The notes below the pieces were generated by a model. It made no database searches. It was not told where the DNA came from and saw only the letters and a list, made by a program, of their open reading frames with translations. The position numbers were made by a program, and so were the translations under genes. A DNA stretch of 64,000 nt from a virus. Lineage: Duplodnaviria > Heunggongvirae > Uroviricota > Caudoviricetes. How positions within the stretch are numbered: the stretch's first letter is position 1; each line of letters starts with the position of its first letter. Below, one piece after another: positions 1-64,000 of the stretch. The stretch lies in IMG/VR virus record IMGVR_UViG_2785510761_000002; one strand, given 5' to 3'.

Positions 1-273
1 AGCTCGCCTTCGACTGCGTGCGGTTGATACCCGGCGTTGCCATCTTCGCCAGCTCCTCGAACGCCTGGCTCAGTCCGCGCCCGCCGGCCAGCATGTCCTC
101 GGTCGTTTTCGCATCAGTGATCGAAGACAAGGGGACGCTTCGGTACAGCCAGAGACTGCCGTCGACACCGGGAACCCGGCCATCAACGAGCGGCTTCATG
201 CTGCGTGTCTCCCACTGTGGGCTAGTGGGGATCGGCGGCGCGGTGAACTGCTTCTTCCTCTTCTTCCCGAGCA

Positions 274-1365
274 TCACTGGTCCTTCGCGTCTTTCTCCTT
301 GGCGGGCTCTTCTTCATTTGGCTGGTCGCCGTCCTCGGTTCCCGTCTTCGAAGGTTCTTTCAGCGACACCCCGTCTAGCCCCACAGAGAACGGCGAGAGG
401 CCGGGGCCTGCGCCCACCCCACCCCATGACACAACCTTTGCGTTCGCGGAGTGCGTGTCGATCACCAGCACGTCAAAGGTGATGGGGACTGACTTGTCTC
501 CGGGCTTTGGTGCAGGCTCTCCCGCCCAATGAACGAGAAGCTCGACGCGGGCAATTAGCTGGTCAGGCTCTTTCCACGATTCCTCCTCTGCGAGGGTCTT
601 CGGGGCGAGCACCGCAGTGGTGGTGACTTCGACGGTGACATCCTGTGCACCGCTAATCGGTACATAGGATCTGCCTTCTTTGCCGTCACCTGTCATTTGC
701 TTGAGGAGCTTCGGACTGCCTGAGATGTATGCGTCGGCCCAGGCTTCAATGGCGGTGGTGACCGCATCACTGGGGGAGTTGCCGCGGTACCCGAACCATG
801 GTGTTTCGCCTGCCCAGGCACTGGTCGCCTCGACTGGCCTGGGCAGCAGGGACGGTGTGTCTACGGTCTTCACGCCGTGCTCACCGTCCACGAGAACCAG
901 GACTTGACTGTCGTACACCTGGTCGCCGGCGCGCAGTGTGAAGTAGTGCGCCTGCTCGACGTACGACGGACGTTCGTCATTCTCTTTGAGCGGCTCGGGC
1001 GCGCTGCGTTCTGTGTAACCGTCCCAGGACACCATCGCCCCACCCGGGAGCGGCGCAGGATCCGAGCTCAACCAGCTCTCCACCTGAGAGATCGCTGCAG
1101 CCTTACCTCCCGCACCGTTCACGGTGTGGCTGGAGAGGTTCGGCATCTGCTGCTTCTCGCCGGTCGCCTCGAGGAACGACACCGCCCCCATGAGGAACGT
1201 GATTGGGACGAGCGCGAACGCTATGAACTTTAAGGCGAAGTTCAGGCCTTTCCGCTTGGCTATCTGCTGTGCGACAGTCGTCGAGCTGGGGTTTTCCGCG
1301 ACACCGGGAATCTCCATCGACTCTCGGATGTGCTGCATGTTGCCCGAACTGCTCTTCTTCGCCAA
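274..1365 (-). CDS. hypothetical membrane-anchored/secreted protein (N-terminal TM segment, acidic Lys/Glu-rich C-terminus)
   Basis: 363-aa ORF with a hydrophobic N-terminal helix (FIAFALVPITFLMGAVSFL). Last gene of a co-directional minus-strand operon. Confidence 0.5.
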   Translation of the reverse strand: MAKKSSSGNMQHIRESMEIPGVAENPSSTTVAQQIAKRKGLNFALKFIAFALVPITFLMGAVSFLEATGEKQQMPNLSSHTVNGAGGKAAAISQVESWLSSDPAPLPGGAMVSWDGYTERSAPEPLKENDERPSYVEQAHYFTLRAGDQVYDSQVLVLVDGEHGVKTVDTPSLLPRPVEATSAWAGETPWFGYRGNSPSDAVTTAIEAWADAYISGSPKLLKQMTGDGKEGRSYVPISGAQDVTVEVTTTAVLAPKTLAEEESWKEPDQLIARVELLVHWAGEPAPKPGDKSVPITFDVLVIDTHSANAKVVSWGGVGAGPGLSPFSVGLDGVSLKEPSKTGTEDGDQPNEEEPAKEKDAKDQ

Positions 1366-1411
1366 CGCGCCCGCCTTTCATCGATGTCTGCCCGCGCCTC
1401 TCCACATACGG

Positions 1412-1444
1412 GTTGAAACAACAAGCCCCGCTTGAGGGCGGGGC
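1412..1444 (-). terminator. Rho-independent terminator candidate
   Basis: On the minus strand, the GC hairpin AGCCCCGCC-ctcaa-GCGGGGCT is followed by a UUGUUGUUUC run, immediately downstream of the stop of the 1450..1800 gene. Confidence 0.5.
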
Positions 1445-1449
1445 TTGTG

Positions 1450-1800
1450 TCAGTCGAATGGGATTCCTTCGTATCCCGGAGGGGCCGGCAAACTGCCAGG
1501 GTCATGAGGTTGAACACCCCATCTGTCGGCGAGCATCTGCTGGGCGGCGACAGCGATCATCGGGTATTGATCCTGCGCGAGCATCTCGACTGTCTCCCGA
1601 TCCAGGTTCTCCTCCGAGAGGAGAGCGCGGCGCACGCGATGGTCGGGACATGCGATGATGGCTTTGGTGCAGCCAGCGCAGCGCGACCTTTTCTTCACCA
1701 CCTTTTCGGTGCATGGCTCCCAGCACTCGCGGCACTCCCCGGGAAGGTGCGACGCATGCTGGGGCGTTGGCGTGTACCGCCAGCTGACACATTTCGCCAT
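1450..1800 (-). CDS. Cys-rich small protein (putative zinc-ribbon)
   Basis: 116 aa with paired Cys motifs (CRECWEPC ... CAGCTKAIIACPDH). Third-position GC is high, about 75% by hand count, and consistent with coding. Confidence 0.45.
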   Translation of the reverse strand: MAKCVSWRYTPTPQHASHLPGECRECWEPCTEKVVKKRSRCAGCTKAIIACPDHRVRRALLSEENLDRETVEMLAQDQYPMIAVAAQQMLADRWGVQPHDPGSLPAPPGYEGIPFD

Positions 1801-1807
1801 GGGGCAG

Positions 1808-2404
1808 TTAGCCTCGAATGTCCTGCGCGCGCGAGATCAGCGAACGCTGGTCGGCGCTCAGCCCGGAGATCAGCCCAGCAAGCTCAACGGCAGCATTGAT
1901 CTCGTCTCGGGGGAGCGGGGTGCTACTCCCGCTCAGCTCCGTGAGCAAGGCGTGGATGCGGTTCCGGGAGGGGCGATCCATCCCCGTGAGCTGGGCGCTC
2001 AAACGGAACGGGTTCTCGTCTGCCGCTTCAATGAGTATCGCGAGTTCGCCAAGTACGTCATCGGTCGCGGTCTGAGTAATCAGTGCGATGGTCAGATCGT
2101 CGGCGGTCTTCTCGGACTTCGCGACATGAGCCAGCAGCGATACCAGGTCAGTGTCAGCCGTCTCTAGATCGGCTCGGAGGTCAAGCACGCGCTGCACCTG
2201 CGCGCGTGTGATCGCTCCGCTGGACCGCTTGCGGATCGCGGACTTCGGCTTCTTGGGATCCGGCTCGGACTCGACAGGCTCCACGCTGGTGTCTGCTTCT
2301 TCCGGGTCGTCGTAGCCTGGCAGGTGCGAGCTTGCCTCGGTGCTACTCTCTTCGATTTCTTCGAGCTCCTCGCTGCGCGAGAATTGGTCGTTCCAGCCGG
2401 ACAT
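1808..2404 (-). CDS. hypothetical acidic protein
   Basis: 198-aa ORF in the same minus-strand operon, Glu/Asp-rich at both termini. Confidence 0.5.
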   Translation of the reverse strand: MSGWNDQFSRSEELEEIEESSTEASSHLPGYDDPEEADTSVEPVESEPDPKKPKSAIRKRSSGAITRAQVQRVLDLRADLETADTDLVSLLAHVAKSEKTADDLTIALITQTATDDVLGELAILIEAADENPFRLSAQLTGMDRPSRNRIHALLTELSGSSTPLPRDEINAAVELAGLISGLSADQRSLISRAQDIRG

Positions 2405-2454
2405 GGGGCTCCTTCATCAGTGGTACTGGGTCGTCATTGCACATAGGGGTCAGC

Positions 2455-3138
2455 TCAGATTTTGGGCTCTTCGATGCCTATGAGATTTCCGTCGTAGTCG
2501 AACTTCATGTTCCACACATTGACCGTCGACAACGTGCCTCGGTCTTGACCGCCACCGGATGAGAACTGTGCAGTGAACGACACCTCTACGGGGACGGTGT
2601 ATACGCCATCGAGACCGGTGGCGAAGCCTGCAACCGTCTTCGTGTTGAGCACCTCGGACACTGTCCGCCAAGATGGGTTACCCGATGCTTGGGGCTTGAA
2701 GAAATGGATCTTGGGCTTCTTCTTCGCCCACTTATCAGCGTTCGGGATGACCTCTGCGAGCTGTGCTTGTCGTGCTTCCCCCATCTGATCCGTGTCCACA
2801 GTGAGCCACGCACGTGCAGCGCGCTCGCCGGTGTCTACGATCTCCTGCGGCACATCAACAAAAGCATCCGCATCCGCTACGTCGTCCTCTGTGATGTCCG
2901 CGAAATTCGGCACCCCATGGCTGAGATCTGGCGCACCAGGTTCAGGAGTATCAGGGCTCACCCCGTCCTTGTCTCGCGGGACGGTCGGCGCCGCTGGCTC
3001 ACCGACCTCGAGCTCGTTGACGGCGGACTCGTCTCGGTCATTGGCGTCCTCAGACTTCATCTGCAGGAAGAGTGCGAACCCGACGCACGCTACGATCACG
3101 GCGCTGGCGGCCGCGATTACCCAATGTCTTGGTTCCAC
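2455..3138 (-). CDS. hypothetical membrane-anchored protein
   Basis: 227-aa ORF with an N-terminal TM helix (VIAAASAVIVACVGFALFL). Co-directional with its neighbours. Confidence 0.5.
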   Translation of the reverse strand: MEPRHWVIAAASAVIVACVGFALFLQMKSEDANDRDESAVNELEVGEPAAPTVPRDKDGVSPDTPEPGAPDLSHGVPNFADITEDDVADADAFVDVPQEIVDTGERAARAWLTVDTDQMGEARQAQLAEVIPNADKWAKKKPKIHFFKPQASGNPSWRTVSEVLNTKTVAGFATGLDGVYTVPVEVSFTAQFSSGGGQDRGTLSTVNVWNMKFDYDGNLIGIEEPKI

Positions 3139-3147
3139 TGTGACCTC

Positions 3148-5631
3148 CTACGGTCTGGGGATGTACTGGTACGGATCGATGTTCTGCGGGATGCTCGTCG
3201 GGCTGGTGGACAGAGCGAAGTGCGCGTGAGGGCCAGTGGTGCAGCCGCTCATACCCGCGCTGGCGATCTGCTGACCGGCTTTCACTTTCGATCCCACTGG
3301 AGCGGTTGTCCCCTTGGTGAGGTGCGAGTGAGCGGAGTAGATCACCTTGCCCTGGTACTCATGCTTGACGATCACTGCAACGTTGTTTCCGTGCCACGGG
3401 GCTGGGCAGCCGGCCCAGTATGGCGAGATTGGAGTGTCATCTCCTGAGTAGACGACGACTCCGTCATAAGGTGAGCACTTCGCGCCACCCGGCGCTGATC
3501 CCATGTCCAGAGCGTATCCGTCGTGGTAGCCCTGGTTGATGGAGAACTGGTCGGACGGCCAGAACCACCCGGTAGCGTCATTTTTCGGGTTGCAACTGCC
3601 GTCAGCAAGCCACGTGCTTGAGGCTTCCTCGTCCGCACACTTTGTGACTGACGCAGTGGCGGTCTCGCTTGAGTCGCCTTGGCCCCCGGTGCCATCTGCG
3701 AATTTCCACTTCTTGGGGTCAGCTTTTACCTTGCTGCTGTTGAACGCAGTGTCAGCTGCGCGCGCATTCTCCGCACGCTTGTCTGCCATGGCTTCATGAT
3801 CTCCAGGGCGCTCGTATCCAAGAAGGAACGCCTTTCCGGCCGCTACTGGATCGTCGGAGGAGAGCCAATCCTCCATGGAGTCAAAAGTGCCAGGGGCATT
3901 GCGCTGCACGTACGGCCATACAGCCTTGTTCTTGAACTCGAGCCCCCACATGGCGGCGATCTGGTTTTCGATCGACCATGACCCGCCAGTCATCCATGGC
4001 TCTGCCTTTGAAGCTGGCAGGAATTGGAAGAGGCCCTTGGCGCCAATCGAGTTGGTGACCTCTACGTTGAACCCAGACTCCTGCTCGATGTTTCCGAGCA
4101 CACCTGCGGCGAACGCGCCAGAGACCCCATACTCCTTGGTGAGGATGTCGAAAATCTGCTGCGCTACCGCATGTTTTTCCGTGCCCGGCTTTAGCCAATC
4201 GCCGGACGCGTTCGAGCCTGGCTGAGTTCCGTTGCTCGCAGGTTTGGCATCACTTGCGCACCCGATGGTGCCCAGCTCCCACTCAAGCGCTTGATCGAAA
4301 ATTTTCTCGGCGTTCGATCCACTCACACCTGCTTCCTTGAGGGCGTTCACGTACAACGTTTTCGTGGCCCTGTGTTTGTTGAACAGCGCTTCGCTTCCAC
4401 CGTCATCCGGGTCGTAGATCGCCCGTGCACGCCCCTCTGACTGATTCGCCGCCACCGCGCCAGCGGCGACATTGCTGTATGCGCCACTTGGATCCGCCCA
4501 GCTGAGGATCTTAGAGAAGCTGTAGAGGTCCCAACCGAACACCTGCTTGGAGTCTTTCGCTGACTGCCTGTCTCGGTCAGACTTCACGGTGTCGTAATGA
4601 TCAGCTGCTCGTGAAACAGCTTGTGACACCGCATCCACCTCATCGGACGGTGGCGTTTCAGCGGCGTTTTCCGGTGCCTCGACGGGAGCTTCATTAGAGT
4701 ACTCAACCGGGCCGCGCTCCTTGAGTCTCTCAAGTTCTTCGGCTTGCTTGTCCTCGTCGTTGCCGATTCGTTCGTTCGCAGCGAGCACGATAGTCCACGG
4801 TGCACTACTGCCGGTGAATGAGAGGGCATGCTGCACTCCACCAATCGAGTTTCCGGAAACCTCCGACGCGTTGACCGATGCAACTTTGCTGGTGTGAACC
4901 CCTTCATCTGCTCCACCGCTGCCGATGCTTGTCAGCATGAGCAGGCCGATCCCGAGCGCCATAGGCATGGCTCCAATAAGCACCGCGAGCACCATGAGTA
5001 CGGAGTTCCGGAACACCTTATTGTTGGTGAAGGTGCCGCCAAGCCCTTTGAGAGCTCCGAGCGCGGCGCCGGGAACTCCGCCTTTTGTTGCGGCGCCCTC
5101 GGCAGCACCAACGGCAGCGTCTTTCAGCGCCTGCTTTGCTGCGCCCCCTCTGGTTCCCTCATCCTCTGGCTTGGATTTCACCAGCTTGTCTGCGGCCCTG
5201 TTTGCCGCGCCGCTGATCGCAGACCTTTTCCCCGGCGCAGAACCGCCTGGCCGACCATGCGAGGCCGCGGCCTTCGGTGCGGTGGCACTGGCGGCCTTTG
5301 CTCCGGTCGCCTGGGCTCTGGCACCAGTTGGGGAGGTCTGAGCGATCGGAGCTGCGGCTGAGTTGGCATCTGCGCTTGTTGAGCTGGGCGCTGTTGGCTG
5401 GGGCGCTGTAGCGCCTCGGGCGGAGGTAGGCTGTTGGCTCTTCTCCTGCTGAGGTCGCACTGGCGCGATTGTCCTGGGCCTGTTCGGCGGGCTGACCATC
5501 GTGCTTCGTGAAGTGGCGGGCTGGTCAGAGGGCGGAGTTTGTGACCCCTCATGCTCGTCAAGCTCGACGCTACCTTCAATCTCTTCGGCTTCTACGTCGT
5601 CATCGAGCTCTTCGTGTTCACTCAAAACCAT
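3148..5631 (-). CDS. membrane-associated peptidoglycan hydrolase (lysozyme-like domain plus C-terminal M23 metallopeptidase)
   Basis: 827 aa. The C-terminus carries the M23 signature MSGCTTGPHAHFAL (G.SG.STGPHLHF). The central region has a GNIEQESGFN motif reminiscent of the phage-tail or CwlT-type lysozyme-like family. TM helices (VLMVLAVLIGAMPMALGIGLLMLTSIG) precede a long Ala/Pro/Ser-rich N-terminus. Confidence 0.75.
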   Translation of the reverse strand: MVLSEHEELDDDVEAEEIEGSVELDEHEGSQTPPSDQPATSRSTMVSPPNRPRTIAPVRPQQEKSQQPTSARGATAPQPTAPSSTSADANSAAAPIAQTSPTGARAQATGAKAASATAPKAAASHGRPGGSAPGKRSAISGAANRAADKLVKSKPEDEGTRGGAAKQALKDAAVGAAEGAATKGGVPGAALGALKGLGGTFTNNKVFRNSVLMVLAVLIGAMPMALGIGLLMLTSIGSGGADEGVHTSKVASVNASEVSGNSIGGVQHALSFTGSSAPWTIVLAANERIGNDEDKQAEELERLKERGPVEYSNEAPVEAPENAAETPPSDEVDAVSQAVSRAADHYDTVKSDRDRQSAKDSKQVFGWDLYSFSKILSWADPSGAYSNVAAGAVAANQSEGRARAIYDPDDGGSEALFNKHRATKTLYVNALKEAGVSGSNAEKIFDQALEWELGTIGCASDAKPASNGTQPGSNASGDWLKPGTEKHAVAQQIFDILTKEYGVSGAFAAGVLGNIEQESGFNVEVTNSIGAKGLFQFLPASKAEPWMTGGSWSIENQIAAMWGLEFKNKAVWPYVQRNAPGTFDSMEDWLSSDDPVAAGKAFLLGYERPGDHEAMADKRAENARAADTAFNSSKVKADPKKWKFADGTGGQGDSSETATASVTKCADEEASSTWLADGSCNPKNDATGWFWPSDQFSINQGYHDGYALDMGSAPGGAKCSPYDGVVVYSGDDTPISPYWAGCPAPWHGNNVAVIVKHEYQGKVIYSAHSHLTKGTTAPVGSKVKAGQQIASAGMSGCTTGPHAHFALSTSPTSIPQNIDPYQYIPRP

Positions 5632-6029
5632 TCACCCGCTTTCCGATCAAGAGTCTCTGGGAAGTATTTACGCCGGCGGGCTGCGATCAGGAAACCCGCG
5701 AGCGCGGACGGCTGCCTCCCGCCTTTTGACAGGTTGTGCGGTGCGCACGCGGCCACCAGGTTCTGCATGGAAGTCGCGCCGCCGCGGGTGTGTGGAAACC
5801 AGTGATCGGCATGCTGCGCAGTTCGCGTGCACCTCGTGAACCACGGGGTCGAGAACTCACACTGATGGCCAGCCCTTGTGAATCCGACATTCCTCTGGGC
5901 GGAGTCGAACGCACGCTTGGGGTCTTTCCTTGCTGTTTTCGGGAGTGCTCGTACCACCAGGATGAGCAGTGCCACAGCGATGGAAGCCAAAGCCCACGTA
6001 GGGACGGAGTGTGCGAGATCCATCAGCAT
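5622..6029 (-). CDS. HNH endonuclease-domain protein with N-terminal TM helix
   Basis: HNH motif HADHWFPHTRGGATSMQNLVAACAPHN (H-x-D-H...GG...N-L...C..H-N). Hydrophobic N-terminus. Confidence 0.6.
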   Translation of the reverse strand: MLMDLAHSVPTWALASIAVALLILVVRALPKTARKDPKRAFDSAQRNVGFTRAGHQCEFSTPWFTRCTRTAQHADHWFPHTRGGATSMQNLVAACAPHNLSKGGRQPSALAGFLIAARRRKYFPETLDRKAGEWF

Positions 6030-6973
6030 GCTGTCGCGCTCATACCGATCGAGCCCTCACCGGAGGCGGAGAAGTTCTGGGATCCGCTGACGGTAACAGT
6101 GACTGACGCGCTGCCGGCGCCTGACGATGACTGTCCTCCGCCGCTAATGGTGACCGTACCTCCGCCGCTGGCGGTAACCGTGACCGTAGTGGGGATCGGG
6201 CAACTCACCGACATTGAGGTTGACGCTGTGGCACCACCTCCGCCGCCACTTCCTGTCCCGCCGCCGCCGGAGCCGTCACCTCCGTTGCCCGGGTTGGGCG
6301 GGTAGATGGGGTCAGGGGTTTGGGGCCACTGCTGCTCCTGCTGCCGCTGGCGCTCGCGCTCGGCCTCCTCGGCAGCTTCACGTTCGGCCTTTTCGTTTTC
6401 GGCCTTCTTCTTGGCCTCTGCGTCTTTCTTCTCCTGAGCTTCTTTATCTGCCTTGGCTTGATCGTCCTGCTGCTTTTTGATCGCTCGATCGAGTGCTGAC
6501 GTTGCGGAGATCAGTGAGGTGCGAGCGCTGTTGAGGCCGGCACTTGTGGAGTTGGATGTGCTGAGCAGCGCCGAGGCATCTTGCCGAGACTCAGCAAAGG
6601 CTGTCCACGCCTGAGTCACCTCAGCGGTTGACTTCTCAGGAGCTTTTCGCTCACTGGCCTGCTCGACCGCGGTCTCAAGTTTTGAGAGAGCTACGGCTCG
6701 AGCTTCTCTCTCGGCGACAACCTCTTCCGATTGCAGCCCAGTGACATCCAGGAATCTGCCCCATATCGTCGGACCCTGCCAGACCGCCCCGCCGGCCAAC
6801 GAGAGTGTCAGCAATGTCGCCGCCGCAACCTTGAATGTTCGCCCGCCAATGGCATACCGCAGACGAGCGCCGGTGCCCGCGCGCAGGGTGATGAGGGGTT
6901 TTGGCATGCCTGGCTCCTGTGTCTTGATGTCTTCCTGGCACATACGGGTCCTGAAAACCAGAACAGCCCCCAT
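6023..6973 (-). CDS. hypothetical membrane-anchored coiled-coil protein with Gly/Ser/Thr-rich C-terminus
   Basis: 316 aa with a TM helix near the N-terminus, an EKKDAEAKKKAENEKAERE charged helix, a GGGGTGSGGGGG run and a TVTVT repeat tail. Confidence 0.5.
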   Translation of the reverse strand: MGAVLVFRTRMCQEDIKTQEPGMPKPLITLRAGTGARLRYAIGGRTFKVAAATLLTLSLAGGAVWQGPTIWGRFLDVTGLQSEEVVAEREARAVALSKLETAVEQASERKAPEKSTAEVTQAWTAFAESRQDASALLSTSNSTSAGLNSARTSLISATSALDRAIKKQQDDQAKADKEAQEKKDAEAKKKAENEKAEREAAEEAERERQRQQEQQWPQTPDPIYPPNPGNGGDGSGGGGTGSGGGGGATASTSMSVSCPIPTTVTVTASGGGTVTISGGGQSSSGAGSASVTVTVSGSQNFSASGEGSIGMSATAC

Positions 6974-7006
6974 GCCGAAGCGTGAGGGCTGTTCTGGTGA
7001 GTGCGA

Positions 7007-7627
7007 CTAGAAGTCGAGCTCACCGGGCTGCGGGGTCGGGTTCTGACCCTGCGGAACCTGCGGCTGGGCAACCTGCTGAGGTGCCTGCTGCATCTGCGGC
7101 TGCGGTGCCTGCTGCATCTGCGGCTGCGGTGCCTGCTGCATCTGCGGCTGGGCGACCTGCTGCTGAGGTGCCTGCTGCATCTGGTTCACGGGCTGAGCGG
7201 GTGCCTGAGGCTGGCTCTGCTGAGCCACCTGAGCAGCCGGGTGAGCGTTCTGCTGCGCGGGGGCGCTTTTCTGGAACGCCGCCGTGCCGAAGCGCAGCGA
7301 GATCGCGATGTCTTCTGCCGTGATCACCTGCTTTGAGCGGTTCCCGCCGGTAGCCGTGTCCACCCAGGTCTGGGTTTCGATACGGCCGGTGACCGTGACG
7401 CGCATGCCCTTCTTCAGGCTGAGGTTCGCGTGCTGTGCGAGGTCACGGAAACCCTGCACCTCGAATCGGTTCGTCACGCCGTCCACGAACTTCTGCTGCT
7501 GCTTATCGAAGTGCTGAGGCGTGCTCAGCACGACGAGATTCGAGATGGCAACACCCTGTACGGAGACGAAGGGCTTGGGATCCTCTGCGAGGTTTCCCGT
7601 GATAGTGATGTTGGTTTCGCCAGCCAT
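7007..7627 (-). CDS. ssb: single-stranded DNA-binding protein
   Basis: N-terminal OB-fold similar to SSB (ITGNLAEDPKPF...RFEVQGFRDLAQHA...GMRVTVTGRIETQTW). Q/P-rich tail of imperfect repeats ending in the acidic tip GELDF. Confidence 0.85.
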   Translation of the reverse strand: MAGETNITITGNLAEDPKPFVSVQGVAISNLVVLSTPQHFDKQQQKFVDGVTNRFEVQGFRDLAQHANLSLKKGMRVTVTGRIETQTWVDTATGGNRSKQVITAEDIAISLRFGTAAFQKSAPAQQNAHPAAQVAQQSQPQAPAQPVNQMQQAPQQQVAQPQMQQAPQPQMQQAPQPQMQQAPQQVAQPQVPQGQNPTPQPGELDF

Positions 7628-7720
7628 AGTCTTTTCCTCTACTGTTTCAAATTGCTCTCCGGCTGGGAGATGCCTCGGCGGGAGTGCTTCGACCTACTAC
7701 TAATGCGCGGCGCTCGACGA

Positions 7721-8857
7721 CTACGCAGCCACCCGGTTCCCGCCGAGGTTCAGCAGTAGCGTTTGCACCTTGGAGCGGAACGCGTTGCGGCGGGCTCGTG
7801 GAATCTTGGGTGCTGCTGGGCAAGTGTGCTGAACGCCAGACCTGGTGACCCGGCGGCACTTCTGGCAGCGATCCACCTGGACACGTTCCGCCCGGTTCTT
7901 CACCAGCTCGTTGTACGCACGGCCAGGGGACCCAGAGCGCAGAATCTCCTCGTACACCTGACGCGGCACCTCGTACGAGTAGGTCCGGCTGCCCTTCATA
8001 GTGAGTGTCATGGTGTTCGTAGCCCGCTCGAACCCGACCCCCTTGATGAATGAGGGCACGGCCGGTGCCTGCATCTGAGCCCCAGCACGGGCCACGCGAT
8101 CGATCTGCAGTTGCTGAAGGGCGCTCTTGCCCTCGACCACCGTCACAGCTTCACCGCGTGCACGTGCTTCCTGGTTTGCGCGGCGAACATTGGCGAAGTG
8201 CAACTCTGCGTCCTTGAGCGCCAGCGACGGACGTCGTGCCTCGAGTACGCAGGCAACAGACTCTGCAGCGCGGTTCTTGGACACGTGATCAGGGAATCCG
8301 AGAGCCTGCACGTCCCATGCGCCGCCGGCCCCTTCGGTCACGCGAACGTACCCGGAGATCCGGCCGCCGCCGTGCTCCATCTCGATCGGCAGGTCAAACG
8401 TCTGTCGTTTGTTCTCCTTGGAGAATCGACGAATCGCTGTGGCGCTCGGCATGCGCAGGTTTACTCCTGCACCGTGGTAGTTCATACGGTGGGTTCGACG
8501 ATGGCCACTAAGGGCGTGCCCATCAGTCATGCCTGGAGTGTAATCGTCGGGCATGATCTTGTATGCGTGGTGCCCTTCGGGCTGCTGCTCCATCCGCTCA
8601 TAGTGCTGCTGCCACCACACATCGATTCCTTCGGTGAAGCTCGGGTTCGTCGCTGACTCCACTGTCGAGGCGTGCGCGTACCCGACGCGCTCAAGCTGCG
8701 CGATGATTGCCTTGCGCTGCTCGGCTGCGTCACCCATGCCTGCGTACACAGGGGGAGGGCCACCTGCGCTGCGGTTGTGGGAGGCGTAGCTTCCTCCGGA
8801 TCCACCCCGGGCAGTCTTCCCGAGTCCAAGGTCTGCGCGTCGCGTCTGGTTTGTCAT
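7721..8857 (-). CDS. leader-family protein 1: conserved N-terminal leader (MTNQTRRADLGLGKTARGGSGGSYASHNR..PPP) plus a unique C-terminal region with a C-terminal CxxC..C..P cluster
   Basis: Shares the roughly 40-aa N-terminal motif with 10 other ORFs in the window. Upstream motif GCCGCACGTAATCGTCGAC-ATG. Confidence 0.7.
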   Translation of the reverse strand: MTNQTRRADLGLGKTARGGSGGSYASHNRSAGGPPPVYAGMGDAAEQRKAIIAQLERVGYAHASTVESATNPSFTEGIDVWWQQHYERMEQQPEGHHAYKIMPDDYTPGMTDGHALSGHRRTHRMNYHGAGVNLRMPSATAIRRFSKENKRQTFDLPIEMEHGGGRISGYVRVTEGAGGAWDVQALGFPDHVSKNRAAESVACVLEARRPSLALKDAELHFANVRRANQEARARGEAVTVVEGKSALQQLQIDRVARAGAQMQAPAVPSFIKGVGFERATNTMTLTMKGSRTYSYEVPRQVYEEILRSGSPGRAYNELVKNRAERVQVDRCQKCRRVTRSGVQHTCPAAPKIPRARRNAFRSKVQTLLLNLGGNRVAA

Positions 8858-9029
8858 GTCGACGATTACGTGCGGCTGTTGGGTCAGCGGCGGTTCGGTG
8901 AAACTGCGCTATGCAGTGCAGTGTCGCCCCACGGTTGGCTCCGCTCGATATTCGAGGGCTCAACGAGCTCCAAAACCGACGCTCATACCTAGAGGGGGTA
9001 TGCAGGGTACCCCAGTGGGGTATATGTTG

Positions 9030-9330
9030 TCAGTTTTGCCCGGGTTTGGGCGTGTTTTGCCCGGGTTGCTCGCCCGCTTGCTCGGGCTACTTCCCTTACG
9101 GGAGTAAGGCTCTCCCGGTTTGCACGGTTTTTCTGGAAATCTGCCTCCCCTATAGACAGTGAGTAACTGTTTCACCGGTTTTGAGGTTCTGCATCTATCT
9201 ATCTATTTCTCTAATAAGAGATAAATAGATATAAACCCGAGTAAACCGGGAGAGCCCTACTCTCGTAAGGGATGCAGCCCGAGCACGAACCCGGTTTTGC
9301 CCGGGCAAGGCCGAGTAAAACCGGGCAAAC
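9030..9330. repeat. iteron-like direct and inverted repeats flanking an AT-rich core (candidate origin)
   Basis: The 13-mer TTTTGCCCGGGTT occurs three times direct and once inverted. A longer inverted pair, TTACGGGAGTAAGGCTCTCCCGGTTTGC / GTAAACCGGGAGAGCCCTACTCTCGTAAGG, brackets the AT-rich palindromic core TCTATCTATCTATTTCTCTAATAAGAGATAAATAGATATAAA. The region is non-coding in all six frames in a 70% GC context. Confidence 0.4.
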
Positions 9331-9977
9331 GGCGAAACCATGCCATTTTCGAGGCTCACACCCCGGTCGCCGGCCCGAGGAGGGTACTTGCGCGCAAACG
9401 GTGCTCCCGCAGCCGATCCCAAGCGCCTGCGTAGAGGCGCCCCGAAAACGGGTGCGGGGCCGGGAAACGAGCGTCCAGGGCCGTTTCCGGCCGCGTTCAA
9501 CCTCTATCGGCGCCCCGAGGACGCGCAGTGCTCCTGAAATCGGCTGAATCGTGGTCGTTATGCACGCGCGCCTACGCGCGTACGCGGGCGCGCGCCCGAC
9601 CGGGGGAAACACTCGCGATTGGACGAAAATCTGAAATGCAGTGTGCGCTCCGTCATGCTGTGAGTTGAGACGCTAGATACCTCGAAAGAGCCGCATACCC
9701 CCACCCCTCAGCAAAAAATGGTTGCTGCGACCTGTCACAGGTTTGTCACGGTAGGCTCAGTCGAGCGTTCCCTCGCCTACCGTGCGGTTTGAGCATTCAC
9801 CTTGCAGAGGATGGGCGCCTTCAATTCGCTTCACTGGTGCTGGCGATTACGCTGCGGCAGTAACAAGCATTCTCACACTGGCGGGTCGGCTTCTCGTCAG
9901 CCGGAGGCATTGATCCGTGTGATCCCGGCTTGCATGTCGTTGAGGGTAAACGAGGCGTGCCGCGCATAAGAGTGTGC

Positions 9978-10739
9978 ATGAAGTCTGCTTCCAAGCTTGG
10001 CGTCTCAGCAATCGTGCTCATCGTGCTGGCCGGATTCCTCATGGCCACGAACATGTGGGATCCGTCTGTCGTCTCATTCACGAGGCACGTGGTGGGCGAC
10101 AAAGCCGCGAGTGCTCTCGACACCACCGCCCGCGGCAGTGTCGATGCATCCAAAAAGTGGGTCGATGAAGCCAAGGATATGACCCTGGAGGATCTGGTTC
10201 AGAAGGCCCGGGAACTTCCTGCCCCAGAGATTCGGAGGATCCCAAAGTACGACCGCGAGGCGCAGTTCGGAACCTGGGTGAACAACGACCTCGGATGCAG
10301 CACCAGACAGATGATCCTCGCGCGGGATCTGGACAATGCTCAGCTCGACGAAGACGACTGCACTGTCCTCTCAGGAACGCTGACCACTGACCCGTATAGC
10401 GGGAAACAGATCGACTTCATCAGCGACCGCGCCGGCGGTGACTCACGAGCGGTGCAGACGGAAACGATCGTTCCGCCTTCCGTCGCTTGGAGGTCCGGAG
10501 CATCTACCTGGACTCAGGAGCAGCGCGCAGCGTTCATGAACGACCCGGACAACCTCATCTCCGTAGGTGAGAAGTCAAGGGCTGACAGGAGCGACAAAGC
10601 GCCGGATCGGTGGATGCCTGCGAACAAGAGCTATGGCTGTTCCTTCGCTGAGGCGTACACAAATGTCACGGTGAAGTACGGACTCTCGCTGGACACGAAG
10701 ACCAGGAACTTCCTCGTAGAGACGTTGGCGCAGTGCTAG
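9978..10739 (+). CDS. hypothetical secreted or membrane-anchored protein
   Basis: Start taken at the internal ATG (MKSASKLGVSAIVLIVLAGFLMATNMW) giving a signal/TM helix. GCCGCGCATAAGAGTGTGC-ATG start-associated motif upstream. Confidence 0.5.
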   Translation: MKSASKLGVSAIVLIVLAGFLMATNMWDPSVVSFTRHVVGDKAASALDTTARGSVDASKKWVDEAKDMTLEDLVQKARELPAPEIRRIPKYDREAQFGTWVNNDLGCSTRQMILARDLDNAQLDEDDCTVLSGTLTTDPYSGKQIDFISDRAGGDSRAVQTETIVPPSVAWRSGASTWTQEQRAAFMNDPDNLISVGEKSRADRSDKAPDRWMPANKSYGCSFAEAYTNVTVKYGLSLDTKTRNFLVETLAQC

Positions 10740-12814
10740 GCCTAGTCACCGGGACTGTTGATGACCCCGAAATCAGGATCTCATTCCCATATGACGCAAT
10801 CCACGCTCCATCGCGTTCGCCGCTGCGCGAGTACATCAAAGCCAAGTGTGATGCCCGATGGGACAAAGCAGCTGGTCAGTGGGTGATCACCGGGACACCA
10901 CGTCATCCTGATGAGTTCTTCGCAGGCTGTGGAATCACTCTTCACATCGACAGGGAAGCGTTCCCAGGTGTCACCAGTGCTGAAGAGCTACAGCGCCCGT
11001 TTGGAGTGCTCGCGCCCAACGGGCGGCAAGTGCAGGTGCACTCCCGCATGACGTCGCGCGCCGAGCTCCTACATCTGCTCGGCTACGCTGCCCAATGGGA
11101 TCGGGAGGCAAAAGTAAACGTGATCCCTGTGACTGACGTGTATCTCAATGGTCAACTGCGGCCTCAGGTTGAGTGGAGCGAAGAAGCCCAGTGGGCGGCG
11201 TACCGGGCGCTCACCGCGAAGGTAGCCGTTTCCGGGCTCGAAGAACAAGCCGAGGCCTGCGGCAGGGTTCCGAGCGTAGACGAATCGTTCAAATCCTGGT
11301 TCGAGAGCTCAGTGGCATCGATGCCGGAGTGGTGGGACTGGGACAGTCGGGAACCATTCCCTCACCAGTTCCCCGGCGCGTACAGTGCCGTACTCGGGCA
11401 CCGTCTCATTGCTGATGCGCCAGGCGTGGGGAAGACAAACACCGCCATCATGTGTGCCGGGCTCAAGCGATCCAAACGCATCCTTGTCGTCTGCCCTCCA
11501 AAACTATCCCTGAACTGGGGGCACGAGTTTGCCCAGGCGGGGTACCCGCATCAGATCCGCGTCTTTCGCGCTGGCCCACTCAGGAAGAAGGACAAGGAGC
11601 CGTTGCCGGACGAAGGAGTGGTGGTCGTTGGCGATTCGCTGCTGGCTTCTCGTGACGCGCTCCGAGATCAGTTGATCGAGTGGTGCCCGGACTTCTTTGT
11701 GGTGGATGAGATCCACCGACTGAAATCGTTGGCCTCCAAGCGCACGCAGGCAGTGCTCGATGTCGCACATCATGTCCCAGTCTCCGGGCGCTACGGCCTC
11801 ACCGGCACCCCGATCATCAGCGGCCCTCATGAACTCGTGCCGATCCTTGAGTTCACTGGACATCTGGGGCCGGTATTCGGCGGAGCGCACGCATTCCTGC
11901 ATCGCTTCTGCACCTACTTCGAGAAGTTCAAGTCTTTCGCGCCACGCAAGCACGCGCTGCCTGAGTTGCACGCGCTGCTCACCCGCCACATCTGGGTGCG
12001 CCGGCCGAAGTTCGAGGTTCTGAAGATGCTGAGCAAGCCGATCAGCTCAGCGATCGAACTGGACGTAGACGTGAGCGCCTACAAGGAGGCTCACCGTCAG
12101 GTCATCGAGAAGCTCGAAGAGTGGGTATCTACGTTCATTGGAGAGTGGGGTATTCCGCCCGATGAGGAAGCGATCGAGAGCTACCTTGAGCTGAACGCAG
12201 TCGGACATGTGAGTCATCTTCGGCTGGCATCAGCTGTTACGAAGCTGGAAACAGCCACAGAGCTGATCGCAGAGCATGTGGCATCTGACCCCGACAACGA
12301 GTCGCCTCTCATCGTGTGGGTGCACCACAAAGAGGTGCAGCTTGCGCTGGCTGAACAGCTCGAGTCTGAAGGGGTCGCCTATCGAATGGTCGTCGGTGGG
12401 CAGAGCCAGAAACAGTCACAGGAATCCGTTGACATGTATCAGGACGGGCAGGTGCAGGTACTCATCTGCTCGATCACCGCAGCGGGTGTGGGCCTCACAT
12501 TGACTCGAGGATGTGAAGCGCTGTTTGTGGAAACGGACTGGACTCCAGCAATCGTGTCCCAGGCCGTCGACCGGCAAAACCGAATCGGCCAGACCCGGGC
12601 TGTGATCACTCGCACACTCGTGGCGCTGGGAACGCTCGATGAGCACATCCAACGCATCCAACAGAAGAAGGGCGCTATCGCCGGGGTGGTGCACGGGGAC
12701 GACCTCTCAGACGTTGCTGTGCTGCACTCGCAAGACCTTGCCACGCCGCGTGAAATCATCCGCGGGCTGCTTGAACCGATCGTAAAGAAGATGCAGCCGA
12801 AGATCGCCGCGTAA
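10733..12814 (+). CDS. SNF2-family helicase
   Basis: Motif I LIADAPGVGKT, motif II DEIHRLK, motif III LTGTPI, motif V ICSITAAGVGLTLT, motif VI QAVDRQNRIGQTR. Confidence 0.8.
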   Translation: MLGLVTGTVDDPEIRISFPYDAIHAPSRSPLREYIKAKCDARWDKAAGQWVITGTPRHPDEFFAGCGITLHIDREAFPGVTSAEELQRPFGVLAPNGRQVQVHSRMTSRAELLHLLGYAAQWDREAKVNVIPVTDVYLNGQLRPQVEWSEEAQWAAYRALTAKVAVSGLEEQAEACGRVPSVDESFKSWFESSVASMPEWWDWDSREPFPHQFPGAYSAVLGHRLIADAPGVGKTNTAIMCAGLKRSKRILVVCPPKLSLNWGHEFAQAGYPHQIRVFRAGPLRKKDKEPLPDEGVVVVGDSLLASRDALRDQLIEWCPDFFVVDEIHRLKSLASKRTQAVLDVAHHVPVSGRYGLTGTPIISGPHELVPILEFTGHLGPVFGGAHAFLHRFCTYFEKFKSFAPRKHALPELHALLTRHIWVRRPKFEVLKMLSKPISSAIELDVDVSAYKEAHRQVIEKLEEWVSTFIGEWGIPPDEEAIESYLELNAVGHVSHLRLASAVTKLETATELIAEHVASDPDNESPLIVWVHHKEVQLALAEQLESEGVAYRMVVGGQSQKQSQESVDMYQDGQVQVLICSITAAGVGLTLTRGCEALFVETDWTPAIVSQAVDRQNRIGQTRAVITRTLVALGTLDEHIQRIQQKKGAIAGVVHGDDLSDVAVLHSQDLATPREIIRGLLEPIVKKMQPKIAA

Positions 12815-12845
12815 ATCCTGCCCGGACCCGTATGTGGCCGGGCAG

Positions 12846-12998
12846 GAGGCAATCATGAGTTGGCTGAAAGAAGCGTTCACCCCAGACCCTGATGAAGTTG
12901 ATCAAGTCACAGGCCTGTTCACGAGCAAGCGCGGGCTGATCGCGATCGGTGTGCTGCTCGTCGCGATTGTTGTCGGCAGCGTTCTGGCGTTCATCTGA
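12846..12998 (+). CDS. small membrane protein (50 aa)
   Basis: RBS GGAGG 7 nt upstream. Single TM helix (LIAIGVLLVAIVVGSVLAFI). Stop overlaps the start of the next gene (TGATG). Confidence 0.4.
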   Translation, partial: EAIMSWLKEAFTPDPDEVDQVTGLFTSKRGLIAIGVLLVAIVVGSVLAFI

Positions 12999-13621
12999 TG
13001 CGCGGGCAGGTGATCGGCACCGCTGGAGGCGGCCTAACCGGAGATGACTCGTGGGCAAACGCATCGCGCGGAGCTCAGGAGGCGGGCCGTGTAGCAGAGG
13101 TTCAGGTGGGCAACACCCTCTCACGGGTAGCCGAGCGTGGCCCTGCGGTGCTGCATGACCTTCGCATCCCCATTCCCGGTTTCACCGCGAACGTCGACCA
13201 CGTCATCGTGCATGGAAGCCGGGTCATCGTGATCGACTCGAAAGCGTGGGCCGCTGGTCGATATTGGACATTCAGGGGACGAACCCGCATCGGTTTTCGT
13301 CTGCTGGCGCCGAAGCGAGATTCAAAAGACGCGGTACGCACGCTTATTGGACAGCATGCACCTCACTGTGACAAGAAGACGATCCCCACCGCGGTATCCG
13401 CGATGAAACGGTACCTCGAGCAGCAGGGAATCGACGCACAGTTCGACCGCCCCATGCTGGCGATCTGGCAGGACCGGCAGACAAGTTTTGCGGGGTACAG
13501 GCCACAGGGTGACCCGGCTGTTGTCGTCGGGAAAAACCTGGGCAGGTGGATGCGGCGAAAAGTAAAGCCGCATCCCGCCGACCCGGCCATCATCCACGCA
13601 CTCGCACAGCTAGTGAACTAG
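12998..13621 (+). CDS. NERD-domain (nuclease-related) protein
   Basis: NERD-like core VLHDLRIPIPGF...NVDHVIVHGSRVIVIDSKAWAAGRYW. Confidence 0.6.
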   Translation: MRGQVIGTAGGGLTGDDSWANASRGAQEAGRVAEVQVGNTLSRVAERGPAVLHDLRIPIPGFTANVDHVIVHGSRVIVIDSKAWAAGRYWTFRGRTRIGFRLLAPKRDSKDAVRTLIGQHAPHCDKKTIPTAVSAMKRYLEQQGIDAQFDRPMLAIWQDRQTSFAGYRPQGDPAVVVGKNLGRWMRRKVKPHPADPAIIHALAQLVN

Positions 13622-13631
13622 GAGCAGCACC

Positions 13632-16600
13632 TTGGCAACGTCGAAGCAGATCGAGCAGCCGCCTCCCTACACCGTAATCACCTTGGTTGTGACCGTGGCG
13701 CTATGTGCTGTCGCCCTGTTCCTGCAGTGGCCGGCGGCCGTGATCGCGCTCGTGGGAATTCTGGTGGCAGCTTCTCTGAGTCGCAGCCCTCAGCTCACGG
13801 GGCCAAAAGACCCGCAGACCCAGTACCCGACAGTGGGGAATCCGGGGGAGCAGCAAGCACTGAACCGTCACCGATTCTGGCGCACAGTTCCTGGGAAGCT
13901 CCTATCCTGCGGTCCCTTCTGGCCGCTGACCACAAACATGCTGGCAGCAATTGGCGTTGGGTGCATCGCGTTCACTCTTCCGTACGAGGGCGCCGGAAAA
14001 CTCCTGCAGCTCATTGATGGTGTCGGAGCTCTGCCGTTTCTCCCATGGATCAACGGCGTCTTCTCCACTCTGCTCGTAGCTGGCTTCGGGGCAGCTCTGC
14101 GATCGAAGGATCCGGAGAACGGCCCAATGCCGCCCACTGACCTCGCAACGCTCTTAACGCAGTCAACATCGCGTGACCCAAAAACGTTTGCCCTGCTTGT
14201 GCTCGCCGTGAGCGGTGCACTGCTCACCGGGCTGGGGACCTCATGGTGGATCGCGGCGGCGGACTGGTACCTCATTTTCCCGGGAGGAGTCGCAGGTGCC
14301 GGGGCCGCCCTCATCGTGTTCGCACTTGTCACGCATGCGGCTACCGTCACGGAAACCCGGCGCCCATGGCTAGAAGCCTGCGAAGCTCGGGCCACATGGG
14401 CCGCACGATGGCCCTCGATGCCTAAGCTCAAGGAGTTCCCGCAGCTCACCAGTCACCGGAGGCTTGGAGCCAGCGATGAGGTGTGGATTGACGAGTTCCA
14501 GGCCCCAGCGATGCAGGGTGCGAAGTTCTGGATCGACAAGCCAGTTCCTGAGGGTATTGAACCGCTCATGCCTGCCAACACAATGGTGGCCTTCCTGTCC
14601 GTTCCTGACGTAGCCGGTGACGGCAACCCCATCACCTTGAGCAGAAGCGCAACGAAGTTCCGTGTCATCACCTGGAATGGCGATCATCCGCTCGACGTCA
14701 CCGACCCGAAGGTAGACCGTGAGCTCCTCAGCGTCTGGTTCGACCTGAAGGTGAGCGCAAGCTGTGCCGCGGCATGGGGGTCAATGTTCTCGCTCATTCC
14801 ACTGCACGCGCCAGAAGCACTGCACGTCGAGAAGGATGAGTGGATTGGCACCGAGACCGGTGCCTGGAAGATCGAGTACGGGGTGACCCAGGGAGTGAAC
14901 CTCCCCAGCTCAATGGCTGAGTGCGTGTCCAGCGCACAGCTTGCTTTGGGGCAGGAGATCGAAGTGCTGCCCATCGGCACATCCATGTTCATCGGCGCTA
15001 TCACCGCGGAAACCACCCAGCTCGAAGACGATTCGATTCTCGAGCAGCTTGCCTCAGAGCAGGAGATGCAGGCGTGGGAGAAGCGCTGGAAAGACATCAC
15101 CGGGCCAGGAATGCAGGCGCCGGCATACTTCCCCGAGCACGACGGTCAAGAGGAACTCGATTCGCGTACCGTGATATTCAGCCGTCTGTTCGGTGCTCCC
15201 GCAGGACTGTCAGCGAAGGACTACTTTGCGAAAGCCACCCCGGATCGCATCCAGAGCGGGCTGAAAGGCGCGTCCTGGTCCACAGCTTCGTTCTACGTGG
15301 ACCCGCACTCGAAGAAGCGTTACCCGCACCTCATGCAGATCATGTGGTCTGAGCAGCAGATCCCACTGAACCCTGCACGAATCGCACCGACAGATAGCGC
15401 TCGGGCTGCGACCTGGGCGATCACCGGAGCGATCAACGCTGCGTTCCTTGGAGCGAAAATGCAGCGCCCTGAGGTGATGAGCGTGAAGCCGCTCACCAGC
15501 CGGCAATCGCGTGGCCACATCTGGGAGGTAACACTTGCGCTCCTTGATGGAATGACGATGGCTGACGTTCGCAAGAACCAGCAGAAGCTCATGGCTGCCC
15601 TTGAAGGCTGCGAATGGTTGCGCGTCGGCGCCAGCACCCGTGGATGCCGGATCCTGTTCGGTGCGATGCCCTCATCTCGCCGCACTTGGGCGAACAAGGA
15701 CGCGGAAACCTCTGCGCGCAAGCTCGACTGGGAGCAGCATTTCATCGACTCGAAGATCAAGAACGCCCGCGAGGAGACGCCAGAGCTGCTAGACGTTGCT
15801 CCGCTTCCAAAGAACGACCTCGTGCGTGAGTACCGATTCAAGATGCCCGCCGGCCTGGCGATCGGCGACGTGAAGAAAGAGTCCGGGAAGCTCCAGAGCA
15901 CGACCGGGAACGGATTCCTCGATATCCGTCAGGGAGCAACGCCCGCGGAGATGATCATTCAGGCGGCAGAGGAAAGCCCCATGCCGAACCTTGCATTCTT
16001 CAACTGGGACGAAGTGGACGAAAGCAAAGCCGTGCCATTCGCCACCAACATTCAAGGTGAGCCGATGGCATGGGACCCGCTCACGGATCCGCACGTAGTC
16101 CTTCTGGGCGCCACCGGCTCGGGCAAGTCGGCCGCGATTCAGTCATTCCTTACCCCGGCTGCAATTCAAGGGTATGAACTGCACATTTTCGATAAGCCCA
16201 AGGGGGCTGCCGACTTCCAGTACCTGGTGCCGTTCTCCAAGCAGGTTGCGACCGAATACGTGACCATCGCCGCAGCGCTCGAGAACGTCTACAAGGAGGT
16301 TGAGCGCCGCAAGGAGTTGAACCAGCAGTATGGAGCTTCTCGCGTGCGAAACCTCCCCGACGAGGTGCGTCCTCCTCACATGATCGTGGTGATCGATGAG
16401 TTCACTTCCACCATCAAGCCAGAGCTGCTCGACAAAATCACGGGAGACGAGACCGAGGATCAGCTGCGAGAGCGCGAATTCAATGTGCGCACGAACCAGT
16501 ACAAGGGGCGGATCGGTGCGGCTGTTGGAAAGATCATGCGAGAGGCGCGCTCCGCGGGCGTTTCGATGCTCGTGGCCGGCCAGACACTCTCAGCCGACGA

Positions 16601-17372
16601 GATGAAGGCAAGCCCCGCTCTCGGCAACATCAAAAACCAGGCGGCGATGATCCTTCTGGGCAAGGCCTCGTTTGGCCAGCGTGCGTCAGCGTTCAAAAAT
16701 GTGGAGCTTGCTCCTGAACTGGGCGAGAACGTGCCAAAGGGCCGCGGCATCTTTGAAAGCTCAGAAGGCGCTCCGACAATGTTCCAGGCCTGGTACGGGG
16801 CCGACTTCGCAGAGTTCGAGACAGGACCGGAAGCAGAAGCTGCGCACCTCCGGAACATGGTCGACCACATCAGCGCAGCCCGCGACCCAGAGGCGGATCA
16901 ACTGTTCGATGATGACCTCCGCCCAGATGAGTCGGAGATCCGTGCGTTCGGGGAGATCATCCAGCCAGACGCGGCAGAGGATTTCGAGGACGAGGTGATT
17001 GACATGGGGGAGATCGACCTGGAAATCAGCTTCGATGAATTTGACCTCGGCGACGCTGCACAGGATACGACTTCCACTGTGGGGGATGCCCAACTTGAAA
17101 CAGCAGTGACCGCGCTCGAAACGGCCGTGGATCACAATCTCGAGCCTGAGCCTGAGCCGGAGCCTCAGTGGGAGTCCGATATGGTCGTGGAGCCCATCAC
17201 GGAGCCTTCCTCACCCGAGGTGAGTATTGAACAAGCGAACCAGCCTCAGACCATGGATCCAGCAACCGAAGGGGCTCGAGAGCCAGGCGAGCCCGGAGGT
17301 GAAGGTGCCGACGGTATGTTCACCAGAAAGCAATTCTCCAGACCCTCAATGGCCGATGATCTGTTCAAGTAA
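13632..17372 (+). CDS. FtsK/SpoIIIE-family membrane ATPase (DNA-translocase-like; TraB/TraSA- or EccC-like)
   Basis: 1246 aa (TTG start). Four or more N-terminal TM helices. Walker A VLLGATGSGKS, Walker B MIVVIDEF, LVAGQTL. Long acidic low-complexity C-terminus. Confidence 0.75.
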   Translation: MATSKQIEQPPPYTVITLVVTVALCAVALFLQWPAAVIALVGILVAASLSRSPQLTGPKDPQTQYPTVGNPGEQQALNRHRFWRTVPGKLLSCGPFWPLTTNMLAAIGVGCIAFTLPYEGAGKLLQLIDGVGALPFLPWINGVFSTLLVAGFGAALRSKDPENGPMPPTDLATLLTQSTSRDPKTFALLVLAVSGALLTGLGTSWWIAAADWYLIFPGGVAGAGAALIVFALVTHAATVTETRRPWLEACEARATWAARWPSMPKLKEFPQLTSHRRLGASDEVWIDEFQAPAMQGAKFWIDKPVPEGIEPLMPANTMVAFLSVPDVAGDGNPITLSRSATKFRVITWNGDHPLDVTDPKVDRELLSVWFDLKVSASCAAAWGSMFSLIPLHAPEALHVEKDEWIGTETGAWKIEYGVTQGVNLPSSMAECVSSAQLALGQEIEVLPIGTSMFIGAITAETTQLEDDSILEQLASEQEMQAWEKRWKDITGPGMQAPAYFPEHDGQEELDSRTVIFSRLFGAPAGLSAKDYFAKATPDRIQSGLKGASWSTASFYVDPHSKKRYPHLMQIMWSEQQIPLNPARIAPTDSARAATWAITGAINAAFLGAKMQRPEVMSVKPLTSRQSRGHIWEVTLALLDGMTMADVRKNQQKLMAALEGCEWLRVGASTRGCRILFGAMPSSRRTWANKDAETSARKLDWEQHFIDSKIKNAREETPELLDVAPLPKNDLVREYRFKMPAGLAIGDVKKESGKLQSTTGNGFLDIRQGATPAEMIIQAAEESPMPNLAFFNWDEVDESKAVPFATNIQGEPMAWDPLTDPHVVLLGATGSGKSAAIQSFLTPAAIQGYELHIFDKPKGAADFQYLVPFSKQVATEYVTIAAALENVYKEVERRKELNQQYGASRVRNLPDEVRPPHMIVVIDEFTSTIKPELLDKITGDETEDQLREREFNVRTNQYKGRIGAAVGKIMREARSAGVSMLVAGQTLSADEMKASPALGNIKNQAAMILLGKASFGQRASAFKNVELAPELGENVPKGRGIFESSEGAPTMFQAWYGADFAEFETGPEAEAAHLRNMVDHISAARDPEADQLFDDDLRPDESEIRAFGEIIQPDAAEDFEDEVIDMGEIDLEISFDEFDLGDAAQDTTSTVGDAQLETAVTALETAVDHNLEPEPEPEPQWESDMVVEPITEPSSPEVSIEQANQPQTMDPATEGAREPGEPGGEGADGMFTRKQFSRPSMADDLFK

Positions 17373-17375
17373 TGG

Positions 17376-17385
17376 CCGCGCATTC
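17376..17385 (+). promoter_or_regulatory. CCGCGCATTC motif instance upstream of the 17409 gene
   Basis: One of more than 20 intergenic copies of the motif, oriented toward the downstream gene. Confidence 0.4.
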
Positions 17386-17408
17386 CCGTGATGAGAAGAG
17401 GAGGGTGA

Positions 17409-17828
17409 GTGCGCGACATCAGGCAGGCCGCGCCGATAGGTATGAGTTACACCGCAGGAAGACTGCAATCGCTCGGTGAGCAGATGCAATGGACAGTGTT
17501 TGATGCGCAACCTCTGCTCGGCGGGTTCTGCGTGCTCCCCAGCGGCCAGCGAGCGTCGTTTGTCGGAAGCAGTCGCGTCATCACCGACCACGAAGAGCAG
17601 TCACTTGACCCATCGAGCCAGAGAGTCCGCAGTCAGTACTCCGCAAGGCATCTCGGGCCGATTACACGTGAGCTGGTGCGAGATGAATCCCTCGGGCGGG
17701 TGGTCATCTCGTACGAGTTTCAAACCCCGTATGAGCAGGTCACGGCCACTTTCGAGACGCTTGGCGGCTATGATCTGCGTCTGCTGAACGCGTCTGAGCA
17801 CTTGATGGATGATCTGATCTACAGATAA
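17409..17828 (+). CDS. hypothetical protein
   Basis: 139-aa ORF (GTG start) with RBS GAGGAGG upstream. Confidence 0.4.
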   Translation: MRDIRQAAPIGMSYTAGRLQSLGEQMQWTVFDAQPLLGGFCVLPSGQRASFVGSSRVITDHEEQSLDPSSQRVRSQYSARHLGPITRELVRDESLGRVVISYEFQTPYEQVTATFETLGGYDLRLLNASEHLMDDLIYR

Positions 17829-17863
17829 CCGGCCCGTATGTGAGAGTTCGGGAAGGAATCTCG

Positions 17864-18124
17864 ATGTCACACGGAACACACTGGGCTGCTGAGCCGACAT
17901 ATATGCCAGGGGAGTATGTGGTTGTGCCCGACGGCGACCTCAGGTGGGCCGAATGGAGCCCGAAGTTCGGCCGGGCTGATGCGCAGTTGACCGCGAGACG
18001 GTTGAACGAGCGCGGAGCGTCACCTGAAAAGTACCTCTCCGCCCTCTCAACCCTGGAGAAGTTCACACCCACCACAACGATCCAAGTGATCGAGCAGATC
18101 CACGAGGAGGAACCACGCTCATGA
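17864..18124 (+). CDS. hypothetical protein
   Basis: Start moved to the internal ATG (MSHGTHWAAEP) preceded by GGGAAGGAA. Stop overlaps the next start (ATGA). Confidence 0.4.
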   Translation: MSHGTHWAAEPTYMPGEYVVVPDGDLRWAEWSPKFGRADAQLTARRLNERGASPEKYLSALSTLEKFTPTTTIQVIEQIHEEEPRS

Positions 18125-18888
18125 TGGGTGTGAACCACGCAATCTCAGGGGCGGCCGCATGGACAGCCCTCGCCGTCACGGCGCCGGGTTTCCCAGCACT
18201 GGGATACACGCCCATGGAGCCTTGGCAGGTGATCACTGGGGCAGTGATCTGCGCTGGCGCTGCGCTGCTTCCTGACGCTGACCATCACAGTGCGACGATC
18301 GCATACGCCGTCCCTGGAGGGGGAGTCGTCACTGGTGTGGCTGGCGCACTTACCGGCGGTCACCGTCACGGGATGCACTCAATCCTCGCCGTTGTCGGCA
18401 TCTGGTTCGCCACTGGGTGGCTCGCCGGCCTGAGTTGGCAACCTGCATGGTGGGGGTCTGCCATCCCGATTGGCGCAGCGCTCGCCATCATGTTCCTTGT
18501 GACCATCTCACTGAAGGTGTTGAAGTTAGCTAAGAGCTGGCCGCGAGCATGGATGTTCGGCATTCTCGGAGGGGCGGTGCTCGGCCTGGCCATGCCGGAC
18601 GCGCTGGGCTGGTTCCAGCTCGCCGTTACAGTGGGGTACGCAGTGCACCTGCTCGGCGACTACCTGACTGTTCAGGGCATCAACTGGTTTTGGCCGTTGA
18701 AAATTCGTGCTCCAAAATTCATCTCGAACATCCCGATCCTCAAAGACATGTGGGGTGAGAACGGGTACTTTTCCCTGCCGCTGCTGGGCACCGCGGGATC
18801 TTGGCGCGAAGCGATTGTTGGGTGGGTGATGTCGCTCTACGTGCTCGCTGGCTTTGGGGCTTCGCTGCTCAGTCCGCTGCTTCCGTGA
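18121..18888 (+). CDS. multi-pass membrane protein, YdjM/DUF457-like putative metal-dependent hydrolase
   Basis: Several TM helices. LLPDADHHS and GGHRHGMHS His-rich motifs typical of the membrane-bound hydrolase family. Confidence 0.5.
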   Translation: MMGVNHAISGAAAWTALAVTAPGFPALGYTPMEPWQVITGAVICAGAALLPDADHHSATIAYAVPGGGVVTGVAGALTGGHRHGMHSILAVVGIWFATGWLAGLSWQPAWWGSAIPIGAALAIMFLVTISLKVLKLAKSWPRAWMFGILGGAVLGLAMPDALGWFQLAVTVGYAVHLLGDYLTVQGINWFWPLKIRAPKFISNIPILKDMWGENGYFSLPLLGTAGSWREAIVGWVMSLYVLAGFGASLLSPLLP

Positions 18889-19312
18889 TCATTCGCACCT
18901 GCGGCCAATACCTGCGACAAAGCTGAGCCACCACAATTAGCGCCATGCAGCTGTAAGTGCCGAACATCATTTGCTGAGCTGAGGTCATCTGCAGCCCGAT
19001 CAATGCACCGGGAACGAACCAGAGACCGTACGCTCCGGCCAGCATGACCATGACGGAATGGCCCAGCGGTGCTGGGCGCTTGAACATCGACCGCGCTGCC
19101 CAGCGGGCGACGGCGAGCAGAGCCCAGAGTGCGCCGAACGTCGCAACTGACCGCAGCACGTACGTGATGATGAGCGCGCTGAGCGTTACCCAGTTCAGCT
19201 GAGAGTCGGTGAGCCATGACGTCAGCGGCCGAGAGGCGCTGAGGAACGCCATCGGCAGCAGGATACTCGCCACGGTCATGATGATGGTGAACAGAGAGAA
19301 CCCGTCAGACAT
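18869..19312 (-). CDS. hypothetical multi-pass membrane protein
   Basis: Start moved to the internal M (MSDGFSLFTIIMTVASILL). Four predicted TM helices. Confidence 0.35.
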   Translation of the reverse strand: MSDGFSLFTIIMTVASILLPMAFLSASRPLTSWLTDSQLNWVTLSALIITYVLRSVATFGALWALLAVARWAARSMFKRPAPLGHSVMVMLAGAYGLWFVPGALIGLQMTSAQQMMFGTYSCMALIVVAQLCRRYWPQVRMITEAAD

Positions 19313-19481
19313 GACCGGCCCTCGTATCGAGGATTCGGACACGCGGGCGCGGCTTCGTCTCAACCGCATTCAGTCACCTCATGGCGTGTGCGCCAGTTCT
19401 TCAAATCTTCTTCTGTGTACTGGTTCGGGTCCCCTAGGAGCCCCCGGCTGCAGTACACGCACTTGATCAGCATTCGGTTCG

Positions 19482-27163: not shown

Positions 27164-28083
27164 AGTACGCCCTCCGTCCTTCTAAGATTCTCTCTGAGTT
27201 GATTCTTGATGTTGCAAACTTCCTGTTCACCGTACAACGAGTTGTCGTAGGTTTCGACGAGAATGCGCAGCGCTTTCTCGTCCGCTTCAAGCAATGGCTT
27301 GCGGTGCCCATATTGCTCTCGAGCGAACACAGCAAATGATCGGGCTTGAGCCTCAAGCGCATCCTCTCCGAGGAGCTCCTGCTCCTCCTGGGGAGGGAAA
27401 GCCATCCCGAAATCGAACGGCGGCATGGCCCGGTATGACCCGTCTGCCTGCTCGATCACCCCGATGTTGCTGAGGTTGTTGATGCGGTCGGTGTTCCCGA
27501 TGATCAGGTCGAAGGCTGACATTCGGAGGACATCCTCGCTCAGGCTTGCGCCCGTGGAGGAGTTCATTGTCTCGATCTGGCCCTTGAGCCGCTTCCAGTC
27601 GTCGTTCTCAATGAAGAACTCCTCGTCAGAGTCCCAGTCTTCGTCCTCTTCAACGAATTCGTCCGATCGAAAATACGAGAGCTGCCGTTCGCGCTCTCCG
27701 ACGCTCTTGAAGTTGTGGGATTCGACACCGATCAGCAGGTTGCCGTCTGCGTCTCGGAAATGCTTAGCGTCATACTGCACGGCGTTTTCGAGGCCCATGG
27801 CGAGTGCTGCTCGCCCGGGGAACTCCTCGCGAATGGCCTCGTCGTGCATGGCATCGAGCTTGATGTACGTGTCGCGGTACGGGTCGTAGAACTTCTGCGT
27901 TGATCCACCCATGACACGTGATGTCGAGTCTTCAGCTACGAGCGCGCTGAGCTCACGCACCTCCCTGACTCCGGCATTCACCGGTGGAGCAGCGATATCT
28001 CGTTCGTGTGCAGCGAAGCTTCCGCCGCTGCCGCCTGCTGCGGTTCTCCCGAGTCCGATGTCTTTCCTGCGCGATGTGCTCAC
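27124..28083 (-). CDS. leader-family protein 2 (GTG start: VSTSRRKDIGLGRTAAGGSGGSFAAHERD..PP)
   Basis: Start set at the GTG preceded by GCCGCGCGTAATCATTCAG. The conserved leader is followed by a unique 280-aa region. Confidence 0.65.
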   Translation of the reverse strand: MSTSRRKDIGLGRTAAGGSGGSFAAHERDIAAPPVNAGVREVRELSALVAEDSTSRVMGGSTQKFYDPYRDTYIKLDAMHDEAIREEFPGRAALAMGLENAVQYDAKHFRDADGNLLIGVESHNFKSVGERERQLSYFRSDEFVEEDEDWDSDEEFFIENDDWKRLKGQIETMNSSTGASLSEDVLRMSAFDLIIGNTDRINNLSNIGVIEQADGSYRAMPPFDFGMAFPPQEEQELLGEDALEAQARSFAVFAREQYGHRKPLLEADEKALRILVETYDNSLYGEQEVCNIKNQLRENLRRTEGVLWRRKSPSVTGAL

Positions 28084-28199
28084 CTGAATGATTACGCGCG
28101 GCATCGGGTGGAGATGTTGGACCCCCGCCGTGGACGGCTGCTGCAGGCTGCCGTAGGACGTTGTACACACGTCACTTAGGGATTCGAACCCCAGTCCAG

Positions 28200-28271
28200 T
28201 GCGCCTCCCTGGAATCGAGCCAGGGGCCTCCGTCTTATCAGGACGGCGCTCTACCGCTGAGCTAGAGGCGC
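28200..28271 (-). tRNA. tRNA-Ile(GAT)
   Basis: Acceptor GCGCCTC/GAGGCGC, anticodon loop CTGATAA. An orphan T-arm plus acceptor fragment (GGGGTTCGAATCCCTAAGTGAC) lies immediately 3', a tRNA remnant. Confidence 0.8.
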
Positions 28272-28345
28272 ATGCCACTGATTCGTTGACACTGGTTCAG
28301 TGACCAAAACCTTGAGAGGCCGACTTCCGGTAGGTAGTCGGCTCG

Positions 28346-28429
28346 TGGCCCTCCCGGGGCTCGAACCCGGACGCTCTTTCGAGCACCGGCTTTTGAGGCC
28401 GGAATGTCTACCATTTCCAACAGAGAGCC
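28346..28429 (-). tRNA. tRNA-Leu(CAA)
   Basis: Type II. Anticodon arm CCGGC-CTCAAAA-GCCGG. Variable-arm hairpin GCTC-GAAA-GAGC. Confidence 0.8.
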
Positions 28430-28601
28430 AGGTGGCTGCTGCCGAGGACTTGAACCCCACCTCCCGGTATTCGCTCGGGCGCGCTTATCGCGGATCGCCA
28501 ACCCGTCATGACCTGGGAGTGCGATGTGCTCACAGTTGCCACGCTCGCCCCCGAAAGTGCACGCAGGGGAGTCACGTTCTTCCGATTGCGCCAAACAGCA
28601 G

Positions 28602-28674
28602 TGCGCCCGCCAGGGTTCGAACCTGGGGCCTACGGATTAAGAGTCCGCAGCTCTACCAACTGAGCTACAGGCGC
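28602..28674 (-). tRNA. tRNA-Lys(CTT)
   Basis: Acceptor GCGCCTG/CGGGCGC, anticodon loop CTCTTAA. Confidence 0.85.
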
Positions 28675-28839
28675 CGAGGGAGCTTGCATCCCATCCGCCG
28701 GCCTCACACCGACTTTTCCGAGTTTCACGGTCCTGTCCAGGCACTGCCTATGCAGCTCCGGAGCACCATCGTCAAGTGTTAGCCTGCCAACCTCGACGCT
28801 CCGCCACGGGCTCTCACCGTGGGTGATGCTCGATCCTCG

Positions 28840-28913
28840 TGGCCATCCTGGGACTCGAACCCAGAACCTTCTGATCCTAAATCAGACGCCTCTGCCAATT
28901 GGGCTAGACGGCC
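28840..28913 (-). tRNA. tRNA with anticodon TAG (Leu-decoding anticodon on a type-I, short-variable-arm scaffold)
   Basis: Acceptor GGCCGTC/GATGGCC, perfect anticodon stem TCTGA/TCAGA, loop TTTAGGA, T-arm CTGGG-TTCGAGT-CCCAG, 5-nt variable loop. Confidence 0.5.
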
Positions 28914-29266
28914 GGGTCCCGCACAATTTTGCAGCCGTGACAGCACCTATCCGCGGTGTGCCGTCCGTGCCTCATCTCCCACACCAGACTGCCTGGACTC
29001 ATGAACCCTGGCGCTATAGCTAACCAGGGTGGCGCGGTACGGGGGCGCGCGTAGGGAAGGGTGGTCCGGCTGCCTCCAGTATGAGACGCAACGCAACGTT
29101 TCGCATCACCGAACGCGGTATTGCACGCCTCAAAGGACGGGAGCCGGAAAAGTGTGTGTCTGCCGCGAGGGAATCTCCGCAGACCCTCGGCCTGCACGGT
29201 GGCGGGTTCCGAGGCTAGCCGCGCATGACGCGGCCGATACAACCCGAGCCGCTGGCTCGGATGTGG

Positions 29267-29341
29267 TCGGGACGACAGGATTTGAACCTGCGACTTCACG
29301 CTCCCAAAGCGCGCGCTCTAGCCAAGCTGAGCTACGTCCCG
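29267..29341 (-). tRNA. tRNA-Pro(TGG)
   Basis: C1:G72 acceptor CGGGACG/CGTCCCG as in bacterial tRNA-Pro. Anticodon loop TTTGGGA. Confidence 0.8.
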
Positions 29342-29669
29342 GTATTGCTGATTTCGGCCTATCCTAGACAGCGACCTTTGAGGTCACTTCACATGCACGG
29401 CTTAGCGAGGCTCAGCAGGGCCTGCCGCGTTTGTTCGGACAGTGTTGCGGCTGAGAGAAGAGGTTGACGAAAGGAATGATCGCGCTCTGCCGTTGAGCTA
29501 CGGAGCCTTACGGCACCGGCGGGATTTGAACCCGCATCTCGTCTTTGCAAATAGAAGTAACTCTCGTCTTCGCACCTCAGCCACGTAAGGGAGAACACCC
29601 GCCACCCGCGGAGCCGCACGCTCGAGTCGTACGGCAGCAATACCGGAGTTGAGCCGGCGCAGTTCTCTG

Positions 29670-29755
29670 TGGGCCTGGCAGGAGTCGAACCTGCGATGTG
29701 TCTAAACTGTGGCCGATTTACAGTCGGCTGCCTTCGCCACTCGGCGCACAGGCCC
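29670..29755 (-). tRNA. tRNA-Tyr(GTA)
   Basis: Acceptor GGGCCTG/CAGGCCC, anticodon arm GCCGA-CTGTAAA-TCGGC, long variable arm. Confidence 0.75.
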
Positions 29756-29834
29756 AAAGCCCGCGAATGCGGGCCCTGCCCACGTCGAAACGTGGACTAA
29801 TTCACAATCTCTATGGAGTTTTCAAGGTGCTTTG

Positions 29835-29907
29835 CGGGGCTGGCAGGGCTCGAACCTGCGACCACCGGTTTTGGAGACCGGTGCTCTACCAACTGAGCTA
29901 CATCCCC
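29835..29907 (-). tRNA. tRNA-Trp(CCA)
   Basis: Anticodon loop CTCCAAA, T-loop TTCGAGC. Confidence 0.8.
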
Positions 29908-30193
29908 AGATGCTCTTTCGAGCCGTTCGCATACTGAATGCGCGGTGTTTGGCGGGAAGGTTATCCGCCGAAAAGAGAATAAGCCCGGGACCGAATTTCG
30001 GTGCGCGGGCTTCGAGAGAAGATTGGGCCTAGATCGAGGCCGGTTTACCCGCAGGTGGAGGCGAATACAGATTATGGGTATGCGAGAGCCACTGCTGTGT
30101 GCTCAAACTGCGTCCCATGATTGTCTCCTGCTATTCGGATGTACCAACACTACACTTCACATCGAAAATAATTCAAGTTTTCATGTTGTTTCG

Positions 30194-30264
30194 CTGCCCC
30201 GTCAGGATTCGAACCTGAGCTTTCAGCTCCAAAGGCTGTCGTGCTGCCGTTACACTACGGGGCA
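30194..30264 (-). tRNA. tRNA-Gln(TTG)
   Basis: U1:A72 acceptor TGCCCCG/CGGGGCA, Gln-type D-arm, anticodon loop CTTTGGA. Confidence 0.75.
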
Positions 30265-30374
30265 ATACCTGGCCGCGCAGGCGCTTCTCAGGCAGCAAGA
30301 GAATCCTCCTCCACGCCTTACCTCGGCTCCCGCCTGTTCTGAGGCGGGGCCGTGAGCTTCACGCGGCCAGCTGA

Positions 30375-30995
30375 CTAGTAATGCGCGGCATCGCCGTATC
30401 TGGTCTGATCCACGAGCTTTTGCACCTTGAACACATGCGGCACATCGTGGAATCGCACCCCGGCGGTTTGCTCGCCAATGTTCCCTTTGTTCCAAGCGCC
30501 ATGGGTTTGGGGCTGCATGCCGGCGGCTGCATCGTGGAAAACCAGCGTTCCGCATCCAAAGAGTCGATCAATGATTCCCCGCTCGACGGCGACGCTCACA
30601 ATCCGGTCGACGGGGATCTCCCTGCTGTGCTTGTACAGTACGCCCCAGCGACGGGTGACGCGTCTGCTGGTGACCGTGAACGTTGAGTGAGTCCAACGCA
30701 TCACAGGCACGACGACGTACCAGATTTCCAGCATCAGCACGATGCTGTGCACGGCCAACTGCCCCCAGGCGTCGACCCAGGTGACTCCTGTGCTCGAAGG
30801 CCAGAACATAGCCAGCGCTACGTGCACGGCGATCAGCACGAGCTGTACGAGCGCTGGCCCAGCTAGGATCTTCCAGTGCGTCCGGCCTGACCACAGCACA
30901 GTTTCAGCACCTGGCGGTACAACACGTGACGATATCGACTGGCTTGGTGATGGCTGCTGCGGTGTCTGCCCTGTAGGCATGGCGGCGAACGACAT
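30375..30995 (-). CDS. membrane protein with bacterial PH (bPH_2/YdbS-like) domain
   Basis: Two TM helices followed by ...IPVDRIVSVAVERGIIDRLFGCGTLVFHD, a bPH_2 signature. Confidence 0.55.
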   Translation of the reverse strand: MSFAAMPTGQTPQQPSPSQSISSRVVPPGAETVLWSGRTHWKILAGPALVQLVLIAVHVALAMFWPSSTGVTWVDAWGQLAVHSIVLMLEIWYVVVPVMRWTHSTFTVTSRRVTRRWGVLYKHSREIPVDRIVSVAVERGIIDRLFGCGTLVFHDAAAGMQPQTHGAWNKGNIGEQTAGVRFHDVPHVFKVQKLVDQTRYGDAAHY

Positions 30996-31037
30996 TCAGG
31001 CTCCTATCTTTCTGGCTCAGCACATACGGGTTCGTGA

Positions 31038-32144
31038 CTACCGCCCTTGACGGTCGAGGGCCTCGATCTGCATGTCTTCCCACTCCCGTTGACCCTCAGG
31101 TGAGAGCAGCGAGAAGGTGATTGGACGTTCGATCCCGGCGTTTGCGATTCGCTCTCTGCGGAACCAGTCATCAAGCTCAGCTTTACTTGGCTCGGTACCG
31201 ACACCGAGTGACACACGCTTCACCTGAGCTTCAAGTGCAGGATCCTGCTCACACGCACCGCGGCCGACGATGTGAGAGTTCGTGTTCATCATGATGTGCG
31301 CCCGCTTCACGGAAGTGGAGATGGTGTCCATCGCATCTGGGTCACCCCACGGAAGATCATCTTCCGAGCCGAAATCGGCCCCGTCCTCGTAGTCGGTGTA
31401 AATGAAGTCCCGAGTTTCACCGTCTTCATCACGGAAGCTCCAGGTGGTGAAGAATCTGTCGGAATCATCCGTACCAAAGTTCGCCGACTCCATGCTCCAG
31501 CCTTCAGGCCATGCGGGAGCAGCCCCAACCTCCAGGTCAACCTGACGTGCAGGGATAGCGAGAGACTGGGATTTCGCTCCAGACACGGGATGCTGCGTGA
31601 TCGGACCTGTGCCGTACCGCTGCTGATCTGCCGAGGCGGGCAGAGAGCTGTCGACCAGCTGCAGGACTGGTGAGTACCTCTCGTTGTCTGCGAATAGTGG
31701 TGAGGTGTCGTATAAGCCGAGCTCGTCGACGAAGCCCGCCAGCTCGTCAGAAGCGTCAATGTCGAGTGCGTAGTATCCGCCGCTGTTCGGATCTCGCAGC
31801 CCCGCGAATCGATACTGCCCGGGGTTGTCATCTGACGGGTTGAGCTGAATCTGGGTGTAGCCAGGCGGGATGCCATATCGCTCAGCCAACTGCTCCGCCT
31901 TGGCGCTCAGCAGTTCCAGCTGCTCATCCGCCTCTTCGCGCTCAAGCGCAGCGCGCCTGTCGGCGATGGCTTCGAGGCGGCTGGCGCGCTGTCGGAGGAT
32001 CTCGTCAAGCTCTTCCGTATCGTTGATGCTGCTCGCTGGCGGGGGATCGGCGGTGGTTCTCTCGTGACTGGCGAATGACCCGCCGCTGCCGCCCGAAGCG
32101 GTCTTGCCAAGCCCATGGTCCTGTCTGCGCGTGATGTTGCTCAT
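31038..32144 (-). CDS. leader-family protein 3 (MSNITRRQDHGLGKTASGGSGGSFASHERTTADPPP plus a unique acidic C-terminal region)
   Basis: Conserved leader. Upstream motif GCCGCTCGTAATCTGCGT-ATG. Confidence 0.7.
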   Translation of the reverse strand: MSNITRRQDHGLGKTASGGSGGSFASHERTTADPPPASSINDTEELDEILRQRASRLEAIADRRAALEREEADEQLELLSAKAEQLAERYGIPPGYTQIQLNPSDDNPGQYRFAGLRDPNSGGYYALDIDASDELAGFVDELGLYDTSPLFADNERYSPVLQLVDSSLPASADQQRYGTGPITQHPVSGAKSQSLAIPARQVDLEVGAAPAWPEGWSMESANFGTDDSDRFFTTWSFRDEDGETRDFIYTDYEDGADFGSEDDLPWGDPDAMDTISTSVKRAHIMMNTNSHIVGRGACEQDPALEAQVKRVSLGVGTEPSKAELDDWFRRERIANAGIERPITFSLLSPEGQREWEDMQIEALDRQGR

Positions 32145-32173
32145 ACGCAGATTACGAGCGGCAAGTTCCTGAT

Positions 32174-33217
32174 CTACTGGCCGTGGATTTTCCCATCGTC
32201 TCCGATGTACAGGTCAACTGAGCCGTGTGTTTTTGCTGCTGAGGTCATGCGGTCTCCGAGTTCACCCAGTCCACGGTCCCAGAAGCCCGATCCATGCCGG
32301 TTGCGAGTGAGCCAGAAATCGTGGCCGAGCTGTGCCATGCGCTCATTTCGATCCTGCCCAATTGCGTCACTCACCATGTACTCGTTCACGAGCTGCCGGT
32401 TCGAGATCATGAAATTGGCGAGGTCATCCTTCATTTCGTTCTTGAGAACGTCAGAAAGGTCCTCCTCGTCGTACTCGTCTTGGAACTTGCCGAGGTCGTT
32501 GCCTCCTTCATCAGTGCGTGGCGTGCTCCACATGGCGGCGCCATAGTAACTGTCGTACAGGTGCTCACGCTCGGTTTCATCACGCACCGCCCAAGCGAGC
32601 TTGTCTTGGCCGGTGTCCATGCCGTCGAACCCGCCGTCAAAATCTTCAGCGAAGCCCCAGTGAAGCGCTCCGCCTCCTTGGCAGCTGTCGTACTCTCGAA
32701 GCGCCGCAACGCTGACGCGCGCTTCGTCGAGCTGGTCAACAGGGATTTCGTACTGGGAAGCGATGTGCTCCGGCATACCTTCTTCGCTCAGCAGCGAAGC
32801 GACTTCGCTTGCATAGTGCTCACGTCGATGCTCTTCAAACTCGCCAAGCGCCATCGCGTCAAAGCCGGTATTGGTATCTGCAGCAGTATGCAAGACAGGC
32901 TGCTCTGCGTTGCCTTGGTCCGCGAATTTCTGCACCAGATCTTTGCGCTCCACTGGCGTTGCTTCCGCGACTCTCAGGACGAGATCGTTCAGCGCATCGT
33001 AGTCTTCGTCGGTCTTGGCGTTCCAGCCCATGTGGCTGAGTTGCTGGGTGAGCTCATCGTTCAACGAATAGAGCTCCTCCATGGTGAGGCTAGATGGGTC
33101 AACGTGAGCAACCGGCGGAGACGCAGCGGACCTCTCGTGTGATGCGAATGACCCGCCGCTGCCGCCCGAAGCGGTCTTGCCAAGCCCATGGTCCTGTCTG
33201 CGCGTGATGTTGCTCAT
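32174..33217 (-). CDS. leader-family protein 4
   Basis: Start moved to the internal ATG (MSNITRRQDHGLGKTASGGSGGSFASHERSAASPP). The first 100 nt or so of the CDS plus the 5' UTR are nearly identical at DNA level to the 31038..32144 paralog. Confidence 0.7.
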   Translation of the reverse strand: MSNITRRQDHGLGKTASGGSGGSFASHERSAASPPVAHVDPSSLTMEELYSLNDELTQQLSHMGWNAKTDEDYDALNDLVLRVAEATPVERKDLVQKFADQGNAEQPVLHTAADTNTGFDAMALGEFEEHRREHYASEVASLLSEEGMPEHIASQYEIPVDQLDEARVSVAALREYDSCQGGGALHWGFAEDFDGGFDGMDTGQDKLAWAVRDETEREHLYDSYYGAAMWSTPRTDEGGNDLGKFQDEYDEEDLSDVLKNEMKDDLANFMISNRQLVNEYMVSDAIGQDRNERMAQLGHDFWLTRNRHGSGFWDRGLGELGDRMTSAAKTHGSVDLYIGDDGKIHGQ

Positions 33218-33473
33218 ACGCAGATTACGAGCGGCTTCCAAGAGGCCACTCATGCCCAAGTGACACGCCCGGGATGCCGCTGGGAAGGAGGTTCTGCGGA
33301 AGCAATTCACTCGAAAAGAGCATAAGGTGCCATGGCTCCACCTGAGATGAACTCCCAGTTCAGCTGAGAAAAGGTGTGACGCCATCAAGAATTGAGGAGC
33401 CAGCAAGTGCCCCAAAAACCTGCCATGGTGGTGTTCACCGCGGGGCTGGCTTGCGGCGATAAGGAGGAGATCA

Positions 33474-33860
33474 ATGCTCACAATGTCGATACTTCTAGCG
33501 CTGGCCACTGTCGCCGCTTGCGCCGTAGGGTTGCTGCTCACTGCGGCTGCATGGGCACTGCCGCCCCAGATCCTCCCGCTCCTCGCCACAGCTGAGGGGC
33601 GCCGCCACGCCCGTCTAGCTCGGGGCATCGTCCTGCACGCACGCAGGACAGGCTCGCCCTACGGCCTCCGTCTGAACAGCTTCGTCGTGGACGGAGCGGG
33701 TGACCTCGCGGCACTATTCCAAATGCGAGACCCACGGCAGCAGGGGCTCCCAGAAGCAGCTCGCTTTGAAGCTCTGCGCCTGACTGGCAGGCCGGCGATC
33801 TGGGACGAGCGGTTGCTCCAAGTGAGACGCAAGACGATATTGGCCTACAGCGTTAAGTAG
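33474..33860 (+). CDS. hypothetical small membrane/secreted protein
   Basis: Strong RBS AAGGAGGAG 6 nt upstream. Hydrophobic N-terminus. Confidence 0.45.
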   Translation: MLTMSILLALATVAACAVGLLLTAAAWALPPQILPLLATAEGRRHARLARGIVLHARRTGSPYGLRLNSFVVDGAGDLAALFQMRDPRQQGLPEAARFEALRLTGRPAIWDERLLQVRRKTILAYSVK

Positions 33861-33887
33861 CCCCATCTGCTCAGCTCGCTGAGCTGC

Positions 33888-34889
33888 CTAGAACTCACCC
33901 GAGGCGTGGCCGCGGCGAAGGGCGTCCGCCATGCGGCGATCCTCATCCTCGTCCCGCTTGAGAGCGGCAGCGACAAGAGTTCTGTCACCGCCCGGGCCGG
34001 CATCCGGTGCCTGCTCTCGCACATTTGCGCTCAGATGATAGTCCGATGTCGAATAGCCGCGCATCGAGTCTGACTCATGGTCATTCCACTGATCCCCGAT
34101 GGCGCTGAGGGTCTGAGTGATGTTGCTCGCAGTGATTGATGGACGGCCCCGGTCTGTCCGCTGCCAGTAGACGAGATCCTCTTCTGACATCCCTTTTGGT
34201 GCACGTCTGTAAGCGGTGCCCTCGGGCACTTCCGCTGTCACCTGGATGCTCTGGCTTCCACGGCTCTTCGCGGTCGTCACGAAGACCTTGCCTGGTGGGA
34301 GCGCACCCCACTCCTGGGCGCGTTTCACGTCAGCTCGAATCAGTTTCGCCACCTGTGCGGCATCGACGTGCCCTCCGTCAAGCTCTCCGCGACGAGCGCC
34401 GGTGAACCTGTTGCCGTAGCTGCCGCCGTCGTTTTCTGCTCCCTCAGCAGCAACACCCATATCCCGGAGTCTGCTCCGACGAACTGAAGCCTGCAGCTCC
34501 TCCCCATAATCTTCAGCTTCACGCCATATCCCGGAGACCCCTGCTTTCGGGAAATGCTCAAGCACTTGACGCACGTCTCCCTGGCTGTCGAACGTTACTT
34601 GCAGCCTTCGCTCGTCCGGGGTGCCGTCGTACATATAGCGCTGGATCTCGAATCCGTGCAGGCCACCGCCGTTCCGGCCAAGATCGGTGATGTCGTCGCC
34701 CCATCGATCAGCAATCATCTGGCGGCTGTACTCAGGTGTCTGGACAGAGGCTGAAGTGTGCTCTGGGACGCGATGAGGGGCAGCGGGTGGGGCCGCGCTG
34801 TCTCGTTCGTGGGACGCAAAACTCCCGCCGCTGCCGCCCGCTGCGGTCCTGCCGAGGCCGAGGTTCTGTCTGCGTGTCTGATTGTTCAT
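33888..34889 (-). CDS. leader-family protein 5 (MNNQTRRQNLGLGRTAAGGSGGSFASHERDSAAPP...)
   Basis: Start moved to the internal ATG preceded by GCCGCAAGTAATCTCCATC. Confidence 0.7.
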   Translation of the reverse strand: MNNQTRRQNLGLGRTAAGGSGGSFASHERDSAAPPAAPHRVPEHTSASVQTPEYSRQMIADRWGDDITDLGRNGGGLHGFEIQRYMYDGTPDERRLQVTFDSQGDVRQVLEHFPKAGVSGIWREAEDYGEELQASVRRSRLRDMGVAAEGAENDGGSYGNRFTGARRGELDGGHVDAAQVAKLIRADVKRAQEWGALPPGKVFVTTAKSRGSQSIQVTAEVPEGTAYRRAPKGMSEEDLVYWQRTDRGRPSITASNITQTLSAIGDQWNDHESDSMRGYSTSDYHLSANVREQAPDAGPGGDRTLVAAALKRDEDEDRRMADALRRGHASGEF

Positions 34890-34951
34890 GATGGAGATTA
34901 CTTGCGGCGCAAAGGCTCGCATGGTCTGAAGCGCGAGCGCGGTTCAGCACG

Positions 34952-35155
34952 CTATGGAGTGAGCAGCACTGCTGGGATGCCCTCGTCACCCGAAGGCATG
35001 TACTTTCCATCCACCCGCATCCACCGGCCAGGGGTCGCGTCGCTGCACCCCAGCATGTCGGCGTACTGCTGAGCGATCAGTGGATTGGTCGTTCCCAGCA
35101 CAAGCTTTTGTTGCTTGCTGCCGGCCAGTTTCCTGACTTCGATCTTCTGGCTCAT
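34952..35155 (-). CDS. hypothetical small protein
   Basis: 67-aa ORF. CCGCGCATAC motif about 40 nt upstream and RBS GGGGG. Confidence 0.35.
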   Translation of the reverse strand: MSQKIEVRKLAGSKQQKLVLGTTNPLIAQQYADMLGCSDATPGRWMRVDGKYMPSGDEGIPAVLLTP

Positions 35156-35428
35156 GTCTGTAGCCCCCTTCGGACTGGTCAGCTGTTTCTGCCTGTATGC
35201 GCGGCTACTGAGTCATCCTTGACAGCAGACGTTCACCGGGTACCGCGCATCCCGCGATCTTGCGGCCACTGGTGCTCCAATCACCGCCAAGCTGATCAAG
35301 ACCGCGGCGCCAATCTCGTCCAATCGGTTCCGCGTCACCGAGATGTTCGCAGTGCTCGTCGTGCACGACCACCAACCCGGTTTCCGCCGGAGATCTTTCG
35401 AGATCGACAGCGAAGGTGAGCATGACCG

Positions 35429-36454
35429 CTACTCGCCGCTCATCAGGACAAGATCGACCACCTCTGGCGCGACGCCCTGCTTGAAGGCAGTTTTTTGAGC
35501 TTCGCAGACGCGCTGCTCCGCGGCCGCCGCGACCATGCGTAGGTACATCACTCGCACAACTGCGGGGTCTGCCCCTACGTCGAAGCTGCCAGCTGCGACT
35601 GCCTGCTCAAACGGACTTTGAACCTCGTCAACCAGGCTTTCAACCCAGCTCGCCATCTCAGAAATTGTTGCGCGGTCTGCCAAGAATCGCTTCACCTCAG
35701 CGATGCCGGGGATCGGAGATGCTGGGCCGGCGACCATGGCAGGCTCCGGGGTGTCGTTCTCAATGTCGGCAGGCGCCATATCCGGCTCGGCATCATCGAC
35801 TGGTTTCGCGCTTCCGGCATCACCTGAGGCTTCCATCTGCGGAGTCTCGGCGACTTCTGCAATGCCCGGGTCGTTGTGGAATTCGGGATTCGGTCGCTCT
35901 TCAGCTTCAATCTCAGGCTCATCGGGAGTAGTTGCCTTTGAATCGGGAGATGGCGTTGAGCCTGCGAGCGCGACGGGCGCAGGAATCTGAGGTTGAGCAA
36001 ACCCGCCAAGGTCTCTTGGGGCAAGAATGGTCGATGCATTCGGGCCGTCCGGAACATCCTCCGCCCATGCGGGAAGTTCTGTAGTCATGGGTTTAGGGCG
36101 CTCTAGATCGGCTGCTGAAGCCATCAGGAGCTGATCGAAGCTTGATTTCGGCTTCCCCTCGGTGACGGCGCTTGCAGTTGTCCGTCTGGCGGCGGTTTCA
36201 GGCTGCTGCCTGTCATTGGAGCGCTTATGCAGCAGCGTGACGATGAGCCATGTGACACCGATCATTGCGCATATCACCGGGATCGCAAGTGGCCACGGCC
36301 AGGCGAATGCCCATCCTCGGTCGAGGGTCCGCTGAGGGCTCGACAGGTCGCGCCCAATAAGGTCGCCGAGCGCGGGTAGCCAGTAGATCGCGCTGTACGC
36401 CAAACCAAGCAGCACGCTGAGCCCTGCGGATATCCAGAAGCTAATTTTCAGCAT
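35429..36454 (-). CDS. hypothetical membrane protein with Pro/Ala/Glu-rich extracellular region
   Basis: Start taken at MLKISFWISAGLSVLLGLAY. Inverted-repeat motif CCCGCGCA-N20-TGCGCGGG about 45 nt upstream. Confidence 0.5.
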   Translation of the reverse strand: MLKISFWISAGLSVLLGLAYSAIYWLPALGDLIGRDLSSPQRTLDRGWAFAWPWPLAIPVICAMIGVTWLIVTLLHKRSNDRQQPETAARRTTASAVTEGKPKSSFDQLLMASAADLERPKPMTTELPAWAEDVPDGPNASTILAPRDLGGFAQPQIPAPVALAGSTPSPDSKATTPDEPEIEAEERPNPEFHNDPGIAEVAETPQMEASGDAGSAKPVDDAEPDMAPADIENDTPEPAMVAGPASPIPGIAEVKRFLADRATISEMASWVESLVDEVQSPFEQAVAAGSFDVGADPAVVRVMYLRMVAAAAEQRVCEAQKTAFKQGVAPEVVDLVLMSGE

Positions 36455-36651
36455 CGAACTCTCTTTCTGTGTATGTCCCGCGCACGGGGAACGTGCCATG
36501 GGAATGCGCGGGGGTGCCGGGCGACGGCCACCCCACTCATTACGAGCGGGGGTTGAGACGTGAGTTCAACCAGGTCAATACAGCCCACGAGCGCACCGGC
36601 TCAGGGAGGTGCAAAACCCAAAAACTAGCCCCACCGCGCATTCAGGGGCTA

Positions 36652-37854
36652 ATGAATACGAGCACCATTCTCCGCGGAGACGCGTTGGAGTACCTCCGGG
36701 ATCTTCCCGATAACTCCGTCGACTCCATTTGCACTGATCCGCCATACGGCCTGTCTAGTACTAGCTCTCAGCAGGTGACCGAGACGCTCAGCCGTTGGCT
36801 TGACGGAGAGCGTGATTTTGTGCCGCAGGCTCGGGGCTTCATGGGCCGCAGTTGGGATGCCTTCGTTCCTCCTCCAGCCGTATGGGACGAGTGTTTGCGC
36901 GTGCTAAAGCCGGGTGGCCATATTGCAGTGTTCGCCGGCGCACGCACCCAAGACCTCATGGGCATGTCAGTGAGGCTGGCCGGGTTTGAGATGCGCGACG
37001 GCCTCGGCTGGGCAAGATCAGGCGGCATGCCGAAGACCCAGGATCTTGGGAAGCAGATGGCGAAAGCCGGGATCGAGGGATCGGAGAAGTTCGCCGGATG
37101 GAGCGCCGGGCTCAAGCCTGCCATCGAACCGATCCTGTTGGGGCGTAAGCCGTTCAAGGGGTCATTGACCCTTAACGCCGCGGACCACGGTACGGGCGCA
37201 CTGAACATCGATGCAACCCGAATCGTTCACCGCTCAGAGGCTGATCGGGCGGAGTCTGAAGGCAAGAACCGTCACGCGCAGTACGGCACCGCTCCAGGGC
37301 GCAATGACGTGTTCGGTGACTACTCCATGATCAAGTCGAAAGACTACGACGGCGCTCAGGGTCGTTGGCCCTCAAACCTGATCATCGACGACATTCAAGC
37401 TGAGCTGCTTGACCGCCAGTCTGGCACTTCAAGGAGCCGGAAGGGGGAGCCTCGGCGGTCGGCCGAACCTGGAAACGGGTGGGGGGCCACCAAGACCGGT
37501 GCGGAGTACGACGACGAGGGTGGAGCGTCCAGATTCTTCCTGGTCACCGACCGGCTGGACAACCTCGAGACCAGGCTGATTTTCGCCCCTCGGGCCAATG
37601 CCGCTGAGCGTCCGGTGGTCAATGGTGTCCAGCACAGCACGGTGAAGCCTCTGAGCCTCATGAGGTATCTCGCGAAGCTCATCACTCCGAATGGCGGCGT
37701 GATTCTTGAGCCGTTCGCAGGGTCAGGAACCACCGTCGAAGCCGCGCTGCTCGAGGGTTTCAGAGTTGTCGCGATCGAGCGTGAGCCGGACTACTGGCCG
37801 CTCATCGAGCAGCGCGTGCAGCGAGCGGCCGCAGGCATAGAGGTGGCCGCGTGA
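36652..37854 (+). CDS. DNA methyltransferase, beta-class amino-MTase (N4-cytosine or N6-adenine)
   Basis: Motif IV DPPYG near the N-terminus and motif I EPFAGSGTT near the C-terminus (circularly permuted beta class). Start at internal ATG MNTSTILRGD. No adjacent restriction endonuclease seen. Confidence 0.8.
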   Translation: MNTSTILRGDALEYLRDLPDNSVDSICTDPPYGLSSTSSQQVTETLSRWLDGERDFVPQARGFMGRSWDAFVPPPAVWDECLRVLKPGGHIAVFAGARTQDLMGMSVRLAGFEMRDGLGWARSGGMPKTQDLGKQMAKAGIEGSEKFAGWSAGLKPAIEPILLGRKPFKGSLTLNAADHGTGALNIDATRIVHRSEADRAESEGKNRHAQYGTAPGRNDVFGDYSMIKSKDYDGAQGRWPSNLIIDDIQAELLDRQSGTSRSRKGEPRRSAEPGNGWGATKTGAEYDDEGGASRFFLVTDRLDNLETRLIFAPRANAAERPVVNGVQHSTVKPLSLMRYLAKLITPNGGVILEPFAGSGTTVEAALLEGFRVVAIEREPDYWPLIEQRVQRAAAGIEVAA

Positions 37855-38369
37855 AAGGCATGGCTGGTCATCAAAGTGCCCAAGCAGACACCACGACTTG
37901 GCTTACCCCTCCCGACATCATCGCCGACCTTGGGCCGTTCGGGCTCGATCCGTGCGCGGCGCCGGAGCCGAGACCATGGCCGACAGCCGACCGGCACATT
38001 GTGCTTCCTGAGGATGGACTTGAAGCTCACTGGGGAAGCGAGATGGTGTGGTGTAACCCACCATACGGTCGTGAGACCTGGGCATGGCTGGAGAAGCTCG
38101 CAGCACACCCCGCGGGTGGGATCGCTCTGATCTTTGCCCGCACGGAGACGGCCGGGTTTGTTGATCAGGTCTGGCAGCGCGCTGATGCGTTGTTTTTCAT
38201 CCACGGGCGCCTGCATTTTTATCGGGCTAACGGTGAGCGCGCTTCTGCTAACTCCGGAGCACCGTCTGTGCTCGTGGCATATGGTGCCGCGGCTGCTGCG
38301 CGGCTGCGCCGGACGCAGTTACCCGGCAGTTTCGTGCACTTGAAGCGGCGCGGGTCAGCGGCGGCATGA
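37851..38369 (+). CDS. phage-type DNA N6-adenine methyltransferase (Dam_phage-like)
   Basis: WCNPPYG motif. Small 172-aa size typical of phage Dam. Confidence 0.7.
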   Translation: MKGMAGHQSAQADTTTWLTPPDIIADLGPFGLDPCAAPEPRPWPTADRHIVLPEDGLEAHWGSEMVWCNPPYGRETWAWLEKLAAHPAGGIALIFARTETAGFVDQVWQRADALFFIHGRLHFYRANGERASANSGAPSVLVAYGAAAAARLRRTQLPGSFVHLKRRGSAAA

Positions 38370-40243
38370 GCGTCTTTCCCACGGCTCATGAGTTCCGTCG
38401 CCTGTCGCCGAAAGAGCGAACGGTCGCAGCTCTCTCGCTCATCCCCGAGGGCGGTAACTGGCGCGACCTACCGCGTGAGATCGGTGAGATCTGCATGGGA
38501 GGCGCCTTCCATTCAAGCGGCGGGAGGACGAGCTTCTTTCGCCGCCTGCACCGTGCATTCCCGGCGCCGACCATCGTCGGTTCCCCTGATCAAAAATCCA
38601 CATATCTCGGTCACCCCACCGAGAACCGCCCGATCGATGAAGACGAGGCGGCTCTGCTGCAGACATTCGTTGGTCATCCAACATTGCGGGAGAGCCAGTT
38701 GACCGGAGAGGTAGTAGCGCTGGACCTGTTCGCTGGAGCAGGTGGTTGGAGCACGGCATGCGCACGTATGGGCGTGGTCGAGCACGGAGTTGAGATCATG
38801 CCGGAGGCAAGAGCTACGCGCGAGGCGGCCGGCTTCTCCACAGTCTTCGAGGACGTCTGGGACGGTCTGGCGAACGATCAGCTGCTCAAACCTTGGGGCA
38901 ACCGGCAGCGCCTGCTGATCGCCAGCCCTCCCTGCCAGTCATTCAGCATGGCCGGCAAAGGTGCGGGACGAAAAGCGCTCGATGACGTACTTGCACTGAT
39001 TAGTGAACGAGCGTACGAGCTCCCCGGCGACGGCTTGCGAGAGCGCGCCTCAGAACTTGGGCTGGACGACCGCACCGCACTCGTGCTGTCACCGCTGGCC
39101 TACATTTTCAGGCACCGCCCTGACTACGTGGCACTCGAGCAGGTGCCGACCGTTCTTCCTGTCTGGCGAGCGTATGTCGATGTGCTCAAAACGATGGGGT
39201 ATAGCGCAGCAGCGGAAACGCTGACGGCTGAAATGTTTGGTGTTCCTCAGACACGGAAGCGAGCGATTCTGGTTGCCTCGCTGCACCATGCAGCGAAGCT
39301 ACCGCAACCCACGCATTCGCGGTACTACCCACGAGACCCTCAGCGACTCGACGAGGGCGTGCTGCCCTGGGTGTCGATGGCTGAAGCGCTCGGGTGGGGC
39401 ATGACAGAGCGCCCCTACATGACCGTCGCGACCGGCACAGAAACTGGAGGCACCGACCCGGCTGCGCTCGGAGGATCCGGGGCACGCAGGACGGTATACG
39501 CCGAGCGCGGGCGCGGCGCCTGGAAGCTGCACGGGGATGCGGACAACAATTGCGGGATACTACGACTGAGCGAGGGAGAGGCTTTCGCCATCCAAACTTT
39601 CCCGCGCGTGCTGCGGCCGGAGGTGGAGGCGTTCTCCGATAAGGGTACTCCTGCCACGACCATCGCCGGGGATCCGCGCTGCTGGCCCAGAGGGCATCGA
39701 GTCAACTCGGACGATATTCGCCGTCTGGGTGAGGAGGAAGCCCGCCAGCGATACGGCGACCGTGCCGGCACCGGTTCGGTGAAACTGACCGAAGAAGAAG
39801 CCGCTGCGTTGCAGACTTTCCCGCGGGTAGAAGAAGGGCCGAGTCGAGTGGCGTGGCCCTTCGAGCGCCCTGCACAAACGGTGGTGGGCACCCGCCGGTC
39901 CGAGCAGGGGATCCTAGTTGGCCGGCAGCTGATGGATGAATCGCGTCGAGACCGTGGCGGGAAGCAGGGCGGTGTTGGGTTGAAGCCCGGACAGCTGCCC
40001 GGCGTGAGAGTTGAGCAGGAGGGGGCTCAGGCGTTGCAGACTTTCAGTCGCGCATTCCCTTTTCAGGGATCACGCTCGAAGCGCTTCCTGCAGATCGGCA
40101 ACGCAGTTCCGCCGCTACTGGCTGAGGCCGTGCTGTGTGCTCTGCTGCATGACCCTGAGCTGGTGAGGTCATCGAAGAATGTGCTGGCGCGTGATGTGGA
40201 AAAGGCGATCGCTGAGATCGAACGAGAGGAAGTGGCAGTCTGA
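38366..40243 (+). CDS. DNA cytosine-5 methyltransferase
   Basis: Motif I DLFAGAGGWS, motif IV PPCQSFSMAGKG, motif VI-like ALEQVP, motif X QIGNAVPP. Confidence 0.85.
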   Translation: MSVFPTAHEFRRLSPKERTVAALSLIPEGGNWRDLPREIGEICMGGAFHSSGGRTSFFRRLHRAFPAPTIVGSPDQKSTYLGHPTENRPIDEDEAALLQTFVGHPTLRESQLTGEVVALDLFAGAGGWSTACARMGVVEHGVEIMPEARATREAAGFSTVFEDVWDGLANDQLLKPWGNRQRLLIASPPCQSFSMAGKGAGRKALDDVLALISERAYELPGDGLRERASELGLDDRTALVLSPLAYIFRHRPDYVALEQVPTVLPVWRAYVDVLKTMGYSAAAETLTAEMFGVPQTRKRAILVASLHHAAKLPQPTHSRYYPRDPQRLDEGVLPWVSMAEALGWGMTERPYMTVATGTETGGTDPAALGGSGARRTVYAERGRGAWKLHGDADNNCGILRLSEGEAFAIQTFPRVLRPEVEAFSDKGTPATTIAGDPRCWPRGHRVNSDDIRRLGEEEARQRYGDRAGTGSVKLTEEEAAALQTFPRVEEGPSRVAWPFERPAQTVVGTRRSEQGILVGRQLMDESRRDRGGKQGGVGLKPGQLPGVRVEQEGAQALQTFSRAFPFQGSRSKRFLQIGNAVPPLLAEAVLCALLHDPELVRSSKNVLARDVEKAIAEIEREEVAV

Positions 40244-40569
40244 TGGGTGATGCGAGATCGACTATCGAGAGATACAAGCGCAGCAATGATGAGCTACGCG
40301 AAAGTAACGAGAAACTGACGCGTAAGATCGCCGGTCTCTCGGAGGAGATCGTGGGGCTTCAGCGATCCAGAGATCGATGGAGACAACGCGCTGAGACCGC
40401 TGAATCCAACATGAAAATTACCGCACAAGACGGGCAGCTGGAAGAGGTGCGCAGACTGGTCAGAGAGGCCCACATCGAAGCCCAGGCTCTCGGCGGGCCG
40501 GAAACCGTCGCGACCATCCCGGTGTCAGCCCTTGCCGAGCTCCTGCTTCCCAGAACCGTTCGCCGGTAA
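40243..40569 (+). CDS. hypothetical coiled-coil protein
   Basis: 108-aa ORF starting at the ATG overlapping the MTase stop. Helical heptad-like sequence. Confidence 0.45.
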   Translation: MGDARSTIERYKRSNDELRESNEKLTRKIAGLSEEIVGLQRSRDRWRQRAETAESNMKITAQDGQLEEVRRLVREAHIEAQALGGPETVATIPVSALAELLLPRTVRR

Positions 40570-40630
40570 CCACTCGCTTCCATTCGCGCCACGCGCGAAA
40601 TCTACGTGAAGTGACCGGGAGTGGAAGCGA

Positions 40631-40870
40631 GTGCTAGAAATCTACGCGGGGGGAATCATGAAAGAGGAGGACATGACCGAGCCAAAACCCGGCCCAAAAG
40701 TCTTTGAGGTGCATCGCCGCACGAAGGACGATGAACTGTTTGACGTGCTCACGGAGATTCCAGAGCCGTCTGACCGGTTCATGAGCGTGGCGATCCGTAG
40801 CCAGCGGACAGGTCGGACACATTGGGTGACCACCGGAGGCCTGATGAGGAAATACGATCGCATCAGCTAG
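40631..40870 (+). CDS. hypothetical protein
   Basis: 79-aa ORF. Confidence 0.35.
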   Translation: MLEIYAGGIMKEEDMTEPKPGPKVFEVHRRTKDDELFDVLTEIPEPSDRFMSVAIRSQRTGRTHWVTTGGLMRKYDRIS

Positions 40871-40898
40871 CAGGTAGCTTCCGGGATACGATTGGGCC

Positions 40899-41180
40899 GT
40901 GCAGAGAGCCAGGATTCGATTTGTTGAGCGTATCTCCAAGGAGATGAGCGGTGCGGGCATTCCAGAGCTGAGAGAGCAGATTGAGGCGCAATGCCCTCCA
41001 GGATTTATGGCCGTATCTGCCCCGTACCGAAAATCTCCCGGGGAGAACGAGGATGCGATGCAGGTGACCGCAACGTACGAACGGCGTGACAGCATGCGAG
41101 AGATCGAGGGGGAGACCCGCGAAGAACTCGATGCCCAAGTCCCGGAGGGCTGGCAAGTACTCGGCATCTGGAGAGACTGA
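40899..41180 (+). CDS. hypothetical protein
   Basis: 93-aa ORF. Confidence 0.4.
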   Translation: MQRARIRFVERISKEMSGAGIPELREQIEAQCPPGFMAVSAPYRKSPGENEDAMQVTATYERRDSMREIEGETREELDAQVPEGWQVLGIWRD

Positions 41181-41181
41181 G

Positions 41182-41191
41182 CCGCGCATTC
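41182..41191 (+). promoter_or_regulatory. CCGCGCATTC motif instance upstream of the 41238 gene
   Basis: Intergenic, about 50 nt upstream of the ATG. A second copy, GCCGCGCATAC, sits upstream of the 41575 gene. Confidence 0.4.
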
Positions 41192-41237
41192 AACGATCAA
41201 GTCGGGAAACGCCTGGCTGAGATAGCGGAGTCATCCA

Positions 41238-41519
41238 ATGGCAACATTTGCAGAGCTCGGCGAGAACGCAAAGATTCTTCGGACATTCAACCCCGAACAC
41301 GATCCGTTCGCTAGCGATGGTGAGTTCACCGTGGCGGCCACGGTTCTCGGGATCACCTATATCTACGTTCTCCAAGGGAAATTCGAGGATCCGGACGCTG
41401 TGATCGTGCGCCGGTACTGGCACCAGCCGGGAAAGCAGACCATTGTGTATGAAGGAGATGGCATTCTCGGAGGCGGATTTCGACTGACGCGCGAGGTGCG
41501 GCCAGGCGTGTGGCGCTGA
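41238..41519 (+). CDS. hypothetical protein
   Basis: 93-aa ORF. Confidence 0.4.
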   Translation: MATFAELGENAKILRTFNPEHDPFASDGEFTVAATVLGITYIYVLQGKFEDPDAVIVRRYWHQPGKQTIVYEGDGILGGGFRLTREVRPGVWR

Positions 41520-41574
41520 GCCGCGCATACGTACACCTGACCCCGGAACGGCCGGGATAGCAGGAGGGTAGAAA

Positions 41575-41781
41575 TTGTCTCAAATCACACTTCACGCACA
41601 GTATGACGATGGTCTATGGACAGTGGTCGATACCGGCTCACGCAGATGGTGGACATCAACTGGATCGAACGATCAGGCACACATTGTCAACGAGAAGCTT
41701 GCGCCTGTGCAGGCGAGCTCGGCACTTGGCCGTAAGATCCGCGCTGCGGTGGCCGCTGAGGAGCGGAAGGAGTCCCCATGA
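41575..41781 (+). CDS. hypothetical protein
   Basis: 68-aa ORF. Confidence 0.35.
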   Translation: MSQITLHAQYDDGLWTVVDTGSRRWWTSTGSNDQAHIVNEKLAPVQASSALGRKIRAAVAAEERKESP

Positions 41782-42365
41782 CTCGGAGAATTCACCGCAG
41801 CGCTCAGGAGCTCCACGACGCCTTCGACCTATTCACCGGCGAACTGATTGGGGCTGGCGCGAGCTTCGTCCAGGTGGGCGCAGTTGCTCATGGCTTAGCT
41901 GATCACAGCCACTGTTCCCGCGTCGTGGAGCTGCTCCGTGAAAGCAATGTCCCCGCACAGACGCTCCGCAGTTACTTCGCGGACATCGCCCATGTACTGC
42001 GCGGCCGCGATGTTGACGGCGGAGCATCCTGGGGTGCAGAACGCATCATGGCATCCCAGAGCGTATCGATGGGGACGGTCGCCCAGAGTGCTCTGCTTGG
42101 GCTTGGTTCGCACCCCACCTCCGCATCTGTCGTGGCCGGCATCTTCGACTCTTTCACCGTCGAGCACTGCGCGTTCATCTGCGAGAAGGTCATTAGGGAT
42201 CACCTGCTGCTTGAAGGCGGGGGAAGTGGAGAGAAATACTGGCCTGAGGTTACGAGCTTAGGCCGCTACTTCCACGCGCTCGGTGATGACGCTGACGGCG
42301 CGGCGCATGAAGAAGCCCGAGAGGAAGAACAACTCCCGGGCCGGCCCAAGCAGTCAGACAGCTGA
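41778..42365 (+). CDS. hypothetical protein (paralog of the 42354..42863 product)
   Basis: Shares GAVAHGLADHS and SMGTVAQSALLGLGSH blocks with the convergent neighbour. Confidence 0.45.
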   Translation: MTRRIHRSAQELHDAFDLFTGELIGAGASFVQVGAVAHGLADHSHCSRVVELLRESNVPAQTLRSYFADIAHVLRGRDVDGGASWGAERIMASQSVSMGTVAQSALLGLGSHPTSASVVAGIFDSFTVEHCAFICEKVIRDHLLLEGGGSGEKYWPEVTSLGRYFHALGDDADGAAHEEAREEEQLPGRPKQSDS

Positions 42366-42863
42366 TCTGCGACGCTTATGGTCAGCGACCATGCGCTCAA
42401 ACATCTGCCTCAACGCGTTGGTCTCCACCGCATCAGCGAGCGCATCGAGATGCTGTCGAATAGCCGCATGGTTTTTCAACTGCACCAGATGCAGCGCATG
42501 CCAGTGCGCTCCGAGAGCTCTCAGCACGCGTGACACCTGGTGGGATGCGGTCTGGTGGGAGACCCCCAGGATCGTCTCCTGCGCAACGGTTCCAAGGGCC
42601 ACCGCAGGAGCGGACATGATTCGATTGACCATTGATCTTTCGCTGGCGCTGAGATGTTCTGAAAGCACCACGTTCACCCCGAGCGACACCAGGTAGCTGG
42701 ACAGTGCGTCGGCGCTGCCATTCGAGGAATCCACCATCTCGAATACCTGGGTATCGTCAGCGAGTCCGTGTAGCACGGCGCCGAACTCAGACCAGCCTGC
42801 GCCGGACTCGGACATGAGACGTGCTGCGCACTCCTCTGTGGTTATGGAGACGGATTCGGTCAT
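42354..42863 (-). CDS. hypothetical protein (paralog of the 41778..42365 product)
   Basis: Start at the internal M (MTESVSITTEEC). GAVLHGLADDT and ALGTVAQETILGVSH blocks. Confidence 0.45.
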   Translation of the reverse strand: MTESVSITTEECAARLMSESGAGWSEFGAVLHGLADDTQVFEMVDSSNGSADALSSYLVSLGVNVVLSEHLSASERSMVNRIMSAPAVALGTVAQETILGVSHQTASHQVSRVLRALGAHWHALHLVQLKNHAAIRQHLDALADAVETNALRQMFERMVADHKRRRSAV

Positions 42864-43261
42864 ACTGGCTCGCCTTTCATTCGTCGTCGATCTTGCATGG
42901 TGTTGCGCAGCCGCCAAAGCGGCCAGAAGAGCGTTTTGAACCACCACCAGTCAGGATCAAATGCCCTGAACCCAAGCGGCCACGTTCTGGTGCCACATGA
43001 GGTGCAGGTGTGGATCTGCCAGTGCACTCGGTTCGTCGCCCGTCGATAGGTTCGCTTTTCAGCTGCGGTCGCTGGTTCATCGTCGTAGAAGCCCGGAAAC
43101 TGATCGTCAATCGCTCTGAGCGCCGCGTAGTAGCCCGAGCTTCCGCCAGGACACTCAGGCAGGTGTTTCTCCCACGGGTACGACAGGTCCATCCCCGCAC
43201 CGCTCCAGGCAGGGCAGCGGTTGCGCTTGTTGTAGTCCTTGCGGACTGTGCGTCCGGTCAC
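42860..43261 (-). CDS. hypothetical Trp-rich protein
   Basis: 133-aa ORF with a 4-nt overlap with its neighbours. Confidence 0.4.
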   Translation of the reverse strand: MTGRTVRKDYNKRNRCPAWSGAGMDLSYPWEKHLPECPGGSSGYYAALRAIDDQFPGFYDDEPATAAEKRTYRRATNRVHWQIHTCTSCGTRTWPLGFRAFDPDWWWFKTLFWPLWRLRNTMQDRRRMKGEPV

Positions 43262-43962
43262 GGCGCTACCACCCGATCTTCAAGCGGCCAGCCTGGGTTG
43301 ATGTACGCATCAGCATTTCCCTTCATGCGGAGGTACCCCTGGAAGTTGATGGCCTGCTCCCGCTTCCAGGAGGTCTGTGCGCGCATGAGATTGTCAGTGA
43401 CTGAGAGCCCGAGACGACGAACCATGGCTTGCAGGAGCCGTCCTGCGGCCACAGCGTCAGCTTCTGCGTCGTGGGCGTTCTCAAACGGAACCCCATACGC
43501 CTCAGTGGTGGCCGTGAGAGTGCGTTTACCCTTCCGATACTTGTCGAAGTGCTTGTCAATGACGTGCGGATCGACAATCAGCGATGGCAGCTTGAAGTCG
43601 ATGCCGTAACGTTCACATTCCGCCCGCAGGATGGAAAAGTCGAACACCGCGTTGAACGCGACAACCGGTAGCCCAGACGCGAGGACGCTCTCGAGGATTT
43701 CCCGAACTCCGGTCGCCGCGTCCGACCCTTCTGACTTGGCGCGCGCGTCCGAGACGCCGTGCACTTCGGTGGCTTTTGGATCAATTGGGAAATCTGGGTT
43801 GAGTAGCCAGGAGGCCCGCTCCTCAACAGCCCCGTGCTCGTTGAGTATCGCGACGGTCGCGGTGACGATGCGATCCGTTCCCGCCGTAACGCCTGTGGTT
43901 TCCGTGTCGAACACCGCAATGTTGCGTGCCCACTCCGGCAGGTCTGTCGTGGTCATTTTCAC
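43258..43962 (-). CDS. DEDDh 3'-5' exonuclease (DnaQ/epsilon-like)
   Basis: Exo I AVFDTETTG, Exo II VAFNAVFDFSIL, Exo III H..AEADAVAAGRLL. Confidence 0.8.
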   Translation of the reverse strand: MKMTTTDLPEWARNIAVFDTETTGVTAGTDRIVTATVAILNEHGAVEERASWLLNPDFPIDPKATEVHGVSDARAKSEGSDAATGVREILESVLASGLPVVAFNAVFDFSILRAECERYGIDFKLPSLIVDPHVIDKHFDKYRKGKRTLTATTEAYGVPFENAHDAEADAVAAGRLLQAMVRRLGLSVTDNLMRAQTSWKREQAINFQGYLRMKGNADAYINPGWPLEDRVVAP

Positions 43963-43998
43963 CTTCCCGTGGCCTACATGTCAGAGCCATCGTCAGGT

Positions 43999-44008
43999 GA
44001 ATGCGCGG
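43999..44008 (-). promoter_or_regulatory. CCGCGCATTC motif instance upstream of the exonuclease gene
   Basis: About 36 nt upstream of the ATG at 43962. Confidence 0.4.
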
Positions 44009-44261
44009 CAACAACATTCCCGGTACTGAGAGGTGGGCTTCCGTCCATGGAGGCCACCTAAGGGAAGTGGATGGTTTCACTTAGTCCGATGCGATCTGGT
44101 TGAAGGACAAGCCGCCCCGCGCGTCCCGAGAAACGTCCCAGATGGCGATGTTGTAGCCAGCGTGAGTCAACCAGACCGCGACGGAGTGAAGTGAAGTCGA
44201 GCCACAGGGATCCGAGGCTCAATCCCGGATGTACATGCCATCGATCCCTGGTGACGCTCGG

Positions 44262-44495
44262 TCAGGCAGGCCCATCTGTGAGCAGGTGTCGATCGTCTAC
44301 CCACCTGGATGACTGCGGCAGCAGGTTAGCCTCAACGCGGTTCGCGTGGTGACCACAGAACATGAGGTCGAGCCCCGTAGAGGACAGCGTGGCATGCACA
44401 TAGGCTGCGGCACCGCAAGCGTCGCATCGGTCGCTCAGTGTCAGCTGACGTTCGGTGCTCTGAACCTCGCTGGTCTTTGAGTCGGTGGTAGGCAT
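44262..44495 (-). CDS. hypothetical small Cys/His-containing protein
   Basis: 77-aa ORF. Preceded by a 13-bp perfect palindrome GTTCCGGGCAGCA..TGCTGCCCGGAAC and the CCGCGCATTT motif. Confidence 0.4.
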   Translation of the reverse strand: MPTTDSKTSEVQSTERQLTLSDRCDACGAAAYVHATLSSTGLDLMFCGHHANRVEANLLPQSSRWVDDRHLLTDGPA

Positions 44496-44551
44496 GATGC
44501 TCCTGTTCCGGGCAGCACCATGCTGCCCGGAACAAAATGCGCGGCATAGAT

Positions 44552-46039
44552 TCAGTTGCCGGATCGCTCCGCGAGCTCGTCGACAATCTGATGCGCCAGG
44601 GCTCGCAGTTCTGCGTCTGTCATGGGGCCGAGATCAGTGTCAGCGGTCGCAACCTCTCGCTCAACTTCACCGTCAGAAGAGACCGACACTGTCCCGCCGA
44701 CCTGGTTGCCGTTCGCGTCACGAAGCGTGATCGTGCCGTCCACTGCGATAGATGCTCTGTAGAGAATCGACTGCCTCTTACCGATGGTGGCGCTCCAAGA
44801 CCCGTCAGATGCAGGCACGACCTCAAACACGGTCAGGCCTGACGCTTGGTAGCCCTGCAGAACTCCACCAGTGATCGAGTCAGCTACCGCCGAGTTCGCT
44901 TGGCGGGCCTCGCCCTTGGGGTACAGGTGCACGGCGTAGTCGTTCAGTTCGCCTGCGCGGTGATGAGTTGCGTCTACAACACCAAGACCAACGATTGAGG
45001 AGCTCGAACCTCGGGGGTTCAGCGGGGTCACATACAGCTGCTTGTCGCCATCGGCCGAAGCCAAGCCAAACTCCGCCCGGTTCACACCGTTTGGGTCGCT
45101 GCCGTCCTTGCCGGTATCCTCCCAACCGACACGCTTGAACCAGTAGTCTGCGAGCGACCCGCTGGCCACAGTGGATTCGCGCTGTGCGGTGGCCACAGAC
45201 TGCGGGTACGCGGGCAGTTCGCCGTCATAGTCTCGTTCAATAGAGAGTTCACCTGACTTGCCGTTGTAGATCGCAACGCCGGCGGGCACACGTGTGGTCA
45301 CCGCGAACCCCTGTTGGCGGGTGAGTGGAGCGTAGATGTACGGCACATCGTCAACGCACACGGCAAACGCGTCGTCTTGGTTCGCGTGGGTTCCAAGCGG
45401 GGTGCGATGGTAGATCGCAGTTTGCAGGTTGTGCACCGGCCACACCCCACCGAACCGGAGCTTTGCGCGTGGATCAAAGTCGCAGAACGTGACATCCTTT
45501 GCGCCGGCCGTTCCATACAAAGGGGGAGTGAGAGTCTGAGTGGATTCGTATCCCTGGAACAGTCCACGTCGGATGACGGAGGTCGTGTACTCGCCGTTCT
45601 CCCCGGCTGCGGTGATCGAGCGTACCTTGCCGCTCACATCTCCAGTGGTCTCGCCGAGAGTGCGCTTGCTGGTGGCAGCAGCGACATCGAAAGGCGCACG
45701 CTCGCGAAAGCTCAGTTCCCCCGGAGGAGTCTCGCTCTGAAACACACTGGCCTCCTGGAGTGCGTTGAGCTGCCAGTACGGAAGGCTGACTCCTGCGAAT
45801 ATCGTCCATCCGGCTGCCAGCACCCCGATGAGAAAAGCAATGCCACCATTGTCTGATGCGGTGCATGTGATCACGATTATTGCAAGGATGATGAGCGGGA
45901 TGAACACCAGCCAAGAAGCGCGGAACCCGGACCAGAGGCCAACCAAAAATGCCGGGAAGAGCCACCAGATCAGGCCTCCCACCACCACGCAGACAGCCAG
46001 GCTGATGACCGCGCCAGCCAGAGAGTTGCTTTCACGCAA
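44552..46039 (-). CDS. hypothetical membrane-anchored protein (N-terminal TM helices, large extracytoplasmic domain)
   Basis: 495 aa, two or three N-terminal TM helices. RBS AAAGGAGC. CCGCGCATTC about 28 nt upstream. Confidence 0.55.
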   Translation of the reverse strand: MRESNSLAGAVISLAVCVVVGGLIWWLFPAFLVGLWSGFRASWLVFIPLIILAIIVITCTASDNGGIAFLIGVLAAGWTIFAGVSLPYWQLNALQEASVFQSETPPGELSFRERAPFDVAAATSKRTLGETTGDVSGKVRSITAAGENGEYTTSVIRRGLFQGYESTQTLTPPLYGTAGAKDVTFCDFDPRAKLRFGGVWPVHNLQTAIYHRTPLGTHANQDDAFAVCVDDVPYIYAPLTRQQGFAVTTRVPAGVAIYNGKSGELSIERDYDGELPAYPQSVATAQRESTVASGSLADYWFKRVGWEDTGKDGSDPNGVNRAEFGLASADGDKQLYVTPLNPRGSSSSIVGLGVVDATHHRAGELNDYAVHLYPKGEARQANSAVADSITGGVLQGYQASGLTVFEVVPASDGSWSATIGKRQSILYRASIAVDGTITLRDANGNQVGGTVSVSSDGEVEREVATADTDLGPMTDAELRALAHQIVDELAERSGN

Positions 46040-46069
46040 AATGAGCTCCTTTGAGTCGATGTGTCTTTG

Positions 46070-46079
46070 GAATGCGCGG
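46070..46079 (-). promoter_or_regulatory. CCGCGCATTC motif instance
   Basis: About 28 nt upstream of the 46039 start. Confidence 0.4.
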
Positions 46080-46139
46080 CTCAGCGCAAAAACAACGGCC
46101 GCTCAACCCGTGAAGTTGAGCGGCCGTTGTTTTTGAGGA

Positions 46140-47660
46140 TTACGCCTCTGAGCCAGACGCCTCTTCAGGCAGCCAGGATGATGCGCTGAGGTCAATTGAC
46201 TGTTCGGACACCACGACGTCTGCCACTTCGTCGGTATGCCCATGCGCGCCAGCGCTGTGTGCTTGGGCGCGGCCGGCAGCCGCTCCTGCTGCACCGCCGG
46301 TAACCGCGCCGTTCAGCATGGACACAAGGTCGATCCCCACGGTGTCCTTTGCCATTTCCAGCAGGCCCTTAATGTTGCCCATCGCGTCACCCGCAACCTT
46401 GGCGGTGCCATCGGCGGACACAACAGTCATCTGATCGATGTTGCCGATGGCCTGGGCGTACTCGCCAGCGATCGTCGGAAGGAGCGCAATGAGATCCTGA
46501 GCGAGTACGGCATGTGCCTGCTGCTCGAGCGCCTTCGAGCGGGCACCGATCGCTGAAGCCTCAGCCGCACCCTTGGCCTCGATGGCTGCCGCTTCCGCGC
46601 GTCCCTCGGCCGCGACTGCCTCTGAGGCCGCGATACGGGCCGCGCGGGCCGCGAGGCCCTCACGCTCGACCGCCTGCGCGCGGCCGTCCGCCGCCGAAAC
46701 GGCAGCCGCGGCCTCGGCCTTCGCGAGCGCCTCGACCTTGTAGGCCTCGGCTTCGGCGACGGCGCGAACGTCGGCGTTGAGCTTCTCGGTGCGCAGCGCG
46801 ACTTCCTTCTGCGCGGTGATCTGCTGCTGCTCGACGATCGCTTGCTGCTGGATCGCCTGTTCGAGCGGGTCGGCCGCCTGCGCCTGCGCGTTCGCTTTGT
46901 CGGTCTCAGCCTGGATCTCGGCCTGGCGGAGCTTCAGCTCACGGTTGCGGTCAAGCAGCACCTTCTCAGCGCCGATCTTCGCCTCTTCAGACGCCTGGTA
47001 CGCGTTCGTCTCGGCGATGTCAGCAGCCTGGCGCACCTTCGCCGCCTCCGGGCGACCGATGTTCGCGATATAGTCGGCGCCGTCGCGGATCTCCTGGATC
47101 TGCAGCGTATCGACGACGAGGCCCTGTTTCGTCAGCGCTTCCTCGGCGGCTTCGAGCACGCTCTGGGCGACGACCGCGCGGTCGCGGATGATCTGCAACA
47201 CCGTGAGACCACCGATGATCGAACGCAGCGACCCCGAGAGGACCTCCTCAGTTGATACGTCAATCTCATCCGGGTTCGAGAGGAATCGCTGGGCTGCGCT
47301 GCGGATCATCTCCTTCGTGCCGCCCACCTTCACGACGGCGACCGCGCGGGCCTGCATCGTGATGCCGTCGGTGGTCTGCGCTTCCGTGGCGATCGTCAGC
47401 CGGCGCGACTGCAGACTGATGGAATACGACTTCTGTACGAACGGGACAACGAAGATACCGCCGCCAGTCACGACCTTCTGGCCGGAGAGGTCGCGGACAC
47501 GTCTCCCGTCGCTGTCGACGACTTCTTTGCCGTTGCCTCCGGTAACGATGATCGCTTCGTCAGGTTTGGCGATCCGGTAGCGCTTGATGATCATCAGTGC
47601 GATGAGCACAAGCACGAAGATGGCGGCAAAGATGCCGGCGATGGATGGTGCGAACAGCAC
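46140..47660 (-). CDS. SPFH/Band-7 family protein (flotillin-like)
   Basis: GTG start with RBS AGGAG. TM helix IAGIFAAIFVLVLIALMII. SPFH core followed by a long Ala/Glu/Gln-rich coiled-coil (AQAQAA...EAEAYKVEALAKAEAAAAV). Confidence 0.75.
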   Translation of the reverse strand: MLFAPSIAGIFAAIFVLVLIALMIIKRYRIAKPDEAIIVTGGNGKEVVDSDGRRVRDLSGQKVVTGGGIFVVPFVQKSYSISLQSRRLTIATEAQTTDGITMQARAVAVVKVGGTKEMIRSAAQRFLSNPDEIDVSTEEVLSGSLRSIIGGLTVLQIIRDRAVVAQSVLEAAEEALTKQGLVVDTLQIQEIRDGADYIANIGRPEAAKVRQAADIAETNAYQASEEAKIGAEKVLLDRNRELKLRQAEIQAETDKANAQAQAADPLEQAIQQQAIVEQQQITAQKEVALRTEKLNADVRAVAEAEAYKVEALAKAEAAAAVSAADGRAQAVEREGLAARAARIAASEAVAAEGRAEAAAIEAKGAAEASAIGARSKALEQQAHAVLAQDLIALLPTIAGEYAQAIGNIDQMTVVSADGTAKVAGDAMGNIKGLLEMAKDTVGIDLVSMLNGAVTGGAAGAAAGRAQAHSAGAHGHTDEVADVVVSEQSIDLSASSWLPEEASGSEA

Positions 47661-47688
47661 GGTACTCCTGTCTGGCCAGGTGGCCGGG

Positions 47689-48093
47689 TTATGCGGTGCC
47701 CGTCGAGCCGAAGCCTGCGGTGCCGCGTTCGGTGTCGTCGAGGCTGTCCGCCTCCACGATGGTTGGTGAGATGAACGGGGTGATGACCAGCTGCGCGATG
47801 CGCATTCCCGGCTCCACGGTGAAGGGCTGGTCACCGTGGTTGATGAGGTTCACCCCTACATCGCCGCGGTACCCGGAATCGACAACGCCAGGCCCGTTGA
47901 CGACTCCGATCCCATGTTTTGCTGCGAGGCCAGAACGTGGGCAGACCAGACCGACAGTCCCGGCCGGCAGTGCGATCCTGGTGCCAGTGGGGAGTAACTG
48001 GTGCTCGCCCGGTGCGAGCGTGACGGCCTCCGCGTCTGGGTCGTATCGGAGGTCCAGCCCAGCATCTCCGGGGTTTGCTGCGGCTGGAACCAC
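47689..48093 (-). CDS. dut: dUTP diphosphatase
   Basis: Motifs AGLDLRY, RSGLAAKHGIGVVNGPGVVDSGYRGDVGVNLINHG, RIAQLV. The true start is uncertain: the ORF extends to 48258 through an AT-rich stretch, and a GTG at 48093 gives a canonical-length protein. Confidence 0.75.
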   Translation of the reverse strand: MVPAAANPGDAGLDLRYDPDAEAVTLAPGEHQLLPTGTRIALPAGTVGLVCPRSGLAAKHGIGVVNGPGVVDSGYRGDVGVNLINHGDQPFTVEPGMRIAQLVITPFISPTIVEADSLDDTERGTAGFGSTGTA

Positions 48094-48281
48094 ACCGACA
48101 ACGTGAAGCTCATCGTCCTTCGAGGCGCAGGTTGGGGTGGACTTGGGTCCTCGAATGGCGGAGTATCTCAAGAAAATCTCGAAAAACATGTACGAGCCGA
48201 TGAGTACGCAAATGAGCGAAATGTACACGAAAATGAGAAGGTGAAAAGCATCAGTCATGCCTTTGTGAATGCGCGGCGCCG

Positions 48282-49571
48282 CTAAAATCCGCCGATCCGA
48301 GCTCGGCGCTCACGGTCAGCCTGCTTCTCCCGCTGCGCTTTGAGTCGGTCCTCGTGGGAGCCTTCGCGCACCTTCCTTTTTTCCTCTTCCTCCTTGCGGA
48401 GAGCCAGGTACTTCTCCTGAGATTCGAGCAGCGCCTTGCGCGCTGGTGCGACCGCACGGTGCGCTTCGACGAAGTTTCTCCCGTGGAGGCCGCCGTGCTC
48501 CGCTTCAAGCTTGCGCACCTTCGCCTCCTTGCGGAGCGAATCCTCCCTCTGCAGGTCGGCGGGGGTGCGCTCGTCGGGGATCGAGTCGAGGTAGTCGAAC
48601 GTGGCTTTGGAGACGCGATACGAGGAATGATCATCCTGAACGATGGCGTAACGGAATTTGATGTTCGCCCCTTCGCCCTCGGCGTAAACCGAGCGGTGAG
48701 AGGCCCCGTCACGCTCGAGGATTTGGTGCAGCGAGCGCACGTTACCCTCGCGGTCGCGCCATAGCTGATCAAGGTCCTTGTTGATGCGCTGGCGCGCAGC
48801 CCCGGTTACGGAATCGGGGATGCGGTCGGGGATCGCAACCGGTTTGTTTTTTGGCTTCTCCTCCACCTCTTTGAGCGGAAGCTGGGGGTGGCGATCTTGG
48901 TCAGCGACGAAATGACCCTGGCTCTTGTCGTGCGCCCGGTACTCGTCGCGATCGACCAGAAATTCGGCCTCGTCTCCGTCCGACTTCCGGTGACCTGAGA
49001 TCACCACCTTGTCGGGGAACGCCTCACTTCCGCGCGCGGAGACCACTGCGAATTCGTTGAATGCTTGCTGATCAGCGAGCCGCTCACGGAGCACACCTGA
49101 CTGCTCCGGTGACACTTTCTGGCCGGTGGCTTTCTCGAATTCATCCGGGTACCACTCGCGCAGTCCACGCTCCGCGACCTCTCGCATGTATTCCGGGTCG
49201 TTGTGAGAGAACTCGTGAGCCATCTCGTCAGCGAAGTAGTAGAACGGGGCGTGAGATTCGCAGTCCTCCTCGTACCAGCCGTTCTTCTGTCGAAGCGCCG
49301 GAGGGATTTTGGCGTTCCGTTCACGGCTGAGCTTCACGCCGCCGTGCCCTGCAGTGGAAACGATGGAAATGCCCGGCGCGGGCTGTGTCACATGATCTGC
49401 GTTGCCCCACGGGGTGCGGGAGTCCACATGGATGCCAGTGTCGCCCCAGTTCTGATGTTCAACAGCCGGAGGTGGCGTGGCAGTGCTGCGTTCATGTGAC
49501 GCGAAACTTCCGCCGCTGCCACCGTTCGCTGTCGCCCCGAGTCCCTGGTCTTTGCGCCGTGAAGTGCTCAT
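48282..49571 (-). CDS. leader-family protein 6 (MSTSRRKDQGLGATANGGSGGSFASHERSTATPPP...)
   Basis: Conserved leader. Upstream GCCGTCAGTAATCAACGC-ATG. Confidence 0.7.
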   Translation of the reverse strand: MSTSRRKDQGLGATANGGSGGSFASHERSTATPPPAVEHQNWGDTGIHVDSRTPWGNADHVTQPAPGISIVSTAGHGGVKLSRERNAKIPPALRQKNGWYEEDCESHAPFYYFADEMAHEFSHNDPEYMREVAERGLREWYPDEFEKATGQKVSPEQSGVLRERLADQQAFNEFAVVSARGSEAFPDKVVISGHRKSDGDEAEFLVDRDEYRAHDKSQGHFVADQDRHPQLPLKEVEEKPKNKPVAIPDRIPDSVTGAARQRINKDLDQLWRDREGNVRSLHQILERDGASHRSVYAEGEGANIKFRYAIVQDDHSSYRVSKATFDYLDSIPDERTPADLQREDSLRKEAKVRKLEAEHGGLHGRNFVEAHRAVAPARKALLESQEKYLALRKEEEEKRKVREGSHEDRLKAQREKQADRERRARIGGF

Positions 49572-49631
49572 GCGTTGATTACTGACGGCAGCGCGCGCTC
49601 GGTCGCACTTGGTGCCCTTAAGCGGCAGAGC

Positions 49632-50549
49632 TTAGAGGAACGGAGCGCGGGCGTGCTGGCGGTAGGTGCTTGCGCTCCTTGCGGAGCTGGGATCATCCCG
49701 GCGAGCACGTTCGCGGATGTCGTCCGGCACGTCGATCTGCGCGCTGAGAATCACCCAGGCCGCGGTGCCGGTGATTTTCTGATCCGGGTTTCGGCGAGCA
49801 TCATGCACGCGTGCGATGGCCTCGTACGTGATGCTTTCGGCGTGGAAGTTTTGATCCTCAAGCGTGTCGGCCAGGGTGAGCAGGTTGTCGTGCTCGTTGT
49901 CGCTCAGCTCACCGCGAGTGGCGGGGCCGAGAGTGTCGTCTGCGAGCTGTTTTCCGCGAAGCATCTGCGCGTCGGTGAGCCCGTCGCCGGCCGCGGCCTC
50001 AGTGTTCAAACGGTCGGCTCGATACGCTGCGGGCTGGTCGCTCTCGTGCTCAGTGCCACCGTGCTTTGCGTATCGCTCACAAAGCGCCGACAGCTCACCC
50101 TGCTTCTTCTGAGTCTTCGAGTCTGCTGCGTACTGCCTGCACTCTGCCGCCAGGTCGTGGCTCACGTGCCCGTCGTCGAGAAATCTGCGGAGAGCGGGGT
50201 ACTTCTTCAGTGCGCTGATCTGCATCCGATGATCCGGCCCACGCCAGGCGTGGGCCATAGCAAGCCGCCAGTCAGCCTGACGAACAGTGCCTTCTTCGCT
50301 CAGTGAATCGTCGATCCAGTTGATGTCCGACTTGATCCGCCCGTTTTTGTAGGCCAGCAGTCGCTCCTCAGCCGCATTCCAGATGCGGGCGTGCGCGCTT
50401 TGCTCGGCCGCCAGGGCGCTGATGTGCTCGCTCAACGAAATAGGAGGCGGCGTAGCCCCTTCACGTTCATGGGCGGCGAAGCTGCCGCCGCTGCCGCCAG
50501 CTGCGGTCTTCCCGAGGCCATGATCCTGTCTACGCGAGATGTTGCTCAT
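49632..50549 (-). CDS. leader-family protein 7 (MSNISRRQDHGLGKTAAGGSGGSFAAHEREGATPPP...)
   Basis: Conserved leader. Upstream GCCGCTCGTAATACCGCC-ATG. Confidence 0.7.
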   Translation of the reverse strand: MSNISRRQDHGLGKTAAGGSGGSFAAHEREGATPPPISLSEHISALAAEQSAHARIWNAAEERLLAYKNGRIKSDINWIDDSLSEEGTVRQADWRLAMAHAWRGPDHRMQISALKKYPALRRFLDDGHVSHDLAAECRQYAADSKTQKKQGELSALCERYAKHGGTEHESDQPAAYRADRLNTEAAAGDGLTDAQMLRGKQLADDTLGPATRGELSDNEHDNLLTLADTLEDQNFHAESITYEAIARVHDARRNPDQKITGTAAWVILSAQIDVPDDIRERARRDDPSSARSASTYRQHARAPFL

Positions 50550-50556
50550 GGCGGTA

Positions 50557-51033
50557 TTACGAGCGGCTGAGCGGGACTACGAAGATCATTTCGCCGTCAG
50601 GATCCTCTGTCTCTACGGACGCTGAGGTCTCAGTGAAGTTCATGTGGTTGACGAGCGCTCTCATCTCCTGCTCGTCATTGTTGGTGATCTGCATCTCATT
50701 CCCGAACTCATCGCGAACCGAGTAGAAGACAAGCTGCGAGCTGTCTTCTGGGGCGTAGTCCAGTGTCACCGCAGACACCTCCTCATCCGGGAAGAGTCCA
50801 CCAGTTCCGGCAATCAGGGTGTCGTTGATCGCCTGAAGGTGCTGCGCTGAATCCACACCATCTCGTGAAGCTGTCTCATGCAGCTGAACAAGGTGACCGT
50901 CCACCGTAAGGATGCCGGTAGCCCGGGGCGGAACATCAGCTGTATCACGTTCATGCGCAGCAAAACTGCCGCCGCTGCCGCCTGCAGCTGTCCTCCCGAG
51001 ACCTTGATCTTGCCTGCGCACATTGTTGCTCAT
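50557..51033 (-). CDS. leader-family protein 8 (MSNNVRRQDQGLGRTAAGGSGGSFAAHERDTADVPP...)
   Basis: Start moved to the internal ATG preceded by GCCGCCCGTAATACTGTGC. Confidence 0.7.
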   Translation of the reverse strand: MSNNVRRQDQGLGRTAAGGSGGSFAAHERDTADVPPRATGILTVDGHLVQLHETASRDGVDSAQHLQAINDTLIAGTGGLFPDEEVSAVTLDYAPEDSSQLVFYSVRDEFGNEMQITNNDEQEMRALVNHMNFTETSASVETEDPDGEMIFVVPLSRS

Positions 51034-51090
51034 GCACAGTATTACGGGCGGCACCGCCATGTAGCTGCCGCCCGTCACTGCGCCAATGGC

Positions 51091-51903
51091 CTAATGATCA
51101 GCGGGGCGTGCCGCGTGGATTGCGTCGAAGAAGGCGTGCGAATCTTCGTCGTCATTCGGGCGCCCGCTCTCGTACCTCTCCATCGCTTCGTCGACCCAGG
51201 CGTCGATGTCCCCGTCTTCGAAGAAGGTGACGCGCTCTCCGTCGTTCATCTCGTTGGCTGACTCGCCAAGATGCGTGCGTAGTTCCTGTTCAAAGTCGCC
51301 GCGAGAGCGCACGTTGCCGATCACATCTCCGCTGCTGCGCATGTTTGACCAGAGCCGGGAGAATGAGTTGTCGTCAAACTCACCGTCGGTGTCGATGTAC
51401 CGACGGTGCAGACCTGTCAGGTCTGCGGCAAGTGCCTCGTCGAGGTCGACGGAGTGGGTGGCGTATTCACGCTTCGAGTACGGCACTGGTCGCGGTGAGT
51501 CGAGCGCCAGTTCCGTGAAAAAATCGTCGTCATCGTCGGAGATGTCGATGCTACTGCCGTCAGAACGAGTGATCTCGCTGAAGCTCCAACAGTTCTCCCC
51601 GTCGCCGTTCTCCAGCATCTCAAAAGTGTGGGCGTCCGGGTATTGCTGCTTTACGTGGGCGGCGACCTGCATGTCATACAGCTGTTCAGACTGCTGTTGC
51701 AGTTTCTTCTGCATGTCAAGGAAATGCTGCTGCGTTTTCTCGGCTTGGCGCACGAGGCTGGCGTACTGCTCAGGCGTGCGCTGCACGGACTGCGCCGGGG
51801 GAGCCGCTGCTGATGCACGGTCGTGTGAGGCGAAACTGCCGCCGCTTCCGCCGGCCGCGGTCTTCCCGAGGCCCTGATCCTGTCTGCGAGTGATGTTGCT
51901 CAT
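51091..51903 (-). CDS. leader-family protein 9 (MSNITRRQDQGLGKTAAGGSGGSFASHDRASAAAPP...)
   Basis: Start moved to the internal ATG preceded by GCCGCCCGTAATAACTGC. Confidence 0.7.
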   Translation of the reverse strand: MSNITRRQDQGLGKTAAGGSGGSFASHDRASAAAPPAQSVQRTPEQYASLVRQAEKTQQHFLDMQKKLQQQSEQLYDMQVAAHVKQQYPDAHTFEMLENGDGENCWSFSEITRSDGSSIDISDDDDDFFTELALDSPRPVPYSKREYATHSVDLDEALAADLTGLHRRYIDTDGEFDDNSFSRLWSNMRSSGDVIGNVRSRGDFEQELRTHLGESANEMNDGERVTFFEDGDIDAWVDEAMERYESGRPNDDEDSHAFFDAIHAARPADH

Positions 51904-51958
51904 GCAGTTATTACGGGCGGCACAGCGCCCCGCCATGCCGCGCGTGTTCACCAACGCA

Positions 51959-53368
51959 TCAGTCGATGTTGTTCGCGACGAGCCACTCGGGACTGTACTC
52001 ACGCACGAATCCTGCATTGATGTGCACCTGACGGCGCTCGTGCTGCAGGGCAGAGATGTCGTCATGCAACTGGTTGTAGTGAGCGTCGAGCTTGTCGAGC
52101 TCTGCTTCGCTCACCGAATCCCGGTCGAATCGTGCATGCCTGTCGCCGTACGCGCGGAGTTCCCGCTGTTTCGCTGAGAGCTGCGCTCCCAGGTCGCTGA
52201 GTGCCTGCTGCTGAGCCTGCGGCGACAGCCTGCCGTCACTATTGCGCTCGTACTTCTGCTCGTCGTACTGTGCGTCGGTCATGTCGTTCACGTCTACGTC
52301 GTAGTAGGGCTTGTGCACGCCGGCGGTGTCATCCCAGCCGTACCTGCCAGCTGAGCCACCGGAGTCCAGGTGCGCTGGTCGATCGCTGTCCAGTGTCACG
52401 GTGAGCGGGACGCTGAGCTGGGCGTCGTAGCCGGAACCGTTCACGGTGTCGAGCAAGACAATCGATGATTTCCCTGTTTGGTTCTCTCGGCTTCCGAGTG
52501 GTGCGCCGCCGATGCGGATGGTTCGCCCCTGCTCGGGGTCGCTGGAGGCGCGAGCGTCGCGGATGTCGCCGTACCAGATCGCATCCAGCCGGACCCCTTC
52601 ATGCCAGTAGTGCGGCCCTTCCGTGGCGAGCGAGCGCACCTGGGCGCGATCCTCGGCAGTGAACTGTGATGTGTCCACGCCGATCTCGCCGAGGTGCCGC
52701 AACAGGTAGTCCTCACGAGCTTCGATGGCCTTGTCGGCGTTGCCGTCGTATAGCTGCGCGCTCGTGTATCCGCGCTCGTTCTCTCGCTCCCATTCGGTAG
52801 CGTGGTCGAGCAGCGCCCCTTGGCTCAGCGGCGCTCGCATCAGCTGGGAGTGGGTGTTCTTAGCGAGGCCTTCCTGAGGGTCGCTGGTGTCGTGCTCTTC
52901 GACGATCTCCCGGAGACGATCCTTCACTGTATCGTCAACGTCGATAGGGTCAGCGCCCCACTCTTCGAGCATCTCATTGACCTGCTCTTCCGCAGCGGTC
53001 CTGCGGTGCTCGAAGAACAGCTCCTGTAGTTCGTCGTCGAGCTCGCCGTCCACGTCGCCGGCAAGGTACGTGTCGATCTGCTCGTCGAAAAGCTGGTCGT
53101 CGTAGTCGATGAAGATGAGGTCTGATGATGTGTTGGATTGTGCCCAGTTCGAGGCGACATCCCAAAGCTCCTCGTCGCTGAACTCGTTATCATCGCAGCC
53201 GTCTCCGAGGAAGTTGATCACCTCTTGGTTCGGGATAGTGCTCTTCTCCGGCTCTGACAGGGCAGGCCCATCTGTCGGTGCGCGGTCATGGCTCGCGAAG
53301 CTCCCGCCGCTGCCACCCGCCGCGGTCTTCCCGAGACCCTGATCCTGCCTGCGCGTAATGTTGCTCAT
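51959..53368 (-). CDS. leader-family protein 10 (MSNITRRQDQGLGKTAAGGSGGSFASHDRAPTDGP...)
   Basis: Conserved leader. Upstream GCCGCTCGTAATCAGCTGT-ATG, only about 20 nt after the stop of the upstream gene. Confidence 0.7.
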   Translation of the reverse strand: MSNITRRQDQGLGKTAAGGSGGSFASHDRAPTDGPALSEPEKSTIPNQEVINFLGDGCDDNEFSDEELWDVASNWAQSNTSSDLIFIDYDDQLFDEQIDTYLAGDVDGELDDELQELFFEHRRTAAEEQVNEMLEEWGADPIDVDDTVKDRLREIVEEHDTSDPQEGLAKNTHSQLMRAPLSQGALLDHATEWERENERGYTSAQLYDGNADKAIEAREDYLLRHLGEIGVDTSQFTAEDRAQVRSLATEGPHYWHEGVRLDAIWYGDIRDARASSDPEQGRTIRIGGAPLGSRENQTGKSSIVLLDTVNGSGYDAQLSVPLTVTLDSDRPAHLDSGGSAGRYGWDDTAGVHKPYYDVDVNDMTDAQYDEQKYERNSDGRLSPQAQQQALSDLGAQLSAKQRELRAYGDRHARFDRDSVSEAELDKLDAHYNQLHDDISALQHERRQVHINAGFVREYSPEWLVANNID

Positions 53369-53387
53369 ACAGCTGATTACGAGCGGC

Positions 53388-53738
53388 CTATTTGCCCTCA
53401 GTGTCTGAGAGCACCTCGGTGCCGTGGATTGTCAGGCTCGAGCGGTACGCCAGCGCATAGCGGGCTACGTCATCTTCGCCGGTTACTCGGGTCTTGGTGT
53501 CGTTCGGGATGTCTAGCCTGAACAGCTCCACCTCCTCGCCGGTGAATACCGCAGCAGAAATGTCGGCCTGTGCGCGTTCGAGCACGGTCTTTTCATACGT
53601 ACGGAAGAGTGATTCGGTTCCGCCGAACGTCCGGGCCAGTTCCTCGCCTGCCATGGAAAAAGCGGTACACGCCGACAGCGTGACGCCGAGTATCGTCGCG
53701 CTGAGGACGGCCGCCTCCCAGAATTGTGTTCGGTTCAT
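53388..53738 (-). CDS. hypothetical lipoprotein/secreted protein
   Basis: Signal peptide with lipobox-like LSAC. Confidence 0.45.
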   Translation of the reverse strand: MNRTQFWEAAVLSATILGVTLSACTAFSMAGEELARTFGGTESLFRTYEKTVLERAQADISAAVFTGEEVELFRLDIPNDTKTRVTGEDDVARYALAYRSSLTIHGTEVLSDTEGK

Positions 53739-53770
53739 CGTTCCTTCTTCTGAGCCAGGTGGCCAGACGG

Positions 53771-53986
53771 CTACTGGTTCGAGAGCGCGTACAGACGTTT
53801 GGACATCACGATCATCTCCCGCGCCTCTTTGCCACGCCCGCGCGAATCCAGCAGCTTCACTCCGTCCGCATTCAGCCTCTCAGCTTCGGACTTCATCGCT
53901 TCCTTTTGGAGATCGGTCAGCTCGCTCGGGTCGATCTTGGTGAGCGACTCGATATACCTCGACGTGATTGTGACCCGACGTGTCAT
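53771..53986 (-). CDS. hypothetical small protein
   Basis: 71 aa. CCGCGCATTCATAGGGC-ATG start-proximal motif. Confidence 0.4.
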   Translation of the reverse strand: MTRRVTITSRYIESLTKIDPSELTDLQKEAMKSEAERLNADGVKLLDSRGRGKEAREMIVMSKRLYALSNQ

Positions 53987-54102
53987 GCCCTATGAATGCG
54001 CGGTCATGTTGAAAATCGGGCAAAAATGAGCTCCGAAGTCGTGAAGTGATGTGCCTCTGAGTGAGCCTGTGTATTGAATGTCATTGGTCTTGCCTAAAGT
54101 GA

Positions 54103-54633
54103 GTGCTGGGACGTTACCTGAGGAAAGGGAAGAATGAGATGGACGGCAATAGTGCTGCGGATTTAGTCGCGGCTGAAACCCCGGAGGGTCTTGGTGAGCG
54201 CGGTGAGCGGATTGATGCAGCTCGCGAGCTTGACCTCGTTGTCTCTGCGTTCGGAGACAAACGCCCGTGGACATTAGACGGCTTCGTGGAGGGCATCCCA
54301 TGGCCTGCAGAGCATGCCTCCCTGTTTGAAGCGGCTTCGTTACTTCGCGATGACGATGAGATCGGTTTTGACACCCCGATGATCAACCTGGAGCATGCAG
54401 GACATCTCGGAGATGCCACCGACCGGCTCGACTCCATTCGCGGAGCGTGGGAGGCCGAGGGGCGCACCGTGTTCCAGATGAAGGAGTCGCCAGACGGCGG
54501 GCAGGTTGCGTACATTTGGTCATATGGCCATGGACTGAAGACAGAAGTCTCTGCGCATGCCTCAGACGATGAGACGCTCTTCAGAGTGGAGATCACCGTG
54601 ACGGCCCCGCCTCCGGGGGTAGGCCGCATGTAA
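54103..54633 (+). CDS. hypothetical protein
   Basis: 176-aa ORF; alternative start MDGNSAADL. Confidence 0.45.
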   Translation: MLGRYLRKGKNEMDGNSAADLVAAETPEGLGERGERIDAARELDLVVSAFGDKRPWTLDGFVEGIPWPAEHASLFEAASLLRDDDEIGFDTPMINLEHAGHLGDATDRLDSIRGAWEAEGRTVFQMKESPDGGQVAYIWSYGHGLKTEVSAHASDDETLFRVEITVTAPPPGVGRM

Positions 54634-54640
54634 TGCAGGC

Positions 54641-54859
54641 ATGAAGACCAGCACGCGACGGGGCGATCTCGGCCTCGGCAAGACCGCACGCGGTGGAAAC
54701 AACGGAAGCTATGTAGTCCACGAAAGGCAGGACGGCGCGCCTCCGCCCCTATCGCAAAGATCGCTTGATCGCGGGTTTGACACGCTCGACGAGAAACTTG
54801 CTGCAATGACGCAGGAAGTCTCAGAGGCGGTAGAGCGGCTGCAGGGCGACGACGAGTGA
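54641..54859 (+). CDS. leader-only minigene of the leader family (MKTSTRRGDLGLGKTARGGNNGSYVVHERQDGAPPP plus a 35-aa tail)
   Basis: Only plus-strand family member. Preceded by GCCGCATGTAATGCAGGC-ATG. Immediately upstream of the ArdC-like gene. Confidence 0.55.
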   Translation: MKTSTRRGDLGLGKTARGGNNGSYVVHERQDGAPPPLSQRSLDRGFDTLDEKLAAMTQEVSEAVERLQGDDE

Positions 54860-54877
54860 CATAGGTACCTGGACGCA

Positions 54878-55720
54878 ATGTCGCGGCTTCACTCGTACTC
54901 CCTTGGTAACCAGCTTCTGATCGCGCTCCAAAAACCAGAAGCCACCCATGTCGGCGGGCAAGGCATGTGGAAGAGCATCGGCAGGCAGCTCCTCCCTGCC
55001 GAAGAACGTGGCAGCGGGATCAGCATCTTCCGCCCTATTTCCGGGTTCAGGGACCGGGCAGACGTTAACGGCTTCCCGGTGCTTCGGGACGACGGAAAGC
55101 CACTCCGGGATCGTGTGGTCATCATGTACTCAGCGGCCACGGTCTACGATGTCCCACAAACCTCTGGCACTCCTCTGCCAGAAGACATGATTGCTCAGAA
55201 CCTGTCCGGCGATGTGCCACGGGGGTTCGAAGAGGACACCGACTTGAGCATCGGACGGATCGGCTATGCGCTGAGCGAAGAGGAGCTGACCGGGGGCCGG
55301 AAGGGGTCCACCACCACGAACGGCAGCAAGCGAATCGTCATCAAAGCAGGACTGCCTCCATCGGAGCGTGTCCGAGCAAAGATGCACGAGGTCGGTCATG
55401 TCGCCGCGGGACATGTGAACGAGCAACACTACCTCGAATGCCACACGGGCGCCGGCGGCATGAGCAGCTCGATGGAGGTGGAGGCTGATTCAATTGGCCA
55501 CGTTATGCTGCGCATGAACAGCATGAATCCGAACTCCGGCATCTCACAGTATGCCGCCGGGTGGGCGAGCGTGCAGAGCGACGATCCTGACGTGGTGAAG
55601 AACACAGCCGCAGGGGTGCTGAGGGCAGTGAAAACGCTGATCAGCGAACATGACTGGAGGAATGCAATCACCCTTGAGAGGCCGCCAGCTGAGCCGCGCA
55701 ACAGCTCGGCATGCAGATAG
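54878..55720 (+). CDS. ArdC-like anti-restriction protein (N-terminal ssDNA-binding domain plus HExxH metalloprotease domain)
   Basis: N-terminus YSLGNQLLIALQ...GGQGMWKSIGRQL resembles ArdC-N. C-terminal HEVGHVAAGH zincin motif. Confidence 0.7.
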   Translation: MSRLHSYSLGNQLLIALQKPEATHVGGQGMWKSIGRQLLPAEERGSGISIFRPISGFRDRADVNGFPVLRDDGKPLRDRVVIMYSAATVYDVPQTSGTPLPEDMIAQNLSGDVPRGFEEDTDLSIGRIGYALSEEELTGGRKGSTTTNGSKRIVIKAGLPPSERVRAKMHEVGHVAAGHVNEQHYLECHTGAGGMSSSMEVEADSIGHVMLRMNSMNPNSGISQYAAGWASVQSDDPDVVKNTAAGVLRAVKTLISEHDWRNAITLERPPAEPRNSSACR

Positions 55721-55983
55721 TGTCGACCAGGGAGGTTGTTTTGAGCGCACAGATCCTCCAGGTCGAGTTTGGCGGCACCCCCTTCGAGGTCGAGGTCATC
55801 GACGAGGGCGAAGGGGAGGTGCTGACGTTCGATGACCCCGCTATCTTCGCCGAATTCGAGGAGGCCGAAGCCACGGTACAGAGCTTCGATCACCCATCAA
55901 TCCGGCGCCGCGTCCTGGAACTCCGCGACCAACTCCTGACGATCACCGGGGAGCTCGACCTGTTACTTGCAGATGCTGCCTAG
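55711..55983 (+). CDS. hypothetical acidic protein
   Basis: 90-aa ORF; a TTG start after RBS GGGAGG is likely. Confidence 0.35.
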   Translation: MQIVSTREVVLSAQILQVEFGGTPFEVEVIDEGEGEVLTFDDPAIFAEFEEAEATVQSFDHPSIRRRVLELRDQLLTITGELDLLLADAA

Positions 55984-57401
55984 TCTTCGACCGCCGGAAG
56001 CCACCGCTCCGGCGCTGGCACCCGGCGAAGCTCCGGTGGCACGGTCTCGTAGTACGCGCTGCTGTGCGCCGGAGCCATGTCGATCGCCCACAGATCCTCA
56101 CCGCTCACCATGATGTCGAGCGACCACTGACCGGTGAGATTCAGGCGGGGTAGCATCTCCTGAACCGCGGCCGCGACCGGCTCAACCATCTGTTCATACT
56201 CCTGCTGCAGCGACGGCTCCGCCACCATGTAGGTCACATAATCATGCCGGTTGTTCAGGTTGTCGGCATCAGACATTCGAGCGAAGCGGTGCTTCATTGT
56301 GTTCGACTCCCAGTACGGTGCCACCGACAGCACCTTGCGCTGATCGCAGTCGATGAACACACGGAACTCAGTGCGCAAAGGCAGGCCGTGATAGATCGTT
56401 GGGGTGCCGGCCGTAGCTCCAATGAACTCGCGCACCACCCATTCCACTGTTGTGCCGGCACCGTACATGATGGTGGGGTTCAGCGGAGAGGCCATGGATA
56501 GAGCCTGCTGATGCACGAAAAGCAGGTAGTCGCCGAGCTCGGCGACCTCCTGAGCTTCGCGTACTCGAGCGTTCCGGAAGTCGAACTTCGACGAGAAGAT
56601 GCCAGTCTTGATGAAGTAGTCACCGTCTGGCTGCAGGTTAAAGGCCCGTGTTGCCCACTCGTTAAGAATCTGGTGCGTCGTCCCGTTGATCGATTCGTAG
56701 TCGATACGGGTGAGCTGCAAGAGTGGAAGGGGCACTTGCGCAACAGTGGTGCGTGGGATTCGTAGCTCCGTTCCGTCGCAGGCTTCGGCGAGCTGCGGAA
56801 GCCAGCGCCCCATGGAGGCCTCGTTGAGGGCGATCATGTCGTACATGAGCGAGTCGAGGTCGAGGATGTCAAGCCCTTGCCGGAACCGGTCGTAGAACTG
56901 CTTTCGCTTGCTCGGGCTAGAGCTGCTGGACATCGCTTGCGCGTACATCATGAGCAGCATCGGCGACCCGCCCTCGGGGAGGTGCATGACCGCCGAATCG
57001 CCAGTTACCTGAGGGCGGATCGACTCTGGAAGTGACTTCGCGAGCTCAGTGTGCTTTGCCGTGCTTGCTCCGACGCCCAGGGGCCTCACCGTGCAAAAGT
57101 CATCCGATGTGCTCCACGCTTGGGTACGGGCGAGCAGGTCATCGACGATCCCGGAAATGAGGGTGTCAAGCGCCGGCGCCGACCCACCATCATGCTGAGA
57201 TCGTGACTCGCTCTGTACTTCAGCGAAGGAGGGGCCCAGCACGCCAAGACCGTCCGACATGACGGTGTATGCGCGCTCGAACTCTTCCAGCAGGTCCGGC
57301 TGGTCTCTGAGCATCTTAGCGATGGCTTCCGGGCTGAACGTGTTGCTGTTAGCCCCGTTCAGAAACAGGTCAAGTGGATTGGACAAGGGTTCCTCCTCCA
57401 T
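55980..57401 (-). CDS. hypothetical protein (possible ATP-grasp-like fold, unconfirmed)
   Basis: 473-aa ORF, co-directional with neighbours. No confident motif. Confidence 0.45.
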   Translation of the reverse strand: MEEEPLSNPLDLFLNGANSNTFSPEAIAKMLRDQPDLLEEFERAYTVMSDGLGVLGPSFAEVQSESRSQHDGGSAPALDTLISGIVDDLLARTQAWSTSDDFCTVRPLGVGASTAKHTELAKSLPESIRPQVTGDSAVMHLPEGGSPMLLMMYAQAMSSSSSPSKRKQFYDRFRQGLDILDLDSLMYDMIALNEASMGRWLPQLAEACDGTELRIPRTTVAQVPLPLLQLTRIDYESINGTTHQILNEWATRAFNLQPDGDYFIKTGIFSSKFDFRNARVREAQEVAELGDYLLFVHQQALSMASPLNPTIMYGAGTTVEWVVREFIGATAGTPTIYHGLPLRTEFRVFIDCDQRKVLSVAPYWESNTMKHRFARMSDADNLNNRHDYVTYMVAEPSLQQEYEQMVEPVAAAVQEMLPRLNLTGQWSLDIMVSGEDLWAIDMAPAHSSAYYETVPPELRRVPAPERWLPAVED

Positions 57402-57430
57402 GGCTCGGTTAGCCTGTCAGTCCTGGTGCT

Positions 57431-58168
57431 TCATGAAGCCGCCGTAACGTCAATTCCGGTGCGTCGCTTGGCCTCCTGGATCACGTTCAGCACACCCCGC
57501 CCGTCGATGGGGGTGTTTGGGAGCGTGATTTGCTCACTGGGGTGCGCCGGATGCACCGCGCGCAGGTGGTCGTTGCCTTGAAAAGAGATGCAGAATCCAG
57601 CACGCTCGAACGCGCGGCGAAGCTCCTTGCCCGTACCGGGCATCTTCCGGCCGCTGCCGCCGCTTGGCGAGCGTACGTTTGAAGGGTCATGAGACGGGTA
57701 CCTGGCGACTCCGACGACGCGCCATGACTCTTTTGCAACGAGAACCGACAGCTCATCTCCGCGGTAGTTCTCCACGTCACCGAACCTCGCAGGTGTGATG
57801 CGCACCGGCGAGTGAACGACTTCGAGCACCGATTCTCGATTAATTCCCTCATCGCTCATCTGTTGCAGAGCCTTGGCAGTGAACCCGGGCTCCATCTCGT
57901 CGCAGCCCACCGCATCCGCGCTCCAGAGAGCTGAGGTAGCTGGGGTGGGTGCTGGACGGGGGACAGGGATTGGTTTTGGCGCTGTCGGGACGGCGACCAG
58001 CTGAGGCTTGTCTTGTGCGTGCGAATGGTCGACGGTAGCTCCGTGAGCTGCGGCGAGCAGAAATCCTGCGACCTGCCCTGCGGCTTCGCGTGAAAGTACG
58101 ACCCGGTGTCCGTCGATCGCAATTGTGACTGGGCCGGTTCCTGCGGAGGCCACATGGAGTTCAGGCAT
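57431..58168 (-). CDS. protein with C-terminal HicA-like (YcfA) domain
   Basis: C-terminus LRRAFERAGFCISFQGNDHLRAVHP...ITLPNTPIDGRGVLNVIQEA fits the HicA pattern GF...GSH...P.H.l..g.l..i. Confidence 0.4.
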   Translation of the reverse strand: MPELHVASAGTGPVTIAIDGHRVVLSREAAGQVAGFLLAAAHGATVDHSHAQDKPQLVAVPTAPKPIPVPRPAPTPATSALWSADAVGCDEMEPGFTAKALQQMSDEGINRESVLEVVHSPVRITPARFGDVENYRGDELSVLVAKESWRVVGVARYPSHDPSNVRSPSGGSGRKMPGTGKELRRAFERAGFCISFQGNDHLRAVHPAHPSEQITLPNTPIDGRGVLNVIQEAKRRTGIDVTAAS

Positions 58169-58328
58169 TCGTTTTCACCCTTCAGTGAGATTACCGTCTG
58201 AATGCGCGGTCGGCCGACTTGCCGGGGCTCGCGCGCCTGCCCCGGTAAGTCGGCCCGATCACTGTCATTCCGGGCGAAAGGTGGCGCCCGGCAGTGTGTC
58301 GTGCATCGTGTAGGTGTGACGGGGCAGG

Positions 58329-58865
58329 TCAGGAGGGCTGGTGATCCACCGTGGCGATCTCGGAGAGGTCGCCGGACAGGTGAATGCTTGCGCCGTTTCG
58401 TTCGACTCGCATCTTCCCTCGCGCTTCGACATCGCGCGTGAGTTCGTTGCCCCACACTTCGCCAAGTTCGCGCCCGGCAGCGCCCCGAAGATCAGTGAGG
58501 TTGCCGTACTCGCCGCGGGAACGCACCATTGGGGTGTCACCATCAAGCTCGATGCGGATCCACCACTTCGAAGGGGGAGTGATGCCGCTGCCGTCGAACG
58601 AGGAGCGCGCCTGTTCAGCAAGCTGGCGAAGCGCAAGCGTCACGTCCCGCAGTTCGATCGTCCCAACTGTCTGCGCAGCGGAAAGGAGCACGCCGTCGCA
58701 TACGGGTGCTGCGATCATCATGATCGAGCCTTCGACTCCGTAGCCGATGATGGCCTGGAACTCGGTGATCTGCGTGCCGGTGAGCGTCCGCTGCACAGTG
58801 GCTGCCGCTTCCTGCTCGACGGTGGTTACGATCATGTCGCGGATCAGGTTCTGGTCTGGCTGCAT
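58329..58865 (-). CDS. hypothetical protein
   Basis: Start at the internal ATG overlapping the dprA stop (TAATG). Confidence 0.45.
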   Translation of the reverse strand: MQPDQNLIRDMIVTTVEQEAAATVQRTLTGTQITEFQAIIGYGVEGSIMMIAAPVCDGVLLSAAQTVGTIELRDVTLALRQLAEQARSSFDGSGITPPSKWWIRIELDGDTPMVRSRGEYGNLTDLRGAAGRELGEVWGNELTRDVEARGKMRVERNGASIHLSGDLSEIATVDHQPS

Positions 58866-59818
58866 TACTGCTCCTTGGTTTCGGAGGGGAGAAGCGCGAT
58901 GCGCTTGAGGTCTTCGGGGTCGGTGACGAGCTCTGCCACGTGCTCCCTGATCAGCGCGTGACATCCGGTGGATGCGGAGCTGGTGATCGGGCCGGGAACA
59001 GCGAACACTGCCCGGTCAAGATCCCTAGCTGTATGGGCGACGCGTATCGCGCTTGAGCGCGCGCCCGCCTCGGGGATGATCAGCGCTCGGCTGAGAGCCG
59101 CAATCAGGCGGCCGCGTTGCTGAAATCGCCACCGTGTCGGTGCAGATCCAGGGGCAAGCTCAGAGAGAACCAATCCGCCCCTGTCTGGGATCGTTCGAAG
59201 CAGTTCGCTATGCCCCTGGGGGTACGGCCGGTCGAGCGCTGAAGCTTGAACCGCGATCGTCGGCAGGCCCACGGCGATAGCTGCACGGTGGGCGGCTCCG
59301 TCGATGCCATACGCTCCGCCTGCGATGACAGTGACGCGGTGCTGTGCGAACGCACTGACAAACTCAGCCGTAACATGCGCACCGTATGCAGTGCTGGCTC
59401 GCGACCCCGCCACTGCGAGCTTCGTTCTCCGAAGCACGTCGAGATCTCCGCGTACCCAGAGGCCGTGCGGCATGGTGTCCCGGAGATCGTGCAACCCATG
59501 AGGCCAGGAGTGGTGCTCCGGGATGAGGAGCCGCTGACCGTCCTTCGCGGCAACTAGGAGCATCTCGCTGATACGCTGCTCGCCGGGGTTGCGATCCTGC
59601 CAGCGGCGGAAGTTGCTGTTGAATCTGCTCTCCGGGTTGAGGGCGATTTGCAGAGCCACAATTGGGCCGTGCTCCCTGATGATTGCACCGGCAGCCTGGT
59701 CACCAGGCTCGGTGATCATCAGCCAGGTGGCGCGCGCGCGTAGCAGTTCTGCTTGAGCGTCACTCATGTCGTCGCGTCGCTCACCGTCGATGGATATGAG
59801 CAGATTCTTGTTCTCCAT
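58865..59818 (-). CDS. dprA: DNA-processing protein A (DprA/Smf)
   Basis: Rossmann-fold DprA core GGAYGIDGAAHRAAI...VFAVPGPITS. Confidence 0.8.
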   Translation of the reverse strand: MENKNLLISIDGERRDDMSDAQAELLRARATWLMITEPGDQAAGAIIREHGPIVALQIALNPESRFNSNFRRWQDRNPGEQRISEMLLVAAKDGQRLLIPEHHSWPHGLHDLRDTMPHGLWVRGDLDVLRRTKLAVAGSRASTAYGAHVTAEFVSAFAQHRVTVIAGGAYGIDGAAHRAAIAVGLPTIAVQASALDRPYPQGHSELLRTIPDRGGLVLSELAPGSAPTRWRFQQRGRLIAALSRALIIPEAGARSSAIRVAHTARDLDRAVFAVPGPITSSASTGCHALIREHVAELVTDPEDLKRIALLPSETKEQ

Positions 59819-59860
59819 GATGAGGCTCCTTCTGGCACCGGTACTTCCGGTTCAATCCGA

Positions 59861-59870
59861 GAATGCGCGG
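59861..59870 (-). promoter_or_regulatory. CCGCGCATTC motif instance upstream of dprA
   Basis: About 45 nt upstream of the ATG, with RBS AAGGAGCC. Confidence 0.4.
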
Positions 59871-60038
59871 CGCTAAGAGTCGGTGCAGCTGCGACTTCTG
59901 TCGTGAAGCTGGCGGACGAACTCTCGCCGCCCCCGTCGGCGTAACCTGCGACTCTTCCGTCTCGAACCCCTTGAGGCCTATTGCTCGGCACGCTTCCCAG
60001 ATGCTGTCTGAGCAGTGCACACCCTCGTGGGCAGCGGT

Positions 60039-60614
60039 TTACTCCGAGATCAGTTTTGCGTTCGCCAGGTCTGCCTCGGTCTGCTGCGTGCCTGCGGCAT
60101 TGACCAGCAGGTACAGGTCGGCCTCCTCGGCGATGGTGCCGACCGCTGTCTCAATCACCGGCAGCAGGGCGCGGTTCGTGAACAGGCGCTGACCGGTGGG
60201 TGTGAGCTGCTGGTAGGTCACGTACAGTCCGTCGTCAGTCACGGTTGTGTCAGCCACCTGCTCTGCGGGGAACCAGCTCGCCGGCACGGGAAGCAATCCA
60301 TCGAACCAGGCGATTGCCGTCTCGATCCGCTGTTTCCCGTCGATGACTCCGTAGAGGTGATTACCGAGAGGAAACCCGTCAACTGCTTTCGGCCATGGCG
60401 GCGCCAGACGGTCATTGATGATCACAGCCGGGATTGGCATTCCGATCAGCCATGAGCGGATCAGCCCGATGCGCTGATCGTCAGTCCACACGGATCCCCG
60501 CTGGTATGCAGGCGAGAGGTCTCCTGCCGCCAAGAGGCGTGCCACCTCGCGCGCTGACCGGTTTGAAGCGGTAAGTGTTTGGTGGGTGATGGGGTGCGCG
60601 GTCTGTCGAGTCAT
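60039..60614 (-). CDS. DUF262 (ParB/GmrSD-N-like) domain protein
   Basis: DGKQRIETAIAWF matches the DGQQR motif of DUF262. Confidence 0.6.
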   Translation of the reverse strand: MTRQTAHPITHQTLTASNRSAREVARLLAAGDLSPAYQRGSVWTDDQRIGLIRSWLIGMPIPAVIINDRLAPPWPKAVDGFPLGNHLYGVIDGKQRIETAIAWFDGLLPVPASWFPAEQVADTTVTDDGLYVTYQQLTPTGQRLFTNRALLPVIETAVGTIAEEADLYLLVNAAGTQQTEADLANAKLISE

Positions 60615-60679
60615 GATGTCCTCTCTGGCGCGGGTGCCGCGCTCCCCGTTTCAATGCGCGGGATGCCGGAGACAGAGAA

Positions 60680-60712
60680 GAGCACCCCGACTCTCAGCCG
60701 GGGTGCTCTTCG
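60680..60712 (-). terminator. Rho-independent terminator candidate
   Basis: Hairpin GAGCACCCCGG-ctgagagt-CGGGGTGCTC just downstream of the LRR gene stop. Confidence 0.45.
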
Positions 60713-60725
60713 ACCTCTCCGCCCG

Positions 60726-62459
60726 TTAGGCGGTGGCTCGGACGCGCTTGCGCATGAGCAGCAAGCCGCCAGCAGCTATGACCAGAGCGCCGAGCGCGAT
60801 GCCGCCGGCCGGGATGTCGGAGCCGGTGTTTGCGAGGGATGCCCCCTCAGCTTTTTTGTCCCCGTCTGGCTGAGCTCCGGTATCGTCCGGAGCCTCAGCT
60901 GGCGTTTCCGGCGTGCTGTTGTCGCCGCCCTCCTCGCCACCGGTGCCTGGGTTTTCCGGGTCGGTGCCCAGGTCGTCCGCGGCGACCACGATGTGGCGGG
61001 GGCCGTTCCATGAGTACGCCTGCGGCAGTGCGCCAACACCGATGAACGGTGCCCCGAATTTGGTTCCGGGCTCCATGCCGGTGGTGTCCACCGTTCCGGT
61101 GGCCGGGTCGTAGCTCTCCATGTTCAGCGCCGGCTGGCGTGAATCGATGGCGGCGAACTGTCCGTCATAGTCGATGGGGGCGATGCGGACGCGCTCGCCG
61201 GCCTTCACCTTGATGTCGGCCGCCTGGCTGTCTCCCTGGGCGGAGAGACTTACGACGTCGTGCATGTCACCGACTGGTGATGCGTCGAAGATCAGGTTCT
61301 GAGTGAGATCGACGCTTTTCGCGGCACTGTACTTGCTGATGTCACCCACGTCGGAGATGTTGTTGTTCCTGAGGTAAATGTTGCCTTGCATCTCACCGAA
61401 TGTCGGCAGGGTGTTGATATCGAACCCGCTGATGGAGACGGTGCTGCCGAACTTGATGTCTGCGAGAGCTTCGATGCCCTTCGCTGCGGTGCGCGCGCGA
61501 GGTGAGCCCCATTCACCGTCACGGTATTTGCTGTCCGTGTACTGCACCGTCAGGGTGTTCATCTCGCTGGTCTTGAGGTAGCCGAAATCGAAGTTCGGGA
61601 TCACTCCCCACAGGCTGAGATCGGACAGGCCCCTCAGACTCTTCAGCGCAGTGAAGTCTTCAATGTTGTTGAAATCTGCATAGAACTGGAACAGGTGGGG
61701 CATGTTCTTCAACACGCTGATGTCGGTGACGTCACCTTTGGCGTTATTGCTGAGACTCTTGCTCTGCACCTGAGGGATGCGGAGCGTCTCCAGCTCGGTG
61801 AGCTTGGTGAGCGGGCTGATATCGGAGATGTTGTTGTAGGACAGCTCGAGGTTCACCATGTTCGTCATGTTGGCGAGCGGGGTGAGGTCTGAGATGTTCT
61901 GCCAGTTGACGTTCAGCCAGTACAGATTCATCGTTTCGAGGCCTCGCAGGCTGGTGAGGCGCTCCTCGGCGGGGAGCTTGAACCCTGCCGAACCTCCCCA
62001 AAGCTCGACCATCTCCATGCCGGTGTTACCGGAGAGCGGTCGGAGGTCGAGATTCGAAACCGGCTCCATCGAGAACACGGTGAGCGTCGCGGATCCTTGC
62101 AGCGGGCTGAGATCGGTGATCAGGTTGGGGGAGTCCTGGTTCGATGTGTTGTTGAGCAGATTGAGGCGCTCGAGGTTTGTGAACTTCTGCAGCCCCTCAA
62201 TGCTCGTCACCCCCTTGGATCGGCAGTCGATAGTGCGCACCGTGGACGCTTGAGCCTCCGTGATCATGTCTCCCGGTGCCTGGTTCAGGCTTTCGTTCAC
62301 GCAGCCCTTCAGCTGTGAGCTGCCGAATGTGACCGCATCGCCGGGAGCAGCGTTCGCCGCGGTTGGGATCGCAAAGGCACTTACTCCCACTAGGGCTGAT
62401 GCCGCAAACGTCAGGGCCGCGCGGCCCATGCTTCCGTTTCGCTTCTTGTTCAAGATCAT
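60726..62459 (-). CDS. leucine-rich-repeat surface protein with sortase (LAxTG) cell-wall anchor
   Basis: Signal peptide. More than 10 LRR units (LxxLxLxxN). C-terminal LANTG followed by a hydrophobic helix and RKRVR. Confidence 0.7.
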   Translation of the reverse strand: MILNKKRNGSMGRAALTFAASALVGVSAFAIPTAANAAPGDAVTFGSSQLKGCVNESLNQAPGDMITEAQASTVRTIDCRSKGVTSIEGLQKFTNLERLNLLNNTSNQDSPNLITDLSPLQGSATLTVFSMEPVSNLDLRPLSGNTGMEMVELWGGSAGFKLPAEERLTSLRGLETMNLYWLNVNWQNISDLTPLANMTNMVNLELSYNNISDISPLTKLTELETLRIPQVQSKSLSNNAKGDVTDISVLKNMPHLFQFYADFNNIEDFTALKSLRGLSDLSLWGVIPNFDFGYLKTSEMNTLTVQYTDSKYRDGEWGSPRARTAAKGIEALADIKFGSTVSISGFDINTLPTFGEMQGNIYLRNNNISDVGDISKYSAAKSVDLTQNLIFDASPVGDMHDVVSLSAQGDSQAADIKVKAGERVRIAPIDYDGQFAAIDSRQPALNMESYDPATGTVDTTGMEPGTKFGAPFIGVGALPQAYSWNGPRHIVVAADDLGTDPENPGTGGEEGGDNSTPETPAEAPDDTGAQPDGDKKAEGASLANTGSDIPAGGIALGALVIAAGGLLLMRKRVRATA

Positions 62460-62534
62460 CCTTCAATCCGAGCTAACTGACACGCGCACACTGCGCTCAC
62501 CTTCTCCGCACATACGGGTCTGCGCCCCGAGCAC

Positions 62535-62568
62535 GAAAAAAGGTGGACGGCAGCCATCGCTGCCGTCC
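62535..62568 (-). terminator. Rho-independent terminator
   Basis: Perfect hairpin GGTGGACGGCAGC-gatg-GCTGCCGTCCACC followed by UUUUUUCG on the minus strand, directly after the stop of the 62595..62924 gene. Confidence 0.65.
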
Positions 62569-62594
62569 ACCTGAATGCGCGGTGACCGCGAAAA

Positions 62595-62924
62595 TCAGCT
62601 CTTCTGGTTGCGCCAGTTGAGTTCGCGCACGAGCGCTTCTGCGCCAGCTTTCAGGGAGGTGCACTCCAAGTTCCTGCCGTGCTTGCTGGAGCGGTACTGC
62701 CACCCAGGCGACTGCCACCTGGCAAGCACATACCGAAGGCCCTGAGCGCGCCGCTCACGGGTGAGCATCGACCGTTCGACATAGCCAATTGCCTCGCCGT
62801 CCAAGGTCACCTCGTACACGCGACCGATCCTGGTTTTTGAGACCTCGCCGTACTTGTTCTTGATCTCACGCACATCACCCTCGCGGATGAGTGTGACTAC
62901 AGGTTCGCTGCTCTGGGCGGTCAT
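62595..62924 (-). CDS. hypothetical protein
   Basis: 109-aa ORF. CCGCGCATTC about 45 nt upstream. Confidence 0.45.
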   Translation of the reverse strand: MTAQSSEPVVTLIREGDVREIKNKYGEVSKTRIGRVYEVTLDGEAIGYVERSMLTRERRAQGLRYVLARWQSPGWQYRSSKHGRNLECTSLKAGAEALVRELNWRNQKS

Positions 62925-62980
62925 GGTTTCCTTTCCGGCCGGCGCATCTCGCGGGCTCAGATCCGGAATGCGCGGTCGCG

Positions 62981-64000
62981 CTACGCCCGCACTTTCACTA
63001 GCTCGTCCATGTGCGTGGTGGCGCGTGGGCTGAGCATGGCTCGTTTCATTTCCCAGTCAACTGGTGTTTTGAGTCCTCCGAGCCCGACTCCAACGGCCTG
63101 CTTGCCTAGTTTTCGGGTGATTCGGTCGAGGGTTTGCCCTACTCCGCGTCCTTCGAACTCGGGCTGGAAGATGTCGAGCGGCTGCTGCCCTCCGGTGGCC
63201 GCTCGCAAGTCGGTCAGCACGATCCCGGCGCGGGCGTAGCGGATGCCTGCCGCAGGGAAGAGCTCGCGCCGGATGGCCATGGCTGCCCGGGTGAGCGTGA
63301 TGGGGTCGTTGGTGGGCGTCGGGAGCGTCGCCGAGATGTGAGCGGTGTGTGCGACGGTGCGTTCATCAGCCCAGCCCGTCGCGACCCATACGCTGATCTG
63401 CCCGGCGGTAGATCCTTGCGCACGCAGACGTGCTGAGACTCGCTGGGCGTAGATGGAGATGACCTGCTCCATGTCGCGCAGCTCGACGATCTTCTTGGAG
63501 AAACTCCGGCTGTAGATGAGCTGGTCCTTCGCCGGCGGCGGTATCTGCTCCAGCGGGATGCAGGGAACGCCCCGCAGCTCCATGACTGTGCGTTCGAGCA
63601 CCACTGAGAACCGTTTGCGGATGAGTTTCGCGTCAGCGTCTCGCAGGTCTTTTGCCGTGAACACCCCGAGCGCCGCGAGCTTCTTGCCGGTTCGCCCGGC
63701 GACGCCCCAGAGATCAGTGACAGGGATTGACCCCAGGATCACGTCCTGCTGCGCTGGTGAGTAGCCATCGAAGTGCCCCACACCCTGCATCTCCGGTGTG
63801 CGCTTCACCCCGATGGCCATGGTTTTTGCGAGCGTCTTTGTTTGACCGAACGCGACCCGAACTGGGATCCCGACGAGTTGCTGTACGTCCTGTCGGATCG
63901 CGCGCCCCGCCTCAGTGAGCTCGGAGACGCTGCCGCGCAGCTCGACAAAGCTCTCGTCGATGGAGTACACCTGCTGGGCGTGTGCGTGACGCCCGATCAC
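62981..64000 (-). CDS. Y-family DNA polymerase (DinB/UmuC-like), N-terminus beyond window
   Basis: SIDESFVEL palm motif. Little-finger region. ORF runs to the window edge. Confidence 0.8.
   Translation of the reverse strand: MIGRHAHAQQVYSIDESFVELRGSVSELTEAGRAIRQDVQQLVGIPVRVAFGQTKTLAKTMAIGVKRTPEMQGVGHFDGYSPAQQDVILGSIPVTDLWGVAGRTGKKLAALGVFTAKDLRDADAKLIRKRFSVVLERTVMELRGVPCIPLEQIPPPAKDQLIYSRSFSKKIVELRDMEQVISIYAQRVSARLRAQGSTAGQISVWVATGWADERTVAHTAHISATLPTPTNDPITLTRAAMAIRRELFPAAGIRYARAGIVLTDLRAATGGQQPLDIFQPEFEGRGVGQTLDRITRKLGKQAVGVGLGGLKTPVDWEMKRAMLSPRATTHMDELVKVRA

Follow-up and report, generated by a model that had tools for sequence, protein, structure and literature searches.

Three genes for DNA methyltransferases of different classes lie end to end on a mobile element of Leucobacter luti with no restriction endonuclease beside them, which raises the question of whether they protect the element's own DNA or are the modification halves of restriction-modification (R-M) systems. 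The window analyzed here, meaning the whole stretch of 64,000 nucleotides, forms the end of a Leucobacter luti contig of 163 kb. The trio likely forms one co-transcribed, translationally coupled operon of solitary methyltransferases, which would give anti-restriction self-methylation to a conjugative plasmid-like element.

A three-gene methyltransferase operon

An earlier note on this DNA described three methyltransferases placed back to back with overlapping stops and starts, and the open reading frames (ORFs) bear this out. At the M1/M2 and M2/M3 junctions the stop overlaps the start, as GTGA and ATGA, respectively. The operon and its immediate surroundings comprise the following features:

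36502..36511, minus strand: second copy of the gene-start motif CCGCGCATTC, heading the divergent gene at 35429-36454
36634..36643, plus strand: 10-bp gene-start motif CCGCGCATTC, 8 nt upstream of the M1 ATG
36652..37854, plus strand: M1, 400 aa, class-beta amino (N6-adenine or N4-cytosine) DNA methyltransferase (Pfam N6_N4_Mtase, PF01555)
37851..38369, plus strand: M2, 172 aa, phage-type N6-adenine methyltransferase ("Dam"; Pfam PF05869)
38366..40243, plus strand: M3, 625 aa, C5-cytosine methyltransferase (Pfam DNA_methylase, PF00145)
40243..40569, plus strand: 108-aa coiled-coil protein, translationally coupled to M3 by a 1-nt overlap
40631..41180, plus strand: two small ORFs of 79 and 93 aa, without family matches

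The Pfam coiled-coil matches of the 108-aa protein are weak and subthreshold. The 79- and 93-aa ORFs probably share the transcription unit of the methyltransferases, because the next copy of CCGCGCATTC begins only at 41182-41191. Hidden Markov models (HMMs) of the three families found no further methyltransferases in the window.

The motif CCGCGCATTC has 14 exact copies in the window, 13 of them intergenic and one inside a doubtful small ORF. All 14 are co-oriented with the next gene, at 7 to 113 nt upstream of it, and a tRNA-Trp gene is among the genes so headed. With up to one mismatch allowed, 29 matches were found against 9.9 ± 2.8 expected. The copy before M1, which is kept at the same place in the related locus L003, is a putative promoter or operator element of the operon. 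An apparent 16-nt inverted repeat upstream of M1 consists of two opposed copies of the motif (36502-36511 and 36634-36643), and its reading as a single-stranded DNA or RNA hairpin of the Frpo-like promoter type was rejected, since the fold z scores (−1.07 and −1.16) are not significant. No promoter emerged from a sigma-70 scan, and the number of terminator-like sites is that expected by chance.

The three enzymes belong to three different classes, as had been proposed, and the catalytic motifs of all of them are intact. M1 matches PF01555 with an E value of 2.6e-21 (77 bits; gathering threshold, 26.7), PHROG 67 with 5e-59, and the PADLOC model MTase_II with 1e-31. Its DPPY motif (residues 29-32) is followed by a TRD of about 290 aa and by FAGSGT (residues 355-360). 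A DPPY motif favors adenine as the methylation target, and the product of M1 is probably N6-methyladenine. The motif order places M1 in class beta, which is defined by motif IV ((D/N/S)PP(Y/F/W)), the TRD, and motif I (FxGxG) in this sequence (PMC7544214). The same order, with DPPY and FxGxG, is present in CcrM, to whose structure (PDB 6pbd) M1 shows partial similarity (E = 1.6e-14). However, M1 is not regarded as a CcrM orthologue, since it scores 67 bits against an equivalog cutoff of 830, its TRD of about 290 aa is unrelated, and it is without the C-terminal domain of CcrM.

M2 matches PF05869 (E = 2.9e-11; 43.8 bits; gathering threshold, 28.1), PHROG 111 (7e-41), and the PADLOC "orphan methyltransferase" (oMTase) profile (3.6e-16). 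Its NPPY motif (N69-P70-P71-Y72) is invariant among 57 homologues, and more than 7900 homologues were found across phyla; no relative of solved structure is detectable by sequence. With 28.2 bits, M2 is below the equivalog cutoff of 97.05 of NCBIfam TIGR01712, so by its profile scores it is a member of the phage Dam family that falls outside the equivalog, and GATC specificity is not to be assumed.

Modular organization of M3

M3 matches PF00145 (E = 1.3e-27; 97.5 bits; threshold, 22) and carries C5 motifs I (FxGxG), IV (PCQ), VI (ENV-like), VIII (QxRxR), and X (GNAVPP) as FAGAGG at residue 122, PPCQ at 188, EQV at 258, QTRKR at 295, and GNAVPP at 578; the catalytic motif residues are invariant among 120 homologues. 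An N-terminal TRD/motif-IX-like module (approximately residues 12 to 106) precedes the catalytic core (112 to 340), and three more motif-IX-like units (approximately 397-415, 465-488, and 541-566) are all situated before motif X. Three of the TRD/motif-IX-like units were found by HMM and the fourth by eye or regular expression; self-BLAST did not pick up these repeats. In the PADLOC models DruM, DrmMII, and MTase_II, it is the C-terminal TRD region to which residues 12 to 101 align, which makes the N-terminal module a homologue of the TRD region that other C5 enzymes carry C-terminally. In an AF2 model of M3, the core has a pLDDT above 90 and the repeat modules are of low confidence.

This four-module architecture is mildly unusual. 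In the passages of PMC8936443 (refs 45, 57-59) and PMC11541004 (ref 36) that treat them, M.SPRI, M.phi3TI, and M.H2I are multispecific phage C5 methyltransferases, and M.phiBssHII has TRDs at separated locations. M3 resembles M.phiBssHII in having several TRD-like modules, one of them N-terminal to motif I, a resemblance of architecture that is drawn from descriptions rather than from sequence comparison. A point of difference is that each extra module of M3 has its own motif-IX-like helix (..EEAAALQTFP..). A tentative reading, which we hold to be possible but doubtful, is that M3 and its actinobacterial and actinophage relatives make up an undescribed modular class of multispecific C5 methyltransferases, with one to four tandem specificity modules per enzyme, each consisting of a short TRD and a motif-IX-like helix of its own and able to sit N-terminal to the core as well. 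If so, the M3 gene by itself would shield DNA from several cytosine-specific restriction systems simultaneously, and the operon would cover at least five target motifs.

The carrier element and related loci

The earlier note placed the genes on a mobile element, which agrees with the gene content found here. The element encodes a VirB4-like AAA_10 ATPase, and the window encodes a lysozyme/M23 hydrolase, a 1246-aa FtsK protein, and a single-stranded-DNA-binding protein (SSB). The NERD and FtsK gene pair is syntenic with a circular 149-kb plasmid of Glaciihabitans, and DUF7007 occurs in 401 plasmid records versus 3 phage records. The element thus looks like a large, conjugative plasmid-like replicon of Leucobacter luti, although neither the window nor the 10 kb to its left yielded a relaxase or an oriT. 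A large phage, suggested by 21 tRNA genes and one tmRNA gene, was rejected as the main reading, because plasmids give far better matches to the backbone proteins than phages do and because the element has a gene for a VirB4-like ATPase. The plasmid family concerned is almost wholly unannotated. Features of the window away from the operon that bear on its interpretation are the following:

7007-7627: SSB gene
9930-10739: GmrSD_C
12998-13621: NERD
54641..55720, plus strand: probable distant ArdC-family gene with a zincin HEVGH motif, broken by an in-frame stop into two ORFs, a "leader" of 72 aa and a body of 280 aa
60039-60614: DUF262

No copy of M2 is recorded under L. luti in a one-genome-per-species collection, which suggests an accessory element. 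A megablast search with the operon gave no match among 72,556 plasmids, and its only nucleotide matches, at about 70%, are to single methyltransferase genes of actinophages. Four-base-pair palindromes are not avoided in the window (observed/expected, 0.72 to 1.21; 465 GATC and 383 GGCC sites), so protection does not proceed by their depletion; this analysis gave no signal pointing to methyltransferase target sites.

The earlier note had also joined the methyltransferases and an ArdC-like protein into one module. The family assignment is probably right. ArdC proteins join an N-terminal single-stranded-DNA-binding domain to a C-terminal zincin metalloprotease (HExxH). The family profile of the protein encoded at 54878-55720 matches the ArdC structures 6sna and 6i89 (E of approximately 8e-11) and 53 of its 55 homologues carry the Pfam domain ArdcN; its sequence alone has no Pfam or PDB match. 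The ORFs starting at 54641 and 54878 are in the same frame (both positions leave a remainder of 2 on division by 3), and the homologues run 80 to 150 aa further at the N terminus, a part that the in-frame stop cuts off here. The single module does not hold, as this gene is 14.6 kb from the operon and is a neighbor on the same element.

The trio in the order N6N4-Dam-C5 was found in three Leucobacter-type elements only: this one, L003 (73 to 80% identity, same synteny), and L086 (54 to 65% identity, other flanking genes). A fourth locus, L004 from Leucobacter sp. HY1910, has three N6N4 genes and a Dam gene. In L003 the 108-aa coiled-coil gene again follows M3; this is not so in L086 and L004. 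Across the three diverged elements only the methyltransferases travel together, the genes beside them varying from copy to copy. More widely, about one-fifth of the phage and genome loci with an M2-type Dam carry a second methyltransferase nearby, and viral contigs contain arrays of two to four methyltransferases around M2-like genes, including a contiguous C5-N6N4-Dam set in L148. The best family matches of M1, M2, and M3 are all phage families (PHROGs 67, 111, and 116), the same as in these phage clusters, whereas the backbone around M1 to M3 is plasmid-like and not viral.

Restriction partners and the role of the operon

Searches of the flanking ORFs from 32174 to 43962 with Pfam, PADLOC, and PHROGs retrieved no restriction endonuclease, specificity-subunit, or Vsr family beside the trio, nor a Res helicase-nuclease as in Type III systems, consistent with the proposal that the genes have no nuclease partner. 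The one nuclease-type match in these flanks is a DnaQ-like RNase_T exonuclease at 43258-43962; RNase_T is not a restriction-enzyme fold.

The solitary genes, the lack of an adjoining restriction partner, and the varying flanks together best support orphan self-protection rather than R-M, as the earlier note had read the locus. M2, and probably M1, would form N6-methyladenine and M3 would form 5-methylcytosine at several targets on the element and in host DNA, with the operon driven by the element's own motif. Element DNA entering a new cell would then be already modified, or soon remodified, at the sites of resident Type II and Type III restriction systems. The methyltransferase set at such loci is reshuffled between related elements, as expected of a counter-defense cassette.

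This protective role is proposed by analogy with known biology. Plasmid leading regions have orphan methyltransferases as one of their most prominent functions (Samuel & Burstein 2024, PMC11541004). Between one and five such enzymes are encoded on large plasmids, with five methyltransferase genes on pKAZ3, and a cytosine methyltransferase carried by a plasmid gives protection from restriction (Dimitriu et al. 2024, PMC11602122). The likeness to the anti-defense islands of conjugative plasmids lies in the solitary adenine and cytosine enzymes, the SSB, the ArdC-family protein, and the absence of a cognate nuclease; the SSB (7007-7627), the ArdC-family gene (54878-55720), and the VirB4-like ATPase are all on the element that carries the trio. 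The host here differs in being an actinobacterium (Microbacteriaceae). Moreover, leading-region islands are defined as lying in the part transferred first, next to oriT, with genes oriented to be transcribed from the T-strand, whereas the parallel here is a putative one of gene content, with no oriT or relaxase located, and an Frpo-like single-stranded DNA promoter is not evident (fold z of approximately −1), the element-specific 10-bp motif being present instead.

An alternative role as mainly epigenetic regulators of replication, transfer, or expression of the element, like Dam or CcrM, is improbable. M1 is distantly CcrM-like, the operon shares its element-wide motif with many other genes, and regulatory roles of plasmid methylation have been discussed (PMC11602122). 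However, three enzymes of three classes, in a set that varies between relatives and from strongly phage-type families, are more in keeping with counter-defense than with a fixed regulatory circuit. One role does not preclude the other.

It is quite unlikely that M1 to M3 are the modification halves of R-M or other defense systems whose nucleases lie elsewhere, either in the approximately 89 kb of the contig beyond the inspected part or among the SNF2 helicase, GmrSD_C, and NERD genes grouped at 9930-13621. M1 and M3 do match the Type II, DruM, and DrmMII methyltransferase models of PADLOC, ORFs with nuclease domains (GmrSD_C, NERD, and DUF262) are encoded elsewhere in the window, and sequence often fails to reveal restriction endonucleases, so that small unannotated neighbors could hide one. 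Nevertheless, cognate nucleases normally adjoin their methyltransferases, and nothing nuclease-like of restriction type does so here, while the trio recurs with different flanks and core genes of neither DISARM nor Druantia were found. The helicase and nuclease ORFs of the SNF2/GmrSD_C/NERD cluster, the nearest to the trio, are 23 to 27 kb away, and this cluster, with FtsK, was rejected as a distant partner because NERD-FtsK is a conserved plasmid backbone pair that in Glaciihabitans has no such methyltransferases adjoining; GmrSD-type domains are, in addition, parts of modification-dependent enzymes and not of methyltransferase partners.

It is very unlikely that the cluster is what remains of a phage-derived cassette, carried along passively and doing little at present, for although all three best family matches are to phage families and some 20% of the viral loci with this Dam have further methyltransferases (L148 among them), all three enzymes keep intact, invariant catalytic residues, their reading frames are closely coupled, and the retention of the trio at 54 to 80% protein identity in three elements argues for purifying selection.

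Self-protection by orphan methylation, the reading preferred here, is a strategy known from earlier descriptions rather than a novel kind of system, and the arrangement is less unusual than the earlier note implied; its mildly unusual points are the modules of M3 and the element-wide motif that heads the operon. For plasmids and phages, orphan methyltransferases are one of the chief means of evading restriction, and to our knowledge nearly all functional work on them has been done in Proteobacteria and Firmicutes. The locus leaves the current picture of these systems unchanged and offers a clear actinobacterial example, with a coupled three-class operon and a cassette that varies between relatives. 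It is of use for annotating this plasmid family and as a point of departure for methylome studies, in which the modular C5 enzyme M3 and the promoter-like motif CCGCGCATTC would be the likeliest to repay experiments.

Three overlapping methyltransferase genes

The ORF list and the GC3-guided gene map place three consecutive methyltransferase genes, followed by a fourth ORF, as follows:

36652-37854, + strand: M1, 400 aa, Pfam N6_N4_Mtase (E 2.6e-21)
37851-38369, + strand: M2, 172 aa, Pfam Dam PF05869 (E 2.9e-11)
38366-40243, + strand: M3, 625 aa, Pfam C-5 DNA_methylase (E 1.3e-27)
40243-40569, + strand: ORF of 108 aa, overlapping M3 by 1 base

Each Pfam score lies above the curated cut-off, and NCBIfam retrieves the same families with scores below the equivalog or superfamily cut-offs. 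The M1/M2 and M2/M3 junctions are GTGA and ATGA. M1 presents DPPY at residues 29-32 and FAGSGT at residues 355-360, giving the order motif IV, target-recognition domain (TRD), motif I that defines class beta (PMC7544214), while M2 contains NPPY and M3 contains FAGAGG, PPCQ, EQV, QTRKR, and GNAVPP. These catalytic residues are invariant or nearly so across alignments of 60 (M1), 57 (M2), and 120 (M3) homologues. Families, junctions, and motif conservation thus fully confirm the earlier note, which had described three back-to-back methyltransferases of different classes with overlapping stops and starts. All three proteins strongly match phage methyltransferase PHROGs, M2 fits the PADLOC "orphan methyltransferase" model, and HMMs from the three alignments found no further methyltransferases in the window.

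In M3, several C5 methyltransferase profiles match residues 12-101 with their C-terminal TRD/motif-IX part, and three more "..EEAAALQTFP.." units are situated between motifs VIII and X. Among the 120 closest homologues, an HMM of this unit finds at least two copies in 62 and at least three in 22; in 8 there are copies at the N terminus. The repeats are a family trait and no accident of one gene. The multiple TRD-like units recall those of multispecific phage C5 enzymes, and their layout recalls M.phiBssHII, with TRDs at separated locations (references in PMC8936443). The AlphaFold model of M3 is confident for the core only, and true multispecificity would be rather unlikely.

Flanks of the operon and distant nuclease domains

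Between 32174 and 43962, no flanking ORF matched a restriction endonuclease, specificity subunit, Res helicase, Vsr, or controller protein in profile scans with Pfam, PADLOC, and PHROGs. The sole nuclease-type match is a DnaQ-like RNase_T exonuclease (43258-43962). Upstream, a divergent gene (35429-36454) codes for a membrane protein whose long linker is acidic and rich in proline, and the ORFs downstream of the operon (68 to 195 aa) match no family. Two of these ORFs, of 195 and 169 aa, are convergent and slightly overlapping (41778-42365, +; 42354-42863, -) and resemble paralogues by eye (GAV.HGLAD.., ..GTVAQ..LG..H..), without a significant family match.

Because restriction enzymes can be missed by profile searches, the flanks of related trios were also compared. 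A 43-kb metagenomic contig (L003) carries the same N6N4-Dam-C5 trio at 73 to 80% protein identity with synteny kept on both sides, and a 5.3-kb contig (L086) carries it at 54 to 65% identity with different genes up- and downstream. The methyltransferases alone travel together between trio copies. The proposed absence of an adjacent nuclease partner holds for the ORFs scanned and is matched by the differing flanks in L086.

Nuclease-type domains occur elsewhere in the window, as follows:

5622-6029: weak HNH match
9930-10739, + strand: GmrSD_C (DUF1524), overlapping the 5' end of an SNF2 helicase gene that has DpdE/ZorD-like matches
12998-13621, + strand: NERD, immediately 5' of a 1246-aa FtsK/SpoIIIE protein
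60039-60614, - strand: a separate DUF262 (GmrSD_N) ORF, 45 kb away

As cognate enzymes these are implausible, their distance to the operon being 23-27 kb or more and NERD-FtsK forming a conserved backbone pair that is syntenic on a circular Glaciihabitans plasmid. The GmrSD_C-SNF2-NERD-FtsK genes run consecutively (9930-17372, +), and the first two may form a defence module.

A promoter-like motif and related arrays

Upstream of M1, two opposed copies of the 10-bp motif CCGCGCATTC form a 16-nt inverted repeat, which folds no better than shuffled sequence. The window contains 14 exact copies, 13 of them intergenic (intergenic DNA is ~16% of the window) and one inside a doubtful small ORF:

CCGCGCATTC copies: 17376, 20685, 29936, 36502, 36634, 41182, 43999, 46070, 48267, 53994, 58200, 59861, 62573, 62966

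Each copy has the orientation of the next gene, 7 to 113 nt downstream, and often sits right behind the preceding stop codon; that one of these genes is tRNA-Trp speaks for a role in transcription. Allowing one mismatch gives 29 hits versus 9.9 ± 2.8 expected. Between one copy and the M1 start codon lie 8 nt, and since the next copy on the same strand is at 41182, the transcription unit likely comprises M1-M2-M3 and the ORFs of 108, 79, and 93 aa. L003 keeps the motif at the same place; it is absent from L086, the Glaciihabitans plasmid, and a Leucobacter sp. HY1910 contig (L004, JBTJEP010000020.1); L004 and L086 have a different, GCGCATGCGAAC-like repeat at this position. CCGCGCATTC probably acts as a promoter or operator motif of the element itself.

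L004 encodes four consecutive methyltransferases with overlapping stops and starts (6023-9874), three N6_N4 (407, 358, and 332 aa) and one Dam (187 aa), and the gene upstream of them is homologous to its counterpart in L086. The locus type is thus conserved and the gene set reshuffled, with L004 as a variant cassette. A second methyltransferase lies within 8 kb of an M2-like gene in 13 of 80 genome loci; the same holds for 16 of 80 viral contigs, and four of the contigs have three or more methyltransferases, one of them (L148) with a contiguous C5-N6N4-Dam set.

Carrier element and proposed role of the operon

The M3 protein record belongs to Leucobacter luti GCA_004362775.1, contig SNYA01000009.1 (163,250 bp), of which the window is the final 64 kb. 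An 836-aa AAA_10 (VirB4-type) ATPase is encoded directly to its left, and the window itself encodes an 827-aa lysozyme/M23 hydrolase, SSB, DprA, and UmuC. The FtsK protein has matches over 73 to 87% of its length on large Micrococcales plasmids, including the 149-kb circular plasmid of Glaciihabitans sp. INWT7 (common genes: NERD-FtsK, M23, PD-(D/E)XK, DUF262, BspA-LRR). The DUF7007 protein matches 401 plasmid records (255 typed conjugative) versus three phage records. The backbone thus looks plasmid-like and conjugative, and the ATPase, FtsK, and DUF7007 matches bear out the mobile-element carrier of the earlier note. A search with the M2 profile of one genome per species returned no L. luti record; because a 100% match would rank first, the species representative apparently lacks M2, which fits an accessory element.

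Cargo unusual for a plasmid occupies 46140-49571 (-) and 58865-64000 (-): flotillin/SPFH, dCTP deaminase/dUTPase, DUF7007, DprA, a surface protein with BspA-like LRRs, and a UmuC-type polymerase whose gene runs off the end of the window. On this otherwise conjugative-plasmid-like element, 21-22 tRNA genes are packed into a dense array together with a full-length tmRNA (22410-30264, -; tag peptide ASYKQRDLTLAA). Directly adjoining the array are a gene resembling TROVE/Ro60 (20713-22284) and one for a DnaQ-like exonuclease; no Y RNA match reached the Rfam threshold.

The proposed ArdC-like protein (54878-55720) has no Pfam or PDB match as a single query, and is supported by a profile of 55 homologues that retrieves ArdC structures 6sna and 6i89 (E ~8e-11) and by Pfam ArdcN in 53 of the 55. 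Its 280-aa ORF and a preceding 72-aa ORF (together 54641-55720, +) share one reading frame, with a single stop codon (54857-54859) and 18 nt between them, and the homologues are single proteins with N termini 80 to 150 aa longer. The "leader-only minigene" and this ORF look like a single gene with a nonsense codon, possibly through pseudogenization, sequencing error, or readthrough. An N-terminal leader of ~30 aa, M..(I/T)TRRQ(D/N)xGLG(K/R)TAxGGSGGSFASHER..APP, is common to four otherwise unrelated ORFs and could be a targeting or transfer signal or a common domain:

32174-33253, - strand: leader-bearing ORF
33888-34922, - strand: leader-bearing ORF
51959-53368, - strand: leader-bearing ORF
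54641-54859, + strand: leader-bearing ORF

The best-supported explanation, and a likely one, is that the operon encodes orphan methyltransferases for the self-protection of a conjugative plasmid-like element; three rivals are less likely. A mainly regulatory role of the methyltransferases is improbable; restriction-modification partners at a distance, for which nuclease-type domains exist far from the operon, are improbable too; and an inert phage remnant, despite the PHROG matches, is very improbable. Palindromes of 4 bp are not depleted in the element, a result that weakly favours protection by modification over site avoidance. In PMC11602122, every large plasmid of a test set encoded at least one methyltransferase, with five on one plasmid, and a plasmid-encoded cytosine methyltransferase protected against restriction. 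Given these plasmids and the recurrent arrays, self-protective orphan methylation is a strategy already known, to which this operon adds an example.

Follow-up and report, generated by a model that had tools for sequence, protein, structure and literature searches.

A short N-terminal peptide on proteins with unrelated cargo in a conjugative, megaplasmid-like element

Why would one mobile element place the same short peptide in front of many proteins whose remaining sequences are unrelated? The question is raised by a window of 64,000 nucleotides (the whole stretch of DNA that was analysed), in which, according to an earlier note made from the sequence alone, eleven open reading frames (ORFs) share an N-terminal leader and have mutually unrelated C-terminal parts. 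Both claims held: a six-frame scan yielded exactly eleven leader-bearing ORFs, a leader HMM matched 11 of 11 at E = 1e-21 to 1e-26 with zero further matches anywhere in the window, and all-vs-all BLASTP of the cargo, defined as residue 46 to the end, matched no two cargo regions of the window at E < 1e-3. The architecture of a conserved N-terminal head and diverse cargo is likewise supported. The leader is N-terminal, basic and about 35 aa long, and its protein alignment has 15 invariant columns, M1, R6, R7, G11, L12, G13, T15, A16, G18, G19, G22, S23, H27, R29 and P35. The tagged genes and relevant neighbours are:

3148..5631, minus strand: cell-wall hydrolase (lysozyme plus M23 peptidase), transfer operon
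7721..8857, minus: tagged gene, 378 aa; KTSC domain; adjoins the SSB gene
13632..17372, plus: membrane ATPase of the FtsK/SpoIIIE family, 1246 aa, with a single P-loop; may serve the conjugative apparatus as receptor or translocase
27124..28083, minus: tagged gene, 319 aa, GTG start; within a tRNA array
31038..32144, minus: tagged gene, 368 aa; leader converted with that of copy 33217
32174..33217, minus: tagged gene, 347 aa; match to phrog_1915 (unknown function) at the C-terminus
33888..34889, minus: tagged gene, 333 aa; orthologue L003:8157, 46% identity
48282..49571, minus: tagged gene, 429 aa; DUF7007 in cargo, E = 4.5e-39
49632..50549, minus: tagged gene, 305 aa; upstream box overlaps the preceding gene's stop codon
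50557..51033, minus: tagged gene, 158 aa
51091..51903, minus: tagged gene, 270 aa; fourth tandem gene, corrected start 51903
51959..53368, minus: tagged gene, 469 aa; cargo without known domain and highly acidic (net charge -57)
54641..55720, plus: leader::ArdC-like gene (ArdC-N plus HExxH metallopeptidase), split by a single in-frame stop
54857..54859, plus: this TGA stop (TGG to TGA), at the site where intact homologues have a nearly invariant Trp

Some details of the initial description required correction. The fourth tandem gene starts at 51903, not 51930, and what had been taken for a leader-only minigene at 54641..54859 is really the 5′ part of the leader::ArdC gene: it lies in frame with the ArdC-like ORF at 54878-55720, and a single TGA stands between them. 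No member of the family is therefore a leader alone, and the cargo ranges from about 120 to 430 aa rather than down to about 30 aa. One cargo of the family is the anti-restriction protein ArdC, which Foldseek matched to R388 ArdC (6I89, E = 1.4e-8). In an AlphaFold2 model of an intact leader::ArdC homologue, pLDDT is 33-35 at residues 1-37 and above 90 in the body, and the leader is thus predicted to be disordered. TM-like segments were found in none of the 11 tagged window genes, and most tagged cargo is strongly acidic. Across tagged genes in general, the cargo set includes ArdC, LigA, a CCA-adding enzyme, Fic, DUF2958 and SprT-like proteins.

The element is conjugative and megaplasmid-like rather than a phage, with Leucobacter luti as its host. 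Directly left of the window is a VirB4-like AAA_10 ATPase, which belongs to a conjugative context that also comprises the lysozyme/M23 hydrolase, the FtsK-like ATPase, SSB, DprA and ImpB/UmuC; three orphan methylases are carried as well. The examined parts of the contig showed no capsid or terminase genes, and neither leader nor tag matched any of 50,697 phage genomes or anything in IMG/VR. The proposal that the leader is confined to mobile elements is supported. The eleven ORFs are thus genes of a conjugative megaplasmid-like element, each encoding a predicted-disordered basic peptide joined to soluble cargo.

The window-type leader is very rare, with 31 cluster representatives among 1.84 billion, and it is an expanded, lineage-specific version of a broader N-terminal tag. 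The consensus of this broader tag is R-Q-P-x-G-x-P-x-GG-Q-F-A...E-P-x-V-x-L, and the common core is R-Q-[PD]-x-G ... G-G-[QS]-F-A ... R/E. Homology of the two types is supported by orthologous ArdC proteins, which show graded N-termini, and by hhalign at E = 2.8e-4. On related actinobacterial megaplasmids, up to about 9% of genes carry the tag. In megaplasmids of Micrococcales (Arthrobacter group) that have the FtsK-like ATPase in common with the window, 24-49 proteins per replicon carry it N-terminally, with 24 to 40+ places per replicon in five of these and 49 tagged ORFs in pACHL01; L008 has 9 tagged genes, L010 has 5, and an integrase-bearing element also has the tag. When the FtsK-like protein of the window is compared with PLSDB, 8 of the 9 best matches are these five Arthrobacter-group megaplasmids and three Curtobacterium plasmids, and a Curtobacterium plasmid carries divergent tag variants. 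In pACHL01, about 20 tagged genes directly adjoin FtsK-like and VirD4-like genes and are co-oriented with them, and TM-like segments are found in 0 of 29 tagged genes versus 12 of 91 untagged ones. Searches of Pfam, NCBIfam, PHROGs, PADLOC, Rfam and the literature returned no description of the tag, which bears out the impression that the leader belongs to no described family; with no Pfam or NCBIfam model or paper found for it, the tag is apparently undescribed.

Since the earlier note had raised the possibility of selection on the RNA, we compared codon positions. Leader identity at positions 1, 2 and 3 is 0.82, 0.85 and 0.44, and different codons are used at 56% of identical residues, including CGN/AGR and AGY/TCN switches. 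The leader RNA has no conserved fold, and an Rfam search gave no match. Because third positions are free, purifying selection acts on the peptide, not on the RNA. The nucleotide conservation claimed over about 100 nt is, beyond a 12-nt upstream box, no more than amino-acid conservation predicts, and what was counted as a 5′ UTR within the common tract is this separate box. Copies 32144 and 33217, described as nearly identical, share a perfectly identical 92-nt tract (-19 to +73), which supports local gene conversion in this one pair. General ongoing recombination at the leader is not supported: a sister element has stable orthologues of six leader-cargo pairs. Array content varies between sister elements.

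The box, GCCGCnnGTAAT, is promoter-like, 12 nt long and placed 6-8 nt upstream of ATG or GTG. A scan of the window gave 13 matches versus 3.3 expected, and 11 of the 13 belong to the leader family:

53376..53387, minus: box GCCGCTCGTAAT, 7 nt before ATG
51910-51921, 51041-51052, 50556-50567 and 49578-49589, minus: equivalent boxes
34897-34908, 33224-33235, 32151-32162, 28091-28102 and 8865-8876, minus: equivalent boxes
54623..54634, plus: box GCCGCATGTAAT of the leader::ArdC gene, 6 nt upstream of its ATG
48266..48277, minus: box variant GCCGCGCATTCA, 7 nt before an untagged dUTPase gene
9960..9971, plus: box variant (G)CCGCGCATAAG, which precedes an untagged GmrSD_C-like gene (ATG 9978) by 7 nt

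The variant before the dUTPase gene means that box and tag are separable. Similarly, only 29 of 120 box-plus-ATG genes in pACHL01 are tagged, and about 20 tagged genes there have Shine-Dalgarno-like sites in place of the box. The box is thus an element-wide promoter-type feature, distinct from the tag. Given its distance from the start codon and the absence of a Shine-Dalgarno-like sequence from all 11 tagged window genes, the geometry suggests that leaderless mRNAs are the probable transcripts of stand-alone tagged genes. In actinobacterial leaderless genes, the -10 element lies about 7 nt upstream of the ATG or GTG at which transcription starts, and about 120 pACHL01 genes share this geometry. 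However, GCCGCnnGTAAT / GCCGCACACA does not follow the TANNNT consensus: sigma-70-type -10 elements need A at -11, where the box has G or C, so it may be read by another, element-encoded sigma factor. In pACHL01, the box pairs with its own upstream element, GCGGTGA.

What, then, does the peptide do? Our leading hypothesis, which we advance tentatively, is that the tag recruits establishment proteins to the conjugation machinery. The tag would be a short linear motif, and a single shared receptor of the element would recognise it, most plausibly the machinery's substrate-recruiting ATPase (FtsK-like or VirD4-like), and establishment and anti-defence proteins would enter the recipient cell together with the DNA. 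The delivered set would include ArdC, DNA ligase, the tRNA CCA-adding enzyme, Fic, SprT-like proteases and uncharacterised acidic proteins. Two precedents count in favour: a conjugative type IV secretion system (T4SS) carries SSB, PsiB and ParA/B into recipients (PMC8406263), and ArdC-N has been proposed as a ‘header’ of proteins delivered via the conjugation apparatus (PMC5512222). Peptide-level selection, disorder, conjugative context, the occurrence of the broader tag on related megaplasmids, the homology of the two tag types, soluble cargo and the separability of box and tag also count for transfer.

Like SSB, PsiB, ParA and ParB of F-like pED208, the primases Sog and TraC, and ArdC as the proposed ‘header’, the tagged proteins are soluble, encoded by conjugative elements and include establishment or anti-defence functions such as ArdC, and their signal would be read by a coupling ATPase. 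Unlike in those systems, for which we know of no common N-terminal consensus, one consensus is found on 11 to 49 proteins per element; furthermore, the system is Gram-positive (actinobacterial), its transfer is putative, and an FtsK-like ATPase is present, plus a VirD4-like one in pACHL01. Several points weigh against transfer. Most translocation signals known from T4SSs lie at the C-terminus or internally, and we know of no precedent for a conjugative system with as many as 49 substrates per plasmid. Co-occurrence with the FtsK-like clade is inseparable from co-inheritance of the whole plasmid backbone. The CCA-adding enzyme and LigA could work equally well in the resident cell, and the classic early-acting SSB and methylases are untagged here. 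The relaxase is the one certain T4SS substrate; no tagged pACHL01 protein is annotated as a relaxase, and no unannotated pACHL01 protein of at least 990 aa is tagged. Polyvalent proteins of phages and conjugative elements, which join 2-15 domains per polypeptide (Iyer, Burroughs, Anand, de Souza, Aravind 2017; PMC5512222), are similarly proposed to bring many conflict or establishment activities, ArdC-N among them, in with invading DNA, but here the activities reside in separate proteins, each with its own short tag copy. That paper does not mention the tag.

The peptide could instead be a degron or proteostasis handle, a disordered basic N-terminus read by an unfoldase, protease or chaperone of host or plasmid, giving the proteins a common controlled lifetime or activation step, such as a burst of activity once they have entered a new host. 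We consider this unlikely, although the tag is disordered and terminal like N-degrons, its invariant Arg and aromatic residues would suit a peptide-binding pocket, and pACHL01 encodes a J-domain protein and four standalone Clp N-terminal-domain proteins adjoining VirD4-like/FtsK-like genes. The window ORFs tested included no Clp_N protein, constitutive instability is hard to square with LigA or the CCA-adding enzyme, and restriction to one conjugative-element family is explained no better than by transfer. Rather improbable, too, is docking without export, in which the tag would tether enzymes to an intracellular hub (plasmid DNA, replisome, SSB, or an RNA-repair/translation module). Such a role would fit the intracellular DNA/RNA enzymes among the cargo (LigA, CCA-adding enzyme, ArdC, SprT-like), the tagged gene within a tRNA array in both sister elements, and the tRNA arrays, tmRNA, Ro, RtcB and Thg1 that tagged elements carry. 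But no candidate hub was found, most cargo is uncharacterised acidic protein, and DnaE, RtcB and Thg1 (pACHL01), SSB (both elements) and Ro (window) are untagged.

It is very unlikely, and already largely refuted by the free third positions and codon switches, that promoter, start codon and first ~100 nt form a mobile, ORF-capturing 5′ module whose peptide is a passenger kept alike by gene conversion or by RNA needs of leaderless translation. The 92-nt tract does begin exactly at the box, sister arrays do differ, and every stand-alone tagged gene has a box and no Shine-Dalgarno. However, the RNA has neither conserved fold nor Rfam match, the tag is kept on Shine-Dalgarno-led operon-internal genes while 91 of 120 box-led pACHL01 genes lack it, and conservation of the motif at the protein level spans lineages in which the FtsK-like proteins share only about 30% identity. 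Just as improbable are the polymorphic effector cassettes that had been suggested, with the leader as trafficking domain and each toxin paired with an immunity gene. Head-plus-variable-tail layout, tandem arrays, Fic among pACHL01 cargo and a kinase-like motif seen by eye in P0014 cargo (a relative from another sample; Pfam did not confirm it) would agree, but no toxin domain was detected in window cargo, the tandem gaps of 7-60 nt are too small for immunity genes, the cargo includes ArdC, ligase and the CCA-adding enzyme, and the leader, a disordered peptide of 35 aa, lacks the fold of a trafficking domain. A phage capsid-targeting or propeptide role (as in T4 internal proteins), also raised earlier, or a Sec/Tat export signal is essentially refuted despite the N-terminal position, the T-R-R motif and the possible cleavage site in the S/A-H-E-R stretch, by the phage, IMG/VR, capsid and terminase results, the T4SS context, the lack of a hydrophobic core (maximum 9-residue hydropathy 0.36) and a twin-arginine that is not conserved (the broader tag has a single Arg).

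The tag resembles T4 capsid-targeting sequences and encapsulin cargo-loading peptides in being a short terminal peptide common to unrelated cargo, but those peptides belong to phages or encapsulin operons, where a capsid or scaffold recognises them, whereas the tag occurs in T4SS elements and in none of the phage collections searched. T3SS signals are also N-terminal and disordered, with little requirement on cargo sequence, but they have no strict sequence consensus as the tag does, and no T3SS is present here. Finally, the cargo of 49632..50549 resembles by eye P0012, from another sample; the gene at 51959..53368 has an orthologue in the sister element (L009 827-2236) at 74% identity, and that at 27124..28083 forms the best-conserved orthologue pair, at 89%.

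A six-frame scan of the window bears out the gene family that the earlier note had proposed, and finds exactly eleven ORFs that begin with the leader, an N-terminal peptide of about 35 residues. These ORFs start at the following positions:

53368, minus strand, leader-bearing ORF
51903, minus strand, leader-bearing ORF (the fourth tandem gene, whose start we corrected to this position)
51033, minus strand, leader-bearing ORF
50549, minus strand, leader-bearing ORF
49571, minus strand, leader-bearing ORF
34889, minus strand, leader-bearing ORF
33217, minus strand, leader-bearing ORF
32144, minus strand, leader-bearing ORF
28083, minus strand, leader-bearing ORF with a GTG start
8857, minus strand, leader-bearing ORF
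54641, plus strand, leader-bearing ORF preceding an ArdC-like ORF

A leader HMM recovers all eleven from the six-frame translation of the window at E = 1e-21 to 1e-26, with no match beyond them. Their alignment contains 15 invariant columns and has the consensus MSNxTRRQDxGLGKTAAGGSGGSFASHERxxAxPPP. The remainder of each protein, its cargo, is 120-430 aa long, and each tagged protein carries one. The cargo parts are mutually unrelated, as had been claimed, in that no pair of window members is alike beyond residue 45 by BLASTP at E < 1e-3, and no C-terminal sequence is common to the cargo regions. The statement that the leader belongs to no described family also stands, since Pfam, NCBIfam, PHROGs, PADLOC and Rfam give no significant match to leader residues 1-40 or to the 5′ region.

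Selection falls on the peptide. When the eleven copies are compared over 24 core codons, pairwise identity averages 0.82, 0.85 and 0.44 at codon positions 1, 2 and 3, and in 56% of identical residue pairs the codons differ, with CGN/AGR and AGY/TCN switches among them. RNAalifold applied to 14 leader regions yields no meaningful structure (-3.7 kcal/mol, almost no covariation), and the only Rfam matches in the window are tRNAs and tmRNA, with none at the leader sites. We therefore reject the RNA-level explanation of the conservation that the earlier note had considered. Its other suggestion, recombination or gene conversion at the leader, applies to one pair of copies: those at 32144 and 33217 are identical over a 92-nt tract that runs from exactly the upstream box (see below) to codon 25, with unrelated flanks, which indicates recent local conversion. 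It does not apply generally. Six window genes have orthologues with the same leader, in conserved order, in a sister element from another sample (loci L003 and L009), and the cargo identity of these pairs is 46-89%, so there is no general concerted evolution of leaders. The content of the tandem array differs, with a 96-aa tagged gene (P0021) following the 469-aa orthologue in L009 (519-2236) where the window (51091-53368) has a 270-aa gene. Tagged genes are thus gained and lost in the array.

The ORF at 54641-54859, previously taken for a leader-only minigene, is instead the 5′ part of a longer gene. It shares its reading frame with the ArdC-like ORF at 54878-55720, from which a single TGA separates it, and intact homologues of 359-366 aa with the full leader span both ORFs. 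This makes the eleventh member a leader::ArdC gene with a nonsense change, TGG to TGA, at 54857-54859, where intact homologues have a nearly invariant Trp. Direct Pfam scores of the window's ArdC-like gene are below threshold (ArdcN, E = 0.085; M78, E = 0.051), while its distant homologues match ArdcN (PF08401) and Peptidase_M78 (PF06114), and the HExxH motif is invariant among ArdC-like homologues. An AlphaFold2 model of an intact homologue (P0033) matches crystal structures of R388 ArdC (6I89, E = 1.4e-8; 6SNA, E = 2.4e-6). The stretch 54641-55720 thus encodes an ArdC-N ssDNA-binding domain followed by an HExxH metallopeptidase, in a reading frame broken by the one TGA. A second assembly, made from a separate sequencing run (Logan SRR8450050, locus L002), has the two ORFs split in the same way. 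An untagged product without the first part of ArdC-N would result from restart at ATG 54878, and the split gene may be a pseudogene, be read through or yield two products.

The leader is rare. Among 1.84 billion cluster representatives, an exhaustive HMM search found only 31 proteins at E < 1e-3, and nearly all carry it at the N-terminus. The main apparent exception, P0019 (461 aa, from another sample), has what by eye is a HipA-type kinase-like body with the leader sequence at its C-terminal end, and probably reflects a gene call that runs on into the tagged gene downstream. Tblastn finds no window-type leader in PLSDB plasmids or INPHARED phages, and IMG/VR and the JGI metagenomes also lack it. 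GTDB representatives contain it on one 2.3-kb contig of a Leucobacter MAG, and a Saprospirales MAG gives one weak match to the first 15 residues only. (A word-indexed protein search with the leader and tag profiles returned one protein or short fragments, a result that says nothing on distribution.)

The N-termini of ArdC orthologues, however, form a gradient between the full leader and a shorter motif, R-x-P-K-G-x-P...GGQF, which we call the broader tag. Elements that encode these ArdC proteins carry further short-motif genes: nine in locus L008, from an element that also has an integrase, SSB and DnaE, and five in L010. By tblastn, matches to the short-motif consensus in PLSDB are confined to eight records, namely five Arthrobacter-group megaplasmids with 24 to 40+ places each and three Curtobacterium plasmids with one each; 50,697 phage records gave no match for either the leader or the broader tag. 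In pACHL01, the megaplasmid of P. chlorophenolicus A6 (NC_011879.1), a whole-plasmid HMM scan found 49 tagged ORFs among about 541 features. The tag is strictly N-terminal in all 49 of these and in all eleven window genes. When the two profiles are compared with each other, RRQDxG...GGSFAxHxR is matched to RQPxG...GGQFAxxxRxE at E = 2.8e-4 with a probability of 41%, which is weak on its own; because the ArdC N-termini form a graded series, homology of the two tag types is nevertheless likely. No model in Pfam, NCBIfam, PHROGs or PADLOC covers the broader tag, and literature searches, including motif strings (GGQFA and others), papers on pACHL01 and conceptual queries, found no description of it. 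As far as these searches show, both forms are undescribed. The arrangement is familiar in kind, as a terminal recognition peptide on diverse cargo, and unfamiliar in form, as an N-terminal consensus that marks about 9% of one megaplasmid's genes.

The window corresponds to bases 99153-163152 of the 163-kb contig SNYA01000009.1 (NCBI assembly GCA_004362775.1), whose proteins are named Leucobacter luti at NCBI. Together with its left flank it encodes:

Transfer-type genes: VirB4-like AAA_10 ATPase; lysozyme/M23 wall hydrolase; 1246-aa FtsK/SpoIIIE membrane ATPase (13632-17372, plus strand)
DNA-related genes: SSB, SNF2 helicase, three orphan DNA methylases, dUTPase, DprA, ImpB/UmuC polymerase
Ro/TROVE protein, adjoining an array of 21 tRNAs and a tmRNA

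The FtsK-like protein combines a polytopic N-terminus with a single P-loop (one Walker A, one Walker B), and it is of the TraB/TcpA-like type, not EccC-like. In PLSDB it is best matched, at about 30% identity over 66-87% of its length, by megaplasmids of Pseudarthrobacter, Arthrobacter, Paenarthrobacter, Curtobacterium and Glaciihabitans, and the eight tag-bearing PLSDB records are all among its nine best. No near-identical relative emerged when 24 kb were compared by megablast with plasmids and phages. The element is of a conjugative megaplasmid type, either plasmid or ICE, and not a phage.

All eleven tagged window genes are preceded by the 12-nt sequence GCCGCnnGTAAT, which ends 6-7 nt before the start codon. 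The window contains 13 matches to it, where 3.3 are expected, and 11 of the 13 belong to the tagged family. None of the eleven genes has a Shine-Dalgarno-like sequence, compared with about 12 of 23 untagged genes. In pACHL01 the counterpart is GCCGCACACA, with 222 occurrences against about 47 expected, often paired with GCGGTGA 13-14 nt upstream. The geometry of the window genes recurs in pACHL01, L008 and L010, and also in one Curtobacterium plasmid; in L008, L010 and that plasmid, GCCGC starts 18-19 nt before ATG. In the leaderless layout usual in Actinobacteria, a -10-type element ends about 7 nt before ATG or GTG, there is no Shine-Dalgarno sequence, and the transcript starts at or next to the start codon. 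Solely from this geometry, we read the box as a probable promoter -10-type element with transcripts starting at or beside the start codon. It departs from TANNNT, and a 990-aa sigma-70-family protein encoded by pACHL01 might be its reader. A scan of the tandem array for canonical sigma-70 promoters and terminators found no promoters, and terminators at chance level. Many of the pACHL01 boxes (CAGCCGCAC; e.g. at 50534, 59444 and 201052 of the record) are, we take it, part of the reverse complement of the 16S rRNA 3′ end, the matching stretch presumably being the ...GATCCAGCCGCA primer region; the geometry speaks against any part in positioning the start codon.

Box and tag are clearly separable. 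Variants of the box occur at the same spacing before two untagged window genes, the dUTPase gene (box at 48266-48277) and a gene starting at 9978. In pACHL01 the box also precedes tRNAs, the tmRNA and many ordinary genes; only 29 of the 120 boxes followed by ATG or GTG at 8-10 nt and an open frame belong to tagged genes, while about 20 operon-internal tagged genes lack it and have GGAG-like sites instead. The "shared 5′ UTR" previously ascribed to the family is therefore real as conserved upstream sequence in all eleven genes, but it is a separate, element-wide box rather than a feature of the family.

Structure prediction had been proposed as a check on the leader, and AlphaFold2 predicts it to be disordered: in the intact leader::ArdC homologue pLDDT is 33-35 at residues 1-37 and above 90 in the body, and the leader is not docked on the cargo. 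It is basic (+1 to +4) and rich in Gly, Ser and Ala, with a maximum 9-residue Kyte-Doolittle hydropathy of 0.36 and no hydrophobic core. TM-like segments are found in 0 of 29 tagged pACHL01 proteins and 0 of 11 tagged window proteins, compared with 12 of the 91 box genes that have no tag (for pACHL01 alone, Fisher p = 0.038). Cargo is acidic in 10 of the 11 window genes, with net charge down to -57, and in pACHL01 the median net charge is -12 for tagged cargo against -5 for untagged proteins. Four window genes (51959-53368, 32174-33217, 31038-32144 and 51091-51903) encode proteins whose net charge lies between -31 and -57 and whose Asp plus Glu content is 20-22%, a composition that we take to resemble that of DNA-mimic anti-restriction proteins such as ArdA and Ocr. 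Most cargo has no recognisable function, and the recognisable part is:

ArdC; DUF7007; KTSC; SprT-like peptidases; Fic; CCA-adding tRNA nucleotidyltransferase; NAD-dependent DNA ligase; DUF2958

In pACHL01, ParA, DnaE, a sigma factor, NrdEF, SecYEG, methylases, SSB and the transfer ATPases are untagged. A block of about 20 tagged genes at 200-228 kb is codirectional with adjoining FtsK-like and VirD4-like genes, in a region that contains:

230.6-234.9 kb, FtsK-like gene
237.8-240.3 kb, VirD4-like gene
242.5-246 kb, four standalone Clp_N-domain proteins

What the tagged proteins share is a short linear motif at the N-terminus, conserved and disordered; their cargo is soluble and has no detectable similarity from one protein to another. 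The motif occurs in one family of conjugative elements only, and is independent of each gene's mode of expression. We infer that it is read by one common reader. This reader may be the substrate-recruitment step of the conjugation machinery, in which case the tagged proteins would be sent into the recipient. We favour such recruitment, with predicted delivery, tentatively and at somewhat under an even chance, because the tag is restricted to T4SS elements, because of the known cargo, especially ArdC, and because tagged genes cluster beside coupling-type ATPases. A role for ArdC-N as a delivery "header" has been proposed (PMC5512222). Precedent favours recruitment too, since conjugative T4SSs transfer SSB, PsiB and ParA/B to recipients (PMC8406263). 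Tagged genes lie in elements with VirB4-like, FtsK-like and, in pACHL01, VirD4-like genes, and the tag co-occurs with one FtsK-like clade; a weakness of the conjugation reading is that this co-occurrence is not separable from shared ancestry of the whole backbone. We found no relaxase against which tagging could be judged, and LigA and the CCA-adding enzyme could act in the resident cell instead.

Recruitment by an N-terminal motif would differ from the systems known to us. Known T4SS substrates have C-terminal or internal signals (BID, XVIPCD, charged C-terminal tail), whereas the element shared here is strictly N-terminal, and we know of no T4SS signal at that end, which counts against the conjugation reading. 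Type VII systems have an EccC/EssC ATPase with three P-loop domains, and the single P-loop of the window's FtsK-like protein leads us to reject an EccC-like reading of it; type VII substrates are helical WXG/LXG proteins with a C-terminal YxxxD/E signal, while the leader is predicted to be disordered and not a helical hairpin. Polyvalent proteins carry 2-15 effector domains per polypeptide, in contrast to the one cargo of each tagged protein. (A supposed listing of KTSC, DUF2958, SprT and Fic as polyvalent-protein modules is unsupported by the text of PMC5512222, and we withdraw it.) A more far-reaching form of the conjugation reading, about which we are more doubtful, would make the tag the first N-terminal consensus-type translocation signal of a Gram-positive conjugative apparatus. 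It would define a plasmid-encoded "effectorome" of 10 to about 50 soluble proteins for each element, comprising anti-restriction, DNA-sealing, tRNA-repair and host-modifying enzymes with many acidic proteins that have no assigned function, expressed from leaderless element-specific promoters and injected with the DNA.

Among the alternatives, the tag may be a degron or chaperone handle, which we think unlikely; the Clp_N proteins of pACHL01 offer a lead, and no Clp_N receptor was found among the window ORFs tested. Slightly less likely again is an intracellular docking motif. The rest, an expression-only cassette, toxin cassettes and capsid or Sec/Tat signals, we each consider very improbable. 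In polymorphic toxin systems the toxin domain is C-terminal and the gene for its cognate immunity protein comes next; the earlier suggestion of polymorphic effector cassettes finds no support, because no toxin families were found in the window's cargo and the 7-60 nt intergenic gaps hold no ORFs for immunity genes. A phage capsid-targeting or propeptide sequence, also suggested earlier, is not supported either, since neither tag type has a match in the phage records, IMG/VR has none, and the window and its flanks encode T4SS components. The Tat motif is S/T-R-R-x-F-L-K, whereas the leader has T-R-R-Q-D without F-L-K and the wider family a single Arg (R-Q-P-x-G), and the low hydropathy maximum leaves no h-region for Tat or Sec.

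If the tag is a delivery signal, the proteins that a conjugative element sends to its new host could be listed from sequence. For Gram-positive conjugation these are essentially unlisted, and the list would hold dozens of uncharacterised candidate anti-defence proteins; large conjugative plasmids would carry effector repertoires of pathogen-like size, and the tag would be portable for protein delivery between actinobacteria. Even as a degron or docking motif, one linear motif on about 9% of megaplasmid-class genes, together with a plasmid-specific box, would be an unrecognised layer of organisation.

Several other features of these elements were observed. The tRNA/tmRNA array (22410-30264, minus strand) comprises 21 tRNA genes and a tmRNA (tag ASYKQRDLTLAA), 22 genes together, and Rfam gives one additional weak tRNA at 25963-26043; the syntenic array of sister locus L003 has 22 tRNAs and a tmRNA, and pACHL01 has 40 tRNAs and a tmRNA. 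In both sister elements the tagged gene at 27124-28083 is located within the array, and no other orthologue pair is as well conserved (89%). A Ro60/TROVE-domain protein and an RNase T-like exonuclease (20713-22284 and 20084-20641) directly adjoin the array, and Rfam at gathering thresholds finds no Y-RNA. Three consecutive untagged orphan DNA methyltransferases (N6_N4, Dam-like and C5; 36469-40243) are kept in L003; no restriction partner was found among the window ORFs tested, and they likely serve self-protection against recipient restriction. GmrSD_C-like (9978-10739, plus strand) and GmrSD_N-like (60039-60614, minus strand) domains are on separate genes 50 kb apart, and the box at 9960-9971 suggests that the former starts at ATG 9978, not with the longer ORF from 9930. 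pACHL01 has genes of its own for SecY, SecE, SecG and signal peptidase I, as well as for type IV and Tad pili, RtcB, Thg1, NrdEFI, DnaE and two DNA ligases, and MOB-suite classes it as non-mobilizable despite its VirD4-like and VirB4-like genes. Further window genes (46140-47834, 58865-59818 and 62981-64000) encode a flotillin/SPFH protein, a DprA-like DNA-processing protein and an ImpB/UmuC Y-family polymerase; the polymerase gene continues past the end of the window, some 100 bp short of where the contig stops.
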